From an uncultured Bacillota bacterium (GTDB lineage: Bacteria; Bacillota; Clostridia; Christensenellales; UBA1242): 64,000 nucleotides of DNA. Below the pieces are notes generated by a model that worked only from the letters and a program-made list of their open reading frames with translations, made no database searches and had not been told where the DNA came from. Both the position numbers and the translations under genes were made by a program. Positions 1 through 64,000 of the stretch are shown here, piece by piece. Location of the stretch: the NCBI GenBank assembly GCA_948465545.1, contig CAOJXO010000001.1:188450-252449 (forward strand), in the 5' to 3' direction. The first letter of the stretch is position 1. Each line of letters starts with the position of its first letter.

Positions 1-565
1 ACGAACGGGTATCAACAGGAAGTCCAATAGGAAGAAGTTGGTCACGTCTAAATCCTTCCGCCATAAACTCATCAACAAAATCCTCGTTTGGAATTACAAA
101 ATGGTCCACACCAACCACTGCCTCCCAGAAAGGGGAGTTAACATAATCCAATGCGGAAGCAATCGTTGTACAAGGAAGGGCATATAAAAGTTTCAGGTCT
201 GTAACAGCAATCCCGCCATAAAAGTGAGTACTGTAAATTACATCTGGTTGAAAATCCAAAATTTCTTTCATAAGACCATCAAGTGTAGAAACCACTGTGG
301 GTTGTGAATTACACTTATATCTATTTTCAGCCTTCGCCTTTTGAAAATGTCTAAAAAATGCATTATATAATTTAAGCAACTTGCTAACGGCAATACCGTA
401 ACCTTTATCAGCAACCCAAACATTAAGTTTAGTTGAAAACTCCTTTAAAAGGTCAACAATCTTTACTTCCACCCCGCCAAGGCTTTCAAGTTTATTTTTC
501 ATGCCCCTTGCACAGGCATTATGTCCATTTCCCGCTGTAACAGTGAGAATTAAAATCTTTTTCAT
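1..565 (-). CDS. Glycosyltransferase, MGDG-synthase/UgtP-like (N-terminal part only; gene runs off the window start)
   Basis: Manual minus-strand translation from ATG at 565 gives MKKILILTVTAGNGHNACARGMKNKLE...FQPDVIYSTHFYGG..., typical of diacylglycerol glycosyltransferases. SD AGGGGG lies 4 nt upstream. Absent from the ORF track because the frame has no stop inside the window. Confidence 0.7.
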   Translation of the reverse strand, partial: MKKILILTVTAGNGHNACARGMKNKLESLGGVEVKIVDLLKEFSTKLNVWVADKGYGIAVSKLLKLYNAFFRHFQKAKAENRYKCNSQPTVVSTLDGLMKEILDFQPDVIYSTHFYGGIAVTDLKLLYALPCTTIASALDYVNSPFWEAVVGVDHFVIPNEDFVDEFMAEGFRRDQLLPIGLPVDTRS

Positions 566-728
566 ACATCCCCCTTTTTTGGTGTCTAAGTTTATTCTAT
601 CATATATAGATAAAATTTGCAAAATAAAAATTTACCAAAAATTTAACTAAATTTTTATCCCTTTTTGTTATGAATTTTGTCGGTTTTTGGTTATAATAAA
701 GTTGATTTTGTTTTGTGGAGGGATACAA

Positions 729-2219
729 ATGACTAAGAAAAAAATCGGTTTTGATAATGAAATATATCTTAAAAAACAAACTGAAAACATCTTAAAAAGA
801 ATAAAGATGTTTGATAACAAGTTATACCTAGAGTTTGGTGGAAAACTTTTTGATGACTTACACGCATCTAGGGTACTTCCTGGTTTTGACCCAAACATTA
901 AAACTAAACTGTTGTTAAAATTAAAGGATAAGGCGGAAATCGTTTTCTGCATTAGTTCTAACGATATAGAAAGAAATCGTATCCGTGCAGACTTAGGCCT
1001 TAGTTATGATGACGAGGTATTAAGGCTTATTGATAATCTTCGCAGTCTTGGGCTTTATGTATCCGCCATTGTCCTTACTTTATATAAAGGACAACCTAGC
1101 GCAACCAAGTTTGCAAACAAACTTGAAAGACGTGGTGAGCGTGTATATTTCCATCACTACACAAAAGGCTATCCTAATGATGTCGAAAGCATTGTGTCTG
1201 ATGAGGGATATGGTGCAAACCCATATATTGAAACCACCCGTCCACTTGTAATTGTAACCGCACCTGGCGCTTCAAGCGGAAAACTTGCAACCTGCCTCAG
1301 TCAAATCTATCACGAGTTTAAACGCGGAACTAAGGCGGGCTATGCAAAGTTTGAAACCTTCCCTGTTTGGAATTTAAGTTTAAAGCACCCTGTCAATATT
1401 GCATATGAAGCGGCGACTGCTGACCTAAAAGATGTCAACCAAATTGACCCTTACCATTTCAATGCCTATGGCAAACTTACTGTAAACTTTAATCGTGATA
1501 TTGAAGTGTTCCCTGTGCTTTCAAATATTCTTAGAAAAATCACAAACTCAGATGTTTACAAATCACCTACCGACATGGGTGTAAATATGGTGGCAAGTGC
1601 CATTACTGATGATGAACTTGTTAAAGAGGCGGCTAAAAAAGAGATTGTAAGGCGTTACTTCCGTGCAGAGTGTGATTACAAAAAGGGTCATGGCTCTCTT
1701 GATACAGTAGAAAGATTACAGTATCTTATGAGCGAACTTGACTTAAACGCAAACTATTTGGAGGTTGTAACTGCATCTAAGAAAGCAAGTAAAGCAAGTG
1801 GATACCCTTGTATCGCCTTAGAACTTCCTAACGGTAAGATTGTAACAGGAAAAACTAAAAATATTGTGTCTGCAAGCGGAGCAGTAATCTTAAATGCCCT
1901 TCGTACTCTTGCAAGACAAGGTGATGACTTTGATGTCATTTCAGACGATATTCTTCTCCCTATCGTTAAACTCCGCACCGAGTACCTTAATTCCAAATCT
2001 AGCGTACTTACACTTGACGATGTTCTTGTTGCCCTTTCAATAAGTTCGGCAACTAACGAAAAGGCGAAAAAAGCAATTTCTAAACTTTCAAATTTGGAGG
2101 GCTGTGAGGCACACTGCACCTATATGCTTAGTCATGCAGAAGAAAGCACCTTAAAGAAACTTGGAATCAATATCACTTGTGAACCTCAATTTTTAAACAA
2201 CAATTTGTTTACAGATTAA
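729..2219 (+). CDS. UPF0371/DUF1846 family protein
   Basis: Near-colinear with UPF0371 proteins as remembered: KLYLEFGGKLFDD..ASRVLPGFDPN, VTAPGASSGKLATC, YAKFETFPVWNL, YEAATADL. Start moved from the track's 687 to ATG 729, which follows GGAGGG. Confidence 0.85.
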   Translation: MTKKKIGFDNEIYLKKQTENILKRIKMFDNKLYLEFGGKLFDDLHASRVLPGFDPNIKTKLLLKLKDKAEIVFCISSNDIERNRIRADLGLSYDDEVLRLIDNLRSLGLYVSAIVLTLYKGQPSATKFANKLERRGERVYFHHYTKGYPNDVESIVSDEGYGANPYIETTRPLVIVTAPGASSGKLATCLSQIYHEFKRGTKAGYAKFETFPVWNLSLKHPVNIAYEAATADLKDVNQIDPYHFNAYGKLTVNFNRDIEVFPVLSNILRKITNSDVYKSPTDMGVNMVASAITDDELVKEAAKKEIVRRYFRAECDYKKGHGSLDTVERLQYLMSELDLNANYLEVVTASKKASKASGYPCIALELPNGKIVTGKTKNIVSASGAVILNALRTLARQGDDFDVISDDILLPIVKLRTEYLNSKSSVLTLDDVLVALSISSATNEKAKKAISKLSNLEGCEAHCTYMLSHAEESTLKKLGINITCEPQFLNNNLFTD

Positions 2220-2220
2220 A

Positions 2221-2246
2221 AAACATCGGCGTTGCCGATGTTTTTT
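2221..2246. terminator. Bidirectional rho-independent terminator
   Basis: CATCGGC-gtt-GCCGATG hairpin flanked by an A-run and T6, between convergent genes. Confidence 0.75.
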
Positions 2247-2478
2247 AATCAATCCAAAGTACTTTGTTTGAAACAAGCAAAGTGATAATGTCAATAAGCC
2301 ATAAGAAAGGGATTCCTACAATAAGGACTATCAATCCTAAAACTATGCCTAATACACTTTTCTTGTCTGCACTTCTGCAAATACGATATATAGTCCAAAT
2401 AATGTCAAGTGCAGGAAGTGCAAGCAAAATCTTTACAAGTTTTGGCATTTTATCCATTGCTGAAACAAATTGATTCAT
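2245..2478 (-). CDS. Small integral membrane protein (two predicted TM helices), function unknown
   Basis: 77-aa ORF with two hydrophobic stretches (LVKILLALPALDIIWTIY, VLGIVLGLIVLIVGIPFLWLIDIITLLV) and a terminator downstream. Confidence 0.5.
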   Translation of the reverse strand: MNQFVSAMDKMPKLVKILLALPALDIIWTIYRICRSADKKSVLGIVLGLIVLIVGIPFLWLIDIITLLVSNKVLWID

Positions 2479-2569
2479 AACTATTTCTCCTTTTACATTC
2501 TTATTGTATTATTCAAGATTTTCTTTATTCACAAACGACAAAAACCTCCAATATTTTCCGCTTTTTAGT

Positions 2570-2598
2570 TGACTTAATTTTATTGAACGCATATAATA
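2570..2598 (+). promoter_or_regulatory. SigA-type promoter of the ABC exporter operon
   Basis: TTGACT-17 nt-TATAAT. Confidence 0.6.
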
Positions 2599-2669
2599 CT
2601 AAGCAGATTTTTAAAATATATTTTTAATTTTTCTATATAAAATTTGTATTATTTTTTTGGAGGAAAACA

Positions 2670-4427
2670 ATGCTAAAACTGCTAACTAAATACTTAAAAA
2701 TACGCGAGTGGTTTATGATAGTTGCTATCTTAGGACTAATCGTCCTACAAGTATGGCTGGAATTAAAATCGCCTGAATACATGCGCCAAATTACCATACT
2801 TATTAAGCAAGGAAGTTCTATGTCCGATATTTGGATTAATGGTGGATATATGCTTGCATGTGCTGTTGCAAGTGCAGTTATATCTATTATAGTTGGCTTT
2901 ATTGTTGCAAGAATTTCATCTGGTATGGCAAAACGCGTTAGAAGCGGTATCTTTGATAAGGTACAAACTTTCTCTAAACGAGAAATGAAAAGTTTTTCAA
3001 CTGCAAGTTTAATCACCCGTTCCACAAACGATGTTACACAAATTCAACGCTTTGTTGCTATGGGCTTGCAAGTACTTATCAAAGCCCCTATTATGGCTGT
3101 ATGGGCAATCCTTAAAATATCTGGCAACAGTTGGCAATGGTCGGTGGCAACCGCTGTAACTGTGCTTGTCATAATGTCTGTTATTATAATGTTAATAGTA
3201 ATCGTTATGCCTAAGTTTAAAAGAATGCAAACCTTAACTGACAATCTTAACCGCGTTACACGTGAAAATCTTACTGGACTTAGGGTTGTGCGTGCCTACA
3301 ACGCAGAAAACTACGAGGCAAACAAATTTGAAAAGGCAAATGGCGAACTTACCAAAACCAGCCTCTTTGCAAACAGAATGATGAGTTTGCTTTCTCCTGT
3401 TATGAGCCTGTGTATGAGTGGGTTAACCCTTGCCATTTACTGGATAGGAGCATTCATCATTAATGGTGCTGATGATATTGGCAAGATGACTAGTTTCGGC
3501 GATATGATGGCATTTTCTTCCTATGCTATACTTGTTGTTATGGCTTTCATTATGCTTACTATGATTTTTATTATGCTTCCACGTGCATCAGTATCAGCAA
3601 AACGTATCAACGAAATTTTAGATACCACACCTAGCGTGCAAGATGGAACTGGCGAATATGATATTCACAGCCCTATCAAAGGTGAAATTGAATTTAAAAA
3701 TGTAAGTTTTAAATACCCTGACGCAGATGAATATGTACTTCACGATATAAGTTTTACCGCACACAAAGGTGAAACTGTGGCGTTTATCGGCTCTACTGGA
3801 AGTGGCAAAAGCACACTCATTGACCTTGTCCCTCGTTTCTATGATGCAACCGAAGGTGAAGTTGTTATTGACGGTGTAAATGTAAAAGACTACAAACTTG
3901 CCGACCTTCATAATAAACTTGGTTATGTTTCTCAAAAAGCATTCTTATTCAGCGGAACAGTATCAAGCAACATCTCTTTTGGTGATGATATTGATGCCAA
4001 GCCAACAGAAGAAGAAATTCAACGTGCCGCAAAAATTGCACAAGCAAAATCCTTTATTGAAAAAATGCCAGAAGGCTACAACTCAACAATAACTCAGGGC
4101 GGAACAAATGTATCTGGCGGACAAAAACAAAGACTTTCAATCGCAAGAGCGATAGCACGTAATCCTGAAATATTTATCTTTGATGACTCTTTCTCTGCCC
4201 TTGACTATAAAACAGACAAGAAGTTGCGTGGTGCAATCAATAAGCATCTTTCAAATGCGACCTGCCTTATTGTGGCACAAAGAATCGGAACAATCAAAAA
4301 TGCTGATAAGATTATCGTCCTCGATCAAGGAAACATGGTTGGAATGGGAACACATGAGGAACTTCTCAAAACATGCGAGGTTTACAAAGAGATTGCCCTT
4401 TCACAACTAAGTAAGGAGGAATTATAA
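2670..4427 (+). CDS. ABC exporter, fused permease/ATPase subunit (heterodimer partner 1)
   Basis: Six-TM N-terminal half, Walker A GSTGSGKST, signature VSGGQKQR, Walker B IFIFDDSFSALD. Confidence 0.9.
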   Translation: MLKLLTKYLKIREWFMIVAILGLIVLQVWLELKSPEYMRQITILIKQGSSMSDIWINGGYMLACAVASAVISIIVGFIVARISSGMAKRVRSGIFDKVQTFSKREMKSFSTASLITRSTNDVTQIQRFVAMGLQVLIKAPIMAVWAILKISGNSWQWSVATAVTVLVIMSVIIMLIVIVMPKFKRMQTLTDNLNRVTRENLTGLRVVRAYNAENYEANKFEKANGELTKTSLFANRMMSLLSPVMSLCMSGLTLAIYWIGAFIINGADDIGKMTSFGDMMAFSSYAILVVMAFIMLTMIFIMLPRASVSAKRINEILDTTPSVQDGTGEYDIHSPIKGEIEFKNVSFKYPDADEYVLHDISFTAHKGETVAFIGSTGSGKSTLIDLVPRFYDATEGEVVIDGVNVKDYKLADLHNKLGYVSQKAFLFSGTVSSNISFGDDIDAKPTEEEIQRAAKIAQAKSFIEKMPEGYNSTITQGGTNVSGGQKQRLSIARAIARNPEIFIFDDSFSALDYKTDKKLRGAINKHLSNATCLIVAQRIGTIKNADKIIVLDQGNMVGMGTHEELLKTCEVYKEIALSQLSKEEL

Positions 4428-6277
4428 TGAGTAAAGTTACACCCGCAAGGCAAGGTGGTCCTCACGGCGGAATGAACGCTGTTGATAAACCAAAAAACTT
4501 TAAAGCCTCTTTTGGAAAACTTATTAAATATTGCAGAAAACATATGCTTGGAATTATTACCGCGATAATATTTGCAGTCGCAGGTACAGTGCTAACATTA
4601 ATTGGCCCTAATAAAATCAGCGAACTTACCGATATTATTACAGAAGCAGTCCCTTTCTTAAACCCTATCACAGGTGCACTAGAAAACACTGGAATGTCAA
4701 TCGATATGCAGGTAGTGCTGGAAATCGGCATATTCCTAATTATTATCTATGGGCTTAGTGCAATATTTAGTTACATTCAAGGGTTTGTTATGTCAACCAT
4801 AACTCAACGCGTATCAAAACGTATGCGTAAGGATATATCAACAAAGATAAATCGCCTTCCATTAAAATATATGGATAGCACCCCATACGGAGATGTACTT
4901 AGCCGTGTAACAAACGACGTTGACACCATAGGTCAAACTCTTAACAATAGTATCACAACTTTGGTAAGTGCGATTACCCTGCTTATAGGCAGTGTGATAA
5001 TGATGTTTGTAACAAACTGGATCATGGCACTCACCGCAATCGGTGCAAGTTTAATCGGATTTATATTTATAGTCCTTGTAATGAAGTTCTCTCAAAAACA
5101 TTTCGTCGCTCAACAAAATGAACTTGGTAATATAAACGGACATATTGAAGAAGTATATTCGGGACATGACATTGTAAATGTTTACAATGGAAAACGTGAA
5201 ACCAAAGAAGAGTTTGATAAAATAAATAACCGCCTTTATACCAGCGGTTGGAAATCTCAATTCTTATCAGGGCTTATGATGCCTATTATGAATTTTATCG
5301 GTGACTTTGGTTATGTTGCTGTCTGCGTTGTAGGTGCATTGCTTACAATAAATGGAACAATATCTTTCGGCGTTATTGCTGCATTTATAATTTATGTAAG
5401 GCTTTTCACCCAACCCCTCGCCCAACTGGCACAAGCGTTTAACAACCTCCAATCTACCGCCGCCGCAAGTGAACGTGTTTTTGAATTTCTTGAAGAAGGC
5501 GAACTTGCTGATGAAAGCAGTAAAACGAAAGTACTTTCAGATATTAAAGGAAATGTTGAATTTAAAAATGTTAAGTTTGGATATAGCCCTGAAAAGACAA
5601 TCATTAAAGATTTCTCTGCAAAAGTAAAAGCAGGTCAAAAGGTGGCAATCGTTGGGCCGACTGGTGCTGGCAAAACCACCCTTGTAAATCTACTTATGCG
5701 ATTCTATGAAGTAGATGACGGCGAAATTCTGATTGACGGAACACCTATCAGTACGCTCACCCGTGAAAATGTGCACGATATGTTTTCTATGGTGCTTCAA
5801 GACACATGGCTGTTTGAAGGAAGCATAAGGGATAACATTGTTTACAGCAAAGAAAATGTTTCTGATGAAGCGGTGAAAGCCGCTTGCAAGGCGTGCGGAA
5901 TCGACCACTTTATTAAAAGCCTGCCACATGGATACAACTCTATCCTTGATGATAACACATCAATCTCAGCAGGACAAAGGCAACTTATGACTATTGCAAG
6001 GGCAATGATTCAAAACAGCCCTATGCTTATCCTTGATGAGGCAACCAGTTCGGTAGATACACGTACTGAAATTTTAATTCAAAATGCAATGGATAAATTG
6101 ACACAAGGAAGAACATCTTTCGTAATCGCACATAGACTTTCAACCATTAAAAATGCAGACCTTATTCTGGTTATGAATAATGGCGATATTGTCGAACAGG
6201 GCAATCACAATGAACTTATTAAAAAAGATGGTTTCTATGCAGACCTATACAATAGTCAATTTGAAGAGGAGGCTTAA
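4427..6277 (+). CDS. ABC exporter, fused permease/ATPase subunit (heterodimer partner 2)
   Basis: Start overlaps the upstream stop (TAATG). Walker A GPTGAGKTT, signature ISAGQRQL, Walker B MLILDEATSSVD, H-loop AHRLST. Confidence 0.9.
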   Translation: MSKVTPARQGGPHGGMNAVDKPKNFKASFGKLIKYCRKHMLGIITAIIFAVAGTVLTLIGPNKISELTDIITEAVPFLNPITGALENTGMSIDMQVVLEIGIFLIIIYGLSAIFSYIQGFVMSTITQRVSKRMRKDISTKINRLPLKYMDSTPYGDVLSRVTNDVDTIGQTLNNSITTLVSAITLLIGSVIMMFVTNWIMALTAIGASLIGFIFIVLVMKFSQKHFVAQQNELGNINGHIEEVYSGHDIVNVYNGKRETKEEFDKINNRLYTSGWKSQFLSGLMMPIMNFIGDFGYVAVCVVGALLTINGTISFGVIAAFIIYVRLFTQPLAQLAQAFNNLQSTAAASERVFEFLEEGELADESSKTKVLSDIKGNVEFKNVKFGYSPEKTIIKDFSAKVKAGQKVAIVGPTGAGKTTLVNLLMRFYEVDDGEILIDGTPISTLTRENVHDMFSMVLQDTWLFEGSIRDNIVYSKENVSDEAVKAACKACGIDHFIKSLPHGYNSILDDNTSISAGQRQLMTIARAMIQNSPMLILDEATSSVDTRTEILIQNAMDKLTQGRTSFVIAHRLSTIKNADLILVMNNGDIVEQGNHNELIKKDGFYADLYNSQFEEEA

Positions 6278-6289
6278 GCCCCCTCTTTT

Positions 6290-7012
6290 TTAACCCTCGT
6301 ATTCAAATATTACTTTTATATTTGCTTTAATGCAAATCTCCCCCTTCATAATAGACATATTGTCAGAACTTGAATTTGAAAATGAATATGAATCACGGGT
6401 AATCATACTATAAGAGCCCTCTTCACAAATTTCACTTGATACTATCTCAGAATTAGTAATCGCCTTAGCCTTATTCTTTGCGTTTTCAAGTGCTTTTTCT
6501 AATGCCATATTATAGGCTTCATCATAATTATCAATAGTAAATGAAATGCCTGAAAAACGGTTTGCTCCGTTTTCAAGAAGTTTACTTATAAGATTACCAA
6601 CATTATCCACATCCTTAGTCTTAAAGTCTAAATAGTTTGAAACATTGTATCCTATAAACTTTTCTCCCTGACTATAATCATATCTTTGATAGACATAAAA
6701 ATTTTTTGTTTTAATATTCTCTTCTGGCACGCCTAAGTCTTTAAGGATTGTAATTAAATTTGATATATTGTCTGCGTTTTCTTTTTGTGCCACAGACAGC
6801 GACTCATTGAGGGTTTCCACACCTAGACTTACAATCGCAACATCTGGCACAAGTCGCACCTCGCCACTTCCAGTTACCGTAATTTTATTTATGCTTTCAG
6901 CTTGTACTGCACCCACTTCAAGCGTGTTACTTTCTATAGAAACAAGTCCTATCGCACCAGTCACACAAAGCAGCAAACATATAAGACAAACAAAAAACTT
7001 TTTCATTTTCAC
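6290..7012 (-). CDS. SIMPL/DUF541 family secreted protein
   Basis: N-terminal signal/anchor followed by ITVTGSGEVRLVPDVAIVSLGVET...AQKENA, the typical SIMPL opening. Confidence 0.65.
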   Translation of the reverse strand: MKMKKFFVCLICLLLCVTGAIGLVSIESNTLEVGAVQAESINKITVTGSGEVRLVPDVAIVSLGVETLNESLSVAQKENADNISNLITILKDLGVPEENIKTKNFYVYQRYDYSQGEKFIGYNVSNYLDFKTKDVDNVGNLISKLLENGANRFSGISFTIDNYDEAYNMALEKALENAKNKAKAITNSEIVSSEICEEGSYSMITRDSYSFSNSSSDNMSIMKGEICIKANIKVIFEYEG

Positions 7013-7091
7013 CTCCTAACATCTTGTAGGTTGTGAGTTTGAAAAAGTTTTATTCTATATCGACATTCTTCGCAAAAAGTTCACTTTAAGT

Positions 7092-8279
7092 TTAATCTGC
7101 TAGGTCACTTTTAACCAACAAATCTTTAATCTTTTCATTTGAATTGATAAGAGGACTTAAACTTTCATTATTATGAAGAGTGTTAACAATAAGCGCAACA
7201 AACTTATCAAGGGATACAATATGAAGCCACTCTCTTTTTTCCATCTCATCTGAAACATAACTTGCGTTTGTTGAGTATACCGCTTTGATAAGTCCTTCTT
7301 GATAAAGGGCGTCAAATTTCTCTAATCCCTCTGTGAAGAAAGCAAAGGTACAAATACTTATTACATCTTTTGCACCACGGGATTTAAGTTCACGGATTAC
7401 ATCAATAAGACTTTCGCCAGAAGCAATCATATCATCAACAATAAGCACATCTTTTCCATTTACGTCTGGGCCAGTATACTCATGTGCAATGATAGGGTTT
7501 TTACCATTTACAATTTTTGTATAGTCACGGCGTTTATAAAACATACCGATATTAAGTTTTAACATACTTGCGTAAGTAATTGCCCTTGCCATTGCACCAT
7601 TATCTGGGCTGATAACAATCATGTTATCATTTGTGATTTCTTTCTTGTTTTCAAGCACAAACTGTTTAACCACAGGATAAAGCGGAAAGATTGTGTCAAA
7701 ACTTGAATAAGGTAAAACATTTTGAATGTTAGGGTCATGGGCGTCAAAAGTGATAACACTATCAACACCTAGATTTTCAAGTTCACGAAGTGCCATTGCA
7801 CTATCAAGACTTTCTCTGCCTTGACGGCGGTGCTGACGTGAAGAATATAAGAGTGGCATAATCACAGTTATCTTATTTGCCTTCCCAGCAATCGCAGAAA
7901 TGGTACGAATGATGTCTTGGAAGTGTTCGTCAGGGCTCATATGGTTTTCAAATCCATACATATTATATGTAATGCTATAATTTGAAACATCACTTAAAAT
8001 GTAGACGTCTTTGCCACGTACGCTATCTTCAAGTTTAACCTTACCTTCGCCATTGCTAAACTTTACAGAGGCAACAGGCACAATATAGTTTTTATTTTTT
8101 TCTCCCCTAAGTTTACCAATCTCTTTATTTACTTCTTCCGCCCTTTCCTTATAGTTTGGAAGCACTACAAGTGCAAGATTATCTTTCTTATCCTTTTCTT
8201 TTTTCACTTTCACTTCAGTTGTTTCTGTCTTTTGTTTAACTTCAACACTAGTTTTCTTTGGTTTTAAAAATTCAAACAT
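7092..8279 (-). CDS. prs: Ribose-phosphate pyrophosphokinase with a Lys/Glu-rich N-terminal extension
   Basis: LLYSSRQHRR, FDAHD, and the PRPP-binding loop LIVDDMIASGES. Confidence 0.85.
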   Translation of the reverse strand: MFEFLKPKKTSVEVKQKTETTEVKVKKEKDKKDNLALVVLPNYKERAEEVNKEIGKLRGEKNKNYIVPVASVKFSNGEGKVKLEDSVRGKDVYILSDVSNYSITYNMYGFENHMSPDEHFQDIIRTISAIAGKANKITVIMPLLYSSRQHRRQGRESLDSAMALRELENLGVDSVITFDAHDPNIQNVLPYSSFDTIFPLYPVVKQFVLENKKEITNDNMIVISPDNGAMARAITYASMLKLNIGMFYKRRDYTKIVNGKNPIIAHEYTGPDVNGKDVLIVDDMIASGESLIDVIRELKSRGAKDVISICTFAFFTEGLEKFDALYQEGLIKAVYSTNASYVSDEMEKREWLHIVSLDKFVALIVNTLHNNESLSPLINSNEKIKDLLVKSDLAD

Positions 8280-8330
8280 AAATCCCCCTATCTTTATATA
8301 TTCAGTTTATCAGATTCTGCAAAATAAGCC

Positions 8331-8358
8331 AAATAAAAAAGGTGCATAATGCACCTTT
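8331..8358 (-). terminator. Terminator of the aspS-asnS transcript
   Basis: AAGGTGCA-taa-TGCACCTT hairpin followed by a T-run on the minus strand. Confidence 0.7.
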
Positions 8359-8364
8359 ATTTTT

Positions 8365-9753
8365 TTATCCGATTATGCTTCCAACCGTACGTGGAAAAAA
8401 CTCCACATCACGAATGTTTGAAATTCCTGTAAGATACATTACAAGTCTTTCAAAGCCAAGTCCATAGCCAGAATGTTCGTTTGTGCCATAACGGCGGGTG
8501 TCAAGATACCAAGAGTAATCCTCTTCTTTAAGTCCAAGTTCATGAATTCGGGCAAGGAGTTTGTCTAAACGCTCCTCACGTTGACTTCCTCCGCAAAGTT
8601 CTCCGATTCCAGGAACAAGCATATCAACTGCGGCAACAGTCTTACCGTCCTCATTCTGACGCATATAGAATGCTTTAATATCCTTAGGATAGTTTTTAAG
8701 GAATACTGGCTTCTTGTAAACCTCTTCTGTTAAATAGCGTTCATGTTCACTTTGAAGGTCTACCCCCCACTTTACAGGGTAAACAAATTTATCTTTTACC
8801 TTTTCAAGAATTGTGATTGCTTCGGTATAATCAAGACGGACAAACTTGTTATCAACTATATTTTTAAGTCTTTCAAGAAGTCCTGTATCAACAAACTTAT
8901 TGAGGAAAGTAAGTTCGTCGCTGCACTCCTGCATAACATAACTGATAACATACTTAACCATTTCTTCTTCGTTATCCATAAGTTCATCAAGATTGCAGAA
9001 GCAGATTTCTGGTTCCATCATCCAAAACTCTGCGGCGTGGCGGGAGGTGTTTGAGTTCTCTGCACGGAAAGTAGGCCCAAAGGTATAAGTCTTACCAAAA
9101 GCATGGGTTAAAGTTTCTTCATGAAGTTGACCTGACACTGTAAGAGATACCTTTTTGCCAAAGAAGTCTTTACTATAATCCACCTTGCCATTTTGCTTTG
9201 GAAGTTTGTCAAGGTCAAGTGTAGTCACTTGGAACATTTCGCCCGCACCTTCACAATCGTTTGCAGTGATGATTGGTGTGTGTACGTAAACAAAGTTACG
9301 CTCATTGAAAAATTTATGAATAGCAAAAGCGGCTACTGAGCGGATTCTAAACACCGCATTAAAAAGGTTGCCTCTTGCTCTAATTGTAGGGATTGTTCTT
9401 AAAAACTCAACGGTATGGCGTTTCTTTTGAAGAGGATAATCGCCGTCACTTTCGCCTAAGATAGTAACCACCTCAGCATTAATCTCAAAAGGTTGTTGTG
9501 CGGAAGGTGTAACAATAACTTTTCCTTCCACCTTAAAAGATGCACCTACATTTTGTTTTACAACTTCGTCGTAATTTGCAATTTTACCTTTTTCAACAAC
9601 AACCTGTACGCTTTTAAAACCGCCGTCATTAAGTTCAACAAAAGCAATATTCTTGCTGTCACGCACAGTACGTGCCCAACCGCAAACAGTAACCATTTTG
9701 CCGTCATACTTTGCATAAGTTTTTTGCAAATCTTTAATTTCTATTCTTTTCAT
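8365..9753 (-). CDS. asnS: Asparagine--tRNA ligase
   Basis: Class IIb motifs [21 protein letters not shown] and [12 protein letters not shown], with an OB-fold N-terminus. Confidence 0.9.
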
Positions 9754-9764
9754 AATATCTCCTT

Positions 9765-11048
9765 TTAAGGTGTAAGTTTATCTGGCCCACGGAATAAGAA
9801 CATACTTTCTTTAATATTCTGCAGTTCTAATAAATTCATTGTAATTCTATCAATTCCAAGTCCAAATCCGCCATGTGGAGGACAACCATATCTAAAGAAT
9901 TGAAGATAGAATTCAACATCTTTTGCAAGTCCTTTTTCTTCTGCTTGAGCCTTTAAAACATCATAGCGATGTTCTCGTTGTGCACCAGTTGTAATTTCTA
10001 CCCCCTTCCAAATAAGGTCGTATCCCTGTGGAACACCGTCTTTACGCATATGGTAGAAGGCACGTTTTCTTGCACCATAATCAGTAACAAAGATAAATTC
10101 ATGACCATACTTTTCTTTTGCATACTTTTCACAGAGTTTTTCAGCCTCTGTGGTTAAGTCGTCTTTTTCGTCATCTGGACAGGTGTAACCATACATTGCT
10201 TCCAAATCTTTATACAAATCAGCAAGTTTAATTCTTGGGAATGGTGTTGTAGGAACAACTACGTCAACATTAAATAACTCCTTAACCTCATCTCCATATT
10301 TTTCTTTTACGGCCTTCAACGCATAAGCAAGAAGATTCTCTTCCATTTTAATAACATCATCATAGCTTTCAATTCCAGAAAATTCAAGGTCGAAGCCGGT
10401 AAATTCTGTGGCATGTTTTCTTGAGTGTGATTTCTCAGCACGGAATACTGGTCCACATTCAAAAATTCCACCAAGCCCACCAGAGATTGCCATTTGTTTA
10501 TAGAATTGTGGACTTTGTGCAAGATAAGCAAAAGTATCAAAGTATTTTACTTGGAACACCTCACTGCCAGACTCTGATGCAGTAGCAATAAGCTTTGGTG
10601 AGTGAATTTCAACAAAGTCACGATTTAAAAGAAACTCCCTCATTGACTGAACAAACAATGTTTGCACCTTAAACATTAAAAGATTTTTTTCTTGTCTTAA
10701 ATCTATCCAACGATAATCTACCCTTTGGTCAATTCCGCTGTTTTCATCAATAGGATATGCTTCAGCACGGCTGGTTACTTCCACTTTATCTGGATACACC
10801 TCTTGTCCACCCATTTTAACATATTCACTTTTAACAAGTGTTCCTTCAACTCTAACAGTCGCCCCTTGCAATAAATGTAAGAAAATCTCTCCTATTTCTG
10901 GATGAGTCACTTTATCCACTGTCACTTGAATTTTACCAGAGGCATCTTTAAGCACTATAAATTGGATATTTTTCTTATCACGTACTGTATCCACCATACC
11001 ATAAAAGTTAACTTTTCCTTCCTTTAAATTTTTAATTGTTTCAAGCAT
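9765..11048 (-). CDS. aspS: Aspartate--tRNA ligase, archaeal/eukaryal type (type 2)
   Basis: About 427 aa with no bacterial insertion domain. Motifs [15 protein letters not shown] and GGFGLGIDR. Start set to ATG 11048 (AAGGAG 6 nt upstream), not the track's 11069. Confidence 0.85.
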
Positions 11049-11070
11049 AACATTCTCCTTTCTAAGCATT

Positions 11071-11272
11071 AAAAAATCCTAATGCAAGATATCTGCATTA
11101 GGACGAAATAACCTATTCCGCGGTGCCACCTAATTTGTCAATTATGACCACTCTTTGTTTGTTTCAAACTCCAAAGTGTCTTTCATTTTACCTGCCTTGA
11201 TTGTACTTTCACCCCAACACAATCTCTCTTATAAAAGCAACCTATAAAACTACTCTCTTTTTCATCGTTTGA
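11071..11272 (-). promoter_or_regulatory. T-box leader (tRNA-sensing riboswitch), putative Asp (GAC) specifier
   Basis: The minus strand shows GATGA...AGAGAGTAG, an AGAGAG bulge and a GGGGTGAAAG distal loop. The specifier loop reads GAAA-GAC-A-CTTTGGAG. The T-box sequence is AAATTAGGTGGCACCGCGG (plus 11118-11136). The terminator is TCCTAATGCA...TGCATTAGGA followed by T6. Confidence 0.8.
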
Positions 11273-11279
11273 TGAGTAA

Positions 11280-11308
11280 ATGTTAACAAAACCTAATTTA
11301 ATTGTCAA
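11280..11308 (-). promoter_or_regulatory. SigA-type promoter of the T-box/aspS-asnS unit
   Basis: Minus strand TTGACA-17 nt-TAACAT. Confidence 0.55.
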
Positions 11309-11372
11309 GTATTTTTCACAACTTTTTCAATTCAAGAGTATTATGTTTTGACAGCCTTTTTTAGGAGTACAA

Positions 11373-12005
11373 ATGATATACATAATTCTTGAATCCCTTA
11401 TATTATCACTTGCCATTTCTATTGACACTTTTGTTGCCTCTTTTGGTTATGGCTTGTCTAAAATAAAACTTCCATTCCGCTCCGCTTTATTAATTTCAAT
11501 TATCAACACTTTAATACTTGGTTTATCTGTACTTATCGGCTACGCCTTAGGCGGAGTAATTTCAGTGGAGTTTGCAAAGTGGCTTTCTTTTGGGCTTTTA
11601 CTTACAATCGGTATCTTTAAATTTTTCAGCGAACTATTTAAAATCTGGCTTTCAAAAAAGGTGGATAAAAACCTTGATATAAAGATGTTTAATTTTCACC
11701 TTATGCTTAAAGTTATGGCTGACACAAACAATGCCGATATTGATAAAAATAAAATTATATCCCTGCCAGAAGCAATCTCTATTGCCCTTATCCTTTCAAT
11801 TGACCAAATAGGGGTTGGACTCTCACACGGCGTAGCAAACGCATACCCATATATACTTGTGATATTTAATCTGTTTACCTGTATTATCGGTACTTTACTT
11901 GGCACAATATGTGGCAAAAAGGTATCGAAATATATAAAAATAAACCTCTCATGGCTAAGCGGTTTAATTTTAATAATTCTTGCAGTTGTAAAACTTTTTA
12001 TTTAA
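11373..12005 (+). CDS. ytaF: Sporulation membrane protein YtaF (MntP-like fold)
   Basis: LAISIDTFVASFGYGL, a central ADIDKNKIISLPEAISIALILSIDQIGVG block, and six hydrophobic segments. Matches remembered B. subtilis YtaF. Confidence 0.7.
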   Translation: MIYIILESLILSLAISIDTFVASFGYGLSKIKLPFRSALLISIINTLILGLSVLIGYALGGVISVEFAKWLSFGLLLTIGIFKFFSELFKIWLSKKVDKNLDIKMFNFHLMLKVMADTNNADIDKNKIISLPEAISIALILSIDQIGVGLSHGVANAYPYILVIFNLFTCIIGTLLGTICGKKVSKYIKINLSWLSGLILIILAVVKLFI

Positions 12006-13081
12006 ACAATTTTTCCGTTTTCAATATGAAGTATTTTTGCATTTACATTCTTCTCATCAAAGTCGGTGCAGGTAAGGATTGTTTGAGTTTTAGAGGTAAA
12101 CTTTAAAAGACGTTTTCTTCGTTCGCCGTCAAGTTCACTAAACACATCGTCAAGAAGTAAGATAGGCTCTTCCCCTATCCTATTTTTTATTATTTCAAGT
12201 TCAGCAAGTTTTAATGAAAGAGCAACCGTCCTTTGTTGCCCCTGAGAGCCAAACGCTTTTACTTCCACCCCGTTCAAATAAATGTCAATATCATCTCTAT
12301 GTGGGCCAACACTTGTGTATCCAAGTTTAAAATCTTTTTCAATATTCTTTTGAAGGGTTTTCATCATAATAGCGTCATAGTTTTCAATATCATCAGTAAG
12401 CCCACTATACTTTATAATAAGTTCTTCCCCGCCGTTTGAAATGTAACTATGTGCCATGCGTGCATAAGGCGAAAGTTCATCAATAAAATTTTTGCGTTCT
12501 AATGCAATTTTCTTTGCACAATCGCATAAAGCCCTATTCCAAATGTCGATAGTGTCTTTAACCACCTTTATATCTTTTGAAGTTTTAAGAAGTTTGTTTC
12601 GATTTGCAAGTATCTTTTCATATCTGCCAAGAAGGTAAAAATATTTTCTGTTTGTTTGAGAAATATCAATATTCATAAAACGACGACGCTCTTCTGGGCT
12701 ATCCTTAACAAGTTTTAATTCGTCGGGAGAAAAGAACACTGCATTAGCATTACCTATAAGTTCACCTATTCTATGAATTGAAATTCCATCAATTTTAACA
12801 GCCTTTTTGCTTTTATCACTAAAAATAAGTTCAATAGAAACATCACGATAAAGTTTATTAAAGTTTGCCTTCACATAAGCAGAGTCTTTATTCCAAAGAA
12901 CAACCTCTTTTTCTTTGCTTGTTTTAAAACTCTTTCCAATAACAGCAAAAAAGATTGCTTCAAGGATATTTGTTTTACCTTGAGCATTTTTCCCCACAAG
13001 CACATTAAGCCCCTCTGAAAAATCAATCTTCTGCGACTGATAATTACGATAGTTCTTTAAAACCAAACTCTCTATTTTCAT
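12002..13081 (-). CDS. recF: DNA replication/repair protein RecF
   Basis: Walker A GKNAQGKTNILEAI, signature GSQGQQRT, Walker B LLLDDVFSELD. Start set to ATG 13081 (MKIESL). Its stop overlaps the ytaF stop (TTAA). Confidence 0.9.
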   Translation of the reverse strand: MKIESLVLKNYRNYQSQKIDFSEGLNVLVGKNAQGKTNILEAIFFAVIGKSFKTSKEKEVVLWNKDSAYVKANFNKLYRDVSIELIFSDKSKKAVKIDGISIHRIGELIGNANAVFFSPDELKLVKDSPEERRRFMNIDISQTNRKYFYLLGRYEKILANRNKLLKTSKDIKVVKDTIDIWNRALCDCAKKIALERKNFIDELSPYARMAHSYISNGGEELIIKYSGLTDDIENYDAIMMKTLQKNIEKDFKLGYTSVGPHRDDIDIYLNGVEVKAFGSQGQQRTVALSLKLAELEIIKNRIGEEPILLLDDVFSELDGERRKRLLKFTSKTQTILTCTDFDEKNVNAKILHIENGKIV

Positions 13082-13129
13082 ACTGGTTATATTGTAACAC
13101 AAAAGTTTATTTTTTCAAAACATGTTTGC

Positions 13130-13158
13130 TTGACAAAAAAACTCTCGCCGTTTATACT
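13130..13158 (+). promoter_or_regulatory. SigA-type promoter of dnaA
   Basis: TTGACA-17 nt-TATACT. Confidence 0.6.
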
Positions 13159-13189
13159 AAGAATTGATTTAACTTAAAAGGTGGTTACA

Positions 13190-14539
13190 ATGCAAGAGTT
13201 AGGGTCTTTATGGGAAGCAATACTTGAAAAACTTCAGATGACAGTGTCAAATGTGTCTTTTATTATGTGGTTTAAACCATTAAAGGTTTTAGACTTTTCA
13301 GATAACAAACTTGTTATCAGCACAAATTCAACTTCTGCAAAAAATCAAATTTTGCGTAACCACATGGATAAACTTAAAGAAGCCGTACATGACATCATGG
13401 GTGAAGAAACAGAAGTTGAGGTGTTAGACCAAAACGAAGAAATCTCTTATATAGAAAAAAATGGTAACAAAGCAAAAGAAAAAGAAGTAGAGATTACAAA
13501 GAACCCTTTTAATGCAAAATACACTTTTGATAACTTTGTTGTAGGAAAAAGCAACCAATTTGTTTACGCTGCAGCAAGGGCAGTAGCAGAACATCCTGGC
13601 GAAAAATTTAATCCGCTCTTTATATATGGTGGTGTTGGACTTGGTAAAACTCACCTTCTTCATGCTGTTGGAAACTATTTAAGAGAGTTTAATCCAAACC
13701 TTAAAATAATGTATGTAACCTGTGAACAGTTTACAAATGCATATATTGAAAGTTTAAGTTCTCCTTCTAAAAACAAAGCCACTTTTGAATTTAGATCAAA
13801 ATTTAGAAACTTAGATGTTTTAATGATTGATGATATACAATTTATCGCTACCCGTCCAAGCACACAAGAAGAATTTTTTAATACTTTTAATGAACTTTAT
13901 TCAGCCAATAAACAAATTATTATCACTTCTGATAGACCACCAAAAGATATTAAAGATTTAACTGACAGACTTCGCTCTCGTATGTCAATGGGTCTTATGC
14001 AAGATATTCAATCACCAGACCTTGAAACAAGAATCGCAATTCTACGTAAAAAATCACAACTTGAAAAATATGTAATTGATGATGATGTTATTGACTATAT
14101 TGCAGAGCATGTAGATTCTAACATTCGTGAACTTGAAGGCACTCTTTCAAAGGTATACTTCCTTGCAAACCTTATGGGAAAACGCTCTGCCACTATGGAA
14201 GAGGCAATGGAAGCATTAAACAGTGAGGCTGAAGAAGAGAAAAATGAAGGTCTTACACCTGACTCTATAATTGAAGGCGTTTGCAAATATTTTGATGTAA
14301 CCAAAGAAGATATACTTGGTAAAAAGAAAAGTAAAGATGTTGTTGAACCACGTATGATTGCTATCTATCTTATAAGTGATATATTGGAAATTCCACTTGT
14401 TTCTATCGGAAAAATATTTGGTGGACGTGACCATACAACAATTATGCATTCAAGGGATAAAATTTCAGACCAAATGAAAAGTTCTCATAAAATGCAAACC
14501 TTAGTTGGCGAAATTCGTAAATTGTTGAAAAGTGGATAA
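13190..14539 (+). CDS. dnaA: Chromosomal replication initiator DnaA
   Basis: GGVGLGKTHLLHAVGN, LMIDDIQF, and the C-terminal DNA-binding signature GGRDHTTIMHSRDKI. ATG 13190 follows AAAGGTGG. Confidence 0.95.
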   Translation: MQELGSLWEAILEKLQMTVSNVSFIMWFKPLKVLDFSDNKLVISTNSTSAKNQILRNHMDKLKEAVHDIMGEETEVEVLDQNEEISYIEKNGNKAKEKEVEITKNPFNAKYTFDNFVVGKSNQFVYAAARAVAEHPGEKFNPLFIYGGVGLGKTHLLHAVGNYLREFNPNLKIMYVTCEQFTNAYIESLSSPSKNKATFEFRSKFRNLDVLMIDDIQFIATRPSTQEEFFNTFNELYSANKQIIITSDRPPKDIKDLTDRLRSRMSMGLMQDIQSPDLETRIAILRKKSQLEKYVIDDDVIDYIAEHVDSNIRELEGTLSKVYFLANLMGKRSATMEEAMEALNSEAEEEKNEGLTPDSIIEGVCKYFDVTKEDILGKKKSKDVVEPRMIAIYLISDILEIPLVSIGKIFGGRDHTTIMHSRDKISDQMKSSHKMQTLVGEIRKLLKSG

Positions 14540-14800
14540 CTTGTTCTGCTTGTCCACAAAATTATCCACATTATCCACATTAAAAACTAATCAATATATT
14601 GTGTAATAAAATCTTAAAAAATATAATAAAAATCAATATATTGTGTAATAAAAAAGTTATCCACATTTACACTTTCACTAATAATATTAGTATTATTTGA
14701 TTAAATAAAATTATTAATATCTAACGCGTGAAGGCTGAAAAAATGGTTGGAAATTTCGTTTAAGTATGATATACTATTTATAGTTAATAAGGAGAAAATT
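14531..14800. other. oriC (dnaA-dnaN intergenic origin region)
   Basis: Perfect DnaA boxes TTATCCACA at 14562-14570, 14571-14579 and 14657-14665. One-mismatch boxes at 14550-14558 (TTGTCCACA) and 14531-14539 (reverse, aGTGGATAA, covering the dnaA stop). A very AT-rich tract spans 14580-14730. Confidence 0.85.
14589..14653 (+). repeat. Two copies of a 23-bp direct repeat inside oriC
   Basis: AATCAATATATTGTGTAATAAAA at 14589-14611 and 14631-14653, 42 bp apart start to start. Confidence 0.9.
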
Positions 14801-15898
14801 ATGATAGTTGTATGCCAAGGATTAGAACTTTCAGATGCTTTTTTAAGAGTAAGTAAAGCAATTTCAAATAAAATTACAAACCCTATTTTAGAGGGTATTA
14901 AACTTGTTGCTGAAGATGGTACTCTTACTATGAGTGCGACAGATACTGAACTTTCTATTGAAAAGAAAATTAAAGCAGAAGTTAAAGTTGAAGGTGAAAC
15001 TGTTGTTCCTGGTAGATTTATTACTGAGTTTGTTAAAAAACTTACCAACTCAGAAATTGAACTTGAACTTAACGAAAAAAATCAAATGATTATTCGTTAT
15101 GAAGACAGTGAAAGTATGATTCAATGTTATAACCCTGTTGAATATCCTGGATTTAAAAGCGTTCAAACAAAAGAGTATTTTGGAATTACTAAAAAAGACT
15201 TTAAAACAGTAGTAAGCAAATGTATCTTCTCAGTTGCTGTTGAAGACAGCCGTCCTATTCTTAAAGGTGTACTTTTCGATATTGATAATAAAGAACTTAA
15301 TGCAGTTGCCCTTGACGGATATAGACTTGCAAGAATTAAGAAGAATATTGTTTCTTCTATCAAAAAATCAATCGTTGTTCCAGCAAGAAGTTTAAATGAA
15401 ATAAGTAAACTTATTGATGAAACTGATGAAATTATCAATATTTATATTGACGATTACACAATCATGATTGACCTTGGTGATACAAAGGTAACATCAAGAC
15501 TTCTTGAGGGTGATTATATGAATTACAAACAAATCATTCCTGTAAATTATGAAACATTTGTAATTGTAAATAAAGACCAAATTGTTGAAGCATTAGAACG
15601 TGCTACCCTCCTTCTCCGTTCAGCACAAAACAACTTTGTTAAATTTGATATAAAAGAAAACAATATCTGCATTACAAGTAATTCTGAAATCGGTAATGTT
15701 AAGGAAAATATCCCAGTTACCGTTGCAGGTAAAGACCTCTTAATCTCATTCAACCCTAGATATTTCCTTGAATGTTTAAGGGTAAACCCAAATGAGTTTG
15801 TTAAGATTTGCTTCAATGAGGCATCAAACCCTTGCGTTATTGTTCCTACTGAAGATAACGAATTCTTATATCTTATACTCCCAGTCCGCTTTATGTAG
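14801..15898 (+). CDS. dnaN: DNA polymerase III beta sliding clamp
   Basis: Position after dnaA, 366 aa, clamp-like sequence (ILEGIKL..., DGYRLA, LPVRF end). ATG 14801 follows AAGGAG. Confidence 0.9.
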   Translation: MIVVCQGLELSDAFLRVSKAISNKITNPILEGIKLVAEDGTLTMSATDTELSIEKKIKAEVKVEGETVVPGRFITEFVKKLTNSEIELELNEKNQMIIRYEDSESMIQCYNPVEYPGFKSVQTKEYFGITKKDFKTVVSKCIFSVAVEDSRPILKGVLFDIDNKELNAVALDGYRLARIKKNIVSSIKKSIVVPARSLNEISKLIDETDEIINIYIDDYTIMIDLGDTKVTSRLLEGDYMNYKQIIPVNYETFVIVNKDQIVEALERATLLLRSAQNNFVKFDIKENNICITSNSEIGNVKENIPVTVAGKDLLISFNPRYFLECLRVNPNEFVKICFNEASNPCVIVPTEDNEFLYLILPVRFM

Positions 15899-15950
15899 GG
15901 TGTGCAGGCACACGTTTTGTATAAGTGTGACATTAACAAAGTAAAATTAA

Positions 15951-15982
15951 AAAAATAAAGAGTGGCGTTTGCCACTTTTTTA
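15951..15982. terminator. Bidirectional terminator between dnaN and dut
   Basis: AGTGGC-gttt-GCCACT hairpin flanked by A- and T-runs. Confidence 0.7.
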
Positions 15983-16507
15983 TTTTACTTTATTAGAACT
16001 TCCCCAACCTTTTTTACCACGCTCTGAAGCGAATGAACAAAGGTCACTATATGATAATTCTTTCACTTTAAATTTTTCTACCCTGTGTATTACACCTTCG
16101 GCTATTGCTTTTCCAGTGTTATAAACAAAGCAAGGCTCTTTAAAAAGTTTTGGATATTTCTTTTTAAGTTCTTCCTCAGTTAAGTTTGAAATTATTAAGT
16201 TTTCTTTTCTTGCATTTAAAATTGAAATTAAAATTTCACCACGATATCCACTATCAATTACGCCAGCATTTTTCTTAATACCTTTACTTCCTGTTGAAGA
16301 ACGCTCTTCAATTTGCATATAGAAGTCACTAGAAATCGCCCATGCAATTCCAGTAGGTACAAGCGTCAGCTCCCCCGGTGAAATTAGCATATAATCCTCA
16401 TCAAAACAAGCATAAAGGTCATAACCTGCGTCCTCATCTTTCTTACTTGGCACGATTGCATTGTCTTTAAGTTTAGCAAAATATATTTCATCTTTTTTAA
16501 TTTTCAT
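15980..16507 (-). CDS. dut: dUTP diphosphatase (trimeric dUTPase family)
   Basis: Motifs AGYDLY, ERSSTG, GVIDSGYRGE and C-terminal RGKKGWGSS. Confidence 0.8.
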   Translation of the reverse strand: MKIKKDEIYFAKLKDNAIVPSKKDEDAGYDLYACFDEDYMLISPGELTLVPTGIAWAISSDFYMQIEERSSTGSKGIKKNAGVIDSGYRGEILISILNARKENLIISNLTEEELKKKYPKLFKEPCFVYNTGKAIAEGVIHRVEKFKVKELSYSDLCSFASERGKKGWGSSNKVK

Positions 16508-16601
16508 AATGTTCTCCTTATCAAAAATTGTAACATAATGGCGTAAGAGTAGTCAAATGGAAGTAAGAAAAAATAAAAAGACCAGCGAAGGCACTTTTTT
16601 A

Positions 16602-16630
16602 TTGACAAAAGCAAATCTTTTATTTATAAT
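16602..16630 (+). promoter_or_regulatory. Consensus SigA promoter of rpmH
   Basis: TTGACA-17 nt-TATAAT, perfect hexamers. Confidence 0.75.
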
Positions 16631-16661
16631 GAGATAGTTACTAAAATAAAGGAGGCAGGAC

Positions 16662-16796
16662 ATGAAAAGAACATATCAGCCAAAGAAAAGACAAAGAAAT
16701 AAGGTTCATGGTTTCAGACAAAGAATGAAAACTACTGGCGGAAGAAATGTTTTGAAAAGAAGAAGAAATCGTGGAAGAAAAAAACTCTCTGCTTAA
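16662..16796 (+). CDS. rpmH: 50S ribosomal protein L34
   Basis: Manual translation gives [44 protein letters not shown] (44 aa). GGAGG lies upstream. Too short for the ORF track. Confidence 0.95.
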
Positions 16797-17118
16797 AACA
16801 AAAGAAAGACCAGACCATAGATTAAAGAAAAATAAACATTTCAGTTATATCTATAAAAAGGGAAAGCGAAAAAGTAGTAAAAATCTGACATTATTCACCG
16901 TGCCAAGCAGGTATAGAAACTATCGAATAGGAATATCTGTTAATAACAAACTTGGAAAGGCTAATGTTAGAAATAAATTAAAAAGACGTCTTAAAGAAAT
17001 AATTAGGCAGGAAAATTTACCAAAAGAATATTTTAACTATGTGCTTTTAGCAAGAGAAGGTTCTCAAAACCTTACATTTGAAGAACTGAAAGTGCAAGTG
17101 AAAGAATTGTTTAAATGA
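16771..17118 (+). CDS. rnpA: RNase P protein component
   Basis: [17 protein letters not shown]...[16 protein letters not shown]. The only in-frame start upstream of the conserved core is GTG 16771, which lies inside rpmH. Confidence 0.8.
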
Positions 17119-17381
17119 AATACATTTTAATGCCATTAAAGTTTTTGGTAAAATTGCCTATTTATTTTTATAAATTTCTCATTTCGCCTTTACTTCCCCA
17201 TGTGTGTAGATTTACCCCCACCTGCTCTAATTACTTTATAGAAGCAGTAAATGAATTTGGGGCATTTAAGGGAGCGGTGTTTGGCTTTAAAAGATTAAGT
17301 CACTGCACGCCAAGAAATCGTCGCTATGGTTATGATCCAGTGCCAATAAATATTAAAGGAGATAGTAAATGGCTATTTTAA
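17115..17381 (+). CDS. yidD: Membrane protein insertion efficiency factor YidD
   Basis: ISPLLPHVCRFTPTCSNYFIEAV motif. ATGA overlap with rnpA. Confidence 0.9.
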   Translation: MKYILMPLKFLVKLPIYFYKFLISPLLPHVCRFTPTCSNYFIEAVNEFGAFKGAVFGFKRLSHCTPRNRRYGYDPVPINIKGDSKWLF

Positions 17382-18721
17382 GCACTCTTCTTGCGGTAAG
17401 TGAACCGTCAGGAATGTGGCAAAGCATAATTAAGGCTTTTGAAGGTTTTACAAATAACTATGTACTTGCAATTATTCTTCTTACTGTGATTATAAGAATA
17501 ATATGGGCACCTATTGATACTGTTAATAAAAGAATGTCTCAAAAGATGGCCGCAAATCAAGCCAAGTTACAGCCAGAACTTGAAAAACTTAAAGCGAAGT
17601 ATGCAAACAATCCACAATTATTAAAACAAAAACAAAACGAACTTTACAGCAAGAATAATACAAATTCAGTTGGCAGTTGTGTTTTTATGTTGATTTTTAT
17701 AGGTTTAAATCTTGCGATATTCTTAACATTATGGCAAGGCTTAAACTCAATGTCAGTGTATAAAACCAGTGAAAGTTATGAAAACTTAAAATATGAATAT
17801 GTAAATTGCTTAAACCTAACAGATAAATATCTTAGTACTAATGAAAATGGTGAGGAGATTTTTAAAGATTATCAGAATTTAAAATTCGTAATTTCTGAAG
17901 ATGGAAAGGCAATTAAACTTGTTCAAACCATCCATAATGAAAGTGGAGAAGATTATGAAAATGTTATTTTTTCAGACCTCTATAATAAAAGTTTTGAAAT
18001 AAAAGACGGCGAAGAAGTTGTTACAACAAACAATCAATATATTCTAAATTTAATAAACACTTATATTTCAAAATCTTCTGTTGAAGCCGAACAAGGAAAA
18101 TACATAGGAGATAAACTTCTTATAGAGAAAGTGGAAGATGAGAATGGTGAAATAGAGGTTGCAGAACTTACATTATCTAGTGCTATTCAAAATGTGGCAA
18201 TGCGTGCGGTTGAAGTTAAATATGAAGAAACTAAAGATAATTTCTTATGGATACAAAACCTCTGGATTGCGGATTCCCCTCTTCAAAACTCAATCTTTGA
18301 ATATGATGCTTTTATTGCAAGTGTAGGCAAAGATAACTATGAAGAAAATGAAAAAGAAATTTATAATAGTTTTATGATTGAACTTCGCAATGACAAAGGA
18401 AGAGTAAATGGATATTTCATTTTACCAATTCTTTGTGTAATTGCAACCTTCCTTACAATGTGGCTTTCAACCCGTAAGAAAAAGGGAGATGCAACCCCTA
18501 GTCAACCAGGTGGAAAGATGACAAAAATAATAATGCCGCTTATCTTTGGTTTGTTTGCGGTGTTCTATAGCAGTATATTTGCAATCTATATGCTTACAGG
18601 ACAGATTATAAGTGCATTGTTGATTCCACTTCAAAATCTTATCTTAGATAAATGGAACAACCATTCTAATAAGAAGAAAAAAGATAAAGTGGAAGTTGTA
18701 GAGTACAGCAGAAAATTTTAA
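17369..18721 (+). CDS. yidC: YidC/Oxa1-family membrane insertase with a large extracytoplasmic insertion
   Basis: LAIILLTVIIRIIWAPI, a KMAANQAKLQPELEKLKAKY amphipathic hairpin, FLWIQNLWIADSP, and C-terminal TM helices. Confidence 0.85.
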   Translation: MAILSTLLAVSEPSGMWQSIIKAFEGFTNNYVLAIILLTVIIRIIWAPIDTVNKRMSQKMAANQAKLQPELEKLKAKYANNPQLLKQKQNELYSKNNTNSVGSCVFMLIFIGLNLAIFLTLWQGLNSMSVYKTSESYENLKYEYVNCLNLTDKYLSTNENGEEIFKDYQNLKFVISEDGKAIKLVQTIHNESGEDYENVIFSDLYNKSFEIKDGEEVVTTNNQYILNLINTYISKSSVEAEQGKYIGDKLLIEKVEDENGEIEVAELTLSSAIQNVAMRAVEVKYEETKDNFLWIQNLWIADSPLQNSIFEYDAFIASVGKDNYEENEKEIYNSFMIELRNDKGRVNGYFILPILCVIATFLTMWLSTRKKKGDATPSQPGGKMTKIIMPLIFGLFAVFYSSIFAIYMLTGQIISALLIPLQNLILDKWNNHSNKKKKDKVEVVEYSRKF

Positions 18722-18735
18722 TTAGGAGGGATATT

Positions 18736-19590
18736 ATGTTATCTGCAGAAGGAACAGGAAAAACTATTGAAAAGGCTATCGAAAGTGCTCTTTTGGAGTT
18801 GAAAGCTCCAAGAGAGGATGTTGATATTAAAATTCTCAGTGAAGGTGGACTTTTCAAAAAAGCAAAAGTTCAGGTAACTATATCTGATGATGCTAAAGAA
18901 AAATATATCAAACGTGAAAAGTTACGCGAGAAAATCGATGAGAAATTTCCAGAAAAAGAAGAAAGCAAAAAAGAAAACTTAAAAAAGATCGAAGAAACTA
19001 AATCTAGAACTGTTGAAGAAAATTATGAAATTTTAAGAGATAGATTGGATAATCTTAAAAAAGAACGTTCAGAAATAAAGACTGGAACTGTTGAAGATCA
19101 AGTTGTTAAGGAAACAGTAAAAGAAAAAGAGGTTAAGAAAGAAAAAGTTGTTGACCCTATTGCTTTCTTGCAAGGCTTCTTCAAGACCTTAAATAAAGTG
19201 GTTGAGATAACTGCACTTGAAGATGATAAGTTTATTACATATTCAGTTAACGGCGAAGACCTTGGCGAAGTAATTGGTAGACGTGGAGAAGCCTATTACG
19301 CACTTTCAAAACTTTTCTTGGCTGTAATAGGTAAACAAGAAAAGAAGGCTCTTTTGGATATTGCTGGCTATCGTGAAAAACGTGAAGAAAGTTTGTCAGC
19401 GGTTGCTAAGCGTACAGCGGACAAGGTGGCAAAGTCTGGAAGATATATTAAGTTAGAACCTATGAAACCTAGCGAAAGACGTATCATTCACACTGCCCTT
19501 CAAGATGATGACAGAGTTACAACATTAAGTAAAGGTACTGAACCTCACAGATATGTAATTATCTTCCCAAAGGAATATAAAGACAAATAA
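18736..19590 (+). CDS. jag: Jag/KhpB RNA-binding protein (Jag_N, KH, R3H) with a Lys/Glu-rich linker
   Basis: GKTIEKAIESALLEL N-terminus and a C-terminal R3H region (PMKPSERRIIHTALQ). Conserved position after yidC. Confidence 0.85.
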   Translation: MLSAEGTGKTIEKAIESALLELKAPREDVDIKILSEGGLFKKAKVQVTISDDAKEKYIKREKLREKIDEKFPEKEESKKENLKKIEETKSRTVEENYEILRDRLDNLKKERSEIKTGTVEDQVVKETVKEKEVKKEKVVDPIAFLQGFFKTLNKVVEITALEDDKFITYSVNGEDLGEVIGRRGEAYYALSKLFLAVIGKQEKKALLDIAGYREKREESLSAVAKRTADKVAKSGRYIKLEPMKPSERRIIHTALQDDDRVTTLSKGTEPHRYVIIFPKEYKDK

Positions 19591-19617
19591 AAAAATGCTT
19601 AATTTAAGCATTTTTTT
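19591..19617 (+). terminator. Terminator after jag
   Basis: TGCTTAA-t-TTAAGCA hairpin plus T7. Confidence 0.7.
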
Positions 19618-19672
19618 ATTTTGCCCTATTTGTATTCTTGATATTTTATATTTTAAATGATATACTGAAAAC

Positions 19673-21010
19673 ATGGAAAAGACAATCGCAAGTATTTCAA
19701 CACCTCTTGGACGTGGTGCTATTGCAATAATAAGAATGAGTGGCTCTGCAAGTTTAAGTATTGCAGAAAAACTTTTTTATTCCACTAAACTGCAATTTAA
19801 AAATATTATCCCCCGCTTTTTATATCTTGGGGATTTCTATTTAGATGAAAATGTTAAAGAAAAGTGTTTGATGGTATATTTTAAAGGTCCTAACTCTTAC
19901 ACTGGTGAGGATATGGTGGAGTTTCAGGTTCATGGAGGCACTTTACTTACCCAAAAAATTTTAGAAAAACTTATTGAGAATGGTGCGTCACTTGCTGGGC
20001 CTGGAGAGTTTTCACGCCGTGCATTTGAAAATGAAAAGATTTCACTTGATGAGGCAGAGAGTATTATCGGAGAAATAAATGCGGAAAGTGAAGGTGAACT
20101 TAATGCATCGCTTGCTGTTGCAGGTGGAAAATTAAAACAAGAGGTTGTTAAAATTCAAAACAGCCTTACAGATGCCCTTGCTGAGATTGAAGCAACCCTT
20201 GATTATCCTGAAGAAGATTTTGAAATTGAAGTAAAAGAAAAAATATTTGCTAATATTAAAGAAGTAAAAGATAAAATTTCTGCCATTGTAAACCAAAGCA
20301 AAAATTTAAAGTATATCAATTATGGTATAAATGTAGGAATAGTGGGTTCTCCAAATGTGGGAAAATCCAGTCTGCTTAATGCTATCTTAGGTGTAGAGCG
20401 TGCGATTGTTACTGATATTGAAGGCACAACAAGAGATAGCATAACTGAGAGTATGGATTATAATGGAATTAAACTAAACTTTATTGATACTGCAGGTATA
20501 CGAAATACTGTAGATAAAGTGGAACAAATCGGAGTTGAAAAAAGCAAAGAGTATATAAAGAGTAGCGATATTGTACTTTATGTTATTGATGGAAGCAGTC
20601 CGCTGTCAGAGGAAGATAAAGAAGTGTTAGATTTGCTACAAGGTCAAAATTATATAGTCGTTGTTAATAAATCTGATAAAGGAAGAGTTGTCCCAGTGTT
20701 TAATAACGAAATTGAAATTTCCGCTTTGCAAAAATTCAATATTGACAATCTGCTTAAGTTGATTTATAATAAAGTTATCACTGAAGAGATTGATTTTAAT
20801 AAACTTGTTGTTACAAATGAAAGACAGGTTGCAATATTGAAAGAGGCTCTTGAAATTATAAATCAAATTTTATCTAATAAAATAGAAAGTATGGATATAA
20901 TCTCAATGTTAATCAAATCTCTTTGGCAAAGTCTAGGCAAAATTACGGGACAATGTGAAAATGAAAGAATAATTGATGTTATTTTCTCAAAATTCTGCCT
21001 AGGAAAGTGA
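19673..21010 (+). CDS. mnmE: tRNA modification GTPase MnmE
   Basis: G1 GSPNVGKSSLLN, DTAGIR, NKSD, and the C-terminal FCLGK motif. Confidence 0.95.
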   Translation: MEKTIASISTPLGRGAIAIIRMSGSASLSIAEKLFYSTKLQFKNIIPRFLYLGDFYLDENVKEKCLMVYFKGPNSYTGEDMVEFQVHGGTLLTQKILEKLIENGASLAGPGEFSRRAFENEKISLDEAESIIGEINAESEGELNASLAVAGGKLKQEVVKIQNSLTDALAEIEATLDYPEEDFEIEVKEKIFANIKEVKDKISAIVNQSKNLKYINYGINVGIVGSPNVGKSSLLNAILGVERAIVTDIEGTTRDSITESMDYNGIKLNFIDTAGIRNTVDKVEQIGVEKSKEYIKSSDIVLYVIDGSSPLSEEDKEVLDLLQGQNYIVVVNKSDKGRVVPVFNNEIEISALQKFNIDNLLKLIYNKVITEEIDFNKLVVTNERQVAILKEALEIINQILSNKIESMDIISMLIKSLWQSLGKITGQCENERIIDVIFSKFCLGK

Positions 21011-21036
21011 GGAATCTTACTTTTAGGAGGGTTTGT

Positions 21037-21522
21037 ATGCAAGAAGAAAACGGAATACTCAAAAGAGATAAATGGGATCTTAGATTTATGGAAATGGCTA
21101 AACTTGTTGGAACTTGGAGTTCTTGCTGTAAGGAGAACTTTCAGGTAGGAGCAGTCATTGTAAAAGATAAACGTATTCTTACAACTGGTTATAATGGGGC
21201 TTCAAGCGGAATAAAAACTTGTAAGGAACGTGGAGAGTGCTTGCGTAAAAAATTAGGGGTGGAGCATGGAAAGGATAAGCAAATTTGTTATGCTGTTCAT
21301 GCTGAGCAAAATGCAATAATTCAAGCGGCAAGACTTGGTGTAAGTGTTGACAATGCAGTTTTATATTGCACCCATAAACCATGTGTAATATGTGCAAAAC
21401 AAATCATCAACTCTGGAATTAAACTTGTTATTTATGATAAGCACTTTGATGATAAGTTTACAGATGAACTTATGTCAGAGGCGGGAGTAGGACTTGTAAA
21501 GTTTGATGAAACAGAAGAATAA
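21037..21522 (+). CDS. dCMP deaminase (ComEB-like cytidine/deoxycytidylate deaminase)
   Basis: Zinc motifs HAEQNAI and PCVICAKQI. ATG 21037 follows AGGAGG. Confidence 0.8.
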   Translation: MQEENGILKRDKWDLRFMEMAKLVGTWSSCCKENFQVGAVIVKDKRILTTGYNGASSGIKTCKERGECLRKKLGVEHGKDKQICYAVHAEQNAIIQAARLGVSVDNAVLYCTHKPCVICAKQIINSGIKLVIYDKHFDDKFTDELMSEAGVGLVKFDETEE

Positions 21523-21550
21523 GGCAGGATAATCCTGCTTTTTATTTTTT
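21523..21550 (+). terminator. Terminator after the dCMP deaminase gene
   Basis: GCAGGA-taa-TCCTGC hairpin followed by a T-run. Confidence 0.65.
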
Positions 21551-21616
21551 AAAATAACATTTTAATACAAATGTTATTTATTCCCCTTTGACTTTTTTGA
21601 TTTTTGATATATACTT

Positions 21617-23485
21617 ATGTTTATGGAAAACTTTGATGCGATTGTAATCGGAGCTGGTCATGCAGGTTGTGAATCTGCCCTTGCCCTTGCAAGAACTGGC
21701 AATAAAACTTTGTTGTTAACACTGAGTTTGGACGCGGTGGCTTTTTTGGCATGCAATCCGTCTATTGGTGGAACTGCAAAAGGACAACTTGTTGCTGAAG
21801 TAGATGCTTTGGGTGGCGAAATGGGTGTTAATATTGATAAAACATCAATCCAACTTCGTATGCTTAATCGTGGAAAAGGGCCTGCCGTGCAAAGTTTAAG
21901 GGCTCAAGCAGATAAGATTGCTTATCATAATGAAATGAAGAAAACCCTTGAAAACACCCCTAACCTATTTTTAAGACAAGGGGAAGTTGTTGATATTCAA
22001 CAGCAAGACGAATATAAAATTGTTAAAAGTGCGGTAGGCGAAGAGTATAAAGCAAAAACAATAGTGTTTGCCACTGGTGTTTATCTTAAAAGCCGTATTA
22101 TTATTGGCGACTATACAAAAGATGTTGGGCCAAATGGTTTTATGAATGCGAAAATGTTATCTGATAGTTTGGATAGGCTGGGTATTAAACTTTTAAGGTT
22201 TAAAACAGGGACTCCTGCAAGAGTCAATTCCCGCAGTATAGACTTTTCAAAACTTGAAATTCAATATGGAGAGGATAACATACAATCTTTTTCTTTTATT
22301 TCAAAAGAGAAACCTAAAAACCAAGCAGTGTGTTATTTGACTTATACAAATACAACCACACATGATATTATTAAAGCGAACATGGATAAAGCCCCAGTTT
22401 TTTCTGGACTTATTAAGGGGGTAGGGCCAAGATACTGCCCTTCTATCGAAACTAAGATTGTAAGATTTGCAGATAAAGAGCGTCACCAACTTTTCTTAGA
22501 GCCAGAATCTCTTTCAACAAATGAAATTTATATTCAGGGGTTCTCTACCTCTATGCCGACAAGCGTGCAGAAAGATATGATTCATTCTATAAGCGGGCTT
22601 GAAAATGCAGAGATTATGCGTGATAGTTATGCGATAGAATATGATTGTATAGACCCCAAACAACTTCTTCCTACCCTTGAACTTAAAGGACATAAGGGAC
22701 TATTTTTTGCAGGACAAATTAATGGAACAAGTGGATATGAAGAGGCGGCGGCTCAAGGTATAATTGCAGGTATTAATGCAAATCTATATTTAAAAGATAA
22801 GCCACAACTTAATCTAAAACGTAGTGACGGATATATCGGAGTTCTAATAGATGATATCGTAACTAAAGGAACTCTTGAACCTTATCGTATGATGACAAGT
22901 CGTGCAGAATATAGATTGTTTCTTCGTCAAGATAATGCAGATTTAAGACTGACAGAAATTGGAAGAGAAATAGGCCTTGTAAGTGATGAGCGTTATCAAA
23001 TCTTTCAGGATAAAAAAGTTAAAATTCAAGAATGTTTAGAACTGCTTAAAACAAAGGTTGTTATAGATGAAAACATTAAAAAGATGTTTGAAGAAAATAA
23101 TGAATCTTTACCGAAAGAAAATATGTCAGTGCATGAAATCTTAAAAAGAAGCAATATAGACATCTTTAAAGTTAATGACAGGTTGCATATATTTGATGAG
23201 TTTACTTATGAAATTTTAAATGAAGTTAACATCATGATTAAATATGAAGGTTATTTAAAACAACAAGATGAAGAAATTGCCAAATTTAAAAAGAATGAAA
23301 GTACACTTATTCCAGATAATTTTGATTATTTTAAGTATCATGGATTAAGATTAGAGGCAAGTGAAAAACTTAATGAAATCCGCCCTCTCAATTTAGGTCA
23401 AGCCTCAAGAATCTCTGGAGTCTCCCCTGCAGATATTGCAGTACTCTCTGTACTTATAAAAAAGTTTAAGGAAGAAACCAAATGA
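21617..23485 (+). CDS. mnmG: tRNA uridine 5-carboxymethylaminomethyl modification enzyme MnmG
   Basis: FAD motif DAIVIGAGHAGCE and 622 aa GidA-like throughout. The start may instead be ATG 21623. Confidence 0.95.
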   Translation: MFMENFDAIVIGAGHAGCESALALARTGNKTLLLTLSLDAVAFLACNPSIGGTAKGQLVAEVDALGGEMGVNIDKTSIQLRMLNRGKGPAVQSLRAQADKIAYHNEMKKTLENTPNLFLRQGEVVDIQQQDEYKIVKSAVGEEYKAKTIVFATGVYLKSRIIIGDYTKDVGPNGFMNAKMLSDSLDRLGIKLLRFKTGTPARVNSRSIDFSKLEIQYGEDNIQSFSFISKEKPKNQAVCYLTYTNTTTHDIIKANMDKAPVFSGLIKGVGPRYCPSIETKIVRFADKERHQLFLEPESLSTNEIYIQGFSTSMPTSVQKDMIHSISGLENAEIMRDSYAIEYDCIDPKQLLPTLELKGHKGLFFAGQINGTSGYEEAAAQGIIAGINANLYLKDKPQLNLKRSDGYIGVLIDDIVTKGTLEPYRMMTSRAEYRLFLRQDNADLRLTEIGREIGLVSDERYQIFQDKKVKIQECLELLKTKVVIDENIKKMFEENNESLPKENMSVHEILKRSNIDIFKVNDRLHIFDEFTYEILNEVNIMIKYEGYLKQQDEEIAKFKKNESTLIPDNFDYFKYHGLRLEASEKLNEIRPLNLGQASRISGVSPADIAVLSVLIKKFKEETK

Positions 23486-24183
23486 AAGAAAAGATAAAAA
23501 ACATATTTAGTAAGTATGGTTTTGAACTAACAGACAAACAACTTTCTCAGTTTGAAAAATTTTATGAGTATTTGATTGAAGAAAATAAAAAATTTAATCT
23601 TACCGCTATTACTGAGGAAGATGATGTTATATTAAAGCACTTTTTGGATAGTGTTCTCCCTATAAAAGAGTTAAAGTTAAATTCAACTTTAATAGATGTT
23701 GGTACTGGGGCAGGCTTTCCAGGAATTCCTATAAAAATTGTGCGTCCTGATATTAAAATAGTTTTACTAGACAGCCTACAAAAAAGAATTAATTTTTTAA
23801 ATGAGGCTATAAAACTTCTTGACCTATCAAAAATAGAAGCGGTACATGCACGTGCAGAAGATTATGCTGTTAAAAATCGAGAGAGGTTCGACTATGCTAC
23901 CTCCCGTGCAGTGGCACAAATAAATACCCTTGCAGAATATATGCTTCCTTTTGTTAAAGTTGGTGAAATGGCTGTACTATATAAATCGTCTAAAATTGAT
24001 GAGGAGTTGAATGTTGCTAAAAATGCTATCGTAACTTTAGGTGGAAGTTTGACTAAAGTGTTAGATTTTGAGATAGAGGAACTTCAAACAGAAAGGAAGA
24101 TTGTTTTAATTAAGAAAGTTAAAAAGACACCTGAAAAATATCCAAGAAACAAAAATTTGCCAAAAACAAAGCCTCTAACTTAA
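23482..24183 (+). CDS. rsmG: 16S rRNA (guanine527-N7)-methyltransferase RsmG
   Basis: SAM motif DVGTGAGFPGIPI. ATGA overlap with mnmG. Confidence 0.9.
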   Translation: MKEKIKNIFSKYGFELTDKQLSQFEKFYEYLIEENKKFNLTAITEEDDVILKHFLDSVLPIKELKLNSTLIDVGTGAGFPGIPIKIVRPDIKIVLLDSLQKRINFLNEAIKLLDLSKIEAVHARAEDYAVKNRERFDYATSRAVAQINTLAEYMLPFVKVGEMAVLYKSSKIDEELNVAKNAIVTLGGSLTKVLDFEIEELQTERKIVLIKKVKKTPEKYPRNKNLPKTKPLT

Positions 24184-24280
24184 GAATTGCAGATATTTTA
24201 TGTAAAAATTATATAAAAACGTGAAAATTCTTTATTTTTGCGTTTTTTTATGTTATTATTGTTGTAACGAGAGGTACTAT

Positions 24281-25102
24281 ATGGGAAAAATTATTTCTTT
24301 TGCTAATCAGAAAGGTGGAGTTGGTAAAACGACCACTTGTATCAATTTGTCTGCATATGTGGCTGCAATGGGTAAAAAGGTTCTTGTTGTTGACCTTGAC
24401 CCTCAGGGTAATGCTACAAGCGGACTTGGCATTGATAAAGATAGCGAACTTAAAACTGTTTATGATTTAATATCTGGCGATTCAAGTGCAGATGAAGTTA
24501 TTAAACAAACTGTTATTGAAGGGTTAGATGTTTTACCTTCAACAGTAGATCTTGCGGGGGCAGAACTTGAAATGGTAGAAATGCCTCAACGTGAAAAAAT
24601 TATGAAAAGTATCCTTGACCCGCTGAAGGATAGTTATGATTTTATAATGATTGACTGCCCCCCTTCTTTAGGTTTGATTACGGTAAATGCTTTGACTGCT
24701 TCAGATAGTGTTATTATTCCTATGCAATGTGAGTACTATCCACTTATGGGTATTACTCAACTTATGAATACTATTCGTCTAATTAAATTCCATCTTAATC
24801 CAAATATAGATGTGGAAGGCGTTGTTATGACAATGAAGGATAAACGTTCAAATCTTACAAACCAAGTGGCTGATGAGATTTTAAAGTTCTTTGGTAAAAA
24901 GGTGTTCTTTACATATATACCAAGAAACATTCGTCTTGCAGAAGCACCAAGCCACGGAGAACCGATTTTGATTTATGAGCCAACTTCAAAAGGAGCAGAG
25001 GCTTATTTAAGTTTGGCAGAAGAGTTTTTAGATCGTAATAAAATTAAATATAAACCATTTACAAGTGATACCAAAATTAAGTTGAGGGAGGTTAAAGATT
25101 AA
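24281..25102 (+). CDS. parA: Chromosome partitioning ATPase ParA/Soj
   Basis: Deviant Walker A NQKGGVGKTT. Start trimmed to ATG 24281 (MGKIISFANQKGG). Confidence 0.9.
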   Translation: MGKIISFANQKGGVGKTTTCINLSAYVAAMGKKVLVVDLDPQGNATSGLGIDKDSELKTVYDLISGDSSADEVIKQTVIEGLDVLPSTVDLAGAELEMVEMPQREKIMKSILDPLKDSYDFIMIDCPPSLGLITVNALTASDSVIIPMQCEYYPLMGITQLMNTIRLIKFHLNPNIDVEGVVMTMKDKRSNLTNQVADEILKFFGKKVFFTYIPRNIRLAEAPSHGEPILIYEPTSKGAEAYLSLAEEFLDRNKIKYKPFTSDTKIKLREVKD

Positions 25103-26058
25103 TGAGTAGCAAAAAAGGTTTAGGTAGAGGCTTAGAGTCTCTTTTCGGCTTTTATGACGACGAAAGTAATAATATCATAACTAATCAAGAACAAAAACCG
25201 ATAAAAAAAGAAGTTAGAGATGTAACAGAAATTGATATTACAAAGATTGTTCCAAACCCTAATCAACCAAGAAAAAATTTTGATGAATCTGCATTACAAG
25301 ATCTTGCTAGTTCTATAAAGGTACATGGTGTTATTCAGCCTCTTGTTCTTAACAAACTTGCTGATGACAAATATCTTATCATTGCTGGTGAAAGACGTTG
25401 GAGGGCTTCTAAACTTGCTGGTCTTGCCAGTGTCCCTGCTGTGATTAAAGATTATACGGAAAAGCAGATTAAAGAAATTGCCCTTATTGAAAATTTACAA
25501 AGGGAAGATTTGAATCCTGTGGAAGCGGCAAGGGCGATAAAGCAACTTATGGAAGAATATAACCTTACACAAGAAACCGTATCAGAGCGAATAGGTAAAA
25601 GCCGTTCTAGCATTGCAAACACCCTTAGACTTTTAACATTGTATCCTGAAGTTGTTGATATGATTGAAAGCGGTAGGCTTTCATCTGGACATGCAAGAGC
25701 GTTGGTTGTCGTCGAAGATACCACTCAACAAATAAAACTTGCAAAACAGGCTTGTGATGGGAAAATGAGTGTGCGTGACCTTGAAAAGGCTGTAAAGAAC
25801 CTGTTAAACCCTACAAAGCCAAAATCGACAACAGTGCAAGAGCAGTCTTTGGAATTAAAAGAATTAATTTTAGATATGCAACGTGTATTTGCAACAAAAG
25901 TATCAGCAATAGGTAATGATAACAAAGGACGTATATATATAGATTATTATTCCAGAGATGATTTAGATAGATTGTCTGATTTAGTGGAAATGATTAAAAA
26001 GAAAGAAGTTACTTTAGGCGATTTAAAAAATTATAATAAGCGTCACCCTAACGGTTAA
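25102..26058 (+). CDS. parB: Chromosome partitioning protein ParB/Spo0J
   Basis: GLGRGLESLF, NPNQPRK, IIAGERRWRASKLAG, and an HTH region. Confidence 0.9.
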   Translation: MSSKKGLGRGLESLFGFYDDESNNIITNQEQKPIKKEVRDVTEIDITKIVPNPNQPRKNFDESALQDLASSIKVHGVIQPLVLNKLADDKYLIIAGERRWRASKLAGLASVPAVIKDYTEKQIKEIALIENLQREDLNPVEAARAIKQLMEEYNLTQETVSERIGKSRSSIANTLRLLTLYPEVVDMIESGRLSSGHARALVVVEDTTQQIKLAKQACDGKMSVRDLEKAVKNLLNPTKPKSTTVQEQSLELKELILDMQRVFATKVSAIGNDNKGRIYIDYYSRDDLDRLSDLVEMIKKKEVTLGDLKNYNKRHPNG

Positions 26059-26063
26059 TAAAA

Positions 26064-26091
26064 AAGCATGAGAAACACTCGTGCTTTTTTA
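26064..26091 (+). terminator. Terminator after parB
   Basis: GCATGAG...CTCGTGC hairpin (one G-U pair) plus T6. Confidence 0.65.
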
Positions 26092-26102
26092 TTTTATTAA
26101 AA

Positions 26103-26118
26103 TGTTTCACGTGAAACA
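26103..26118. promoter_or_regulatory. parS site 1 (perfect palindrome)
   Basis: TGTTTCACGTGAAACA, embedded in a 24-bp perfect palindrome at 26099-26122. Confidence 0.9.
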
Positions 26119-26138
26119 TTTTGATACTCCGCTTTTAT

Positions 26139-26154
26139 TGTTTCACGTGAAACA
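26139..26154. promoter_or_regulatory. parS site 2
   Basis: Identical 16-mer TGTTTCACGTGAAACA, 36 bp from site 1. Confidence 0.9.
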
Positions 26155-26296
26155 TTTTTGCTTAAAACGAGGTGTTTTTCTGGAGGTGCATATATATTTT
26201 TCTGAAATAACAGAAAAAATCTTTATATAAAATATATAAAAATGTTTTGTTTTAAATGGGGACTATGGTATAATATTGTCAGGAGGAAAAAATAAC

Positions 26297-26836
26297 ATGG
26301 AATTAAAAGGTACACAGACAGAAAAGAATTTGCAAGATGCTTTTGCTGGAGAAAGTCAAGCAAGAAATAAATATACTTACTACGCTTCAGTTGCTAAAAA
26401 AGAAGGATATGAGCAGATAGCAGAAATCTTTGAAGAAACAGCTAACAATGAGAAGGAACATGCTAAACTTTGGTTTAAAGCTTTACATGGCGGAAAAGTC
26501 CCTACAACTGTCGAAAACTTAGTTGATGCGGCTGCTGGAGAAAATTATGAATGGACTAACATGTATGAAAGAATGGCTAAAGAAGCTAAGAAAGAAGGCT
26601 TTAAAGATATTGCCAAGCTTTTTGAAGGTGTGGCAGCTATTGAAAAAAGACATCAAGAAAGATATGAAGCTTTACTTGATCTTATTAAGAAGGGTAAGGT
26701 GTTTAAGAAAACAGACAAACAAATCTGGATTTGTAGAAATTGCGGACATATACATGTTGGCAAAGAAGCTCCTAAAGTTTGCCCTGTTTGTAGTCACCCA
26801 CAAGCATATTTTGAAGTATACAATAATAACTTCTAA
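26297..26836 (+). CDS. rbr: Rubrerythrin
   Basis: Ferritin-like [13 protein letters not shown]...EKEHAKLW plus a C-terminal rubredoxin-like CRNCG...CPVC. ATG 26297 follows AGGAGG. Confidence 0.9.
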
Positions 26837-26849
26837 TATTTGTTTAAAA

Positions 26850-26882
26850 AAAACAGTAACGCAAAAGCGGTACTGTTTTTTG
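26850..26882 (+). terminator. Terminator after rbr
   Basis: ACAGTAACGC-aaaa-GCGGTACTGT hairpin plus a T-run. Confidence 0.65.
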
Positions 26883-27098
26883 TTGTCTATACAAAATCTG
26901 TTTAAGGGGCATTCTTATAATTAAAGAAGAGGTCTTAATATGTCGTAGAATAGTCAAAATTTGTAGAATTTTGCTTATAATGTCGATTTTTGTAAAAATA
27001 TGACTTATGTTTGTAAAAATATTTTTAAAATTACTGAAAAATGCTTTACTTTTTTAACAATTTAATATACAATAATCTTGTCAAAAAAGGAGGAATTT

Positions 27099-27530
27099 AT
27101 GACGAGAGAAGAATTATTTGTCGAACAAACGTGTACCAAAACATTGCTGGAGGTAGGTATACCTATAAATTTGCAAGGATTTAGGTTTTTAAGAACTGCA
27201 ATTTTATGTGTTGTTGAAGATTCAGATTTAATTGGGGCGATAACTAAGAAACTATATCCTGTGGTTGCAAAGATTTATAATGTAACGCCAACTGTTATTG
27301 AGAGAAGTATAAGACATTCTATAGAGGTTGCTTATGAGAGAAAGGGTATGTCTGAATTAAACCAACTTTTTGATGTGCAATTATATAATTGTAGATATAA
27401 ACCATCCAACAGTGAGTTTATTGCTATTGTGGCTGAAAAGTTGATTAATGATATAAGAGAAAATGAAGTGCTGGCTAGTGAAAATCCAAAAAGTCAGGAT
27501 AAAAATGATGATAATGACAAAAAATCTTAG
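27099..27530 (+). CDS. Stand-alone Spo0A C-terminal (DNA-binding effector) domain protein; no receiver domain
   Basis: ITKKLYPVVAKIYNVTPTVIERSIRHSIEVAY...KPSNSEFIAIVAEKL closely parallels the remembered B. subtilis Spo0A effector domain ([32 protein letters not shown]...KPTNSEFIAMVADKL). ATG 27099 follows AGGAGG. Confidence 0.8.
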   Translation: MTREELFVEQTCTKTLLEVGIPINLQGFRFLRTAILCVVEDSDLIGAITKKLYPVVAKIYNVTPTVIERSIRHSIEVAYERKGMSELNQLFDVQLYNCRYKPSNSEFIAIVAEKLINDIRENEVLASENPKSQDKNDDNDKKS

Positions 27531-27538
27531 AAAAATAG

Positions 27539-27567
27539 TTGATTAAATATAAAATGTAGTGTATAAT
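27539..27567 (+). promoter_or_regulatory. SigA-type promoter of tRNA-Ser
   Basis: TTGATT-17 nt-TATAAT. Confidence 0.55.
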
Positions 27568-27640
27568 AAGATACGTATTTTATATACGAAATTTTATGTT
27601 ATATAGAAAAACGCAAAACAGGAGTTGAGTGTTTTTTTAT

Positions 27641-27728
27641 GGAAGGATGGCTGAGCGGTCGAAAGCGGCGGTCTTGAAAACCGTTGACCTGAAAGGGTCC
27701 AGGGGTTCGAATCCCTTTCCTTCCGCCA
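27641..27728 (+). tRNA. tRNA-Ser (anticodon TGA), CCA encoded
   Basis: Hand-folded cloverleaf. Acceptor GGAAGGA/TCCTTCC, anticodon loop CTTGAAA, long variable arm, T-loop TTCGAAT. Confidence 0.9.
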
Positions 27729-27732
27729 CACA

Positions 27733-27768
27733 AAAAAATCTGGTAATGGTTGCATTGCCAGTTTTTTG
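27733..27768 (+). terminator. Terminator after tRNA-Ser
   Basis: CTGGTAATG-gttg-CATTGCCAG hairpin plus T6. Confidence 0.7.
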
Positions 27769-27932
27769 TATCAAAATATTTATGTAAACGAGATAAAATT
27801 AAGATGGAAAATATAATGCTATTATAAAAAATATTAACTACTATAAGCCAGAACGAAAATTTACTATTTATCACTTTGATTGACTTGCTTTTTTAATAGT
27901 GATATTATTGTTATAATTTCTAAGGAGGAATT

Positions 27933-28316
27933 ATGAAAAAAATAAAATTCTTTAAATGTAATCATTGTGGAAATGTTGTTATAAAATTGCTTGATAAGAG
28001 TGTTCCTATTTTTTGTTGTGGTGAAAAGATGGAGGAAATTTCTGCAAATACGATGGAGGCTTCACAAGAAAAACATTTGCCTGTTGTTAGTTTTGATAAC
28101 TGCATGCTTGATGTTAAAGTTGGTGAAGTGTCTCATCCAATGGAGGCTATGCATTATATAAATTTTATAGTTGTGGAAACTAATAATGGTTTTTCCATTG
28201 TTTCGCTGCTTCCAGGTAAATCTCCGCAGGCAAAGATTTATATTGGAAAGAATAAGGTTGTTGCCGTCTATGAATATTGCAATCTTCATGGTTTGTGGAA
28301 AACTGAAATTAAGTAG
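27933..28316 (+). CDS. dfx: Desulfoferrodoxin (2Fe superoxide reductase)
   Basis: N-terminal desulforedoxin CNHCGN...CCG, plus SOR-centre residues EKHLPV, HPM and CNLHGLW. Confidence 0.9.
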   Translation: MKKIKFFKCNHCGNVVIKLLDKSVPIFCCGEKMEEISANTMEASQEKHLPVVSFDNCMLDVKVGEVSHPMEAMHYINFIVVETNNGFSIVSLLPGKSPQAKIYIGKNKVVAVYEYCNLHGLWKTEIK

Positions 28317-28344
28317 TCGTCTTTATGAAAGATTTGTTGTAGAA

Positions 28345-28707
28345 CTATAGTGATTTTAAGTGTTTGCTTGGTCTAGTTACCAAGTAAAAATACCAGATTA
28401 AACCTACAACAGGTATAAAAAGTACCCAAATATAGAAACCGCTTTTACCTATATCATGCATACGTCTGATGATGAGGGTGATAGATGGCAAAAGTTCTAC
28501 TAAGCAGAATAGTCCGAAAATTACTAACATTGTTATGCTAAAAGGATTGATTGTTGGTTGAAAGCATGTTAAGCTTACAACTAGCAAGGCAAGAAGAATT
28601 AACATTATAATTAAATTAGCAAGTACCCCATACCAAAATTCACGTCGTGACGAAGTGCCTTTATAATCAAGTACTCTTTTCCAAAATAAATTAAATCCAT
28701 GTATCAT
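28345..28707 (-). CDS. DUF805 family membrane protein
   Basis: GTSSRREFWYG...RRMHDIGKSG with three TM helices. Start uncertain: ATG 28707 is preferred to TTG 28755, but there is no clear SD. Confidence 0.7.
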   Translation of the reverse strand: MIHGFNLFWKRVLDYKGTSSRREFWYGVLANLIIMLILLALLVVSLTCFQPTINPFSITMLVIFGLFCLVELLPSITLIIRRMHDIGKSGFYIWVLFIPVVGLIWYFYLVTRPSKHLKSL

Positions 28708-28845
28708 ATATATAGTGTTTGTAGATTTTGATAAAATATTATAAAAAAGCAACAAGAAAAATTGTTGCTTAGTGAGACTTCTTCTATTTTTATATGTTTT
28801 TTATTAGGTATTGACTATATGTCATTTTGGATTTATAATATAGGT

Positions 28846-29253
28846 ATGATGCAGAGGAAAAATTTTAATATAAACAATATAAGATTTTATAGATATCAAT
28901 CTTTTAGTGGAGATTTGGCTCAAGTGAAAATTTATGGTCATTATTACGAGCAAGAACTAGGTCGCACCTTACGGATTTGTAAAATACTTTATACGCTGCA
29001 AAATAACGTAATGACGCTGGATAAAATTAAGGTGGAGGCAGATTACCAACATCTAGGCATTGGCAGTAAGTTGTTAGAGTTTATGTTTGAAGATTGCAAA
29101 AAGGCAAAAGTGAAAAATATTGAGGGGGAGTTTGCCCCAGATGACGAAGCACAAGGGTATGCTTTTTACACGAAACATGGGTTTGAGATACGTGAAGAAG
29201 TTATGGCTGACAAACTATATAAAACTTTGGATTTTGAGGATGAGAATGAGTAA
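28846..29253 (+). CDS. GNAT-family N-acetyltransferase (small)
   Basis: Acetyl-CoA-binding-like motif YQHLGIGSKLLE and C-terminal YTKHGFEI. Start uncertain. Confidence 0.55.
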   Translation: MMQRKNFNINNIRFYRYQSFSGDLAQVKIYGHYYEQELGRTLRICKILYTLQNNVMTLDKIKVEADYQHLGIGSKLLEFMFEDCKKAKVKNIEGEFAPDDEAQGYAFYTKHGFEIREEVMADKLYKTLDFEDENE

Positions 29254-29254
29254 A

Positions 29255-29282
29255 AATAAAAAGCGAAAGTTATCGCTTTTTA
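29255..29282. terminator. Hairpin terminator between the convergent GNAT and spoIIP genes
   Basis: AGCGA-aagtta-TCGCT hairpin with flanking A/T runs. It overlaps the last codons of spoIIP. Confidence 0.5.
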
Positions 29283-30358
29283 TTTTTATGTTTTGATTTA
29301 GATGTTGTGTAAAAATATATTAAAGCCCCACCGATTGCAAGTGCACCTATAGCAGTTGGTATTAAAATTATAGGCAGTGTATTTGTATTTTGTTGAGCGG
29401 GATTTGTTTCATCAAATTTTTCATTTACTGTTGGTTTGTTAGTATTGCCACCTATTGTAAGGGTGTTGTCATCTTCATCTACTGTGGTTTTATAGAGTGT
29501 GGCATTTATTACTTTTGCAAGTTCTTTTGCAGACTCTTCTACGTAGGACTTTTCAATAGTATGTGTTCCCATTTCAAAAAGTAAGGCTTTATTAGAAAGT
29601 GCTTGATTATAATGCCCTTTACCCCAGTAGATGTCATGGAATAACCAAGGACATTCTACTTCGGCAACACTTAACATATATAAAGCAAATTGTAAGTTTT
29701 CTGCTGAGTTTGCATTTGACTGACCTAAAACAATACGAACCTTACTACGTTCCTTACCGTTGACTTTGGTTACATAATATTGTCTACTTGCTCCGTCACG
29801 ATGTATATCAAATATAGCATCTGGGGAGTTGTTAAGTAGTTTCTTAGCAGTAACATTGCTTCTTGTATAGGCACTTGAATTATGTGGGATATGTAATGTT
29901 TCATCTAAAGTGACATCCACACCATAAGTATTTAGGGATGATTTAAGAATCTTTGCGATATCATGTATCCCACCAGCACCGTATATACTTTCTGTTCCGT
30001 CACCAATAATATAACTCTCGTCATTATGAGTCATGTATAACGCAATCTTTTTTGGCGTTGTTTTATTTGAAATAGGCTCGATATTTGATTTCTTTGTTAC
30101 TGTAGGACGTGGATAGGTTTGTATATATCTGGCTTTTGCATAGCAAGAGGTTTCATCAACAAGATATATTTCATATTCATTAAAATTGCGATCAATAAAT
30201 TTGTCGCCAATCTCAACATTTTCTCTTTGGGTAAGTTCCAAATTGTTTTCATCGTAAATTTGGTAAATAACAATGTCGTTATCTGCAAATGTTGGCGTTG
30301 ATAGTGGTGAACATAATGTTAATGCTATTAAAAAGCAAAATATCAATATCTTTTTCAT
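29270..30358 (-). CDS. spoIIP: Stage II sporulation protein P family (SpoIIP)
   Basis: IALYMTHNDESY, IFDIHRDG, RIVLGQSN, NQALSNKALLFEMGTH. N-terminal signal peptide and a C-terminal TM helix. Confidence 0.8.
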   Translation of the reverse strand: MKKILIFCFLIALTLCSPLSTPTFADNDIVIYQIYDENNLELTQRENVEIGDKFIDRNFNEYEIYLVDETSCYAKARYIQTYPRPTVTKKSNIEPISNKTTPKKIALYMTHNDESYIIGDGTESIYGAGGIHDIAKILKSSLNTYGVDVTLDETLHIPHNSSAYTRSNVTAKKLLNNSPDAIFDIHRDGASRQYYVTKVNGKERSKVRIVLGQSNANSAENLQFALYMLSVAEVECPWLFHDIYWGKGHYNQALSNKALLFEMGTHTIEKSYVEESAKELAKVINATLYKTTVDEDDNTLTIGGNTNKPTVNEKFDETNPAQQNTNTLPIILIPTAIGALAIGGALIYFYTTSKSKHKNKKR

Positions 30359-30394
30359 GCTTTTATTATGAGTTAAATTATGTAAATTATTCTA

Positions 30395-30422
30395 TAAAAA
30401 AAATTGGTATTTACAACCAATC
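30395..30422 (-). terminator. Terminator after tRNA-Asn
   Basis: Minus strand ATTGGT-tgtaaat-ACCAAT hairpin plus T8. Confidence 0.7.
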
Positions 30423-30433
30423 CATAGTAATCA

Positions 30434-30508
30434 TGGCGCCCCAGGTAGGATTCGAACCTACGACCTATCGGTTAACAGCCGAGTGCTCCACCACTGAGCT
30501 ACTGAGGC
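30434..30508 (-). tRNA. tRNA-Asn (anticodon GTT), CCA encoded
   Basis: Reverse complement folds as a cloverleaf. Acceptor GCCTCAG/CTGGGGC (one G-U), anticodon loop CTGTTAA, T-loop TTCGAAT, discriminator G. Confidence 0.9.
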
Positions 30509-30522
30509 ACAAAATATTAATG

Positions 30523-30638
30523 TGGTGTGTCGCACTCGACCAGTTAACCTTTATCGGTTTAACTTCGCTATGCTCCGTACGCAGGACTTAAAGTCCTTGG
30601 CGTTCAGCCTCATGCTCCACCACTGAGTTTGTTGAGGC
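30523..30638 (-). pseudogene. Degenerate tRNA-Asn-derived element, transcribed as the leader of tRNA-Asn
   Basis: The 5' part GCCTCAACAAACTCAGTGGTGGAGCATGAGGC matches 24 of 31 nt of the tRNA-Asn 5' half, including a 14-nt identical block. GTTAAACCGATAAAGGT corresponds to the anticodon-arm 3' part. A roughly 43-nt insert separates the two. No acceptor stem can form and the T-arm is degenerate. Confidence 0.55.
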
Positions 30639-30660
30639 GAATTTTAAATTAAGCATTGTT

Positions 30661-30689
30661 ATGATATCAAATATTTATTATCTTGTCAA
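30661..30689 (-). promoter_or_regulatory. SigA-type promoter upstream of the tRNA-like element and tRNA-Asn
   Basis: Minus strand TTGACA-17 nt-TATCAT. Confidence 0.6.
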
Positions 30690-30695
30690 TGATTT

Positions 30696-30887
30696 TTAAA
30701 ACATTTTTTGAAAAAATTGTTTATCGCTTATTGTTTCCTCAATTTGATCGTTCTTATTGTTTATATCATCAAGTTCACGTTTTTTACTATTTAGTATACA
30801 GGTGGTAATTATCGCTATTGCTATTACCACCACCAGCATAAAAATTGCCATAATTGGTTTAAACTTACTTTTCCCCTCTTGATTCAT
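30696..30887 (-). CDS. DivIC/FtsB-like septum formation initiator (short)
   Basis: Single TM (IMAIFMLVVVIAIAIITTCIL) followed by a charged helical segment. Sits after yabP-yabQ as in B. subtilis. Start uncertain (30887 or 30941). Confidence 0.5.
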   Translation of the reverse strand: MNQEGKSKFKPIMAIFMLVVVIAIAIITTCILNSKKRELDDINNKNDQIEETISDKQFFQKMF

Positions 30888-31230
30888 TGTTTCTTCTAAG
30901 TTTTTTCTTAAACTCCTTAATGCCATTGTACCACTTATCAAGCAGTTTTGTCCAGAGTTTTCCTAAGGTAAATCGGGAAATTGCAAAGCCCACCGCAAAG
31001 ACAAGCAGTATATATATTCTAAATCTACCATAGTTGACTGAAAGATTGACAAAATATAATATTATTGCTGAGGCTATAACGCATAGGAAATATACGATTT
31101 GTTTTACAATCTTGTTTTTGTTGCAAAAATACATGACAAGACTTCCTAAATCAAATAAGATTGAGGAGGCTATGCCACTGAATAAAATTGCCAAAATGAT
31201 AAGAGGTTGACTTAAAGTCTCATAAAGCAT
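30865..31230 (-). CDS. yabQ: Spore cortex biosynthesis protein YabQ
   Basis: About 120-aa multi-TM protein immediately after yabP, with a one-base TAATG overlap. Confidence 0.65.
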   Translation of the reverse strand: MLYETLSQPLIILAILFSGIASSILFDLGSLVMYFCNKNKIVKQIVYFLCVIASAIILYFVNLSVNYGRFRIYILLVFAVGFAISRFTLGKLWTKLLDKWYNGIKEFKKKLRRNNESRGEK

Positions 31231-31484
31231 TATTTAAATATCCTTTTTAAGAAAGGTTGTTTTGCTCCGTTTGGTGCAGAAAATTTGATGTTTGTAATTT
31301 TGCCTGAGAAACAAACCTCATGATTGTCAAGGTCTAGTTTTTTAACTTCTAAGTCTGTTCCACTTATTACAATGGTGTGCGAAGCGGTTTCAACAACAGC
31401 TTGATTCTGTGTGGAAGATACTACCTTGTTCGCTCCTTTGATTGCAAGATTTGAGGTGTCTTCAAGAAGGACGGTTTCGTTCAT
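31230..31484 (-). CDS. yabP: Sporulation protein YabP
   Basis: 84 aa with a YabP-like pattern (...IKGANKVVSSTQNQAVVETASHTIVISGTDLEVKKLDLDNHEVCFSGKITNIKF). Confidence 0.7.
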   Translation of the reverse strand: MNETVLLEDTSNLAIKGANKVVSSTQNQAVVETASHTIVISGTDLEVKKLDLDNHEVCFSGKITNIKFSAPNGAKQPFLKRIFK

Positions 31485-31565
31485 ACTTACTCCTTTTTTA
31501 TATTTTATTTAGGAAACTGATAAAAAATGATAGATTATTTGATTAATTTAGTGTAAAATACTGCT

Positions 31566-32393
31566 ATGGAAAAGAAGAGTTTTATAGCAAATAGAAATGA
31601 TAAACTTGCCAACCTTTTGTCAGGAGAGGGGTTTTCTTATAATTATGCAAGTAAGTTGATACGAAATAAAGACGTTAAAGTTGATGGCGTTCGTGTAAAA
31701 GAAAATATTGATGTTATGGTCGGTAGCGAAGTGACGGTATTTTTTGCTGAAAACAGTATTATAGAGAAGTTTGAAGTAATCTTTGAAGATGATAATGTTT
31801 TAATTATTGATAAAAAAGCAGGAATAGAGGTGGAAGGTGCAGAAGGGCTGGAAGGCAAGATAGTTGGTGCTCTTGCGGTGCATAGACTGGATCGAAATAC
31901 TGAAGGGCTTTTGGTTATGGCAAAAAATGTTATGGCAAGAGATGAACTTTTAGAGGCTTTTAAAAATCACAATGTTGAAAAGAGATATATTGCAGAGGTT
32001 GTTGGAAAAAGCAGTTTCAAGGGCGAATTAAAAAAGGCTTATTTAGTAAAAGATAAAACAACATCTTTCGTGAAGATATACAACAATTATGTTAAGGGTG
32101 CGGTGGAAATTGCCACAGAATTTACCACCTTAAAGTCTAATCCAACATCAAGTATTGTGGAGTGTAAATTGATTACTGGGAAAACACATCAAATAAGGGC
32201 ACACCTTGCCTATCTTGGTTACCCTATTATAGGTGATGGTAAATATGGTAAAAATGAAGATAATAAAAAATTTAAGCAAAAATGGCAAAAATTATATTGT
32301 TATTATTTAAAATTTGGAAAATTTGAAAATAATCTAAAATATTTATCTCAGAAAAAATTTACAAAATATCCGTCATGGTATAGTAAAAATTAA
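31566..32393 (+). CDS. RluA-family pseudouridine synthase with an S4-like N-terminus
   Basis: Catalytic HRLDRNTEGLLV and GKTHQIRAHLAYLGYPIIGDGKYG. Confidence 0.85.
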   Translation: MEKKSFIANRNDKLANLLSGEGFSYNYASKLIRNKDVKVDGVRVKENIDVMVGSEVTVFFAENSIIEKFEVIFEDDNVLIIDKKAGIEVEGAEGLEGKIVGALAVHRLDRNTEGLLVMAKNVMARDELLEAFKNHNVEKRYIAEVVGKSSFKGELKKAYLVKDKTTSFVKIYNNYVKGAVEIATEFTTLKSNPTSSIVECKLITGKTHQIRAHLAYLGYPIIGDGKYGKNEDNKKFKQKWQKLYCYYLKFGKFENNLKYLSQKKFTKYPSWYSKN

Positions 32394-32405
32394 AGGAAAA
32401 TATTA

Positions 32406-32443
32406 AAAAATCACAAAAAAATATTAAAAATTGTGATTTTTTA
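32406..32443 (+). terminator. Probable terminator after the pseudouridine synthase gene
   Basis: AAATCACAA...TTGTGATTT hairpin (14-nt A-rich loop) plus a T-run. Confidence 0.5.
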
Positions 32444-32540
32444 TTTATTTTAAATATTTTTTAGTTGTAAAACTGATTCAAATTAATTAATAAATATTTT
32501 TTAATTAATTTATATTTATATAAAATATATTAAAATTTGT

Positions 32541-32570
32541 TTGATAAAAATGGGGTGAAAGTGTTAAAAT
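32541..32570 (+). promoter_or_regulatory. Extended -10 promoter of the giant lipoprotein gene
   Basis: TTGATA-18 nt-TAAAAT with TG at -15/-14. SD GGGGGA lies before ATG 32598. Confidence 0.5.
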
Positions 32571-32597
32571 AAACTAAGATAAAACAGGGGGATTTAA

Positions 32598-35500
32598 ATG
32601 AATAAAATCCGTTCGGCACTGCTTGTTGTTATGCTAACCTTGTTTTCCGCTTTTACTATGGTTGCTTGTGGAAGTGGAAATGACCCCAAAGCAGTTTTTG
32701 CAAAAGAAGAATTTGAGTTATCGCTGGAAGAGACGATAAACTTTTTTGATTATCTTACCTTTGAAAATGTTGATACAGAAAATGTTTCATTATCATTCAG
32801 CAATGACAATCTTTTTAACGTAAATGATAATGGCGAATATACAGCAGTGCAAAGTGGGACGACATTCGTGAAAGTGATGTATGAAGAAAACCTGCTTACA
32901 AGTTGCAAGGTGATTGTTAAACAAATGTTTACTACCCCAACAGATATCGTTGTAAATGATGAGGGAGTGATATCTTGGAAAGGTTCTTCTGCCTTTAATG
33001 ACAACAGCATGGTATCTGCAAATGGATACATAGTGGAAGTTAATGGTGTTGAATATAGTGTCACTGGAACAAGTTTTAACCTTACTGAAAGGGGCGAGTA
33101 CAGTGTACGTGTGAAGGCACAAGCCTTTGGAAAGATAGATGCATCTGCTTACAGCAAGATATATGCAATTAACTATGGTGTTTTGGAAAGGGCGGAGATC
33201 ACTTCTTTCAATGTGTCAAATGATTTTGGAAATCAAGAGGCGGAGATTGAGTGGTCGATAGTGCCTCTTGCAAGATACAATGTTTATCTTGATGGATTTA
33301 AAGTAGAGTCTGAAATCACAAGAAATAGTGTGGTATTAAACTTTTCAAACTTCTATGAAGGGCAAAGTGTAGAAGTTGTTGTTGAGGCTATTGATAGAAC
33401 GGGAAACTTACTTTCAAGTCGCAATACTATCACCGTACAAAAGATTGCAAGGCCAACCCTTAGTTATGATTTTAGTGGAGGGCAAGGAAAGGTTGTTTGG
33501 AATGGCAGTCAGGGTGCAACATCTTATACAATTCAATGTCTTAATAGAAACAATCCTTCTGATGTTCGTGTTATTTATGCAAAAGCTAACGAGGTTGAAA
33601 GTGCGCTTGAAGGGATTTCTTCGGGAATTTATACAGTATCCCTCCAAGCAAATGGCGGGAGAAATGCAAATGGATATTTTGTAAATAGCAATACTGATTC
33701 AAGAGAGTTTGCTAAAATAGCAAAACCTATTGTTTCACATTCTATTCTGGGTGGCAACCTTACTATAAATATTGAGCCAGACAGTTATGCGGAAAACTAT
33801 TTAATTTCATATGGCGATTTTTCTATGATATGGAATGTTAAAGAACGCGGTTATGTTGCAAGTATAAACATCTCCTCTTTTGAGAAGGGAAAACATGATG
33901 TAAAAGTAACCGCACTCCCTTTGACTGATGATAACAAGGTAAAAGAGTTTTCTGAAGGCATGTTTTCAACTTCACGAGTTGTTAACTCTGACTCACATGT
34001 AATAGAAATTTACATATTAGAGAATGTGACAAACATTTCTCATAAGATAGAAGACGGATGTTCTATATTAACTTTTGATGAGGTTGAGTACGCAACACAA
34101 TATATGGTGGAAGTTGGCGGACAAGTGTTTACCGATTTTGTGAAAGAAAATGGAGTTGTGGCATTTAACCTTGGGGAATTAAGCAATGTTGCACCTAGTG
34201 GTGGAGTGTACAAATTTAATATAACCGCAAGCAGAGATGATGGCAACACTATTTCAAGCAGTGGTGAAAAATCAGTTTCTATACTTAACATAACAAGTAA
34301 GGCGGAAGAACAAGAAAATGGATACTACGCATGGAATAAAGTAAACGACAACACCCAATATTTATATGAGATTTATATCGTTGATAAAAACTTCTCTATT
34401 GGTGACGCAGTATCAGGAAATCCTACAGTTATTATAGAAACACCTACATCAGAATTAAAGATAGAAGATAAACTTAATTTTGGATATTACTACATTCGTA
34501 TTTATTCAATCTCAACGGATACTAACATTTATTTGGATTCAAATTTCTATGATGTGGACGGATATTTTGAGGATACATTCTTTGTGACGGAGCAAATTGA
34601 AACCCCTGAATTTGTGTTTAACCTTAATAATAAGTCTATAACAATAAACAAGGTGGCAAATGCCGAGCGGTATGAAATTGAAGTGAATGGTGAGTTGGTT
34701 GGGCGTGTATTTGATAACAACCCAAGTGAACCTACCTTAACTTATAGCCTTGCAAGCAAGTTTGATGAGGCTGGTGTATATGAGATTACAGTAAAAGCAA
34801 GTGCAGATGATGTTTTATATGATACACAATTACATACCCCTTCTGAAAAAGGACTTATATATGTAAATAAATTAAGTGCCCCAACTTTCAGTGTTGATGA
34901 GAAGGAACTATTGAGCGTTGAGGCTGTTGAGAACGCTGATAGTGTTGTAATCAAGCAGGGTGCAAATATTCTTAACCCTGACGGCGAAACCTCATTGTCT
35001 TTAGCAGGCAGAAATGGTGCTTTTGATTTAGTAATGAAATTTGTTGCAAAAGAAAGTCATGAGAATATCTATTATCTTGATAGCAATGAAATTGTTTATC
35101 ATTTTAAACGCACATCTCAACCAACCAACATTGCATTTGCAAGCGGGGTGTTAAGTTTTGATTGTGAAGATAAGGCGTATGTAGATAGATATATTGTTAC
35201 TTTAACTTTATTAGATCCAAACAACAATAACCTTACAATTACCTTTGATATTGAAAGCACAACATTTAACCTTCAAGAGTTTATTGAAGAAAAAGTGGCT
35301 TCTGATATAAGATTTGAATCAGCGTACAGTCAGTGTTCTGGCGTTGAGGTTATGGTAAGTGCTTATAAACTTGGCTTTGCAAATGTTGGGTCGCAAAGAA
35401 CTTTCTTCTTACCATCAGATAATGGCACTACGGCTTCTGGTGCGGGCAAATTAAATTTATCTCAACTTCCAGCACCTCATATTACCTTTAACCCTCAAAC

Positions 35501-38500
35501 CAAACTTTTCAGTTGGAATAGTGTTGGCTCATCGTTGACTAGATACGCAATATATGTTGACGGGGTTCTCATTAGGGATAATCTTGCTGGCACAATAGTT
35601 CCACTTGTTGACGCTATGGATTTTTCTGAGGCAAGAAATATTGTTGTAGTTGCAAGCAATCCTGAATATCTTTCTTCAGCAAATTCAAACACCATCTGTG
35701 TACGTAGACTTCAATCGGTTTCAAATGTTGGAGTGCTAAATTCAAGCGGGACAATATACTTCACTTTACCTAGTATTGACCTTTCACATGTAAAGGCGGT
35801 ATATTGTAACAACAAAGAGGTAAATTTTAATTCTTCAAATGGCTATGTGGCAATTTCCCTTGCAGATTTTGGTTCTGCTGAAACAATTTCTCTTAGCATT
35901 TCAGTTAAGGCGAATGATGGATATACAAACGCAGGTATTACATATTACTTCCTTGATAGCCTTGCATCTAATTATCAGTTTATAAATATTGATGACGAAG
36001 TTATTACTTTGAATGTTAAAGATGGTGTGCTTGTTTGGAATGATATTGCAACTAGTTTTGTAGGCGTTAAAAATAGACCGCTTACCTATACACTTAATAT
36101 CAATAAAGGGGACACCCTTGTTGAGAAAATATCAAACTTGAAAGAAAGTAAGTACAACCTTGATTCTGAGATACTTTTCAAACTTCTCACTGGCGAGTAT
36201 TCACTTAAAGTGGAGGTTGTAATAGATGATTATTCTATTGAATCAGTAGATGGCTCAAAAGGATATTTTGGGTATGCTGAAAGCAATATATTACAGGTCA
36301 AGAAACTTCCAACCTTGCAGGCTGTGGAATTTGACACTGTTGAAGATTCTTCAATTATAAAATTAACAGACCGTAAAGCATCAGCAAAGATAGTCCTTTC
36401 ATGGGAGGATATTTGGACTGATGTGGATAATGTAAGTTTTAATATTGACTTTAATAATGGGACTCAACTTGATAATATAAAAGCGGGTGCGGTGGATCAA
36501 AATTACAGTTTGTCACTTAGTGATGGTAAGTATAGATTAGAATTAAACAACTCTTACTTTACATCTGGCAACAATAGTATAAGTATATCAGTAGATGCAG
36601 ACGCCTCTATAACATCCAACGTTTACAATTATTCAATTTATAGATACAGCACCATTTCAGAACTTTCAATCAGCGACGATGGCATTCTTACTATTACGGC
36701 AGAGGAGAGGGTAGATTCCTTCCTTATAGGTGTGCTTATAGGCGGAAACAATTATTATGTTTCTACAAAGGATAGGCAGTTTAACATCATGGACGGGCTT
36801 CTTGACAAAGCCAGCGGAAACTATACTGTGGAAGTTGTTGGTTTTGATAGTGAGGGTGAGGCGATTTCAACTATGAAAGTGACAAGCATAAATGGCTATC
36901 GCTTAAACGGAATAAGTAATATCTCAATACTTGAAAATGGTAATATTAATATAACACTTTTCAGTGAGGCTGAAATTGATTCAAGAATTGTTTTTGTTGC
37001 AAACTACAATGGCAGAATTTTGACCTTTAATCCAGACAGAGTTGAAAATACAAATACTTTTGTTTATTCAATGTTAGACTTTGTTAAACTTTTTGGTATC
37101 ACTTCCGCAGGTGAGGTTAACCTTAAAGTATCGGTTCAAAAAGAGGGAAATATTAATGCTGACTGGGTAGACGTTGCATTCAATTATGCACTTGAAGATG
37201 TTGGCAATGTGACATACGCTAGGGGTAGAAATTATACCGACGATTATCTTATACTTTCATATCTTGAAGGTACAAGTGCATTTAGATTTGAACTTAATTA
37301 TACTGTTACAGACAGCAATATTCCTGTGACAACCATTAATACTTTTAGTGCAAGTGACTTACATGGATATTGGATTACGACAGATAAAGACGAGCAATAT
37401 TTTGTTAAGGAACTTCCTGCCACAGCGGTTAAGACAAGCGTTGAGTGTTATGGCATAAGCCTTAACGACTTATTAAAAGAAATTAATGGCGGTTCAATTC
37501 AAATTAATATAAGCAGAGTGCAACGCCATACAGACGGCGACAATACGGTATTCTATCAATATAACGTTGTTGGCTTCTCTTGTAATAAACTTATCCCTGT
37601 TACGGGTATAAGAATCAGTAATGATAGGGTTACATGGAACGCATCAACCAGTGCTGATGCTGAATATTATGTTTATTTCTATACATTAGACGGGGCTGAA
37701 TATAACCTTTCTTTCTATAAACATGTTACAACTGCATACATTGATATCTATGATATCGGGCTTGTGGCAGGGGTAAGATATTATATTAATGTGGTGACAG
37801 TATCTCCAACCCTTCGTCAGATTGCATCTAATGCAACCCTTAATGTTGAGGCATTTAAGTATTTAACCCCAACTGCTATAGAGGTGACTGATGGACGACT
37901 AATGTTTAATCGAGAGGATGTTCAAAAATCAGATTTATTTACTTCTATTCAAAACAATTTCAACTTAACTAATGTTACACCTAATGACATTGTTAGAAAT
38001 ATTGCAACCGCAAACTATGATGATATCTACACATTCTCTCCATCTTCAATTTCATCAGTTGTGGTTGAATTAAAGTTCCATTCTCTTGAAAATGGAAGGG
38101 ATTATGTTGTAAGGCGAAATGCAGTTGATCTTATGCCAGATATATCACAATACACATTTAAGACAAATCAAGATACTGACATTTCTTATCTGCAAGCATT
38201 GTATGATGCTGCACGTCAGTCTACCGAGCAGTATACTTATAGGCTTGATGTAGAGCGTATGTATAACGCATACTTAAATGCAAATGGAATTGCAGACTTT
38301 GAAATGTTGTTTGATGAGTTTGGTTCAAGTATTCCTGCTGGTGATTATGAGTTGTCGATTAGCCAAGAGGGGGTAGTTTTAGGTTCAGTTGGATATATCA
38401 CTTCTCATCCAACAAACACTGTTAAAGTGCATGTTGGAAGTGCGCCTAATATTAATCTTTCACGCATCTCACCAAATGGAAGAAATGAATATATAGTTTC

Positions 38501-41500
38501 GTTTACCCCAACAATGATAAAGGCTAAGGAGGGGGATGTAACAGTTTCAACTATTGCAAAGAGATATACTATGTATATGGTTAGTGCAGATAGGTCATCA
38601 CAATACTTCTTCACCATTGAAAATAATGGCACTGATGAAGAGCCTATCTATGAAATCATAAATGTTATGACTCCTACTAAGGATAGTTACGGTAAGATTT
38701 CATATAAGACATCAGCATTCGAATCGCCTATTAGGCTTGGTTATACAAATGGTAGGGTTGTAATCAACTTTACAAATGATTTGCTTCCTGCTTTCCCAGA
38801 TATTGTTAGGGCAACCTACTCATTTACAATATTCGCACAAGGAAATGATGTTACAATCAATAGTAAAACTGACATGTCTACAATTACACTTTTAGGTATT
38901 GATTATACAAATATCAATTTAAATAATGGTGTTCTCACATGGCGTACAGTTGGAAGTTCTGACTATAAGACTAGGGTGACATATAAGAAAGAGGGCGAGG
39001 GTGAAGATACCCGCGATATTGATTTTATAAACGGTCAAGCCTCACTTAGCCTTCCAGATCCAGGCGAGTACAAATATATCATTATAAGTATATTAGGTAC
39101 AATCGGTCAAAGTAGTATGACCGTGGATAGCGAAAGTTATCTTATTGAAAACATATACAAACTTACATCTCCAAGTGTATCAAAGACGGGCAATGTGTTT
39201 ACTTTAACAAATCAAAATCAAAGCAAATTCTATGCTTACACACAATTTGAGATAACTAACAATGTGGCAAAAAATACAGATGGAATAAAATCATATCTTA
39301 CAAGTTTGCTGACTGATAGGGTTTACAATTATAGTGCAGGAATTTTAGGTATGGATTCAACAAATGCTGATTATGCATACAAAGCCACCGAACAAGATGC
39401 CACAGAGTTCTACTTTGCAAGTATTGGAAACAGCACAAGATTTGTTGCTGGTGAAAGACTTGGCGAAGGAAACACCTACTATGGAAAAGCGGACTTTGTG
39501 TTAGTGCCTCCTGAGGATAGCAATATAAAATATTGTGTTCTCAACTCAAACGAAGTGCCAGTATCAGCAAGAATGCTGAAGGCGCCAACCGATCTTAAAG
39601 TTGAAAATGGCGACATTGTTTGGACTGAGAGCCCTGATGCAACAAGCGAGGATCTTCCAGCAAACAGCACGCTTGTATATGAAATTAATATACATTATTA
39701 CAAAGCAAAAGAGGACGGCTCTTACGAGATAATAGGTTCAACAGCAACCTTCTATACAACAGGGACAACATTTGACACAATCAATATTGTTGCACGTGAT
39801 GATGCAGAGTACTATATCTTTGAAGTTAGAAGTTTTGTATTCTCAAATGGTAATCAAGCAAATCATGATATTACAACCATTGACGGGCAGTATTTTAGAC
39901 GCAGTGCCGTTGAGTATCTTTCTGGTGGGGCTATTCTAGGAAGTGAGTATGCAACACTTGGCAATCACACAAGCACTATATCTAAGATTAAACCTATTAT
40001 AAATCAGAAGATTGCGAATGGAGAATTTACATGGCAAACACAGGATTCAAGCAACGGCTATGAGTGTGTTGTTGTAGACGGGGACGGAAATGTTGTACCA
40101 GGAGAATTGTTTGGAGCAGGCACAACAAATTGGAGTTTTATCCCAGATATAACTTATGAGAATAATCCATATTCATTTAAGGTTTATGTTTATGATAGGT
40201 TAACAACAACCTTGAAATCTAATCCTGTTGCTGTAACACTTGGCACAAGCAGTGAAGTGCGGGTGCTTCCAATGGTAACAAGTGAAGATTTTGCCATTGA
40301 AAAAATTGATAATGGTTATAGAATTAATCTTGAAAACCTGTATACAAACAAACAGATTTACGATACAGATGTTTACTATAATGTTAAGATGACTGTGGAA
40401 ATCGGTTATAGTGACGGTAGAAAAGAATCTCTTGAAGTAGGCTCATTTGATAGTCAGTCAAACAGTAACCGTAATTTCATTCTTACAAACGATATAGAGT
40501 TCAGTGCAAATGGAAATATTGTAAACTTACCACAAAGATATGAAAGTTTAAATATTAAATTCCAAGTACTTGTAAGGACTCAGGCTTCACAAAGCGTTAT
40601 GCTTCTTAACGGCAAGGAGAGCGAAACCTTTGCCCTTACCCCACTTGCTTGGAATGAAAACGATAAAATCACATGGAATCCAGACTTGTATCAATTTGAA
40701 TGGACTTTCGGCGAAGAGGACTTTGCTGATGCACTTTTCAATATTGATATTCAATATTCAGACGGAAACCATGAAATCAGTGATGTTGCAGGGTTAAGTT
40801 ATCAGCCTCATAAGGTAGGCACAATAATTTCTGCAAGACTGCTTGTCAGAAAAGATGCAAACTCACTTTACTCTACCGAAGCGATTGAACTTAATGAGGT
40901 TATAAGTTTCTATCTGTTTGAGGGTGGTGATGGTTCTCAAACAAACCCTTATAGAGTTGCCTCTGCAAGTCAGTTCGCAAATATAAAGTACAGAAATTCT
41001 AACAAGGAAAAATTCTATTTCCGCCAAACCGCAAGTTTTGAGGTGTCTGCCACTGGCTTTGCCTTTGATGATACCTTCTATGGCGAGTATGACGGAGGTG
41101 GATTTACAATCACATTTACAGGTGAAGCAGAGGAGATGACAGCAAGCAATCTGTCACTCCTTGCCAGCACCAGCACAAGTGAAACAACAAAAACATTTGT
41201 AAGGTTTGGCTCTCTCTTCAAGGGGATTGACGGCTCTGCAAAGGTGTCTAACTTAAAACTCAATCTTAATTTTAACAGCACTCAAACTTCTCAAAACACC
41301 TTGTTTGCAGGACTTGCTGTTACAAATTACGGTCAGATTGAAAATGTGGAAATCTTATCAATAAACACAAAATATTCAATAGGCAGGGTAAGTGACATTT
41401 CAATCGCACAAACAGGACTTGTGGCTATCAACTATGGCCGCATAACCGACTGTGTAAATAGTGCCGATATTAATATGACGGCGACTGCTGCATATACCTA

Positions 41501-42068
41501 TGGTTATAATTTGATAGTTTCAGGGCTTGTATTCACAAACGATACAAGCGGGAACAACTTTATAGGTACGCTTACAAGATGTTTCAATAAAGGAAAGATT
41601 GATGTTAGCGTATCACGCAGTAACAGTGCAATGTGGATAAGCGGTGTTGTTCTTAACAACATTGGCGGTAAAATGGCACAATGCGGAAACGATGGCAATA
41701 TTAATGCAAACGGCTCAGTGTTTACAAGTTACATTGCTGGCGTAGTTATGAGGAGTATAGGCGGAGATATCTCTTACACATATAACAATGGTGAAATAAA
41801 ATCAAACTCTTCTTCTAATTATGCGGGCGGTGTTGCCTACTATTTAAGAGGGGTAAGGATTGCTGGACTTGTTGATACCAACACATATATTGCTAGGGTA
41901 TGTACCAGTATAACAAACAGCACCACTGTTTCAAGTTATTGTAAGGTGGCTTATCAAACTTCTGGCATAAATATAGTTGCAATCGAACCAACCATTTTGT
42001 CTTGTGGTGACGGCCATTCACTTACAATTACCGCTGTGGAAGACGGATATAAGGCTTCTATTTCTTAA
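32598..42068 (+). CDS. Giant (3156 aa) surface lipoprotein: Big_2-like module, a long array of FN3/Ig-like modules, and a C-terminal GLUG-type parallel beta-helix
   Basis: Uninterrupted 9.47-kb ORF. Lipobox LFSAFTMVAC/GSG. Recurrent h-x-W...Y-x-[IV] module openings. C-terminal NPYRVASASQF...FYGEYDGGGFTITFTG is followed by repeated GL[VA]xxNxGxIxxCxNxGxI turns. Confidence 0.85.
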   Translation: MNKIRSALLVVMLTLFSAFTMVACGSGNDPKAVFAKEEFELSLEETINFFDYLTFENVDTENVSLSFSNDNLFNVNDNGEYTAVQSGTTFVKVMYEENLLTSCKVIVKQMFTTPTDIVVNDEGVISWKGSSAFNDNSMVSANGYIVEVNGVEYSVTGTSFNLTERGEYSVRVKAQAFGKIDASAYSKIYAINYGVLERAEITSFNVSNDFGNQEAEIEWSIVPLARYNVYLDGFKVESEITRNSVVLNFSNFYEGQSVEVVVEAIDRTGNLLSSRNTITVQKIARPTLSYDFSGGQGKVVWNGSQGATSYTIQCLNRNNPSDVRVIYAKANEVESALEGISSGIYTVSLQANGGRNANGYFVNSNTDSREFAKIAKPIVSHSILGGNLTINIEPDSYAENYLISYGDFSMIWNVKERGYVASINISSFEKGKHDVKVTALPLTDDNKVKEFSEGMFSTSRVVNSDSHVIEIYILENVTNISHKIEDGCSILTFDEVEYATQYMVEVGGQVFTDFVKENGVVAFNLGELSNVAPSGGVYKFNITASRDDGNTISSSGEKSVSILNITSKAEEQENGYYAWNKVNDNTQYLYEIYIVDKNFSIGDAVSGNPTVIIETPTSELKIEDKLNFGYYYIRIYSISTDTNIYLDSNFYDVDGYFEDTFFVTEQIETPEFVFNLNNKSITINKVANAERYEIEVNGELVGRVFDNNPSEPTLTYSLASKFDEAGVYEITVKASADDVLYDTQLHTPSEKGLIYVNKLSAPTFSVDEKELLSVEAVENADSVVIKQGANILNPDGETSLSLAGRNGAFDLVMKFVAKESHENIYYLDSNEIVYHFKRTSQPTNIAFASGVLSFDCEDKAYVDRYIVTLTLLDPNNNNLTITFDIESTTFNLQEFIEEKVASDIRFESAYSQCSGVEVMVSAYKLGFANVGSQRTFFLPSDNGTTASGAGKLNLSQLPAPHITFNPQTKLFSWNSVGSSLTRYAIYVDGVLIRDNLAGTIVPLVDAMDFSEARNIVVVASNPEYLSSANSNTICVRRLQSVSNVGVLNSSGTIYFTLPSIDLSHVKAVYCNNKEVNFNSSNGYVAISLADFGSAETISLSISVKANDGYTNAGITYYFLDSLASNYQFINIDDEVITLNVKDGVLVWNDIATSFVGVKNRPLTYTLNINKGDTLVEKISNLKESKYNLDSEILFKLLTGEYSLKVEVVIDDYSIESVDGSKGYFGYAESNILQVKKLPTLQAVEFDTVEDSSIIKLTDRKASAKIVLSWEDIWTDVDNVSFNIDFNNGTQLDNIKAGAVDQNYSLSLSDGKYRLELNNSYFTSGNNSISISVDADASITSNVYNYSIYRYSTISELSISDDGILTITAEERVDSFLIGVLIGGNNYYVSTKDRQFNIMDGLLDKASGNYTVEVVGFDSEGEAISTMKVTSINGYRLNGISNISILENGNINITLFSEAEIDSRIVFVANYNGRILTFNPDRVENTNTFVYSMLDFVKLFGITSAGEVNLKVSVQKEGNINADWVDVAFNYALEDVGNVTYARGRNYTDDYLILSYLEGTSAFRFELNYTVTDSNIPVTTINTFSASDLHGYWITTDKDEQYFVKELPATAVKTSVECYGISLNDLLKEINGGSIQINISRVQRHTDGDNTVFYQYNVVGFSCNKLIPVTGIRISNDRVTWNASTSADAEYYVYFYTLDGAEYNLSFYKHVTTAYIDIYDIGLVAGVRYYINVVTVSPTLRQIASNATLNVEAFKYLTPTAIEVTDGRLMFNREDVQKSDLFTSIQNNFNLTNVTPNDIVRNIATANYDDIYTFSPSSISSVVVELKFHSLENGRDYVVRRNAVDLMPDISQYTFKTNQDTDISYLQALYDAARQSTEQYTYRLDVERMYNAYLNANGIADFEMLFDEFGSSIPAGDYELSISQEGVVLGSVGYITSHPTNTVKVHVGSAPNINLSRISPNGRNEYIVSFTPTMIKAKEGDVTVSTIAKRYTMYMVSADRSSQYFFTIENNGTDEEPIYEIINVMTPTKDSYGKISYKTSAFESPIRLGYTNGRVVINFTNDLLPAFPDIVRATYSFTIFAQGNDVTINSKTDMSTITLLGIDYTNINLNNGVLTWRTVGSSDYKTRVTYKKEGEGEDTRDIDFINGQASLSLPDPGEYKYIIISILGTIGQSSMTVDSESYLIENIYKLTSPSVSKTGNVFTLTNQNQSKFYAYTQFEITNNVAKNTDGIKSYLTSLLTDRVYNYSAGILGMDSTNADYAYKATEQDATEFYFASIGNSTRFVAGERLGEGNTYYGKADFVLVPPEDSNIKYCVLNSNEVPVSARMLKAPTDLKVENGDIVWTESPDATSEDLPANSTLVYEINIHYYKAKEDGSYEIIGSTATFYTTGTTFDTINIVARDDAEYYIFEVRSFVFSNGNQANHDITTIDGQYFRRSAVEYLSGGAILGSEYATLGNHTSTISKIKPIINQKIANGEFTWQTQDSSNGYECVVVDGDGNVVPGELFGAGTTNWSFIPDITYENNPYSFKVYVYDRLTTTLKSNPVAVTLGTSSEVRVLPMVTSEDFAIEKIDNGYRINLENLYTNKQIYDTDVYYNVKMTVEIGYSDGRKESLEVGSFDSQSNSNRNFILTNDIEFSANGNIVNLPQRYESLNIKFQVLVRTQASQSVMLLNGKESETFALTPLAWNENDKITWNPDLYQFEWTFGEEDFADALFNIDIQYSDGNHEISDVAGLSYQPHKVGTIISARLLVRKDANSLYSTEAIELNEVISFYLFEGGDGSQTNPYRVASASQFANIKYRNSNKEKFYFRQTASFEVSATGFAFDDTFYGEYDGGGFTITFTGEAEEMTASNLSLLASTSTSETTKTFVRFGSLFKGIDGSAKVSNLKLNLNFNSTQTSQNTLFAGLAVTNYGQIENVEILSINTKYSIGRVSDISIAQTGLVAINYGRITDCVNSADINMTATAAYTYGYNLIVSGLVFTNDTSGNNFIGTLTRCFNKGKIDVSVSRSNSAMWISGVVLNNIGGKMAQCGNDGNINANGSVFTSYIAGVVMRSIGGDISYTYNNGEIKSNSSSNYAGGVAYYLRGVRIAGLVDTNTYIARVCTSITNSTTVSSYCKVAYQTSGINIVAIEPTILSCGDGHSLTITAVEDGYKASIS

Positions 42069-42109
42069 ATAAAAGCATGAAAGGAAAATAAAAGGAATAA
42101 ACATATAGC

Positions 42110-42982
42110 ATGAAGAAGTTTTGTTTTGTAATCGCGTTAATATTATCATGTTGCATGTTCTTTGGTTGTGGCGGTCAAAGACTGCCTTCTTCAAACGAGT
42201 TTATTCTGCTGTCAGTGTCAGCGGATAGCGAAGGGCAGATGACACAATCGCTCAACTTTTCGCTTGGCAGTGATAAACTTGATGGGGCGGGTGCAACAGC
42301 CTTAGACAGGGCAAATATAAAAAATAAACTTATTGAAAATGTTAAGGTTTTTAGAGCGGAGTTTTATCTAAACTTTGCAATCGTATACAATCAGTCCTCA
42401 GCGGAGAATAAAGAGGAATACCAAATTGGTAAGGGACTTCTAATATCAGAGGTGGTGTATACCGAAGCGTCTGACTCGGTTGGTTTCAATATGGTTTTCA
42501 CATCAAGTGACGCATGGAACTTCTATCACCCAAAATCATCTGACGGCGAAAGCCAGCCAGATGTTGAGTATGGATATTTGGTAATTTCAAGTTCAAAAGG
42601 ATTGTTCCCTTTTGCTGGCGAAGTTGAGGTGTCTGGCAATAAGATTATGGTTGGCGAAAGATATGTAAATGCCTATAAAGATGCACTTAGTCAAGCAAGC
42701 AACCTTAGCGTGCAATATGACCCTGACCTTGTGTATGACTATGGCACAAAAGAGCCTAGTATCAGAAGCGATAGCGAATACTATTTTGTAGATAACAGCG
42801 GAATCTATCATCATGTTTGGATGCGTAAGCATAGCGAATATGTGAATAACACATCTATTGAAATTTACATCATGCAAGCCAATAGGGGATTATGGTATGC
42901 CACTGCACTTGGTGGTACACTTTTAGTTCTGGGGATAGCAATTATAATCATAAAACTTAAACAGAAAAAACAGCCTAAATAA
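42110..42982 (+). CDS. Lipoprotein with an additional C-terminal TM anchor, function unknown
   Basis: Lipobox SCCMFFGC/GGQ. C-terminal LWYATALGGTLLVLGIAIIIIKL followed by KQKKQPK. Lies 41 nt after the giant gene with no terminator in between. Confidence 0.7.
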   Translation: MKKFCFVIALILSCCMFFGCGGQRLPSSNEFILLSVSADSEGQMTQSLNFSLGSDKLDGAGATALDRANIKNKLIENVKVFRAEFYLNFAIVYNQSSAENKEEYQIGKGLLISEVVYTEASDSVGFNMVFTSSDAWNFYHPKSSDGESQPDVEYGYLVISSSKGLFPFAGEVEVSGNKIMVGERYVNAYKDALSQASNLSVQYDPDLVYDYGTKEPSIRSDSEYYFVDNSGIYHHVWMRKHSEYVNNTSIEIYIMQANRGLWYATALGGTLLVLGIAIIIIKLKQKKQPK

Positions 42983-42994
42983 TGGCTGTTTTTT

Positions 42995-43402
42995 TTATTT
43001 GCCAGTAAGCAGATGAAGCATATCTACATCGTAATAGCAAATGGAATATCTATCAGTTGTAATGTTGATGTCTTTAAACTCTTTATTTGTTTTGGATATA
43101 AAGTAAACAAATCCTAAGATAAGTCTGTTTATTATAATATTGTCAAGATTGTCACAAAAATAAATGTCTTTAAGTGCATAAACATAATCATTGTTATTTG
43201 CTAAAAACTCAACAATAGTCTTTTTTACAAGGGCGAGGTTATTTAACCTCACCCTTTTTATAATGTTGAATTGGCATATACACTTTTGGGGAGGAATAAC
43301 TTTTAAAAGTTCTTGATAGAAATCGTCACATAAAAACCTCCTTGCCATTTCCGTTGGGAATACCATTGCCATAATTTTCTCTGCTTGTGTGTATTTACTC
43401 AT
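42995..43402 (-). CDS. Hypothetical cytoplasmic protein (135 aa)
   Basis: ORF with a strong SD (AAGGAGG) before ATG 43402. No motif recognised. Confidence 0.55.
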   Translation of the reverse strand: MSKYTQAEKIMAMVFPTEMARRFLCDDFYQELLKVIPPQKCICQFNIIKRVRLNNLALVKKTIVEFLANNNDYVYALKDIYFCDNLDNIIINRLILGFVYFISKTNKEFKDINITTDRYSICYYDVDMLHLLTGK

Positions 43403-43537
43403 ATTTACCTCCTTAACCATGCAGTACAAAAAGTGTTCTTTTAGTGTTGCATAAGACTATTTTAACATCTTTTCGCACGGGAAACAAAACTAAATAGACA
43501 CTTTTTGATAGAATTTTTCTAAATTAAAGGAGTTTCA

Positions 43538-43978
43538 ATGTCGAACTTTGTTGAAAGATTAAATTCATTATTAGAAGAAGAAAATTTAACAATAAGGCAG
43601 TTATCACGAGAGATAGGTGTAAGTAGTTCTCAGTTAAGTAAATATTTGACTGGCTATTATGAGCCATCACTTAAGAACGCTCTAAAAATCGCGGACTATT
43701 TTTCATGTTCTTTAGATTATTTGTTTGGCTTAGAGCCATTTAAACAAAATTCTTATTCTTATGGAGAGCCTGATAAAAAGGTGTTTGTTGAAAGATTTAA
43801 AGAGTTGGTTGAGCGAAGAAAAACAAATTTCAATAGAATTTCAAAGCATACTTATTTAAATCGAAACACTATTTACAACTGGGAAACAACGGCTAATTTT
43901 CCTAAAGTGGGAATTCTTGTAAAGTTGGCAGGAGAACTGAATGTGACTGTTGAATTTTTGATTGGCAGAATAAATTGA
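43538..43978 (+). CDS. XRE-family regulator with two tandem HTH domains
   Basis: Two HTH_XRE-like halves: LTIRQLSREIGVSSSQLSKYLTG...LDYLFG and FNRISKHTYLNRNTIYNWET...VEFLIGR. Confidence 0.8.
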   Translation: MSNFVERLNSLLEEENLTIRQLSREIGVSSSQLSKYLTGYYEPSLKNALKIADYFSCSLDYLFGLEPFKQNSYSYGEPDKKVFVERFKELVERRKTNFNRISKHTYLNRNTIYNWETTANFPKVGILVKLAGELNVTVEFLIGRIN

Positions 43979-43985
43979 GGTGGCT

Positions 43986-44423
43986 ATGGAGTTTAAAGAT
44001 GTGTTAAATGATTTGTTGGTGGAAAGAAACTTAACGGTTCAAGATTTGAGTAAACAGATTGCGATAGACGATTCGATTTTATATGATTATTGTAATGGCG
44101 GAATGCCAAGTATAAAGTATGCTGTTACTTTGGCAAATTACTTTGACTGCTCTTTGTCATATTTAATGGGGCTTGTAGACAATCCTAAAAGTTTTGTGTT
44201 TTCAAGCGATTATGATATGGGAGTGTTTTCTCCTAGATATGAGAAACTTTTACACGATAATAAAACAACTCATTTTAAGGTTAGCAAAGAGTCTGGATTA
44301 AATTATTCCAGTAACTATGCTTGGAAAAGAGGCTCAATTCCAGCGATGAGTTCTTTAATTATAATTGCACGTTATTTCGACGTAAGCATTGACTATCTTG
44401 TAGGGCGAAGCGATAGAGTTTAA
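43986..44423 (+). CDS. XRE-family regulator with two tandem HTH domains (paralogue of the preceding gene)
   Basis: Same two-domain layout: LTVQDLSKQIAIDDSILYDY...LSYLMG and HFKVSKESGLNYSSNYAWKRG...IDYLVGR. Start is ATG 43986 or GTG 43980. Confidence 0.75.
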   Translation: MEFKDVLNDLLVERNLTVQDLSKQIAIDDSILYDYCNGGMPSIKYAVTLANYFDCSLSYLMGLVDNPKSFVFSSDYDMGVFSPRYEKLLHDNKTTHFKVSKESGLNYSSNYAWKRGSIPAMSSLIIIARYFDVSIDYLVGRSDRV

Positions 44424-44476
44424 TCTTCTATCGCTTTTTAATTTGAAAACTTTTTAAAAAATTCTTTCTATCTTTG

Positions 44477-44505
44477 TTGAATTTTTGGTGACGGTGTGGT
44501 AAACT
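44477..44505 (+). promoter_or_regulatory. Extended -10 promoter of typA
   Basis: TTGAAT-17 nt-TAAACT preceded by TGg. Confidence 0.5.
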
Positions 44506-44530
44506 AATTAAGTTAAAAGGACTTTATATT

Positions 44531-46363
44531 ATGACAAACGAAAAGATTAGAAACATTGCAATTATTGCACACGTTGACCATGGCAAAACTTCACTGGTTG
44601 ACGCATTACTTAAACAGGGAAGTGTATTCAGAGAAAACCAAGTGGTTGAAACCAGAATTATGGATAACAACGCACTTGAAAAAGAAAGGGGAATTACCAT
44701 TCTTTCAAAGAACTGCTCTTGCCTTTATAATGATGTAAAAATCAACATTATTGATACACCAGGACACGCAGACTTCGGTGGTGAGGTTGAGCGTGTACTT
44801 AAAATGGTAGACGGAGTACTTTTGGTGGTAGACGCTTATGAAGGCCCTATGCCTCAAACACGTTTCGTGCTTGAAAGGGCTCTTGCACTTAAACTTAAAG
44901 TGGTGGTTGTTGTAAACAAGGTTGACAGACCTGACGCCCGCATAAGCGAAGTTATCGACGAAGTGCTTGAACTTTTCCTTGAACTTGATGCTGATGAAGA
45001 GCAACTTAACTCTCCATTCGTTTTTGTATCAGCAAGATACGGAATTGCGTCAAATGACAAGAATGTGAAAGGTGTTGATATGAAACCTCTTTTTGAAACA
45101 ATCCTTTCTCATATCCCAGCACCAGAAGGTGACGAAAACGGTTCAATGCAAATGCTTGTTTCATCTGCAGAACATAATGACTATGTAGGTAAACTTGCAG
45201 TAGGTAAACTTACTAGGGGAAGTTTATCTGTCGGACAAAATGTTGTTCTTTGCAACTATCATGATTCTAGCAAACAAGTCCGCTCTAAAGTAGTAAGCCT
45301 CTTTGTATTTGAAGGTGTTAAGAGAGTCCCTGTCAACACTGTTCCTATCGGAGAAATCGCTTGTGTTGCAGGACTTGAAGATGTACAAATCGGAGATACA
45401 ATCTGTGACGTGAATGCACCTGATGCAATCGAATTTGTTAAGATTGCTGAACCTAGTGTTGAGATGACCTTTATGGTAAACGATAGCCCTCTTGCTGGTA
45501 AGGAAGGCAAGTTTGTTACAACAAGACATATTCGTGATAGGCTTTACAAAGAAGCGGTGAAAGACCTTTCACTTAGAGTGCAAGACGGTGACACCTCTGA
45601 TACATTCAAGGTGTGTGGTCGTGGTGAAATGCACCTTTCAATCCTTATTGAAAACATGAGAAGGGACGGTTTTGAATTTCAGGTAAGTATGCCTAAGGTT
45701 TTAATCAAAACAATCGACGGGGTTAAGTGTGAACCTATTGACAGGCTTTACCTTGATGTTCCAGAAGATTGCACTGGTACTGTTATGCAAAAGATGGGTG
45801 TGCGTAAAGGCGAACTTGTTGGCATGACACCTCATGGCAACCGTATGAAAATGGAATTTACAATTCCATCACGTGGGCTTTTTGGATTTAAGAGCGAACT
45901 TCTTACTGATACCAGAGGTGAAGGTATCATCAACTCTATCTTCTATCGCTATGAGCCTTGGAAGGGAGAGATTAAACGCCGTGAATATGGCTCTTTAATC
46001 GCTCACGAAAGTGGCGACGCCATTGTATACGGACTTTACAACGCACAAGAGCGTGGAGATTTATTCATTGGTGCGGGCGTTCCTGTTTATGCGGGAATGG
46101 TTGTCGGTCAAAACCCTAAGGGTGGCGACATTGTTGTTAACGTATGTAAAACAAAGCACCTTTCAAACTGCCGTTCATCTGGCTCTGATGAAGCGTTAAG
46201 ACTTACTCCACCTAAGAAATTGAGCCTTGAAGATTCTATTGAATTTTTGGCTGATGATGAAATATTAGAGGTTACTCCAAAGAGTACACGTATCAGAAAA
46301 ATTATCCTTGACCATACAATGCGTATGAGGGAAAGAGGAAAACAACTTAGAGGGGAAGTTTAA
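44531..46363 (+). CDS. typA: Translational GTPase TypA/BipA
   Basis: [38 protein letters not shown]. 610 aa. Confidence 0.95.
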
Positions 46364-46367
46364 AATT

Positions 46368-46634
46368 ATGGCAAGACTGAATCCGCAGGAAAACAAACAT
46401 CTTCACAGAAACTATAAACGCATGATGTGGTTTGTATGCGTATTCTTTGTCTTTGCTTTGGTAATTTGTTATCTTCTTCAACGTGCAGGATTAAGCCCTG
46501 TACTTAATGGTTTTATTATTATCTGCCTTGCAGGAGTTTTCTACTTGCTGTTTTGGTTGATTTGTGCTAAAATTGATAAAAAGAGAGAGGAAAAGCGGAA
46601 GCAAGACGATAACCGTGACCCTTTTACTCACTAG
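46368..46634 (+). CDS. Small membrane protein (two TM helices), unknown function
   Basis: 88 aa with two hydrophobic helices and a charged tail. Lies 4 nt after the typA stop. Confidence 0.5.
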   Translation: MARLNPQENKHLHRNYKRMMWFVCVFFVFALVICYLLQRAGLSPVLNGFIIICLAGVFYLLFWLICAKIDKKREEKRKQDDNRDPFTH

Positions 46635-46643
46635 GAGGTTTTT

Positions 46644-48074
46644 ATGGCAGACTTTAAAATCATGCCCCATAACTTGGAAGCCGAACAAGCAGTTTTAGGC
46701 TGTATTTTGATTGACTCTCAAGCACAGATTGACATCCTTGCGTTAATTCATGAGGATGACTTTTATTCTGAGTCGCATCAAAATATTTATAAGTCTATGC
46801 TTAGGATTTATCAAAGAAGTGTGCCTGTGGACTTTGTTACCCTTGCCGACCAACTTGAAAAAGATAAACTACTGGAAAAGGTTGGTGGGATTGAGTACAT
46901 AACATTTTTAACTAATGCTGTTCCGTCTGCCGCTAACTTTAAATATTATTGTGATATTGTTAAAGGAGCGTCGGTAAGACGTAAACTTATCAGAAGCGGA
47001 CAAGACATTATTGAAAGGGCGTATGAGGAAGAGGATAAAGATAAAGCCCTTCAATATGGTGAAAAGGTTATTTTTGATATTGCTGAAAAGCAAGAACGTT
47101 CTGCCTTAGAGCACGTAGGTAAACCTGGCGGTGCGATACAGAATGTTATAAACACATTTGATAAAATTGCAAAAGACCCTTCAACCCTTAATGGTATTCC
47201 AACAGGCTATAAAGACTTTGATGCAATTACAAACGGACTTCAAAACAGCGACCTTATCTTGCTGGCGGCACGTCCATCTGTTGGTAAGACCTCATTTGCT
47301 ATGAATATGGTTGTTCAAGCAGCCACCGAACAAAATAAAAAGTGTGCGGTGTTCTCACTTGAAATGTCAAGAGAGCAACTTATGCAAAGGGCAATCTGCT
47401 CGCTTGCAAAAGTAAGTATGGCAAAAGCACTTAATGGAACTATGAGCCCTGAAGAGTGGCAACGTATCTGGACGGCAACAAAGAAGTTGGAGCAAAGCGG
47501 ACTTTATGTTGATGATTCCAGTATGACAACACCTGCCGACCTTTTATCAAAATGTCGCAGACTTAAAGCTAAAGAAAATATCGACCTTATAATGGTGGAC
47601 TATATTCAACTTATGTCAAGCGGAAGTGGACGAAATGAAAATCGTCAACTTGAGGTGAGTGATATTTCAAGAACCCTTAAAATTGCTGCGAAAGAGTTGA
47701 ATGTTCCTATTATTGTATTGTCACAACTCTCCCGTGCGGTTGAATCAAGGGCGGGCGACCACAGACCTATGCTTTCAGACCTCCGCGATTCTGGTGCGAT
47801 CGAGCAGGATGCCGATATGGTTATGTTCCTATATAACCCTGAAAAATACAACGATGTTCCTCAAGAGGATGAACCTGGTACTGTGGAACTTATCATTGCA
47901 AAACACAGACGCGGACGTACTGCAACAGTTAAACTTAGATGGATTGGCGAATATACAACATTTGTAAATTATGGTGACAAGACAGCTCTTCCTAAAAAAG
48001 AAACTCCAAAGCCACAAGAAGTGGTGGAAGAACAGCCTCTTGAAGAAGTTAATGTTGATGTGTTTGATGATTAG
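46644..48074 (+). CDS. dnaB: Replicative DNA helicase (DnaB family; DnaC in B. subtilis nomenclature)
   Basis: MPHNLEAEQAVLG, Walker A ARPSVGKTSFAMN, DYIQLM, LSQLSR, RDSGAIEQDAD. Confidence 0.95.
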   Translation: MADFKIMPHNLEAEQAVLGCILIDSQAQIDILALIHEDDFYSESHQNIYKSMLRIYQRSVPVDFVTLADQLEKDKLLEKVGGIEYITFLTNAVPSAANFKYYCDIVKGASVRRKLIRSGQDIIERAYEEEDKDKALQYGEKVIFDIAEKQERSALEHVGKPGGAIQNVINTFDKIAKDPSTLNGIPTGYKDFDAITNGLQNSDLILLAARPSVGKTSFAMNMVVQAATEQNKKCAVFSLEMSREQLMQRAICSLAKVSMAKALNGTMSPEEWQRIWTATKKLEQSGLYVDDSSMTTPADLLSKCRRLKAKENIDLIMVDYIQLMSSGSGRNENRQLEVSDISRTLKIAAKELNVPIIVLSQLSRAVESRAGDHRPMLSDLRDSGAIEQDADMVMFLYNPEKYNDVPQEDEPGTVELIIAKHRRGRTATVKLRWIGEYTTFVNYGDKTALPKKETPKPQEVVEEQPLEEVNVDVFDD

Positions 48075-48082
48075 GAGGGATA

Positions 48083-48979
48083 ATGGAAAAAGGTAAAAAG
48101 AAAAAGTGGATAATTGCTCTTGCGGTTATAGTATTGATTGCAGTGGTTGTTACCTGTGTTATTGTGTTCTTACCAAAGAATACTGACAATGTGGTAAGTC
48201 AAACCAACACTCAGATAAATACCCTGTACTTGAAAGATAAAGATGATAATGATAAATTTGAGTCTTTTGCACAAAAGGTTAATAAGTATGCAAACCAGTA
48301 TAATAACGAAGTGCAAAGTGCAAAACGCATCAATGATATGATTGCAGAAATGATGAATTTCTATGGATTCTATCTTCCATATGCTGAAGGCAATGGCACT
48401 TTCCAAAGCAACTATAATCTTATAATGGATGGCTTTAATAGTGCAAATTCTTATCAAGAAAAAATGACCCAAATCATGGATGAGGCTTATGAAAAGGTTG
48501 ATCAAGCCCCTACTTTCACTGAGGGTGCTTGGCTTGATTTTAAGAAAGAGTTTGCTGGATATGTGAAAGGTTACGCTGATGCAATGAAGGGGCTTAGCCA
48601 AGTGTTTAAAGATTGCGTGCCAGATGGCATTATGCATAACGAATTTATGTTCTTAATTCTCAACACTGCTAATGACTATTTTGATGTTATTATAAGCAAT
48701 GGAATTGAAAAGCAATATACAATCAATTTTGCCAATACTTTTATAAATAAATATGTTTCACTTGGCACTGGCCCAGCATTCTCTTACAAGTATAGTGAAG
48801 CATTGCAAGAAAGTGTTAAAACGATAAATAAGTTTGGTTCTGTTTATGGAGGTCAAACTATCCAAGATGTTATTAAAAGTATTAATGCAGGTGGAATTAC
48901 TTTTAAAGTAAATGAATCAGATAATGACGGGGTGCTTGAAGAAGTAAAAACATTTCTTAATGGAGGGCTGAAAGGATGA
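48083..48979 (+). CDS. Membrane-anchored helical protein, unknown function
   Basis: N-terminal KKKKW plus TM (IIALAVIVLIAVVVTCVIVFL). SD AGGAGGG. Lies 8 nt after dnaB. Confidence 0.6.
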   Translation: MEKGKKKKWIIALAVIVLIAVVVTCVIVFLPKNTDNVVSQTNTQINTLYLKDKDDNDKFESFAQKVNKYANQYNNEVQSAKRINDMIAEMMNFYGFYLPYAEGNGTFQSNYNLIMDGFNSANSYQEKMTQIMDEAYEKVDQAPTFTEGAWLDFKKEFAGYVKGYADAMKGLSQVFKDCVPDGIMHNEFMFLILNTANDYFDVIISNGIEKQYTINFANTFINKYVSLGTGPAFSYKYSEALQESVKTINKFGSVYGGQTIQDVIKSINAGGITFKVNESDNDGVLEEVKTFLNGGLKG

Positions 48980-50082
48980 AAAACAAGATTTTAAAAGTTG
49001 CTTTAGCTTTCGTATTTGCATTTTGTAGTTTCGCCATGTTCGCCTGTGGCGGTGATGAAAACTTACAACTTTCATATAAAGACCTTCCTAAGATTGTAAC
49101 CGAAATGCAATCAAATTCAGATTTATTTAAAACTGGCACTGTTGATGGTGTTTCTACTAATTTTATTATAAATGCATTTGCCGCTGATGATTCTGAAGAC
49201 TCTGAGGGTTTAGATAATGCTGATGAAAACAGATATTTTAATGAATGCTTGGTTATCCCTATAAACTATATTGTCAACTATCAAAATGATGTTGAATTAG
49301 TTGCAGAAATCAAAAATCTTAATGGCGAGCAGTCTGACGCTATCAATAAACTTGAAACAAGCATGGCTACCATGAAACTTGCATATCAAGATATGTGCGG
49401 AGAGAACGAACGACTTCTTATGTTTACAGAAGAAGATGTATATAGAGGTGCTTTGCAACTATTTAAATATAGTGCAACAAAGTTTATAACAAGCACTTAT
49501 GAGGTTGCAATTAATCTTGCTGATGTTCAAAACAAAGTGTTAAACAAATTTGACGGAATGGTAACCCGCAAATTAGATACTTCCGACGCAACAGCCCTTC
49601 GCGATTATACGGCCTTAAAAATCGGGCAAGATTATGCTAATTTACTTCTTGTAAGTATGAACTCTAAAACTTGGACTCCTGCTGAGGGAGTTGTATCTCC
49701 AAACGTTATTGTTAATGCTTACATTATGACACAAATAAAAGACAACCTTTCAGCTTTTGTGGCTTCTTACTATGGGGCGACAAGTTTGAAAGACCTTTCA
49801 GTTGAAGATGTCAAAGAAGGGGATACGACAACATATAACAATACTGGTGTAACAAAAATATTAAATAGTCAAAATATATTAGAGAACGAACGCGTTATCC
49901 TTAATAAGGCAATGAATAACTTCTCAATGTACGATTTCTTCCAAAAGCCATATGAGTGTAATGTTGAGGAATACGGAAAAGATGTTAAATATGCAAGCCA
50001 ATACTTTGCTGAAATTTTCATGTATTATACAAGCACATCTTTACAACACGTAAACTTTTTAAGAGAAATCATAATAAAATAG
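48976..50082 (+). CDS. Lipoprotein, unknown function
   Basis: Lipobox SFAMFAC/GGD. ATGA overlap with the preceding gene. Confidence 0.6.
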   Translation: MKNKILKVALAFVFAFCSFAMFACGGDENLQLSYKDLPKIVTEMQSNSDLFKTGTVDGVSTNFIINAFAADDSEDSEGLDNADENRYFNECLVIPINYIVNYQNDVELVAEIKNLNGEQSDAINKLETSMATMKLAYQDMCGENERLLMFTEEDVYRGALQLFKYSATKFITSTYEVAINLADVQNKVLNKFDGMVTRKLDTSDATALRDYTALKIGQDYANLLLVSMNSKTWTPAEGVVSPNVIVNAYIMTQIKDNLSAFVASYYGATSLKDLSVEDVKEGDTTTYNNTGVTKILNSQNILENERVILNKAMNNFSMYDFFQKPYECNVEEYGKDVKYASQYFAEIFMYYTSTSLQHVNFLREIIIK

Positions 50083-50091
50083 GAGAATAAA

Positions 50092-51717
50092 ATGGATTAT
50101 CAAAAACTGGCAAACTTATTATATCCAAATGTTAAAACTTCGCCAGAAGAGATTCTTGCAAAATATCCACCTCGCAACCTTAAACAAGGCGAGGTGGTTT
50201 CTAGATTTGCACCAAGCCCAACAGGGTTTATGCATATCGGAAACTTTTTCCAAATGTTTATCAGTTACTCATTATGCAAGGTGTCAAACGGAGTGTTCTT
50301 TTTAAGAATGGAAGATACCGACGCTAAGCGTGAGGTAGAGGGTGCAAGGGCTTTTATTTATGATATATTGAATCGCTTTGGTATAAAGGTGGATGAATAT
50401 CCTACCCTTGATGGCAAAGATGTTGGAAATTATGGCCCTTACGTTCAAAGCCAAAGAAAGGAACTTTATCAAATATTTGCAAAAGACTTGGTTGCAAGGG
50501 GAAAGGCTTTTCCATGCTTCTGTAAAAAGACAGAGGGAAAAGAGGAAATTCTTGAAGATCGCAAAACAAAGTTTCTTGAAAACGATGAAACAGAATATGA
50601 CCCATGCCGTGATTTAAGTTATGAAGAGGTAAAAGAACATCTTGACAGGGGCGATAAGTTTGCTATAAGACTTAGGACTAAAAATACTGGTAAAGAGCGA
50701 ATTGTGTTTCACGACCTTATCAAGGGCGATATAGAAGCCAAAGCAAACGCTAAAGATGTTATTCTTATCAAAAATGACGGAATCCCACCTTATCCATTCG
50801 CACATGCAGTTGATGATACTCTTATGGGGACAAATGTTGTTGTGCGTGGTGAAGAATATTTAGGTTCAACCCCTGTGCATCTTGAAATATTTGAGGCTCT
50901 TGGCTTTAAACCTATTGCTTATTGCCATAATCCAGCAGTATGTAAGATAGGTGAAAATGGGAATAGAAGAAAAATTTCAAAGCGTTATGACCCAGAAGCT
51001 AAAATGCTTTATTACTTTGAAGAAGGTTATCCAAAAGAAGCGGTGCTTGAATATTTGCTTAACATTATCAACTCTGGCTTTGAAGGTTGGCGTGCAAAAA
51101 ATCCAGATGCAAAGTGGGAAGATTTTAAGTTTGGTATAAATGATATTACAGCGGTTGCACCTATCTTTGACCTTTTGAAACTTAACGATATAAGCAAAAA
51201 TATCATTGCAAAGATGAGTGCTGAAGAGGTTTATGAAAACTGGCTTGCTTGGGCAAAAGAGTTTAAACCCGCTTTAGCGGACTATCTTGAAGCAAATAAA
51301 GAATATGCAATCAAGGTTTGCGGAATCGATAGAGGCGGATTAAAACCACGTAAAGATATTTATAAGTGGAGCATGATCCAAGAGTATTTCTCATATATGC
51401 TTAACCGCCCAACAGAAAAAGAAGAAATAGATAATATTGCAAACTATAAAGAGTTTTTAACAGAGTATGCAAAAGGGTTTACTCTGCCAGCCGAAAAAGA
51501 TGAATGGTTTGCAGGGGTTAAATCAACAGCCGAAAAACTTGGCTATGCAACAGATAACAAACTTTATAAAGCAAATCCAGAGGCGTATAAAGGTAACACT
51601 GCAAAAGCATGTGAATATATTCGCCTTGCACTTACTGGCAAAAAGAACTCGCCAGATATATACGAACTTATGAAAATTCTTGGCGAAAAAGAAACCTTAG
51701 CAAGATTGAAAGGATAA
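50092..51717 (+). CDS. gltX: Glutamate--tRNA ligase (GluRS family, long form)
   Basis: RFAPSPTGFMHIGN (HIGH region) and KISKR (KMSKS region). Confidence 0.8.
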   Translation: MDYQKLANLLYPNVKTSPEEILAKYPPRNLKQGEVVSRFAPSPTGFMHIGNFFQMFISYSLCKVSNGVFFLRMEDTDAKREVEGARAFIYDILNRFGIKVDEYPTLDGKDVGNYGPYVQSQRKELYQIFAKDLVARGKAFPCFCKKTEGKEEILEDRKTKFLENDETEYDPCRDLSYEEVKEHLDRGDKFAIRLRTKNTGKERIVFHDLIKGDIEAKANAKDVILIKNDGIPPYPFAHAVDDTLMGTNVVVRGEEYLGSTPVHLEIFEALGFKPIAYCHNPAVCKIGENGNRRKISKRYDPEAKMLYYFEEGYPKEAVLEYLLNIINSGFEGWRAKNPDAKWEDFKFGINDITAVAPIFDLLKLNDISKNIIAKMSAEEVYENWLAWAKEFKPALADYLEANKEYAIKVCGIDRGGLKPRKDIYKWSMIQEYFSYMLNRPTEKEEIDNIANYKEFLTEYAKGFTLPAEKDEWFAGVKSTAEKLGYATDNKLYKANPEAYKGNTAKACEYIRLALTGKKNSPDIYELMKILGEKETLARLKG

Positions 51718-51721
51718 ATTT

Positions 51722-53017
51722 ATGACAAAGGAATTAGAATTTTTATTAAAGATAATTTCGGAAGCAAAACAGATTTTAAAGAATAGTAAAAATGCAAAGC
51801 AGAAGTTGGGCAGTTCTGACAATGACTTGATAACTGATAATGATATTAAAATTGAAAAATTTTTAATATCAAAAATTAAAGAGAAATATCCTAAATTTGA
51901 TATTGTCAGCGAGGAGTTTAACTATAATAACAAAGTAACAAAAAATGCTTTTGTTATTGATCCTATTGATGGGACTATCAATTATGCAAATGGGCTGCCT
52001 CTTTACGCAATTCAAGTTGCTTGTATAAAAAACGGGAAGACAATAGCAAGCGTTCTTGATATGTCAGAAATAGGACTTTGCTTTTATGCCGATTGTAACG
52101 GTGCGTTTTTGAATGGAAAACAGATTTATGTAAACGAAGTTCCAATTAAAAATGCTTTGTATGATATTGAAGGAAGTTCTGTTCTGCCACAAATAAACAA
52201 CATGATGAAACATAGTAAGGGATTTAGAAAGTTTGGTGGTGTATGTAATGCGATGGCTTTTGTGGCTGCTGGCTGGATTCATGGGGGAGTGTTCTGTAGT
52301 GACAAAATATGGGACTATCTTCCTGGGATGTATATAGCACAAATGGCTGGAGCGGTTGTTGCTGATGAACCTGGATTTCATGCAGTTGCTATGAATAAAG
52401 AATTTCTTGAAATTTTAAGAGCGGAAACGGCTAAGAAGAAAAATAAGTCAAACATAATTGTTCTCCACAGCTTAAATGGCGATACCCTTAAAATGTGGGG
52501 GGGGGATTTGCAAAATTACTTTATAACAAAGGATATAAATGTATTATTGCCTGAATTTCCAATTAGAGAAAATAGTAGTTACGAAAAATTTGACAAAATA
52601 CTCTCAGCATTTTTGGAACATGGATCGCTTAATGAAAACACTATTGTTGTTGCACATAGTATAGGAAATCCTTACTTTATTCGTTTTTGTAAAAAACATA
52701 AATATATGCCAAAGGCATATGTTGCAGTTGCTCCTGGCGCAATTTATAATTATCCGTCGACTAGAAATGACTATATTGTGAAAGTGAAAGAACAAGCGTA
52801 TTTAAAACCCGAAGAATTAGCTTATGCAAAGAAAATAAAAAATTTGGTATGCATATACTCTGACGAAGATGATAAAAATACAGAAAAATTTACAAGGTTT
52901 ATAAAAGATACTGGTGCAAATGGAATGTATCTAAAAGGATACAATCATTTTGATGGTTACCATCGAATATATAAAGTACCAGAACTTATTGATATCTTAA
53001 ATGAACTATTAAAATAA
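51722..53017 (+). CDS. Fusion protein: inositol-monophosphatase-family domain plus YdeN/RBBP9-like alpha/beta serine hydrolase domain
   Basis: N-terminal half has DPIDGTINYANGLP and WDYLPGMYIAQMAGA. C-terminal half has IIVLHSLNGD, the nucleophile elbow VAHSIGN, SDEDD, and GYNHFDGYH. Confidence 0.7.
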   Translation: MTKELEFLLKIISEAKQILKNSKNAKQKLGSSDNDLITDNDIKIEKFLISKIKEKYPKFDIVSEEFNYNNKVTKNAFVIDPIDGTINYANGLPLYAIQVACIKNGKTIASVLDMSEIGLCFYADCNGAFLNGKQIYVNEVPIKNALYDIEGSSVLPQINNMMKHSKGFRKFGGVCNAMAFVAAGWIHGGVFCSDKIWDYLPGMYIAQMAGAVVADEPGFHAVAMNKEFLEILRAETAKKKNKSNIIVLHSLNGDTLKMWGGDLQNYFITKDINVLLPEFPIRENSSYEKFDKILSAFLEHGSLNENTIVVAHSIGNPYFIRFCKKHKYMPKAYVAVAPGAIYNYPSTRNDYIVKVKEQAYLKPEELAYAKKIKNLVCIYSDEDDKNTEKFTRFIKDTGANGMYLKGYNHFDGYHRIYKVPELIDILNELLK

Positions 53018-53042
53018 AAGCACGCAAGATTGCGTGTTTTTT
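53015..53042. terminator. Bidirectional terminator
   Basis: CACGCA-agat-TGCGTG hairpin with flanking A- and T-runs. Confidence 0.7.
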
Positions 53043-53349
53043 ATTTAAAAACATATTTATATTCATCCAAATCCACTTTGTAGTTTTTGTCTACGTGTAC
53101 GCCTTCGGCTTCAAGTTTTTCTTTTTGAACGTTAATGCCACCAAATGCAAAACTCGTGCAAAGTGAACCTTCACGGTTAACAACCCTGTGGCATGGGGTG
53201 ATTTGATTGCTAGGATTTGCATGCAACGCCCAGCCTACCTGTCTTGCCATATGTGAATTACCTATTGCACGGGCAATATCGCCATAGGTTGAAACATAGC
53301 CTTCGGGGATTTGTTGCACCAGTGCATATACTTTTTCAAAAAAGTTCAT
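53041..53349 (-). CDS. MGMT-family protein (methylated-DNA--protein-cysteine methyltransferase DNA-binding domain only)
   Basis: IPEGYVSTYGDIA...PCHRVV active-site motif. ATG 53349 follows AAGGAG. Confidence 0.8.
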   Translation of the reverse strand: MNFFEKVYALVQQIPEGYVSTYGDIARAIGNSHMARQVGWALHANPSNQITPCHRVVNREGSLCTSFAFGGINVQKEKLEAEGVHVDKNYKVDLDEYKYVFK

Positions 53350-53438
53350 ATGTAAGACTCCTTCAAATAAATTATAACATAATTTAGTATAAAAGCGTAA
53401 GTAATTATATGGGAAAATCGTCACAAGATAAGCTTAAT

Positions 53439-53615
53439 ATGTGTCCTGAAGAGCTTACTCTTCTCGCTTCAAGTTTTGCTATAAGTCTATCTAAAAACTT
53501 CTCATTCAGCGACATGGAAACCCTGAAAGTGTTTTTCTCAACACTTGCCTCAAACATATCCCTTATTCAACATCAAACAAAAAAGTGTAATGACGATAAA
53601 AAAAACACCCACTAG
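53439..53615 (+). CDS. Possible small helical protein (58 aa), unknown function
   Basis: CPEELTLLASSFAISLSKNFSFSDMETLKVFFSTLASNISLI resembles small Leu/Ala-rich Clostridial proteins. No SD. The stop codon lies in the terminator loop. Confidence 0.35.
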   Translation: MCPEELTLLASSFAISLSKNFSFSDMETLKVFFSTLASNISLIQHQTKKCNDDKKNTH

Positions 53616-53626
53616 GGTGTTTTTTA
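53598..53626. terminator. Bidirectional terminator
   Basis: ACACCC-acta-GGGTGT hairpin with A6/T5 flanks. Confidence 0.75.
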
Positions 53627-54070
53627 TAAATCCTTTCCGATTTCGTTTTCATTTATGTTTGGATTGATATATCTGGACTTTTTATTCTTATTTTTGTAAA
53701 TAATTGCTTTTTGAGGGCATCGATGATAACAGCCAAGGCAGGCTACACATTTATCTCCAAATACAATTTTGCCGTCAACCAGAGATATATTGCCAACAGG
53801 GCAGAGGTGGATGCATTTTTGACACTTAATACATTTCTCATTTGCTTTAAAATCATTTCCTATTAGATGCCAGTTGCTTTTGTTTCTAAGATACTTCTCT
53901 TCTTTGGTCTTTTTCTTTTTAGGCAGGATATATCTTTCCGTTTGAATCATATTTATTATTTTGTCAATACGTTTGTTTGAAGATTTTAATGTGCTGTTTA
54001 AATAGAATTTTGGAACAGAGAATGTTAATGTGAAATTCTCTGGCATTTTGATTGTGTATACGCTTTTAAT
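53624..54070 (-). pseudogene. EFR1-type 4Fe-4S ferredoxin lacking its N-terminal flavodoxin-like domain (5'-truncated)
   Basis: Two CxxCxxCxxxCP motifs (CIKCQKCIHLCP, CVACLGCYHRCP) and the mid-protein IKMPENF motif. Homology stops near 54070. There is no ATG with an SD, and the upstream frame reads into a GC-rich island. Confidence 0.55.
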
Positions 54071-54086
54071 GTTAAGCCCTAGTTTA

Positions 54087-54142
54087 GTGGCCGGGCACGC
54101 ATTCTTCGAAGGCCGCCCCGACCGCAAAGCGGGTGAGAGCCC
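54087..54142. other. 56-bp GC-rich island (40 of 56 G+C) of unknown nature
   Basis: GTGGCCGGGCACGCATTCTTCGAAGGCCGCCCCGACCGCAAAGCGGGTGAGAGCCC counted by hand. Contains a CCGC-aaa-GCGG hairpin. Lies downstream of tRNA-Gly on the minus strand. Confidence 0.6.
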
Positions 54143-54166
54143 AGATTTTGACTCACTATATTTTTA

Positions 54167-54241
54167 TGGAGCGAAAGACGGGGCTCGAACCCGCAACCCC
54201 CAGCTTGGGAAGCTGATGCCATACCATTAGGCCACTTTCGC
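54167..54241 (-). tRNA. tRNA-Gly (anticodon CCC), CCA encoded
   Basis: Reverse complement folds as a cloverleaf. Acceptor GCGAAAG/CTTTCGC, anticodon loop TTCCCAA, T-loop TTCGAGC. Confidence 0.9.
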
Positions 54242-54253
54242 ATGCTTATAAAT

Positions 54254-54282
54254 AGTGTAAATAATTATTAACAAAATGTCAA
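54254..54282 (-). promoter_or_regulatory. SigA-type promoter of tRNA-Gly
   Basis: Minus strand TTGACA-17 nt-TACACT, ending 12 nt before the tRNA 5' end. Confidence 0.6.
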
Positions 54283-54318
54283 ATTAATTCTATATTTAAA
54301 GCAAATATAATTTATTAA

Positions 54319-54358
54319 AAAATGCGTAAAAATCGGCATTTTTTACGCATTTTATTTG
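54319..54358. terminator. Terminator after trpS
   Basis: 12-bp stem AATGCGTAAAAA/TTTTTACGCATT with a 7-nt loop and flanking T-runs. Confidence 0.7.
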
Positions 54359-54367
54359 ATTTTTTAA

Positions 54368-55420
54368 TTATTTTTTAAATTTTTCATAATTTATTCCGAT
54401 TGCCTCGTGTAGTTCTGTTATTTTTTTATCTGCCATTTTCCTTAATTTTTTAGCATTATTAAATAACATTTCATATACGGCGTCAATGTTTTCTTCAAGT
54501 TCGGCACGCTTCTTGCGGATAGGGGTTAATATTTCCTGTATAATATTATTTAAGAATAATTTTACTTTTACATCTCCTAAGCCGCCTCTTTTATAGTGTG
54601 CTTTTAATTCGTCTAAGTTTTTATATTCTGGTAAATATTTGGCAAAATGCTCTTCTTTACAGAAGGCATCGAGGTATGCGAACACAACATTACCTTCAAT
54701 TTTTCCTGGGTCGCTTACTTTAATATGGTCAGGATCAGTATATGCATTCATAATTTTTTGCTTTACTGTGGACTCATCATCACACAAATAAATGCCGTTA
54801 CCTGCTGATTTACTCATTTTTAATTTTCCGTCTGTTCCAGGGAGGCGGGCACATACGCTTTGGTTTCTAATCACTGCTTTAGGCAATTTAAAAATAGGAG
54901 AATATGTGGTATTAAAGGCTTGTGCAATTTCTCTAGTTTGTTCAACAAGTGGGTTTTGATCGTCCCCAACAGGGATAATTGTAGCGTCAAATGTTAAAAT
55001 ATCTGCCGCTTGGCTTACAGGATAGGTCAAAAAGCCCGCAGGAATAGAGTTTTCAAAGCCTCTTTGTTTAATTTCCTCTTTGATGGTTGGGTTGCGTTTT
55101 AAGCGGGATACAGTAACAAGATTTAGAAAATAACCTGTCATTTCAAAAAGTTGTGGCACTTGAGATTGAATAAATATGGTGGCTTTGTTTGGATCAAGCC
55201 CTGCAGAAATGAAATCTATTGCCACTTGTACGACGTTATTTTTAACTTTATCCACATTTTTAGCATTATCTGTAAGTGCTTGAGTGTCAGCAATCATAAC
55301 TAAAAATTCATTATATTCGCCGTTATTTTGCAAATCAACGAGTTGTTTAATCATTCCGCAGTAATGCCCTAAATGTAAATTCCCAGTAGGTCTTACGCCT
55401 GAAAGTATATTTTCTGCCAT
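54368..55420 (-). CDS. trpS: Tryptophan--tRNA ligase
   Basis: GVRPTGNLHLGHY (HIGH) and KMSKS. 350 aa. Confidence 0.9.
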   Translation of the reverse strand: MAENILSGVRPTGNLHLGHYCGMIKQLVDLQNNGEYNEFLVMIADTQALTDNAKNVDKVKNNVVQVAIDFISAGLDPNKATIFIQSQVPQLFEMTGYFLNLVTVSRLKRNPTIKEEIKQRGFENSIPAGFLTYPVSQAADILTFDATIIPVGDDQNPLVEQTREIAQAFNTTYSPIFKLPKAVIRNQSVCARLPGTDGKLKMSKSAGNGIYLCDDESTVKQKIMNAYTDPDHIKVSDPGKIEGNVVFAYLDAFCKEEHFAKYLPEYKNLDELKAHYKRGGLGDVKVKLFLNNIIQEILTPIRKKRAELEENIDAVYEMLFNNAKKLRKMADKKITELHEAIGINYEKFKK

Positions 55421-55783
55421 GTTTTTTATCCTTTTTATTTAATTTTGAGTTAATTATACATCATTTACTTGTAAATAGTCAAATTTATATTCCATATAGT
55501 ATAAAATATTTATAAAAATAGCCGAATTAATAAATAAAAAATAATAATTTTCAAAAGATATATGAAAAGGCTGAAAAAATAGCTATTTTTAATTTATTTT
55601 TTAGCAATATTTATATTTAATAAAAATGCAAATTAAAATAAATTATTATACTTTTTTGGATAAAAAAATAATATTTAATTTAAACTAATTTTGAGTAATT
55701 TTGTTTGCTTTTGTCGAGGAATTTATTGTATACTTTTAAAGTAAAAGATTTACTTGTTATATAGTGGGTCGAAAGGAGTTCTT

Positions 55784-58700
55784 ATGAAAAAGAAAGTGTT
55801 GAAATCTATTTATTGCATGGCGATAATACTCTTAACATTAGGTACGCTATCTTTTGTGCCAATGTTTAAATCGAACAACGCGTCGGCGGTAGGGGTGGCA
55901 GAGGAAACTGACACCTCAAATGCGTTTAATAATAGCGAGGCGACTTCAGTTGAAGAAAATCAAACTGAAAGTTCTTTAGCATCAAAAAGTGCTAGAGCGG
56001 TTGGCGGTACTTGGAATAGTCAATTTGGTACTATGACAGAGATGGAAGTGGAGGAGTTGGCTGCAAGTGTAGAAAATTCTACGGTGACTCGTCCAGATGG
56101 TACATATCACTTGATTGCAAATGTTGACGACCTTGCAATGGTTTCATATCAAATCCTTACTGGCAATACCACTTGGGCTGGTTACAAGTATGAACTTACT
56201 GCAGATATTAATCTTTCTGGTGCATTATGGACTCCTATCGGTACAGCATCAAATCCTTTCAAAGGTACTTTTTATGGTGGCAATCACACAATATCAAATA
56301 TTTCAGTAGCAACAATTTCAACTCCTACTGAAGGATACGCTGGACTCTTTGGTTACACAAAGGGTGCTTCTGCATCAAACCCTGCGTTCATCTCAAATAT
56401 AATAATCAACGGCATGAAATTTTCAGACTCTACAAGCACAACTAATGCTGGCGGACTTATTGGTCGTGCTGGAAGTTACACTGTAGTTTCAAATGCTTAC
56501 ATGCTGACGGGCTCTGATATCACAAATGGTATCGGTACTGCTGTAGACAGTACAGTGCATGTATATCGTGGCGGTTCTAGAGATGGATTAACAGCACATT
56601 ATACAACTACAACAGCCATTCAAAATGCTTTTCCTGTAGGATTTGGTTCTCCGACATATGGATACGCTGTTACATATGTTAAAAATGACGGAGCGATAGT
56701 AAAATACTCAAGCAGAACTTCTTGGGACGGTGCACAATATTCTTATCCTGTGTATGGCAGCAACATAACAACTGCTGGTACAGTGCAAGACTCTTTTGGT
56801 TTTTATGGTGCTATGCCAACCACAAGAGCAGCCGCTATGGCAAATCAATCTGGCAACTTTGCAATTAAGCAGGGATATCAGCATACATTTAGAGCAGGTT
56901 CTACCACAATTACAGGTTTAACAGGTGTTTCTACACTTGCAAGTGCGGGTATGCTTGTAAATCTTTCTTGGGTGACTAAGAATTATAATGTTACAATCCA
57001 TTATGGATATGACAAGAATGACGGAACTGAAAGAACGGAGGTTAGATCAGTAGCAAATGATGCACTTTGGACTTCTGCTATAACAGATGCTTCTTTAACT
57101 AGAGTGGGCTATACTCTTGCTGGAAAATATTTTAATGCAGATAAGTTGACAAATCCTATGGATGGCGGTGCAGGACGTTGCTATGTAGGTGACGCTGCAG
57201 GGCTTAGTGATGGTGCTTATTCATTATATACAACATGGACTGCTAAAACAGGGCTTGCTTATAATGTAGATTTAACAAATGTTGCAAGTGATACTGGGCT
57301 TGATACTACAAAAGCGGTAAGCAATTTTGCAATCAAGGAAGGCTCTACTAATGCGACACTCACAACTGGCACTACCTATGATTATGATATGACAGGGCAT
57401 ACTGCATCAAATACGATAACAATCACCTTTAAGTTAAACTGGGGTTATGTATTTAATGTTGGCACTGATTATACTATAAATTCTACAAAGCCTACCATGG
57501 AGACCGCTGGCGTTTATATGGTTTTTGGCTCTGGTAATTATGATACCTATGCAAAAACAACTTATAACACAACAAAAGATGCAAACAACAATTATACAAT
57601 CACAATTACAAACCTTGTTGGTAGCGGACAAATTTATCTTGCTTTTGACCGTGCAGAACAAAGTGTTACTTTAGACGGTAAGAATGTAAACTGGTCATTG
57701 TCTGGAAACACAAGCAAAACTTCAATTTCAGACTCTATTTTAAAAACACGCGTTGATGAGGCTTTTGAAATCACTGCAACCTCAACCGATCCTGAGAACT
57801 TCTTTATTACCACTTATGAAACAAGCGGTATCATCAACTCAAACGGCTCAAGTTTAGGGGCACAAGGTAGTGATGAACTGTTTAATCACTATACTAAATA
57901 TAAGTGGACTGTAACAGCATTTAACTCAAATATGTCTGGTAGTGAAACTATGTATATCAAGGCATATGCTGGAACACTTGAAGTAAACATTAATGTTGCT
58001 ATCATACATAATCCAGACGATTATAATGGTTTTAGTGCTGAAGATATTCACACCTCTGCTGGTGCAACTGTAGTTGGTTATAACAATACAACAAACAGTA
58101 CAACCCCTGCTACATATAGGGCAAGCCTTAAAAATGGTGCTGTGGAAGTATTCATGTTTAGCAATGCTTACTATAGATATTCAGGACTTACTGGAACTTC
58201 TACAAACGCAAGTGAAACCGTAGTATTTACTGATATTACAGAGGAAAATCAGGCAAATGGTTATGTTAAACATAAGGCGTCTTTTAGCCCTGTAATTAAT
58301 GATAATGAAGGTACTCCTACTTATACAATCACCTTTACTGCTGTTCCTCAAGAATACTCACTTGAATCAGAGATATATATAGATGGAAGTCTTGTTGTTG
58401 ATAAGACTACTCTTGATGGATATTTCTCAGATTACAAGTCTGGAGAAATATTTACTCGTCAACCTGGCACTGGCTTAACAGGGATCGCTTATACTTTAAG
58501 TGAACTTGGTGGTAAGGTGTTGGTATTTGATGAAGATGCAAGCGGTGTGTTTGCAAAAGACGAAACACAGCCTGGCGTTCCAGGAACATTAGAGGGTACT
58601 ACCTTTACTTATGGTACAACTAACACCGTAATTAGAATGTATTATAACTCTAAAAAAGCAACAATCAACCTTAGTGCTACTGCTTATATTGATGGTGTAA

Positions 58701-61700
58701 ATGGCACTTCTTCAGACCTTGAATGGGCTGGACTTATCAACGATTTCTTAACTGAAGCTGGCGCTGGTATTACTTCTCTTACTGGCAAGATAAATTCTGA
58801 CGGCACAGCTGTAGAATTTTCTGCTGAAATTGGAAATGTAAATATTGTAAACGGATACTATTTCTTAGGTTGGTATCTTAAGAATGGTGATGTTATCACA
58901 AAATTGACTTCTAATAAGGATATGTCATTATCAGGTGTTACTGCAGGCTCTCTTCTTGAACTTTTGCAGAACGCAAAAGAGGTTAACTCCACCGTACAAC
59001 TTGGTGCAATAATCAAACAAAAGGTTGTTAATTTAAGTTTTGTTGAAGGTGAAGATCCTGACGAGTTAATTTCATATAAGAATGACGACCATAAAACTGA
59101 TGACGGAAGCAAGGTAATCGAACTTGAATATACATATTTCCACAATCAAGAAATCTTTACAACAGATACAGGTGTTTATGGAAATAAAACTGCATTCAGT
59201 TTTAAAGCAAATGACTTAGATCAACTTTTCAAGAAGGTTGCTGCTGGCAAACTTACTGGATATAAAGTTGTTCATAATGATGAAACAACATATTTTAACG
59301 ATGTAAACAACAATAACTTTACAACAACAAACTTTGAAGTTGTTTATGGCAGTGCAGAAAGTGTTACACTTATCTTCAATCCTATCTTCGCTGACCTTTT
59401 AAGTTATGAAATTACTATTGGAAATAATGTAAATGGTGATACTTCTTCTATCAATATTAGTCTTGGTGACACTATTGTAATGAGTAGTGCAACAAACAAC
59501 GGCTCTGTTACTTATCAAGTGGTAAGAGGGGGAGAGGTTGTAAGCGAGATTACAACAAATCCTATTGTTGGATACTCTGCTGTTGATAGTAAGTTATTCA
59601 CTTTTGCTGGTAACTTAAACAAAACAGATAAGGTTACATCATTCACTTTAAGTGAAGATGTAATCAAAAGGTATCTTCCTAACACAGAAACAGATTTCTA
59701 TGTAGGTGGAACAAATCCTTTCACTATTGAAACTCAACTTGAGGCTATTTCTTATAAGATATACCTCCAATTAAACTCAACTTATGAAACCTTAACTTCT
59801 ACAGTACTTACTGAAGAAGATGGAAGAATTTATGTTGAGGCTACTTATGATAAGATTATGACAAACTTACAAAATGTTGATGTTGTAAGATCTGGTTATA
59901 AACTTAGCAAATGGATTAATGCTTCAAATTCTGATACCGTTCTTGAAAAGAATGAGGGCGTGTGGAAAGATACTATTTATAAATATGACGACAATATTAC
60001 AGTGCGTCCTGTTTGGACTGCTGATACCGAGGATTACTATATTAATATAGATTCAATAGTAGGCGGTGAGGTTTACTACAACGGACAGGCACAAGAGGTG
60101 GCTTCTGTAACTTTATCAACTGATAAAGACGGCGAAATTGCTGCAACTAGAGCAACCCTTGGAAATGGTGATGTTATCACTTCTCAATATTGGGCTAAGA
60201 AGGGTGATGAAGATAATTCAGTTCAATCAAGCCTTAAACTTTCCCTTACAAATGTTGCAGAAAGTGGTGAGTATGTATATGTTATCAACGTTCAATCTAC
60301 AACTGGATTAAACGCTGCCCCATATAGAATCGTATCTGACCCAGTTACTGTTAATATCAAGAAAAATGCAATCACCGTTTCTGATGCAAACGTAAAAGGA
60401 TACTACACTGGTACAGGCGATTATATCGCAACTTCAGAATCTAACGAAGGTACTATAACTTTCACTTATAAGAACTCTGAGGCAGATGGCGAAATTGCTG
60501 AAAATATCCTTTATGTATCTGGTTATGAGTTTGTTGCAATCAACAATGCTTATAACGCTCAAAGTGGATATGCTGTAAGATATTATATTGAATTTAATGG
60601 CAATGAAGGCAACTTTGAAGGATATACAGTTGATGAAAGCGGAGCAAAATATATATTAGTTGCAAATGTCGGCGAAATTGTTAAAACAACAATTACCTTC
60701 ACTGTATCTGGCAAAGGATTATATGTTGATGGCATGAAACATGAGGTGTCTTATGTTCCTACAAATGCAAACATTGACCTTGCTAAATATGGAATCGTTG
60801 CAAGTGCAAACATTATGACAAAAGATTCTGCTCTCGGAAGTTACACTGATGATACAGGCTTTACTGTTAGCGACTTTAGTGTACTTGTTAATGACGCTCC
60901 TGCAACTGCAAACTTTGATTACAATATTAGTGGTACATATGTAATCGAAAGGGCTTCAAGCATTTACAATTATACCATTGAATATTTAACTGCTTCGGAA
61001 GGTTCAATCAACGGGCTTCTTACTTCTTACACTGATGCAACATATGTACTTAATGTTACTGCAATTACCGTTGGTGGAACTCCAATAACAGGTTTTGCGA
61101 ACAAATCATTCTTCTCTTACTCACAAGACGGAAACGTTGTTCTCACTATCTTTGGTAATGGTGGTGGCGAACTAAATATTGCTGTAAACTCAACATATAG
61201 TGTTGGCGTTACAGTACAAGCAACCGCTAAAACTGCAAATGATAATCTTGTATTCTTAGGCTACTATGCAGGAAGTCAAAATTATCAAACTTTAATGGAT
61301 GAATTTACAAATCCTGCAAGCACCTCTACTGTAATCAATAGAGTTGAGGGCGAGCAAAATGTGTTCGCAGTATTTACTGACGTTAAGTCGGTTACTCTTG
61401 ACAAAGGCAATACTAGTGAAACAATTTATATCTCTGCTGGTGAGGCTGGATTTAATGTTGCAAACCCTTCTCGTGACGGACTTACTTTCAACGGCTGGGA
61501 TTTTGAAGACGGTTCTGTTACTCCAGTTGCTGGCGAAGAGAAATATAAGTTTGTTGTTAACGCGGGCTCTACTCCTGCAACAGCAACAGCGAAATGGGTA
61601 TTACAAGACCCTGCAACCGATAAGACTGGCGAAACAATCACTAAGACTGCAAGCGAAACTGGTGACTCTATCACTCTTACAGAGGTAATCGGTTCTATAA

Positions 61701-64000
61701 CAAATCTTAACAGCACTTCTATTGAATATACTTACACTTGGAAGAAAAATGGTACAGCAATTACTGGATTTGAAAACTCTCAAAGTTTGGTATTTGATAG
61801 ATTGACTACTAACGACGCATCTGACAATGGAAATGTATATACTCTTGAAATCACTGCTACATTTGGGGAACAAACAACTGTAACTACAGTACCTTTCACT
61901 TTGGTTGTTAACAAGGTTAGAATCACATCTTATGTTCTTTCAGCAACAACAAGTGTTTACAACAATTCAAACTACGCTTCTTCTGTAAGTGCAGTATTGA
62001 ATGTTGGTGGCTCTCATAAAGAGTTTGTATTATCAACAAGCCTTAATAATAGTGCGGCAATTTACTTTACTATTAACAATGGTGAAGATAGCGTTACTTC
62101 TATGAAAGATGTTGGTGCATACTCAGTTACACTCAATATAGATTCAACTATTTATGAACTTGCTTCAGATTTAACAGTATCAAGAACTTTTGATATTACA
62201 AAAGCATCTTACACACTTAAAGATTTTGTTCTTTCTAAAAACTTTGGTGCAAAGACTCCTGCTTTTGAAACTACTGTAAATGTTAATGGTGAAAACATTA
62301 CAATCTACTTTAATGAAATCACAACCGAGGCTGTTGGCGAATATCCATTAAGCCTTAAGAGTGAATTAAAGAACTATAATGTTGTTCTTGAAAATTGTGT
62401 TTACAAGATTGTAAAACTTGCAACAAATCTTCGTGTTTCACTTAATGACACTTTCTCAATGGTTTACAATGGAAGAACTGTAACTGTAATTGATAAAGAG
62501 TTTGCAGATGGACAATGGGTTCTTATTGCAAAAGATGCTGTTGGTGAACTCGCAAGAATAAACATTACTCTCTATTATGAAAATGATAATGGACAAAATG
62601 TTGAGGTTACTACAAACCTTTCTTCAGCACTTGACGGATTTACATTCTCTCTTACTGGTGTAGCTAAGAATGTTGGAAATTATCCAATCGCTATAACAGG
62701 AACTTCTGCAACCTATGGTGGAATTGAACTTTATGGTGCAGACAATCTTAAAAACTTTGCAATCACTCAAGCAACTATTGATGTTACTGCAGTTGAAAAG
62801 ATGTTTGATGAAACTGCAAACTTCACATGGTCTTCTACCCAAACTTCTGGACTTACAAACATTACTGCTACAGGAATTGCAACAGGCGACTCTGTTACAA
62901 TCAGCGGTTCTTTAGGTGGCGACAATGGCGGAATTAAAGTGGGTACTCAAAACATCGTTTCATTGACACTCACTGATGAGTCAGGTAACTATCGCCTTGC
63001 AACTGAAGTTACTGCAAAGACTGCTACTGTTGTTGCTTCTGATGCAACTATTGCTATCAGCGGTACAAACAAGGCTTTCGATTATGGTACAATTAATGAA
63101 ACTACAGCACAAGATGTAGATTTCATTTCTGGCTTAATTAAACTTGCACTTACTGCAAACGGAAATGAATCAAATGCTCTTACACTTGGATATGTTACTA
63201 TCGCATCTGTTTCAATTGGAACAAGTGATGACTATTCAACTGGAAGATATTTGAATAAAGGTAAATATACTGTTACATTAACTTTAAGTTCAGATAACTA
63301 CACTGGTGCAAATGGTGAATTTACTAACATTGAAATTGAGATTAATGCAATCGGTATCAACCTTACTTCAACTACTATAACAAAAGAGTATGATGGTACA
63401 ACTGATATTGTTGGTGCAGACTGGATTAAAACTGGTATGCTTGCTGGTGACGATGTAAAAGTTGCTGGTTCTTACACAAGTGCAAACATCGGCACTGGAA
63501 TTGCCCTTGACCTTGAACTTACTGGCGACGATGCAGAGAACTATACAATTTCTGCTCAGCCTACAGGTTCAATTACTTCAACTGCAATCAACTTTACTGC
63601 AAACTTAAATACTGTGAACGGTGGATTTGTTGACGGCGAAGTACTTTCTCCTGCAACAAAAGAGTTCTCTATTACTTACAATGGTGATAAAGATTTATTC
63701 CTTTCTACTCTTGCTCAAAGATATGCAGAGAAAACTGGATACGCTCAAATTGCTTGGACTTATGGTGACAACATCACTGTAAATTCAGACAACTTTAATA
63801 CTTTCCTTGCTGCTGCCCTTGCTGCAAATGCAAGCGAAGCAAATGCCCTTACACTTAACGCTGTTTGGGATAGAAAGACAATTACAATTAATATTGTTGC
63901 TCCTAACGCTACTGTTAAGGTTGGCGGAAGTGCAGTAACAAGTGTAGATGTTAGATACTATGATAATCTCACCCTTGAAATTCAAGGAAACGAAGGATAC
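55784..64000 (+). CDS. Giant secreted surface protein (first 2739 codons; continues beyond the window): N-terminal GLUG-type module, then Listeria-Bacteroides-type and MBG-type repeats
   Basis: Hand-translated frame from ATG 55784 (AAGGAG upstream) is open to the window end. Signal peptide ends ...SNNASA. YELTADINLSGALWTPIGTASNPFKGTFYGGNHTISNISV...GLFGYT...AGGLIGRAG. GYYFLGWY, GYKLSKWI...VRPVWTA, GLTFNGWDF...ATAKW. ITKEYDGTTDIVG...GDDAENYTI. Confidence 0.85.
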   Translation, partial: MKKKVLKSIYCMAIILLTLGTLSFVPMFKSNNASAVGVAEETDTSNAFNNSEATSVEENQTESSLASKSARAVGGTWNSQFGTMTEMEVEELAASVENSTVTRPDGTYHLIANVDDLAMVSYQILTGNTTWAGYKYELTADINLSGALWTPIGTASNPFKGTFYGGNHTISNISVATISTPTEGYAGLFGYTKGASASNPAFISNIIINGMKFSDSTSTTNAGGLIGRAGSYTVVSNAYMLTGSDITNGIGTAVDSTVHVYRGGSRDGLTAHYTTTTAIQNAFPVGFGSPTYGYAVTYVKNDGAIVKYSSRTSWDGAQYSYPVYGSNITTAGTVQDSFGFYGAMPTTRAAAMANQSGNFAIKQGYQHTFRAGSTTITGLTGVSTLASAGMLVNLSWVTKNYNVTIHYGYDKNDGTERTEVRSVANDALWTSAITDASLTRVGYTLAGKYFNADKLTNPMDGGAGRCYVGDAAGLSDGAYSLYTTWTAKTGLAYNVDLTNVASDTGLDTTKAVSNFAIKEGSTNATLTTGTTYDYDMTGHTASNTITITFKLNWGYVFNVGTDYTINSTKPTMETAGVYMVFGSGNYDTYAKTTYNTTKDANNNYTITITNLVGSGQIYLAFDRAEQSVTLDGKNVNWSLSGNTSKTSISDSILKTRVDEAFEITATSTDPENFFITTYETSGIINSNGSSLGAQGSDELFNHYTKYKWTVTAFNSNMSGSETMYIKAYAGTLEVNINVAIIHNPDDYNGFSAEDIHTSAGATVVGYNNTTNSTTPATYRASLKNGAVEVFMFSNAYYRYSGLTGTSTNASETVVFTDITEENQANGYVKHKASFSPVINDNEGTPTYTITFTAVPQEYSLESEIYIDGSLVVDKTTLDGYFSDYKSGEIFTRQPGTGLTGIAYTLSELGGKVLVFDEDASGVFAKDETQPGVPGTLEGTTFTYGTTNTVIRMYYNSKKATINLSATAYIDGVNGTSSDLEWAGLINDFLTEAGAGITSLTGKINSDGTAVEFSAEIGNVNIVNGYYFLGWYLKNGDVITKLTSNKDMSLSGVTAGSLLELLQNAKEVNSTVQLGAIIKQKVVNLSFVEGEDPDELISYKNDDHKTDDGSKVIELEYTYFHNQEIFTTDTGVYGNKTAFSFKANDLDQLFKKVAAGKLTGYKVVHNDETTYFNDVNNNNFTTTNFEVVYGSAESVTLIFNPIFADLLSYEITIGNNVNGDTSSINISLGDTIVMSSATNNGSVTYQVVRGGEVVSEITTNPIVGYSAVDSKLFTFAGNLNKTDKVTSFTLSEDVIKRYLPNTETDFYVGGTNPFTIETQLEAISYKIYLQLNSTYETLTSTVLTEEDGRIYVEATYDKIMTNLQNVDVVRSGYKLSKWINASNSDTVLEKNEGVWKDTIYKYDDNITVRPVWTADTEDYYINIDSIVGGEVYYNGQAQEVASVTLSTDKDGEIAATRATLGNGDVITSQYWAKKGDEDNSVQSSLKLSLTNVAESGEYVYVINVQSTTGLNAAPYRIVSDPVTVNIKKNAITVSDANVKGYYTGTGDYIATSESNEGTITFTYKNSEADGEIAENILYVSGYEFVAINNAYNAQSGYAVRYYIEFNGNEGNFEGYTVDESGAKYILVANVGEIVKTTITFTVSGKGLYVDGMKHEVSYVPTNANIDLAKYGIVASANIMTKDSALGSYTDDTGFTVSDFSVLVNDAPATANFDYNISGTYVIERASSIYNYTIEYLTASEGSINGLLTSYTDATYVLNVTAITVGGTPITGFANKSFFSYSQDGNVVLTIFGNGGGELNIAVNSTYSVGVTVQATAKTANDNLVFLGYYAGSQNYQTLMDEFTNPASTSTVINRVEGEQNVFAVFTDVKSVTLDKGNTSETIYISAGEAGFNVANPSRDGLTFNGWDFEDGSVTPVAGEEKYKFVVNAGSTPATATAKWVLQDPATDKTGETITKTASETGDSITLTEVIGSITNLNSTSIEYTYTWKKNGTAITGFENSQSLVFDRLTTNDASDNGNVYTLEITATFGEQTTVTTVPFTLVVNKVRITSYVLSATTSVYNNSNYASSVSAVLNVGGSHKEFVLSTSLNNSAAIYFTINNGEDSVTSMKDVGAYSVTLNIDSTIYELASDLTVSRTFDITKASYTLKDFVLSKNFGAKTPAFETTVNVNGENITIYFNEITTEAVGEYPLSLKSELKNYNVVLENCVYKIVKLATNLRVSLNDTFSMVYNGRTVTVIDKEFADGQWVLIAKDAVGELARINITLYYENDNGQNVEVTTNLSSALDGFTFSLTGVAKNVGNYPIAITGTSATYGGIELYGADNLKNFAITQATIDVTAVEKMFDETANFTWSSTQTSGLTNITATGIATGDSVTISGSLGGDNGGIKVGTQNIVSLTLTDESGNYRLATEVTAKTATVVASDATIAISGTNKAFDYGTINETTAQDVDFISGLIKLALTANGNESNALTLGYVTIASVSIGTSDDYSTGRYLNKGKYTVTLTLSSDNYTGANGEFTNIEIEINAIGINLTSTTITKEYDGTTDIVGADWIKTGMLAGDDVKVAGSYTSANIGTGIALDLELTGDDAENYTISAQPTGSITSTAINFTANLNTVNGGFVDGEVLSPATKEFSITYNGDKDLFLSTLAQRYAEKTGYAQIAWTYGDNITVNSDNFNTFLAAALAANASEANALTLNAVWDRKTITINIVAPNATVKVGGSAVTSVDVRYYDNLTLEIQGNEGY

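What the first reader, a model, noticed from the sequence alone, without database searches (positions are those of the whole stretch)
32394..44530. 12-kb accessory module between housekeeping genes: giant lipoprotein, doubly anchored lipoprotein, small unknown protein and twin double-HTH regulators
Five genes without housekeeping counterparts lie between a RluA-family gene and typA:
- a 3156-aa lipoprotein;
- a 290-aa lipoprotein with a second C-terminal anchor, 41 nt downstream and with no terminator in between;
- a convergent 135-aa protein with a strong SD;
- two tandem paralogous regulators, each made of two XRE-type HTH domains.
The module is preceded by a 200-bp extremely AT-rich spacer with an extended -10 promoter. 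I recognise no sortase signal, secretion-system gene, glycosyltransferase or mobile-element gene in it. It therefore reads as a self-contained cell-surface module with dedicated regulation, and its function cannot be inferred from known families.
Basis: inference. Interest (0 to 1): 0.7.

Follow-up and report, generated by a model that had tools for sequence, protein, structure and literature searches.

The report
Giant lipoprotein fibril plus membrane partner
An uncultured group of gut Clostridia carries a conserved two-gene operon for a 3,156-residue lipid-anchored surface fibre and a small doubly anchored membrane partner, both from uncharacterised families, while the three small neighbouring genes are an unrelated, lineage-specific insertion.

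Summary
The five genes are not one module.

**Giant and partner are a unit.**
- The giant (32598-42068) and the 290-aa partner (42110-42982) form one operon, bounded by hairpin terminators.
- In 61 related species genomes with a full flank upstream of typA, 44 have both genes, 17 have neither and none has only one.
- The promoter is conserved across relatives whose giants are only 24-37 % identical.

**What the proteins look like.**
- Giant: an invariant lipobox Cys, a long non-repetitive chain of diverged Fn3/Ig-like modules, and a C-terminal beta-helix with the fold of PDB 3N6Z.
- Partner: a signal peptide with a lipobox-like Cys, a roughly 230-aa ectodomain and a C-terminal TM helix. This is the topology of M. 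tuberculosis LppM, with a weak fold match.
- Neither protein has a Pfam or NCBIfam family.

**The other three genes are separate.**
- The 135-aa ORFan and the two double-HTH genes occur only in this species and its nearest relative.
- They have their own terminators.
- The HTH genes resemble phage-type repressors.
- They share no operator with the giant's promoter.

Best reading: a lipid-anchored surface fibril, probably adhesive, with a base partner. This is a new variant of a known kind and of moderate interest.

The parts
32404..32443 (+). Hairpin terminator of the upstream rluA-like gene. It marks the 5' boundary of the giant's transcription unit.
   Evidence: RNA fold -10.3 kcal/mol, z = -4.6, followed by a T run.
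32394..32597 (+). Extremely AT-rich upstream spacer, possibly an UP-element-like region, containing the promoter.
   Evidence: 13.7 % GC against 35.1 % for the window; lowest 0.3 % of 204-nt windows. No Rfam family in it. Spacers of 270-300 bp, also AT-rich, precede the giant in L005, L006 and L009.
32541..32570 (+). Sigma-A-type promoter with extended -10 (TTGATA, 18 nt, TG-n-TAAAAT).
   Evidence: Consensus scan. The block TTTG..(17-18 nt)..AAAGTGnTAAnAT is the only well conserved stretch in an alignment of the upstream regions from four species whose giants are 24-30 % identical.
32598..32669 (+). Giant: signal peptide and lipobox (MNKIRSALLVVMLTLFSAFTMVAC, Cys24).
   Evidence: Cys24 is invariant in 15 of 15 homologues, all with L/V-[AST]-[AS]-C-type lipoboxes. 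Lipidation itself is inferred.
32670..40916 (+). Giant: about 2,750-residue stalk of diverged, non-repetitive Fn3/Ig-like beta-sandwich modules (roughly 25-30, estimated from length).
   Evidence: No internal BLASTP self-hits. An iterated HMM links 9 modules here and 6-15 in homologues. Profile-to-PDB search gives weak Fn3, ChiN and cytokine-receptor hits. The last three modules are modelled as beta-sandwiches and match tandem FnIII structures, E about 1e-5. Homologues are colinear along the whole length, with about 25-30 % identity in nearly every 100-aa block.
40917..42068 (+). Giant: C-terminal right-handed beta-helix 'tip' domain (begins LFEGGDGSQTNPY...).
   Evidence: Family profile against PDB sequences: 3N6Z 'putative IgA1 protease' BACOVA_03286, E 1.6e-5. 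AlphaFold model, pLDDT mostly 80-97 in this part. Foldseek top hit is 3N6Z: E 3.7e-6, TM (target) 0.53, 357 aligned columns. Pfam GLUG itself was not hit.
42110..42982 (+). Partner: 290-aa protein with an N-terminal signal peptide and lipobox-like Cys20, an alpha/beta ectodomain and a C-terminal TM helix with a short basic tail. Co-transcribed with the giant.
   Evidence: 41-nt gap with no terminator. Homologues at 29-56 % identity lie directly after every giant examined. 269 clusters in 1.84 billion representatives, mostly about 270-300 aa. No Pfam family. Model pLDDT 83. Foldseek top hit is M. tuberculosis LppM, 2NC8: E 4.7e-4, probability 0.98, but TM only 0.24/0.35.
42963..42996 (.). Bidirectional hairpin terminator ending both the giant-partner operon and the convergent 135-aa gene.
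   Evidence: RNA fold -16.4 kcal/mol, z = -5.8. An A run lies upstream and a T run downstream.
42995..43402 (-). 135-aa ORFan with a strong SD. Not part of the giant unit; belongs to the lineage-specific insertion.
   Evidence: Only its own 99 % cluster in 5.8 billion proteins, plus a 52 % identical 133-aa gene at the same place in L010. No Pfam, NCBIfam, PHROG, PADLOC, PDB, phage or IMG/VR match.
43403..43537 (.). Divergent promoter spacer between the 135-aa gene and the HTH genes.
   Evidence: 29.6 % GC. It shares only TGTTAAAATA (an extended -10) with the giant's spacer: 1 shared 10-mer against 0.5 expected.
43538..43978 (+). HTH1: 146-aa protein with two XRE/Cro-C1-type HTH domains.
   Evidence: HTH_3 64.8 bits, HTH_19 with two stretches, Phage_CI_repr at 108-142. 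phrog_8 E 5e-33. 27 % identical over 86 % of its length to the regulator phiCDKH01_17, which lies in the lysogeny region of a C. difficile phage.
43980..44423 (+). HTH2: 147-aa paralogue of HTH1 (145 aa if it starts at the ATG at 43986).
   Evidence: 35 % identity to HTH1, E 1e-28. HTH_3 with two stretches. 145 relatives on IMG/VR viral contigs, most of the 80 listed aligned across both domains. L010 has three such genes in tandem.
44407..44437 (+). Hairpin terminator after HTH2.
   Evidence: Terminator scan. RNA fold -14.4 kcal/mol, z = -4.2.
44477..44505 (+). typA's own promoter (TTGAAT, 17 nt, TG-n-TAAACT). It marks the 3' boundary of the insertion.
   Evidence: The same GTTGAA(A/T)TTT ... 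TGTGGTA(A/T)... AAGTTAAAAGGA block precedes typA in L004, L010, L011, L012, L019 and L021, with or without the insertion.

Best explanation
The region contains two unrelated things.

**(1) A two-gene operon, giant plus partner (32541-42996).**
- It is driven by a conserved sigma-A-type extended -10 promoter behind a very AT-rich upstream region.
- The giant is exported by Sec and, by inference from an invariant lipobox, lipid-anchored to the outer face of the cytoplasmic membrane at Cys24.
- About 25-30 individually diverged Fn3/Ig-like beta-sandwich modules then form a long rod. At roughly 3.5-4 nm per module it would be of the order of 100 nm. It would cross the wall and present a C-terminal right-handed beta-helix domain at its distal end.
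- That tip most probably binds a ligand, such as a glycan or a surface of the host, of food particles or of other cells.
- The 290-aa partner is clamped to the same membrane at both ends: an N-terminal signal peptide with a lipobox-like Cys and a C-terminal TM helix. Its LppM-like ectodomain most probably acts at the base of the fibre, docking, organising or helping to fold or insert it.
- The pair is vertically inherited and fast-evolving in a clade of uncultured, spore-forming gut Clostridia.

**(2) A 1.5-kb lineage-specific insertion between the partner's terminator and typA's promoter.**
- It carries a 135-aa ORFan and, divergently, two paralogous phage-repressor-like double-HTH proteins.
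- They most likely regulate their own small unit rather than the giant.

**Shown versus inferred.**
- Shown: gene structure, co-occurrence, synteny, promoter conservation, fold assignments, and absence of the trio elsewhere.
- Inferred: lipidation, rod geometry, ligand binding, and the partner's role.
For: **Operon structure**
- 41-nt gap, no terminator between the two genes, and hairpin terminators on both sides.
- The promoter block is conserved in four species.

**Co-occurrence**
- With HMMs of the partner and of the giant's C-terminal 700 residues, run on 61 species-representative loci that have a full 10-kb flank upstream of typA: 44 have both, 17 have neither, 0 have only one.
- Six more loci with short flanks also have both.

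**Evolution**
- The giant family is colinear over its whole length at 24-37 % identity. Cys24 is invariant.
- TypA in the same genomes is 77-93 % identical.
- Length is tightly kept: 3141-3287 aa in 12 of the 15 aligned family members, this window's giant included.

**Folds**
- Stalk.
- Tip: 3N6Z by sequence profile (E 1.6e-5) and by structure (E 3.7e-6, TM 0.53).
- Partner: confident model (pLDDT 83). The best structural match is LppM, which has the same signal peptide, lipobox, soluble domain and C-terminal TM layout (PMC5217060) and binds a glycolipid (PMC6151718).

**Trio is separate**
- Present only in L010 and in the window's own species.
- Own terminators.
- The HTH class is common on viral contigs and in a phage lysogeny module.
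- No shared operator with the giant's spacer.
- The partner-typA junction holds other cargo in other species: peroxiredoxin-like and Fur-like ORFs by eye, a MetK-like ORF by eye, a second partner paralogue, and large unknown ORFs.
Against: - No experiment and no expression data: lipidation, surface exposure and rod shape are all inferred.
- Only the last 700 of 3156 residues were modelled. The rest of the stalk is assigned from weak sequence signals and from length.
- The tip's ligand is unknown. 3N6Z is itself a structural-genomics protein without a known function, and the Pfam GLUG model does not match.
- The LppM match has low TM-scores (0.24/0.35) and no sequence support.
- 13 of 59 partner homologues lack the Cys at the aligned position, so lipidation of the partner is not universal.
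- The fixed length and the lack of repeat expansion are unusual for adhesins and fit a structural role at least as well.
- 17 of 61 related species lack the pair upstream of typA. I could not check whether it lies elsewhere in those genomes, as it does in L006.
- Regulation of the giant in trans by the HTH proteins cannot be excluded by sequence alone.
Confidence: 0.6

Rival explanations
1. The giant-partner pair is a structural element of the cell envelope: a fixed-length spacer, tether or surface-layer-like scaffold anchored in the membrane. It would not be a ligand-binding adhesin. The beta-helix would then bind the cell's own wall polymers or an outer layer.
For: - Length is conserved within about 5 % (3141-3287 aa) in 12 of the 15 aligned family members, this window's giant included, at only 25-37 % identity.
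- Every module is individually conserved and colinear. There are no recent repeats and no copy-number change.
- Clade-wide synteny among housekeeping genes, and a conserved strong-looking promoter.
- An obligatory membrane partner.
Against: - No SLH, CWB2 or other wall-binding domain was detected.
- 17 of 61 related species lack the pair at this site, which would be odd for an essential envelope part.
- Fast sequence divergence is typical of exposed, interaction-driven proteins.
- The same data fit a fibrillar adhesin with a non-repetitive stalk.
Confidence: 0.2
2. One reading: all five genes form one self-contained surface module, in which the two double-HTH proteins are the dedicated regulators of the giant operon and the 135-aa protein is an accessory factor.
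For: - Physical adjacency in this genome and in L010.
- The paralogous HTH genes are kept, and even expanded to three, next to the giant pair in both species.
- In-trans regulation cannot be excluded by sequence.
Against: - 49 of 50 related species with the giant pair lack the trio at this site.
- Separate terminators and promoters.
- No shared operator-like motif between the two spacers.
- The giant's promoter is conserved in species that have no such regulators nearby.
- The HTH class is typical of prophages.
- Other XRE genes or unrelated cargo occupy the same junction in other species, with or without a giant.
Confidence: 0.07
3. The pair is a sporulation or spore-surface component (for example a spore appendage or coat tether), as hinted by its position next to spoIIP, yabQ and yabP.
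For: - SpoIIP, YabQ and YabP genes lie immediately upstream in the window.
- YabP is also upstream in L006 and L009.
- The clade encodes Spo0A.
Against: - The conserved promoter looks like a vegetative sigma-A promoter: TTGATA, 18 nt, TG-n-TAAAAT. Comparison with the sigma-E, -K, -F and -G consensus sequences is from my own knowledge, not from a tool.
- The sporulation genes are on the opposite strand, and an rluA-like gene and a terminator lie between.
- A lipoprotein signal peptide points to the cytoplasmic membrane of the cell that expresses it.
Confidence: 0.05

Closest known systems
Giant extracellular surface proteins and fibrillar adhesins of Firmicutes, for example Giant1-5 of Apilactobacillus kunkeei (PMC12863079)
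   Same: - 3,000-8,000-aa secreted proteins with a long elongated stalk and a beta-solenoid or beta-helix domain at the end far from the anchor.
- Encoded in small genomes of host-associated bacteria.
- Fast-evolving, with no curated family for most of their length (abstract read).
   Different: - Polarity is inverted: here the anchor is an N-terminal lipobox and the beta-helix is C-terminal, whereas the A. kunkeei proteins have the beta-solenoid at the N-terminus.
- A single gene with an obligatory 290-aa partner, rather than a cluster of giants.
- The stalk is non-repetitive and its length is conserved.
- Strict synteny and vertical inheritance.
- I ran no sequence or structure comparison between this giant and the A. 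kunkeei proteins.
BACOVA_03286 of Bacteroides ovatus, PDB 3N6Z ('putative immunoglobulin A1 protease', a GLUG-type beta-helix)
   Same: - The giant's last 380 or so residues match it by sequence profile (E 1.6e-5, including the LF-GG-GT---PY-I motif).
- They also match it by predicted structure (Foldseek E 3.7e-6, TM 0.53).
   Different: - 15 % identity.
- 3N6Z is a stand-alone 360-aa protein of unknown function.
- The Pfam GLUG model does not reach E 0.1 on the giant.
- No protease domain or motif was detected in the giant.
Mycobacterium tuberculosis LppM (Rv2171), PDB 2NC8
   Same: - Same unusual topology: signal peptide, lipobox Cys, soluble domain of about 160-230 aa, C-terminal TM helix (PMC5217060).
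- It is the top Foldseek hit of the partner model (E 4.7e-4, probability 0.98).
   Different: - TM-scores are only 0.24/0.35 and identity is 8 %.
- No sequence-level relationship.
- The partner is about 70 residues longer and has a long extra helix.
- LppM is not known to be paired with a giant protein.
- Its glycolipid binding (PMC6151718) cannot be transferred to the partner.
Phage CI/Cro-type (XRE) repressors with two HTH domains, for example phiCDKH01_17 of a Clostridioides difficile phage
   Same: - HTH1 and HTH2 pass Pfam HTH_3 thresholds with two domains each.
- HTH1 is 27 % identical over 86 % of its length to a phage regulator that sits between an integrase and antirepressor genes.
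- For HTH2, 145 relatives lie on IMG/VR viral contigs.
   Different: - Here there is no integrase, no antirepressor and no phage structural gene. The genes sit as a 1.5-kb island between chromosomal housekeeping genes.
- They are tandemly duplicated (two copies here, three in L010).
- Their divergent neighbour is an ORFan.

Membership tests
Bacterial lipoproteins (Lgt/Lsp substrates) | N-terminal signal peptide ending in a lipobox with an invariant Cys at +1 | tested here: met
   Giant: n-region K/R, hydrophobic core, then MVAC. The Cys is invariant in 15 of 15 homologues, all with [LVS]-[AST]-[AS]-C-type boxes. Partner: FFGC, with a Cys at the aligned column in 46 of 59 homologues. This box is non-canonical, and some members clearly lack it.
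Bacterial lipoproteins (Lgt/Lsp substrates) | Actual diacylglyceryl modification and signal peptidase II cleavage | not testable with these tools
   Needs globomycin sensitivity, mass spectrometry or labelling.
Fibrillar adhesins (stalk of repeated domains, adhesive tip, surface anchor) | Stalk built of tandem Ig/Fn3-like domains | tested here: met
   The three modules before the tip are modelled as beta-sandwiches and match tandem FnIII structures. An iterated HMM links 9 more modules. Weak Fn3 hits from the profile-to-PDB search. The middle of the protein was not modelled.
Fibrillar adhesins (stalk of repeated domains, adhesive tip, surface anchor) | Stalk domains are near-identical tandem repeats that vary in number | tested here: not met
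   No off-diagonal BLASTP self-hit at E <= 10. No tandem repeats in the gene. Homologues are colinear and of nearly constant length.
Fibrillar adhesins (stalk of repeated domains, adhesive tip, surface anchor) | A recognised adhesive (ligand-binding) domain | tested here: inconclusive
   The tip has the beta-helix fold of 3N6Z, a fold often used for glycan binding. The function of 3N6Z is unknown, and no known adhesin domain was hit.
Fibrillar adhesins (stalk of repeated domains, adhesive tip, surface anchor) | Sortase (LPXTG) or other wall anchor | tested here: not met
   There is no LPXTG-like motif near the C-terminus. The only match to the pattern LP.[TSA][GAN] is internal, LPATA at residue 1606. 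Anchoring is instead by the N-terminal lipobox.
GLUG-motif beta-helix domains (Pfam PF07581; structure 3N6Z) | Match to the Pfam GLUG model | tested here: not met
   No GLUG hit at E <= 0.1. In contrast, an unrelated 1347-aa protein in L046 hits GLUG at 2.3e-9.
GLUG-motif beta-helix domains (Pfam PF07581; structure 3N6Z) | Same fold and N-terminal cap motif as 3N6Z | tested here: met
   Profile against PDB, E 1.6e-5 over the LFxGGxGTxxxPYxI...YFxL cap. Foldseek E 3.7e-6, TM 0.53 on the target, rmsd 6.1 angstroms over 357 columns.
LppM family (M. tuberculosis Rv2171) | Topology: signal peptide, lipobox, soluble domain, C-terminal TM helix | tested here: met
   Partner sequence and model compared with the LppM description (PMC5217060).
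LppM family (M. tuberculosis Rv2171) | Shared fold (pseudo beta-barrel closed by a helix) | tested here: inconclusive
   Top and only Foldseek hit below 1e-3 (E 4.7e-4, probability 0.98), but TM 0.24/0.35 and rmsd 15 angstroms.
LppM family (M. tuberculosis Rv2171) | Detectable sequence homology | tested here: not met
   A profile of 59 partner homologues finds only lipoprotein signal peptides in the PDB. No Pfam family for any of the 59.
XRE / Cro-C1 HTH transcription factors (HTH1, HTH2) | HTH_3-type domain above the Pfam gathering score, with two domains per protein | tested here: met
   HTH_3 at 64.8 and 47.3 bits against a cut-off of 23. Two stretches for HTH_19 in HTH1 and for HTH_3 and HTH_26 in HTH2. 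C-terminal halves match Phage_CI_repr and RstR.
Genomic island or mobile element (for the whole 12 kb) | Mobility genes, atypical composition, patchy presence against conserved flanks | tested here: not met
   No recombinase family was hit in the scans of the five products (also for the four small ones). GC and GC3 are in the range of the neighbours. Giant plus partner are syntenic in 50 related species. Only the 1.5-kb trio is an insertion relative to the other relatives, and it too lacks mobility genes and flanking repeats.
Toxin-antitoxin or anti-phage defence system (for the trio) | Match of the non-HTH component to a known toxin or effector family | tested here: not met
   The PADLOC hits to the two regulators are to HTH-type proteins (RmrA, capH and similar). 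The 135-aa protein has only a Cas11a hit at E 0.022, which I treat as noise.

The most novel reading that the evidence does not exclude
The giant and its partner are the two parts of a so far undescribed, length-defined surface organelle that characterises a whole family-level clade of uncultured gut Clostridia. It would be a roughly 100-nm lipid-anchored 'ruler' fibre whose 25-30 unique modules each have a fixed position, seated on an LppM-like base protein that handles a membrane lipid or glycolipid. It would work as an attachment or cell-to-cell contact device rather than as a generic repeat adhesin.
Probability: 0.15. Interest if true: 0.7.

Novelty: new variant of a known kind. Interest (0 to 1): 0.4.

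Why it matters
**If the reading is right:**
- A widespread but uncultured group of gut Clostridia, with MAGs from humans, mice, rabbits, deer, ruminants and chickens, devotes about 10 kb behind a conserved strong-looking promoter to one surface fibre with a dedicated base protein.
- Neither protein has a family, a name or a structure.
- The fibre is likely the main interface between these bacteria and the host, the diet or their neighbours. It would be an obvious target for cryo-ET, metaproteomics and glycan-binding work.
- The perfect giant-partner co-occurrence gives a clean two-component system to test.
- The partner family (269 clusters) could be registered as a new domain family, and it serves as a marker for the system.

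**For genome annotation:**
- Adjacency in a single genome suggested a 'regulated five-gene module'.
- Comparison across species dissolves it into a conserved pair plus a junction that collects unrelated small cargo.

Tried and rejected
**Locus searches**
- A single-protein scan of GTDB genomes with the window's partner found nothing.
- I therefore anchored on typA and tested its flanks with tblastn and HMMs.
- A scan with the L006 partner returned only its own genome. So I could not show whether the 17 species lacking the pair at typA carry it elsewhere.
- In some of them the DNA upstream of typA encodes AddA/AddB-like proteins, pyruvate formate-lyase and similar genes, which points to a rearrangement breakpoint.

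**Family and similarity searches that found nothing**
- Pfam and NCBIfam gave nothing for the giant, the partner or the 135-aa protein.
- PHROGs and PADLOC gave nothing for the partner or the 135-aa protein. The giant was not scanned against these two libraries.
- Self-BLAST of the giant found no repeats.
- Rfam found no RNA element in the AT-rich leader.
- Partner model against viral structures: nothing significant.
- 135-aa protein: nothing in 5.8 billion proteins beyond its own cluster, and nothing in the PDB, GenBank phages or IMG/VR.

**Regulatory link**
- A search for a shared operator between spacers 32394-32597 and 43403-43537 found only the extended -10 sequence, at chance level.

**Ideas considered and rejected**
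- Recent horizontal acquisition of the 12 kb: rejected because composition is ordinary and synteny is clade-wide.
- IgA protease function: the 3N6Z name is only an annotation, and no protease domain is present.
- Sporulation role: rejected on promoter type and gene orientation.
- Homology between this giant and the second giant ORF at 55784 onwards: no BLASTP similarity between the latter's first 600 residues and this giant's C-terminal 422 residues.

Full report
**Observation.** The ORF map matches the finding base for base.
- RluA-type pseudouridine synthase gene, 31566-32393.
- 3156-aa ORF, 32598-42068.
- 290-aa ORF, 42110-42982, 41 nt downstream of the giant.
- Convergent ORF, 42995-43402. 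It is 135 aa from the ATG at 43402, which is preceded by AGGAGG.
- Two tandem 146/147-aa ORFs, 43538-43978 and 43980-44423.
- typA at 44531.

The spacer 32394-32597 is 13.7 % GC, in the lowest 0.3 % of the window. It contains TTGATA-18-TAAAAT with an upstream TG. The two small regulators are paralogues, 35 % identical with E 1e-28, and each has two XRE-type HTH domains. Pfam and NCBIfam have no family for the giant, the partner or the 135-aa product, and PHROGs and PADLOC (not run on the giant) have none for the partner or the 135-aa product.

**Transcription units.** Three hairpin terminators fold far better than shuffled controls:
- 32404-32443, after the rluA-like gene.
- 42963-42996, a bidirectional one between the partner and the convergent 135-aa gene.
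- 44407-44437, after HTH2.

typA has its own promoter at 44477-44505. That promoter is conserved in relatives whether or not anything is inserted upstream of it. So the 12 kb contains three units: giant plus partner, the 135-aa gene, and HTH1 plus HTH2.

**Comparative genomics.** This is the decisive part.
- The giant has 15 homologues of 3141-3723 aa in 5.8 billion proteins. One is a 99 % identical copy from the window's own species; the other 14 are 24-34 % identical. None is named.
- In the contigs that carry four of them, the order is yabP, rluA-like, giant, a 250-305-aa gene, then typA, an 88-aa gene and dnaB. In one lineage bacA follows instead of typA. None of these contigs has a 135-aa gene or an HTH pair.
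- The 250-305-aa proteins are homologues of the window's partner, 29-48 % identical.
- Anchoring on typA gave 80 species-representative genomes of uncultured Clostridia. NCBI names them variously as Clostridia, Eubacteriales, 'Christensenella' or 'Catabacter'. The sources named in the record titles include mouse (MGBC), rabbit (Lapin), water-deer, ruminant (RUG) and human cohort (Hadza, Nepal) MAGs.
- Profile HMMs of the partner and of the giant's C-terminal 700 residues were run on these loci. Of 61 loci with a full 10-kb upstream flank, 44 have both genes, 17 have neither and none has only one. Six loci with shorter flanks also have both.
- The 135-aa gene and the double-HTH genes are found in only one of these species, L010. 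It is the nearest relative (TypA 93 % identical), and it has a 133-aa homologue plus three double-HTH genes.
The giant-partner pair passes it cleanly.

**The partner-typA junction is variable.**
- In most of the species with both genes the partner lies immediately upstream of typA; in L011 the intergenic gap is only tens of bases.
- In others the same junction holds different cargo: a peroxiredoxin-like and a Fur-like ORF (judged by eye), a MetK-like ORF (by eye), a second partner-like paralogue (L032, L033), or 646-718-aa unknown ORFs.
- In two relatives whose short upstream flank shows no giant (L020, L028; in L020 a 605-aa uvrB-like ORF, judged by eye, lies upstream), other small XRE genes sit just before typA.
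- The double-HTH architecture is common on viral contigs. 145 IMG/VR relatives were found, most of the 80 listed aligned across both domains.
- The best GenBank phage match is a regulator lying between the integrase and antirepressor genes of a C. difficile phage.
- The two spacers share one 10-mer, TGTTAAAATA. It is simply an extended -10, and one shared 10-mer is what chance gives (0.5 expected).
- The 135-aa protein is an ORFan.
- I conclude that the trio is a small, probably phage-derived, self-regulating insertion with no demonstrable link to the giant.

**The giant.**
- The family aligns colinearly over its whole length, with about 25-30 % identity in nearly every 100-residue block.
- Cys24 of the lipobox is invariant, and all 15 members have classic L/V-[AST]-[AS]-C boxes.
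- There is no internal repetition detectable by BLASTP or TRF. An iterated HMM nevertheless links 9 modules of about 60-75 residues in this protein and 6-15 in its homologues.
- The family profile weakly matches Fn3 and ChiN-type domains in the PDB.
- An AlphaFold model of the last 700 residues (pLDDT 78.6, and 80-97 in the last domain) shows three beta-sandwich modules followed by a beta-helix.
- Foldseek matches the sandwiches to tandem FnIII structures. It matches the helix to PDB 3N6Z with E 3.7e-6 and TM 0.53. The sequence profile finds the same entry at E 1.6e-5.
- No C-terminal sortase motif, wall-binding domain or enzyme domain is detected.
- Length is tightly conserved: 3141-3287 aa in 12 of the 15 aligned family members, this window's giant included. 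A three-member subfamily is longer (3626-3723 aa) and carries about 100-280 extra residues in the C-terminal region compared with the other members.

**The partner.**
- An exhaustive profile search of 1.84 billion representative proteins finds 269 clusters, mostly about 270-300 aa.
- None matches a Pfam family. The profile finds only lipoprotein signal peptides in the PDB.
- 46 of 59 sampled members have the Cys at the lipobox position, and at least 50 of 59 have an uncharged C-terminal helix.
- The AlphaFold model (pLDDT 83) has an alpha/beta ectodomain between the two membrane segments.
- Its only Foldseek hit below 1e-3 is M. tuberculosis LppM (E 4.7e-4, probability 0.98, TM 0.24/0.35).
- LppM has the same rare layout of lipobox plus C-terminal TM helix (PMC5217060) and binds a mannosylated phosphatidylinositol (PMC6151718).
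- I treat this as a lead about topology and possibly about fold. It is not evidence of family membership.

**Promoter.** I aligned the regions upstream of the giant from the window, L005, L006 and L009, whose giants are 24-30 % identical. The one conserved block is TTTG(A/G).. 17-18 nt ..AAAGTG(T/C)TA(A/T)(A/T)AT, the -35 and extended -10 found by the scan. It sits behind 150-250 bp of nearly pure A+T. This looks like a strong vegetative promoter. The comparison with sporulation-sigma consensus sequences comes from my own knowledge, not from a tool. Rfam finds no RNA family in the region.

**Mechanism.** The best-supported reading runs as follows.
- The operon makes a lipid-anchored fibre.
- An N-terminal acyl anchor holds the giant at the membrane.
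- A rod of roughly 25-30 unique beta-sandwich modules extends outward. Its length, of the order of 100 nm, is inferred from module number.
- A beta-helix tip probably binds a ligand.
- A doubly anchored partner sits at the base.

Exposure and interaction-driven evolution would explain why the giant diverges so much faster (24-37 % identity) than TypA (77-93 %) in the same genomes. The main rival is a structural 'ruler' role in the envelope, which the fixed length and the non-repetitive, position-specific modules fit well.

**Comparison with known systems.**
- The overall kind, a giant surface fibre with an Ig-like stalk and a beta-solenoid tip, is known, for example Giant1-5 of Apilactobacillus kunkeei (PMC12863079).
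- The differences are the inverted polarity (lipid anchor at the N-terminus, tip at the C-terminus), the lack of repeats, the conserved length, the strict pairing with an uncharacterised LppM-like partner, and the clade-wide synteny among housekeeping genes.
- Both protein families are unnamed and outside Pfam and NCBIfam.

**Verdict.**
- It is a new variant of a known kind.
- Interest is moderate. Giant surface proteins are common. However, the clean two-component co-inheritance and the ruler-like conservation make a testable system in an abundant uncultured gut lineage.

Noticed in passing
window 55784-64000 (+), runs off the 3' end: A second giant ORF of at least 2,738 aa. It starts MKKKVLKSIYCMAIILLTLGTLSFVPMF, a Sec-type signal with no lipobox. 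It has no Pfam hit at E <= 0.01. BLASTP finds no similarity between its first 600 residues and the C-terminal 422 residues of the first giant. The ORF listing does not show it because it is cut by the window end.
   Followed up: partly
partner-typA junction: L014 8661-9759; L023 7890-9830; L032 7845-8759; L033 8925-9851; L037 7712-9868; L073 8761-9858: The short junction between the partner and typA is a variable slot. Different species hold peroxiredoxin-like plus Fur-like ORFs, a MetK-like ORF, 646-718-aa unknown ORFs, or a second partner-like paralogue without a lipobox (L032, L033). The assignments are by eye from N-terminal sequences, not from family scans.
   Followed up: partly
L010 7782-9650 and 9650-9950: The nearest relative has a 133-aa homologue of the ORFan followed by three (not two) double-HTH paralogues. 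After these comes a stretch of about 300 bp, visibly more GC-rich than its surroundings (by eye), that has no counterpart in the window.
   Followed up: partly
L020 1946-2482; L028 547-1630: In two relatives whose short upstream flank shows no giant, clusters of small single-domain XRE HTH genes sit directly upstream of typA. This spot seems to collect XRE-type genes regardless of the giant.
   Followed up: no
L046 3269-7309: One species lacking the giant pair has, upstream of typA, a 1347-aa protein that does hit Pfam GLUG (2.3e-9) and the Listeria-Bacteroides repeat. So another surface protein occupies the same neighbourhood.
   Followed up: no
window 46368-46634, 48083-48979 and 48976-50082: Three genes flank dnaB: an 88-aa protein (only a weak MscS_TM hit) and two proteins of 298 and 368 aa with no Pfam family. 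All are syntenically conserved in the relatives.
   Followed up: no
window 44477-44520 and the equivalent in L004, L010, L011, L012, L019, L021: typA is preceded by a strongly conserved promoter and leader block: GTTGAA(A/T)TTT, 17 nt, TGTGGTA(A/T)..., then AAGTTAAAAGGA containing the SD. It is conserved across the clade.
   Followed up: no

Follow-up and report, generated by a model that had tools for sequence, protein, structure and literature searches.

The window analysed here, a stretch of 64,000 nucleotides of DNA from an uncultured gut Clostridia bacterium, contains a single ATG-initiated open reading frame for a protein of 3156 residues and about 346 kDa, and neither Pfam nor NCBIfam gave a match for this protein. 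What kind of protein is this giant, and what might it do for the cell that makes it? Its carriers, deposited under the labels Christensenella, Catabacter and Caccovivens, are uncultured and come from metagenome-assembled genomes only. Such bacteria are common in gut metagenomes of humans and other animals, and we know of no work on their surface biology; a search of the literature on giant or surface lipoproteins in Christensenellales brought up nothing relevant. We propose, with a probability of roughly 0.6, that the giant is a candidate fibrillar adhesin of reversed polarity and conserved length, reaching roughly 100 nm.

Table 1. Features of the giant gene and its surroundings (window coordinates).
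Feature	Residues	Coordinates	Strand	Basis
Putative promoter-like site, TTGATA, 18-nt spacer, TG-extended TAAAAT		32541..32570	+	consensus pattern match, sigma-70-like, 10/12 matches
Ribosome-binding site AGGGGGA, Shine-Dalgarno-like		32586..32592	+	read from sequence; 5 nt before ATG
Giant ORF	1-3156	32598..42068	+	ORF listing
Signal peptide with lipobox, ...FTMVA-C24	1-24	32598..32669	+	PS51257-type pattern; C24 invariant in 15 homologues
First module after Cys24	25-108	32670..32921	+	weak profile link to stalk tile at aa 1285, probability 77%
Putative stalk of about 25 diverged FN3/Ig-like beta-sandwich modules	109-2772	32922..40913	+	profile links, AF2, Foldseek
Helix-bearing insertion in mid-stalk domain	1772-1911	37911..38330	+	DSSP on AF2 model: helices, model residues 203-342
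GLUG-type right-handed beta-helix head	2773-3095	40914..41882	+	profile, AlphaFold model, Foldseek, Glug relatives
Conserved C-terminal beta cap	3096-3156	41883..42065	+	strands, model residues 340-396; pLDDT about 94-96 at end
Partner gene, 290 aa	1-290	42110..42982	+	starts 41 nt past giant stop

Integrity of the reading frame

A reading frame of this size invites the suspicion of an assembly error. The 90%-identity cluster of the giant has nine members, seven of which are 3154-3156 aa long, and they are drawn from NCBI, ENA and Logan assemblies and more than 20 contigs. Because this cluster is nearly uniform in length across independent contigs, we conclude that the ORF did not arise from misassembly, in agreement with the single frame described in the first-pass annotation. 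The peptide strings quoted there were all found at the positions given, among them ISWKGSS at residue 125 (nt 32970), RVTWNAS... at residue 1677 (nt 37626) and GGDGSQTNPY at residue 2776 (nt 40923). Its statement that the gene lacks long nucleotide repeats was borne out as well: TRF reported three trivial arrays of at most 24 nt, and a repeat search gave nothing beyond pairs of 21-28 nt that chance would explain. At the protein level, self-BLASTP at E<1 and word size 2 showed no internal repeat. An exact look-up found no recorded identical entry for the giant of the window, and the cluster representative P0001 differs from it by at least one residue.

An N-terminal lipobox and no other known anchor

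The N-terminus, MNKIRSALLVVMLTLFSAFTMVAC, satisfies a PROSITE PS51257-type lipobox rule with its cysteine at position 24. As applied here, the lipoprotein pattern consists of a K or R in the n-region, an uncharged h-region and the lipobox [LIVMFWSTAG](2)-[LIVMFYSTAGCQ]-[AGS]-C, with the cysteine at positions 15-35; the giant has K3 and R5, then ...TMVA-C24. A lipid anchor had been proposed earlier, with the provision that loss of the cysteine in homologues would speak against it. The Cys24 column is invariant in all 15 full-length homologues; 10 of these pass the strict PROSITE-type pattern and five fail it, though the cysteine is present. Lipidation of Cys24 is a prediction from a pattern, and one that the alignment is consistent with. 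The earlier statement that LPXTG, SLH and choline-binding anchors are missing also stands. The last 60 residues are free of LPXTG-like motifs in all 15 homologues, no domain of these kinds was found by Pfam, and SLH, CWB, LysM and GW domains gave no Pfam match in the giant or in 15 family members. Elsewhere in the giant there is no hydrophobic run of 15 or more residues and no transmembrane segment. The mature protein is acidic (pI 4.5), with abundant S, N and T.

A predicted long stalk of diverged beta-sandwich modules

The first-pass annotation described the bulk of the protein as a stalk of FN3/Ig-like modules, and two lines of evidence uphold this. Profile-profile comparison links modules between residues 116 and 1135 to one another with probabilities of 53-96%, and to tiles as far as residue 2305 with probabilities of 73-92%. 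An AF2 model of residues 1570-2769 (mean pLDDT 73 and pTM 0.45, hence of moderate confidence, from a 12-sequence alignment) is almost all beta and contains about 10 domains. Foldseek matched it to tandem FN3/Ig chains at E values of 4e-16 to 1e-4, the best being the thick-filament chain 8q6t_I (E 4e-16), with further matches to the ROS1/Sevenless ectodomains, gp130, the leptin receptor, fibronectin FN7-10 and contactin FN1-3. The model thus supports a tandem seven-strand Ig-like/FN3 beta-sandwich fold for residues 1570-2769; residues 1-1569 are tied to the stalk by profile homology.

Pfam fn3 (PF00041) gave no match at E<=1 in the giant of the window, and sub-threshold fn3 matches at E<=0.01 were seen in three of the 15 homologues (best E 0.0014). 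The module immediately after Cys24 had been called Big_2-like, an assignment that no search supported: it has no Pfam match at E<=1, Big_2 or other, and the family profile has no PDB sequence match there.

How many modules make up the stalk cannot be counted from sequence alone. Iterative hmmsearch seeded with the module at residues 200-290 converged at three modules per protein, and the modules were therefore counted by profile-profile comparison and from the AF2 model instead. Profile-profile comparison interlinked about eight modules, or about 14 at lower stringency. Our estimate is about 26, so that the earlier figure of 25-30, made by eye, was about right. At 3.5-4 nm per module, such a stalk would be roughly 100 nm long. 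In the predicted structure the stalk is not uniform, with a helical insertion at residues of about 1772-1911. This insertion ends at LFD(D/E)FG..IPAG.Y, the most conserved motif of the stalk; G1897, F1905, G1915 and Y1917 are invariant.

A predicted C-terminal beta-helix head with its own cap

The C-terminal part begins with an N-terminal cap, LF.GG.G...PY.I, followed by at least six rungs of the form G(L/V)(A/V).N.G.I, with rung motifs located at residues 2905, 2940, 3016 and 3048. After the rungs comes the small closing cap, with the motif ...CGDG(H/Y).L.I....Y.A.I, whose tail is conserved across the family alignment. Against PDB sequences, the profile of residues 2773-3156 found the GLUG structure 3n6z at E 3.4e-6, as did the full-length family profile at E 1.6e-5. 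The AlphaFold model of the head has a pLDDT of 86.8, and its best Foldseek matches were 3n6z (E 2e-5) and the Streptococcus pneumoniae IgA1 protease (6xja, 6xjb). Of the seven relatives of the head outside the family, five carry PF07581 Glug. In the giant of the window Pfam Glug (PF07581) gave no match at E<=1, and it appeared in one of 15 homologues, below threshold (E 0.0088).

The proposal of a GLUG beta-helix head is thus sustained by profile, by fold and by the out-of-family relatives. Modelling of segments, which the first-pass annotation had suggested as a check, gave a beta-helix for the head and about ten beta-sandwich domains for residues 1570-2769. The same source had named as telling against it an outcome in which profile searches find neither FN3/Ig nor GLUG signatures. 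That is what the Pfam and NCBIfam scans returned, and it was overturned by family profiles and predicted structures.

The window contains a second giant ORF (55784-64000+), which was considered as a possible second carrier of a GLUG head and rejected (BLASTP E>1, no Pfam or NCBIfam match).

A closed family at a fixed chromosomal position

The giant belongs to a closed family, unannotated until now, that comprises about 94 representative clusters in a set of 1.84 billion proteins. Almost all of the clusters are 3032-4041 aa long, with the central region at a matching relative position, and the 15 aligned homologues are collinear end to end. A pattern search for related loci with the single giant protein gave 20 matches, none of which was confirmed; related loci were gathered with BipA as a syntenic anchor, which yielded 80 species representatives. 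The giant stands upstream of BipA in 49 of these. The other 31, several of them truncated by short contigs, have no giant adjoining BipA. At two of these loci, L006 and L027, unrelated genes (pyruvate formate-lyase, helicase, AddAB) are found where the giant would stand, and the idea of a shorter replacement gene there was rejected, as no variant form is present. On the evidence of these two and the other loci that lack it, the gene may therefore not be universal.

Gene order is fixed: pseudouridine synthase, giant, a membrane partner of roughly 290 aa, BipA and DnaB. The locus is on the leading strand near oriC, with dnaA about 19 kb away. The 41-nt gap between giant and partner holds no terminator-like site. 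In the partner protein, a lipobox (..FFG-C20) at the N-terminus is joined by an extracellular part of roughly 240 aa, the motif N(R/K)G(W)WY and, C-terminally, a transmembrane helix and a Lys-rich tail. By tblastn it was found just downstream of the giant at 47 of the 49 BipA-anchored giant loci and at both loci of full-length homologues, and at L083, where a rearrangement inverted the giant, the partner is still within about 3 kb. Its family comprises 84 clusters of 157-328 aa, nearly all of 268-328 aa, free of Pfam domains and named only 'hypothetical protein', and the protein itself has no PDB sequence match, Pfam domain or NCBIfam match.

Within this stable setting the giant evolves very fast. 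At locus L003, 43% identity in the giant stands against 93% in BipA, and further comparisons gave 24-36% for the giant and 80-91% for BipA. The divergence is even over the whole length.

An origin of the giant as a phage tail fibre or tailspike was considered and rejected, given its position in the housekeeping chromosome near oriC. The strong viral structural matches of the head were only to proteins labelled GLUG or 'IgA1 protease'.

A model for the giant as a fibrillar adhesin

By the working definition of Monzon et al. 2021 (PMC8286594), a fibrillar adhesin-like protein is extracellular and combines an anchor and a stalk with an adhesive region at one end. The giant has the predicted counterparts of each: signal peptide, stalk, terminal beta-helix and lipobox anchor. 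In our model, it would be exported via Sec by a monoderm, spore-forming gut Clostridia bacterium, and the lipid on Cys24 would tie its N-terminus to the cytoplasmic membrane, in the outer leaflet. The tandem modules would then form a single-chain stalk that lifts the head through and past the cell wall, leaving it exposed at the surface. There the head would be a distal, non-catalytic surface that binds a glycan or protein carried by host mucus, by food particles or by other cells. The partner probably acts with the giant close to the membrane, in docking, assembly or signalling. It is the placement of a putative binding surface at the distal end of an anchored stalk that leads us to read the giant as a fibrillar adhesin. 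The fast divergence supports this reading, being of the kind expected in surface-protein evolution, and we count the acidic, S/N/T-rich composition of the mature protein on the same side. We know of no GLUG beta-helix with an experimentally defined ligand.

In typical adhesins, near-identical repeats make the length variable, and the distribution is patchy. The adhesin reading is weakened because this family has neither the repeat-driven length variation nor the patchiness. Its conserved length, its orthologous, non-repetitive modules and its fixed housekeeping position near oriC look more like those of a core structural component.

Alternative readings

A tentative alternative follows from these last features: the giant, together with its membrane partner, could be a core envelope ruler or strut that sets a fixed spacing or tethers neighbouring cells or an outer layer (a sheath, S-layer-like coat or capsule), with the beta-helix docking to a component of the cell's own. 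The narrow range of lengths, the constant relative position of the central region, the collinearity of the homologues, the lack of recent repeats, the fixed synteny near dnaA and a partner beside almost every copy would all fit such a role. Very fast divergence, however, is more typical of proteins that face hosts, phages or competitors than of scaffolds that dock to self, and the 31 of 80 representatives in which no giant adjoins BipA, even with several cut by short contigs among them, argue against this role, as do the unrelated genes at L006 and L027. In its boldest and rather unlikely form, this idea would make giant and partner a lineage-defining, vertically inherited envelope organelle of uncultured Christensenellales-like gut Clostridia, a lipid-anchored ruler of about 100 nm encoded beside the replication origin. 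If true, selection would act on length rather than sequence, with the ruler spacing or tethering an outer layer or partner cells; to our knowledge, a fixed-length ruler principle has not been described for monoderm bacteria.

The head might instead be a displayed enzyme, a polysaccharide lyase, glycosidase or protease kept some way off the cell and attacking mucin, plant polysaccharide or other cells. Pectate and alginate lyases, polygalacturonases and the depolymerases of phage tailspikes fold as right-handed beta-helices, such enzymes do appear among the weak Foldseek matches of the head (E 0.08-1), and its nearest solved relatives bear the label 'IgA1 protease'. We find this improbable, since the enzyme matches have Foldseek probabilities of at most 0.2 and TM-scores of about 0.2, against probabilities of 1.0 for the GLUG matches, and the head has no conserved acidic or basic catalytic cluster. 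Conserved positions there are taken up by Gly, Asn and hydrophobic side chains, and R2799 and D2832 are the only charged ones. No catalytic motif is conserved, HExxH is absent from all 15 members, Peptidase_M26 gave no Pfam match in the giant or the 15 family members, and no CAZyme domain was found by Pfam. In the S. pneumoniae IgA1 protease, moreover, the homologous beta-helix is a non-catalytic gating domain and the catalytic residues lie elsewhere (PMC7695701), so that what the head shares with the M26 metalloprotease is only its non-catalytic beta-helix.

Proximity to sporulation genes suggests a spore appendage or exosporium fibre: yabP, yabQ and spoIIP lie 1-3 kb upstream, and yabP is also near the giant in L002. 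These genes are on the opposite strand, however, with the pseudouridine synthase gene in between; the promoter-like site upstream of the giant is of the sigma-70 type; the lipobox suggests a place in the cytoplasmic membrane, be it that of the vegetative cell or of the forespore, rather than in an assembled spore coat; and searches gave no similarity to known spore-appendage proteins, which makes a spore filament very improbable. The size of the giant, its beta-helix and the small gene immediately downstream also recall contact-dependent toxin delivery, or a polymorphic toxin of the CdiA, Rhs or LXG-like kind with a C-terminal effector. This reading is already disfavoured and barely plausible, as the C-terminal 60 residues are the family-conserved beta cap instead of a variable toxin domain, the downstream gene encodes a conserved exported membrane protein and not a variable cytoplasmic immunity protein, and no toxin or PADLOC-type families were found, the Pfam and NCBIfam scans being empty.

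Significance and comparison with known systems

The family of giants is probably the largest surface structure of its carriers. Read as a fibrillar adhesin, the giant is a concrete candidate for attachment to host or particles, and a clean case of a monoderm adhesin that is anchored at its N-terminus and bears its head at the C-terminus. The family also offers a natural experiment on the constraints acting on giant stalk proteins, with length and domain order frozen and sequence drifting down to about 25% identity, and the co-inherited partner gene provides a handle on how the giant is assembled or held at the membrane. Published screens for fibrillar adhesins depend on Pfam domains for stalk, adhesive region and anchor, and left out lipoprotein anchors (PMC8286594). 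Since the giant has no Pfam domain of any of these kinds, domain-based screens would miss it, and the family is invisible both to them and to domain-based annotation.

The stalk resembles eukaryotic FN3/Ig chains (titin-like thick-filament proteins, ROS1/Sevenless, gp130, fibronectin FN7-10) in being built of seven-strand beta-sandwiches of roughly 90-120 aa. The likeness is one of fold only, at 8-12% identity, with global TM-scores of about 0.1, as low as one would expect of flexible multi-domain chains. Unlike the eukaryotic chains, some domains of the giant are larger or carry helical inserts.

The head shares with 3n6z (BACOVA_03286, a 'putative IgA1 protease') and with 6xja and 6xjb (the N-terminal beta-helix of the S. 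pneumoniae IgA1 metalloprotease) both the N-terminal cap LF.G.GT...PY.I....Q..N and rungs of the form G(G/L)(I/V).G.N.G.I.N(C/S). It differs from PF07581 GLUG proteins in falling below Glug HMM significance and in having no M26 peptidase module attached, and from its GLUG relatives in that the helix forms the C-terminal tip of a stalk, closed by its own small conserved cap.

Closest in architecture are the fibrillar adhesins of Gram-positive bacteria, such as the sortase-anchored Cna of Staphylococcus aureus (PMC8286594). Like them, the giant is a single polypeptide with a signal peptide, a tandem Ig/FN3-like stalk, a distinct terminal non-stalk domain and fast sequence evolution. Fibrillar adhesins of Firmicutes usually have an N-terminal adhesive domain and a C-terminal LPXTG motif, and the surveyed anchors excluded the lipoprotein type (PMC8286594), whereas the giant has its lipobox anchor at the N-terminus and its head at the C-terminus. 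It further departs from these adhesins in that its modules have diverged from one another about as far as unrelated sequences, with no variation in their number, and in that both its length and its chromosomal position are conserved lineage-wide.

The giant gene and its chromosomal setting

The giant protein of the window, predicted to be lipid-anchored, is encoded by one ATG-initiated ORF (see table). All peptide strings quoted in the first-pass annotation were found at the coordinates it gave, and its remark that the gene lacks long nucleotide repeats was correct: tandem and dispersed repeats were limited to chance 21- to 28-mers, and BLASTP of the protein against itself found no self-similarity. 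The 90%-identity cluster of the giant has nine members, seven of them 3154–3156 aa long; NCBI, ENA and Logan assemblies together place them on over 20 contigs. Because these lengths recur across independent assemblies, the ORF is intact and not an assembly artefact.

The cumulative GC skew of the window (GC content ~35%) reaches its minimum at ~12–14 kb, flanked by RecF and DnaA, so the chromosomal replication origin probably lies inside the window at this site. The giant gene is therefore presumed to lie ~19 kb from the origin, as it does from dnaA, on the leading strand.

A second giant ORF, open for more than 2750 codons, continues past the window end. It has a signal peptide (MKKKVLKSIYCMAIILLTLGTLSFVPMFKSNNASA) and no Pfam or NCBIfam match, and BLASTP found no similarity to the head of the first giant. 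It follows a class I tRNA synthetase gene, and at the syntenic position locus L085 has a giant of 8231 aa and locus L083 one of 5853 aa that carries Flg_new repeats. Both giant ORFs of the window are on the leading strand, less than 45 kb from the presumed origin.

Features at and around the giant gene, in window coordinates
Feature	Position	Strand	Remark
RecF	12005-13102	minus	at cumulative GC skew minimum
DnaA	13181-14536	+	at cumulative GC skew minimum
Desulfoferrodoxin, GNAT, SpoIIP, YabQ, YabP, pseudouridine synthase			5' of giant; housekeeping and sporulation
Sigma-70-like extended -10 promoter match	32541-32570	+	pattern match
Shine-Dalgarno AGGGGGA	32586-32592	+	good match, 5' of giant ATG
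Giant ORF	32598-42068	+	3156 codons (ORF listing)
LFD(D/E)FG..IPAG.Y motif	~38286-38348		aa ~1897-1917
Partner gene	42110-42982		starts 41 nt past giant stop
Stretch between partner and BipA	42995-44423		includes 144-aa minus-strand ORF, no family match
Two tandem Xre-type HTH_3 genes	43538-43978, 43980-44423		between partner and BipA
BipA/TypA, DnaB, GltX, inositol monophosphatase, Ogt, class I (Trp/Tyr-type) tRNA synthetase			3' of giant
Adjacent 298-aa and 368-aa genes	48083-50082		between DnaB and GltX; no Pfam match
Second giant ORF	55745-64000	+	likely start ATG 55784

Anchor, stalk and head

The N-terminus follows the PS51257-type lipobox rule (K3, R5, an uncharged core and TMVA-C24). 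The lipobox cysteine proposed earlier is an invariant alignment column in 15/15 homologues, ten of which match the strict pattern, and the giant is presumably lipidated. It has no second hydrophobic segment, and, in line with the first reading, both an LPXTG-like motif and a wall-binding domain are absent.

The best Pfam or NCBIfam E-value for the giant was no better than 0.02, with zero fn3, Big_2 or Glug matches, which leaves the Big_2-like first module of the first-pass annotation unsupported. Among 15 full-length homologues, fn3 was found in three, always sub-threshold (best E 0.0014), and Glug in one (E 0.0088). Standard profile searches of the giant thus find neither FN3/Ig nor GLUG signatures, an outcome that the first-pass annotation had named as refuting its reading if taken literally, although a profile of the head does match a GLUG structure. 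This profile (aa 2760–3156), compared with PDB sequences, matched 3n6z, the GLUG-motif beta-helix of Bacteroides ovatus BACOVA_03286 (E 3.4e-6), with which the head shares the cap motif LF.GnGt...PY.I. AlphaFold2 gave a confident all-beta model of the head from a 15-sequence alignment (pLDDT 86.8, pTM 0.89), and the best Foldseek matches in the PDB were 3n6z (E 2e-5, probability 1.0) and the IgA1 protease of S. pneumoniae (6xja, 6xjb). For generic beta-helix enzymes and tailspikes, E was no better than 0.08 and the probability low, and a viral structure library gave the same picture. Of seven sequence relatives of the head outside the family, five carry PF07581 Glug, alongside Peptidase_M26_N, Flg_new or BACON. 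Profile match, fold match and these relatives together bear out the GLUG-type beta-helix; a small beta cap, also conserved, makes up the C-terminal 60 residues.

In the head, conservation falls on Gly, Asn and hydrophobic residues; R2799 and D2832 are the only conserved charged positions, and HExxH is absent from all 15 members. Since, in addition, the homologous beta-helix of pneumococcal IgA1 protease is a non-catalytic gating domain (PMC7695701), we class the head as a GLUG-type scaffold lacking a catalytic site of its own.

Stalk modules were compared profile–profile as 120-aa tiles of the family alignment. Modules across aa 85–1700 were linked at 73–97% probability and tiles at ~2005, 2245 and 2305 weakly, and in seeded comparisons eight ~85-aa modules from aa 116 to 1135 formed a core robustly related to one another. 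AlphaFold2 predicted aa 1570–2769 (12 sequences) as an almost all-beta chain (pLDDT 73, pTM 0.45), which we divide into about ten domains, one with a helical insertion (aa 1772–1911). Foldseek matched this model to tandem FN3/Ig chains, as expected for the FN3/Ig-like stalk first proposed: thick-filament chain 8q6t_I (E 4e-16), the ROS1 and Sevenless ectodomains, the gp130, OSMR and leptin receptors, fibronectin FN7-10, contactin FN1-3 and a bacterial 'large adhesion protein' repeat (6xi3). Taking ~92-aa modules in the first 1570 residues, the stalk would total about 26 modules. An FN3-type domain is ~3.5–4 nm long, so the stalk would be roughly 100 nm in length. The motif LFD(D/E)FG..IPAG.Y closes the helix-bearing insertion of the mid-stalk. 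No other block of the central stalk is as conserved (G1897, F1905, G1915 and Y1917 are invariant), and the motif might act as a hinge, bind a metal or serve for docking.

A discrete family with a probable membrane partner

A search of 5.8 billion proteins recovered the 15 homologues (3141–3723 aa, 24–37% identical), which are collinear with the giant over essentially its full length; all are unnamed and lack precomputed Pfam domains. The central region (aa 1759–2310) was also used as a profile to search the full set of 1.84 billion 50%-identity representatives. Of the 98 proteins matched, 94 had E<1e-30, and scores jumped from E 7.5e-35 to 6.6e-16 with nothing in between. Almost all 94 are 3032–4041 aa long, in two length classes (~3.1–3.3 k and ~3.5–3.9 k residues), with the central match at the same relative position. 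From this abrupt drop in score and this uniformity, the family is closed and discrete.

Around two full-length homologues (34% and 24% identical) the same order recurs: pseudouridine synthase, giant, ~290-aa partner gene, BipA, 88-aa gene, DnaB, two unknown genes and GltX. With BipA as an anchor we gathered the 80 closest GTDB species representatives, all metagenome-assembled genomes, from the gut of human, mouse, rabbit, deer and others. In their deposited form they are named uncultured Clostridia, Eubacteriales, Christensenella sp. or Catabacter sp., and Catabacter has since become a synonym of Christensenella (order Christensenellales); one partner homologue carries the label Candidatus Caccovivens. 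A tblastn search of the 10 kb 5' of BipA found a giant match in 49/80, with the partner just 3' of it in 47; both genes are also present at the two full-length homologue loci (L001, L002). The two loci without a partner match (L045, L054) belong to distant relatives, so these misses may reflect a detection limit. The other 31 loci gave no giant match: several are truncated where a short contig ends, and a few have unrelated genes. Two of these, L006 and L027, have BipA 86–88% identical, yet neither giant nor partner in that 10 kb; at the giant position L006 has pyruvate formate-lyase with its activase and an SF1 helicase-nuclease, and L027 has AddAB. In L083 (GCA_051888935.1, Ca. Caccovivens sp., 10001..20843) a local rearrangement has inverted the giant (3681 aa), which lies across BipA from the partner, the two still within ~3 kb; L085 retains the canonical order.

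The gap between giant and partner contains no terminator-like site. The partner has its own lipobox (FFG-C20) and a C-terminal TM helix after N(R/K)G(W)WY, followed by a Lys-rich tail; by a simple test, the C-terminal tail includes a long hydrophobic run in 42 of 50 recovered orthologues. Its family comprises 84 clusters, nearly all of 268–328 aa, with no Pfam domain and only the name 'hypothetical protein'. Since BipA directly follows the partner in L001, L002 and L085, the stretch between them in the window looks like a small lineage-specific insertion. Further downstream, L001, L083 and L085 have genes of 270–299 aa and 358–373 aa where the window has its 298-aa and 368-aa genes, which by size and position look like a conserved pair in the lineage.

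Evolution and comparison with known adhesins

Locus L003 has a giant 43% identical and a BipA 93% identical to those of the window, and where BipA is 80–91% identical the giant is 24–36% identical, with divergence even along the entire protein. What most sets the family apart is this pairing of rapid sequence change with a fixed length, domain order and position. The main rival to the favoured reading as a fibrillar adhesin, that the giant is a structural ruler or tether, draws on the conserved length and the core-like synteny; we consider it unlikely, and we disfavour an enzyme, a spore filament or a polymorphic toxin.

Lipobox, FN3-like stalk and GLUG beta-helix are each of already-known kinds. 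We found no published description of their combination and polarity, of the giant's invisibility to domain databases and its closed giants-only family, or of its fixed near-origin position and obligate membrane partner. Fibrillar adhesins of Firmicutes usually have an N-terminal adhesive domain and a C-terminal sortase anchor (Monzon et al., PMC8286594). In that survey, which does not extend to lipoprotein anchors, sortase-less proteins show a small C-terminal peak that is left unexplained.
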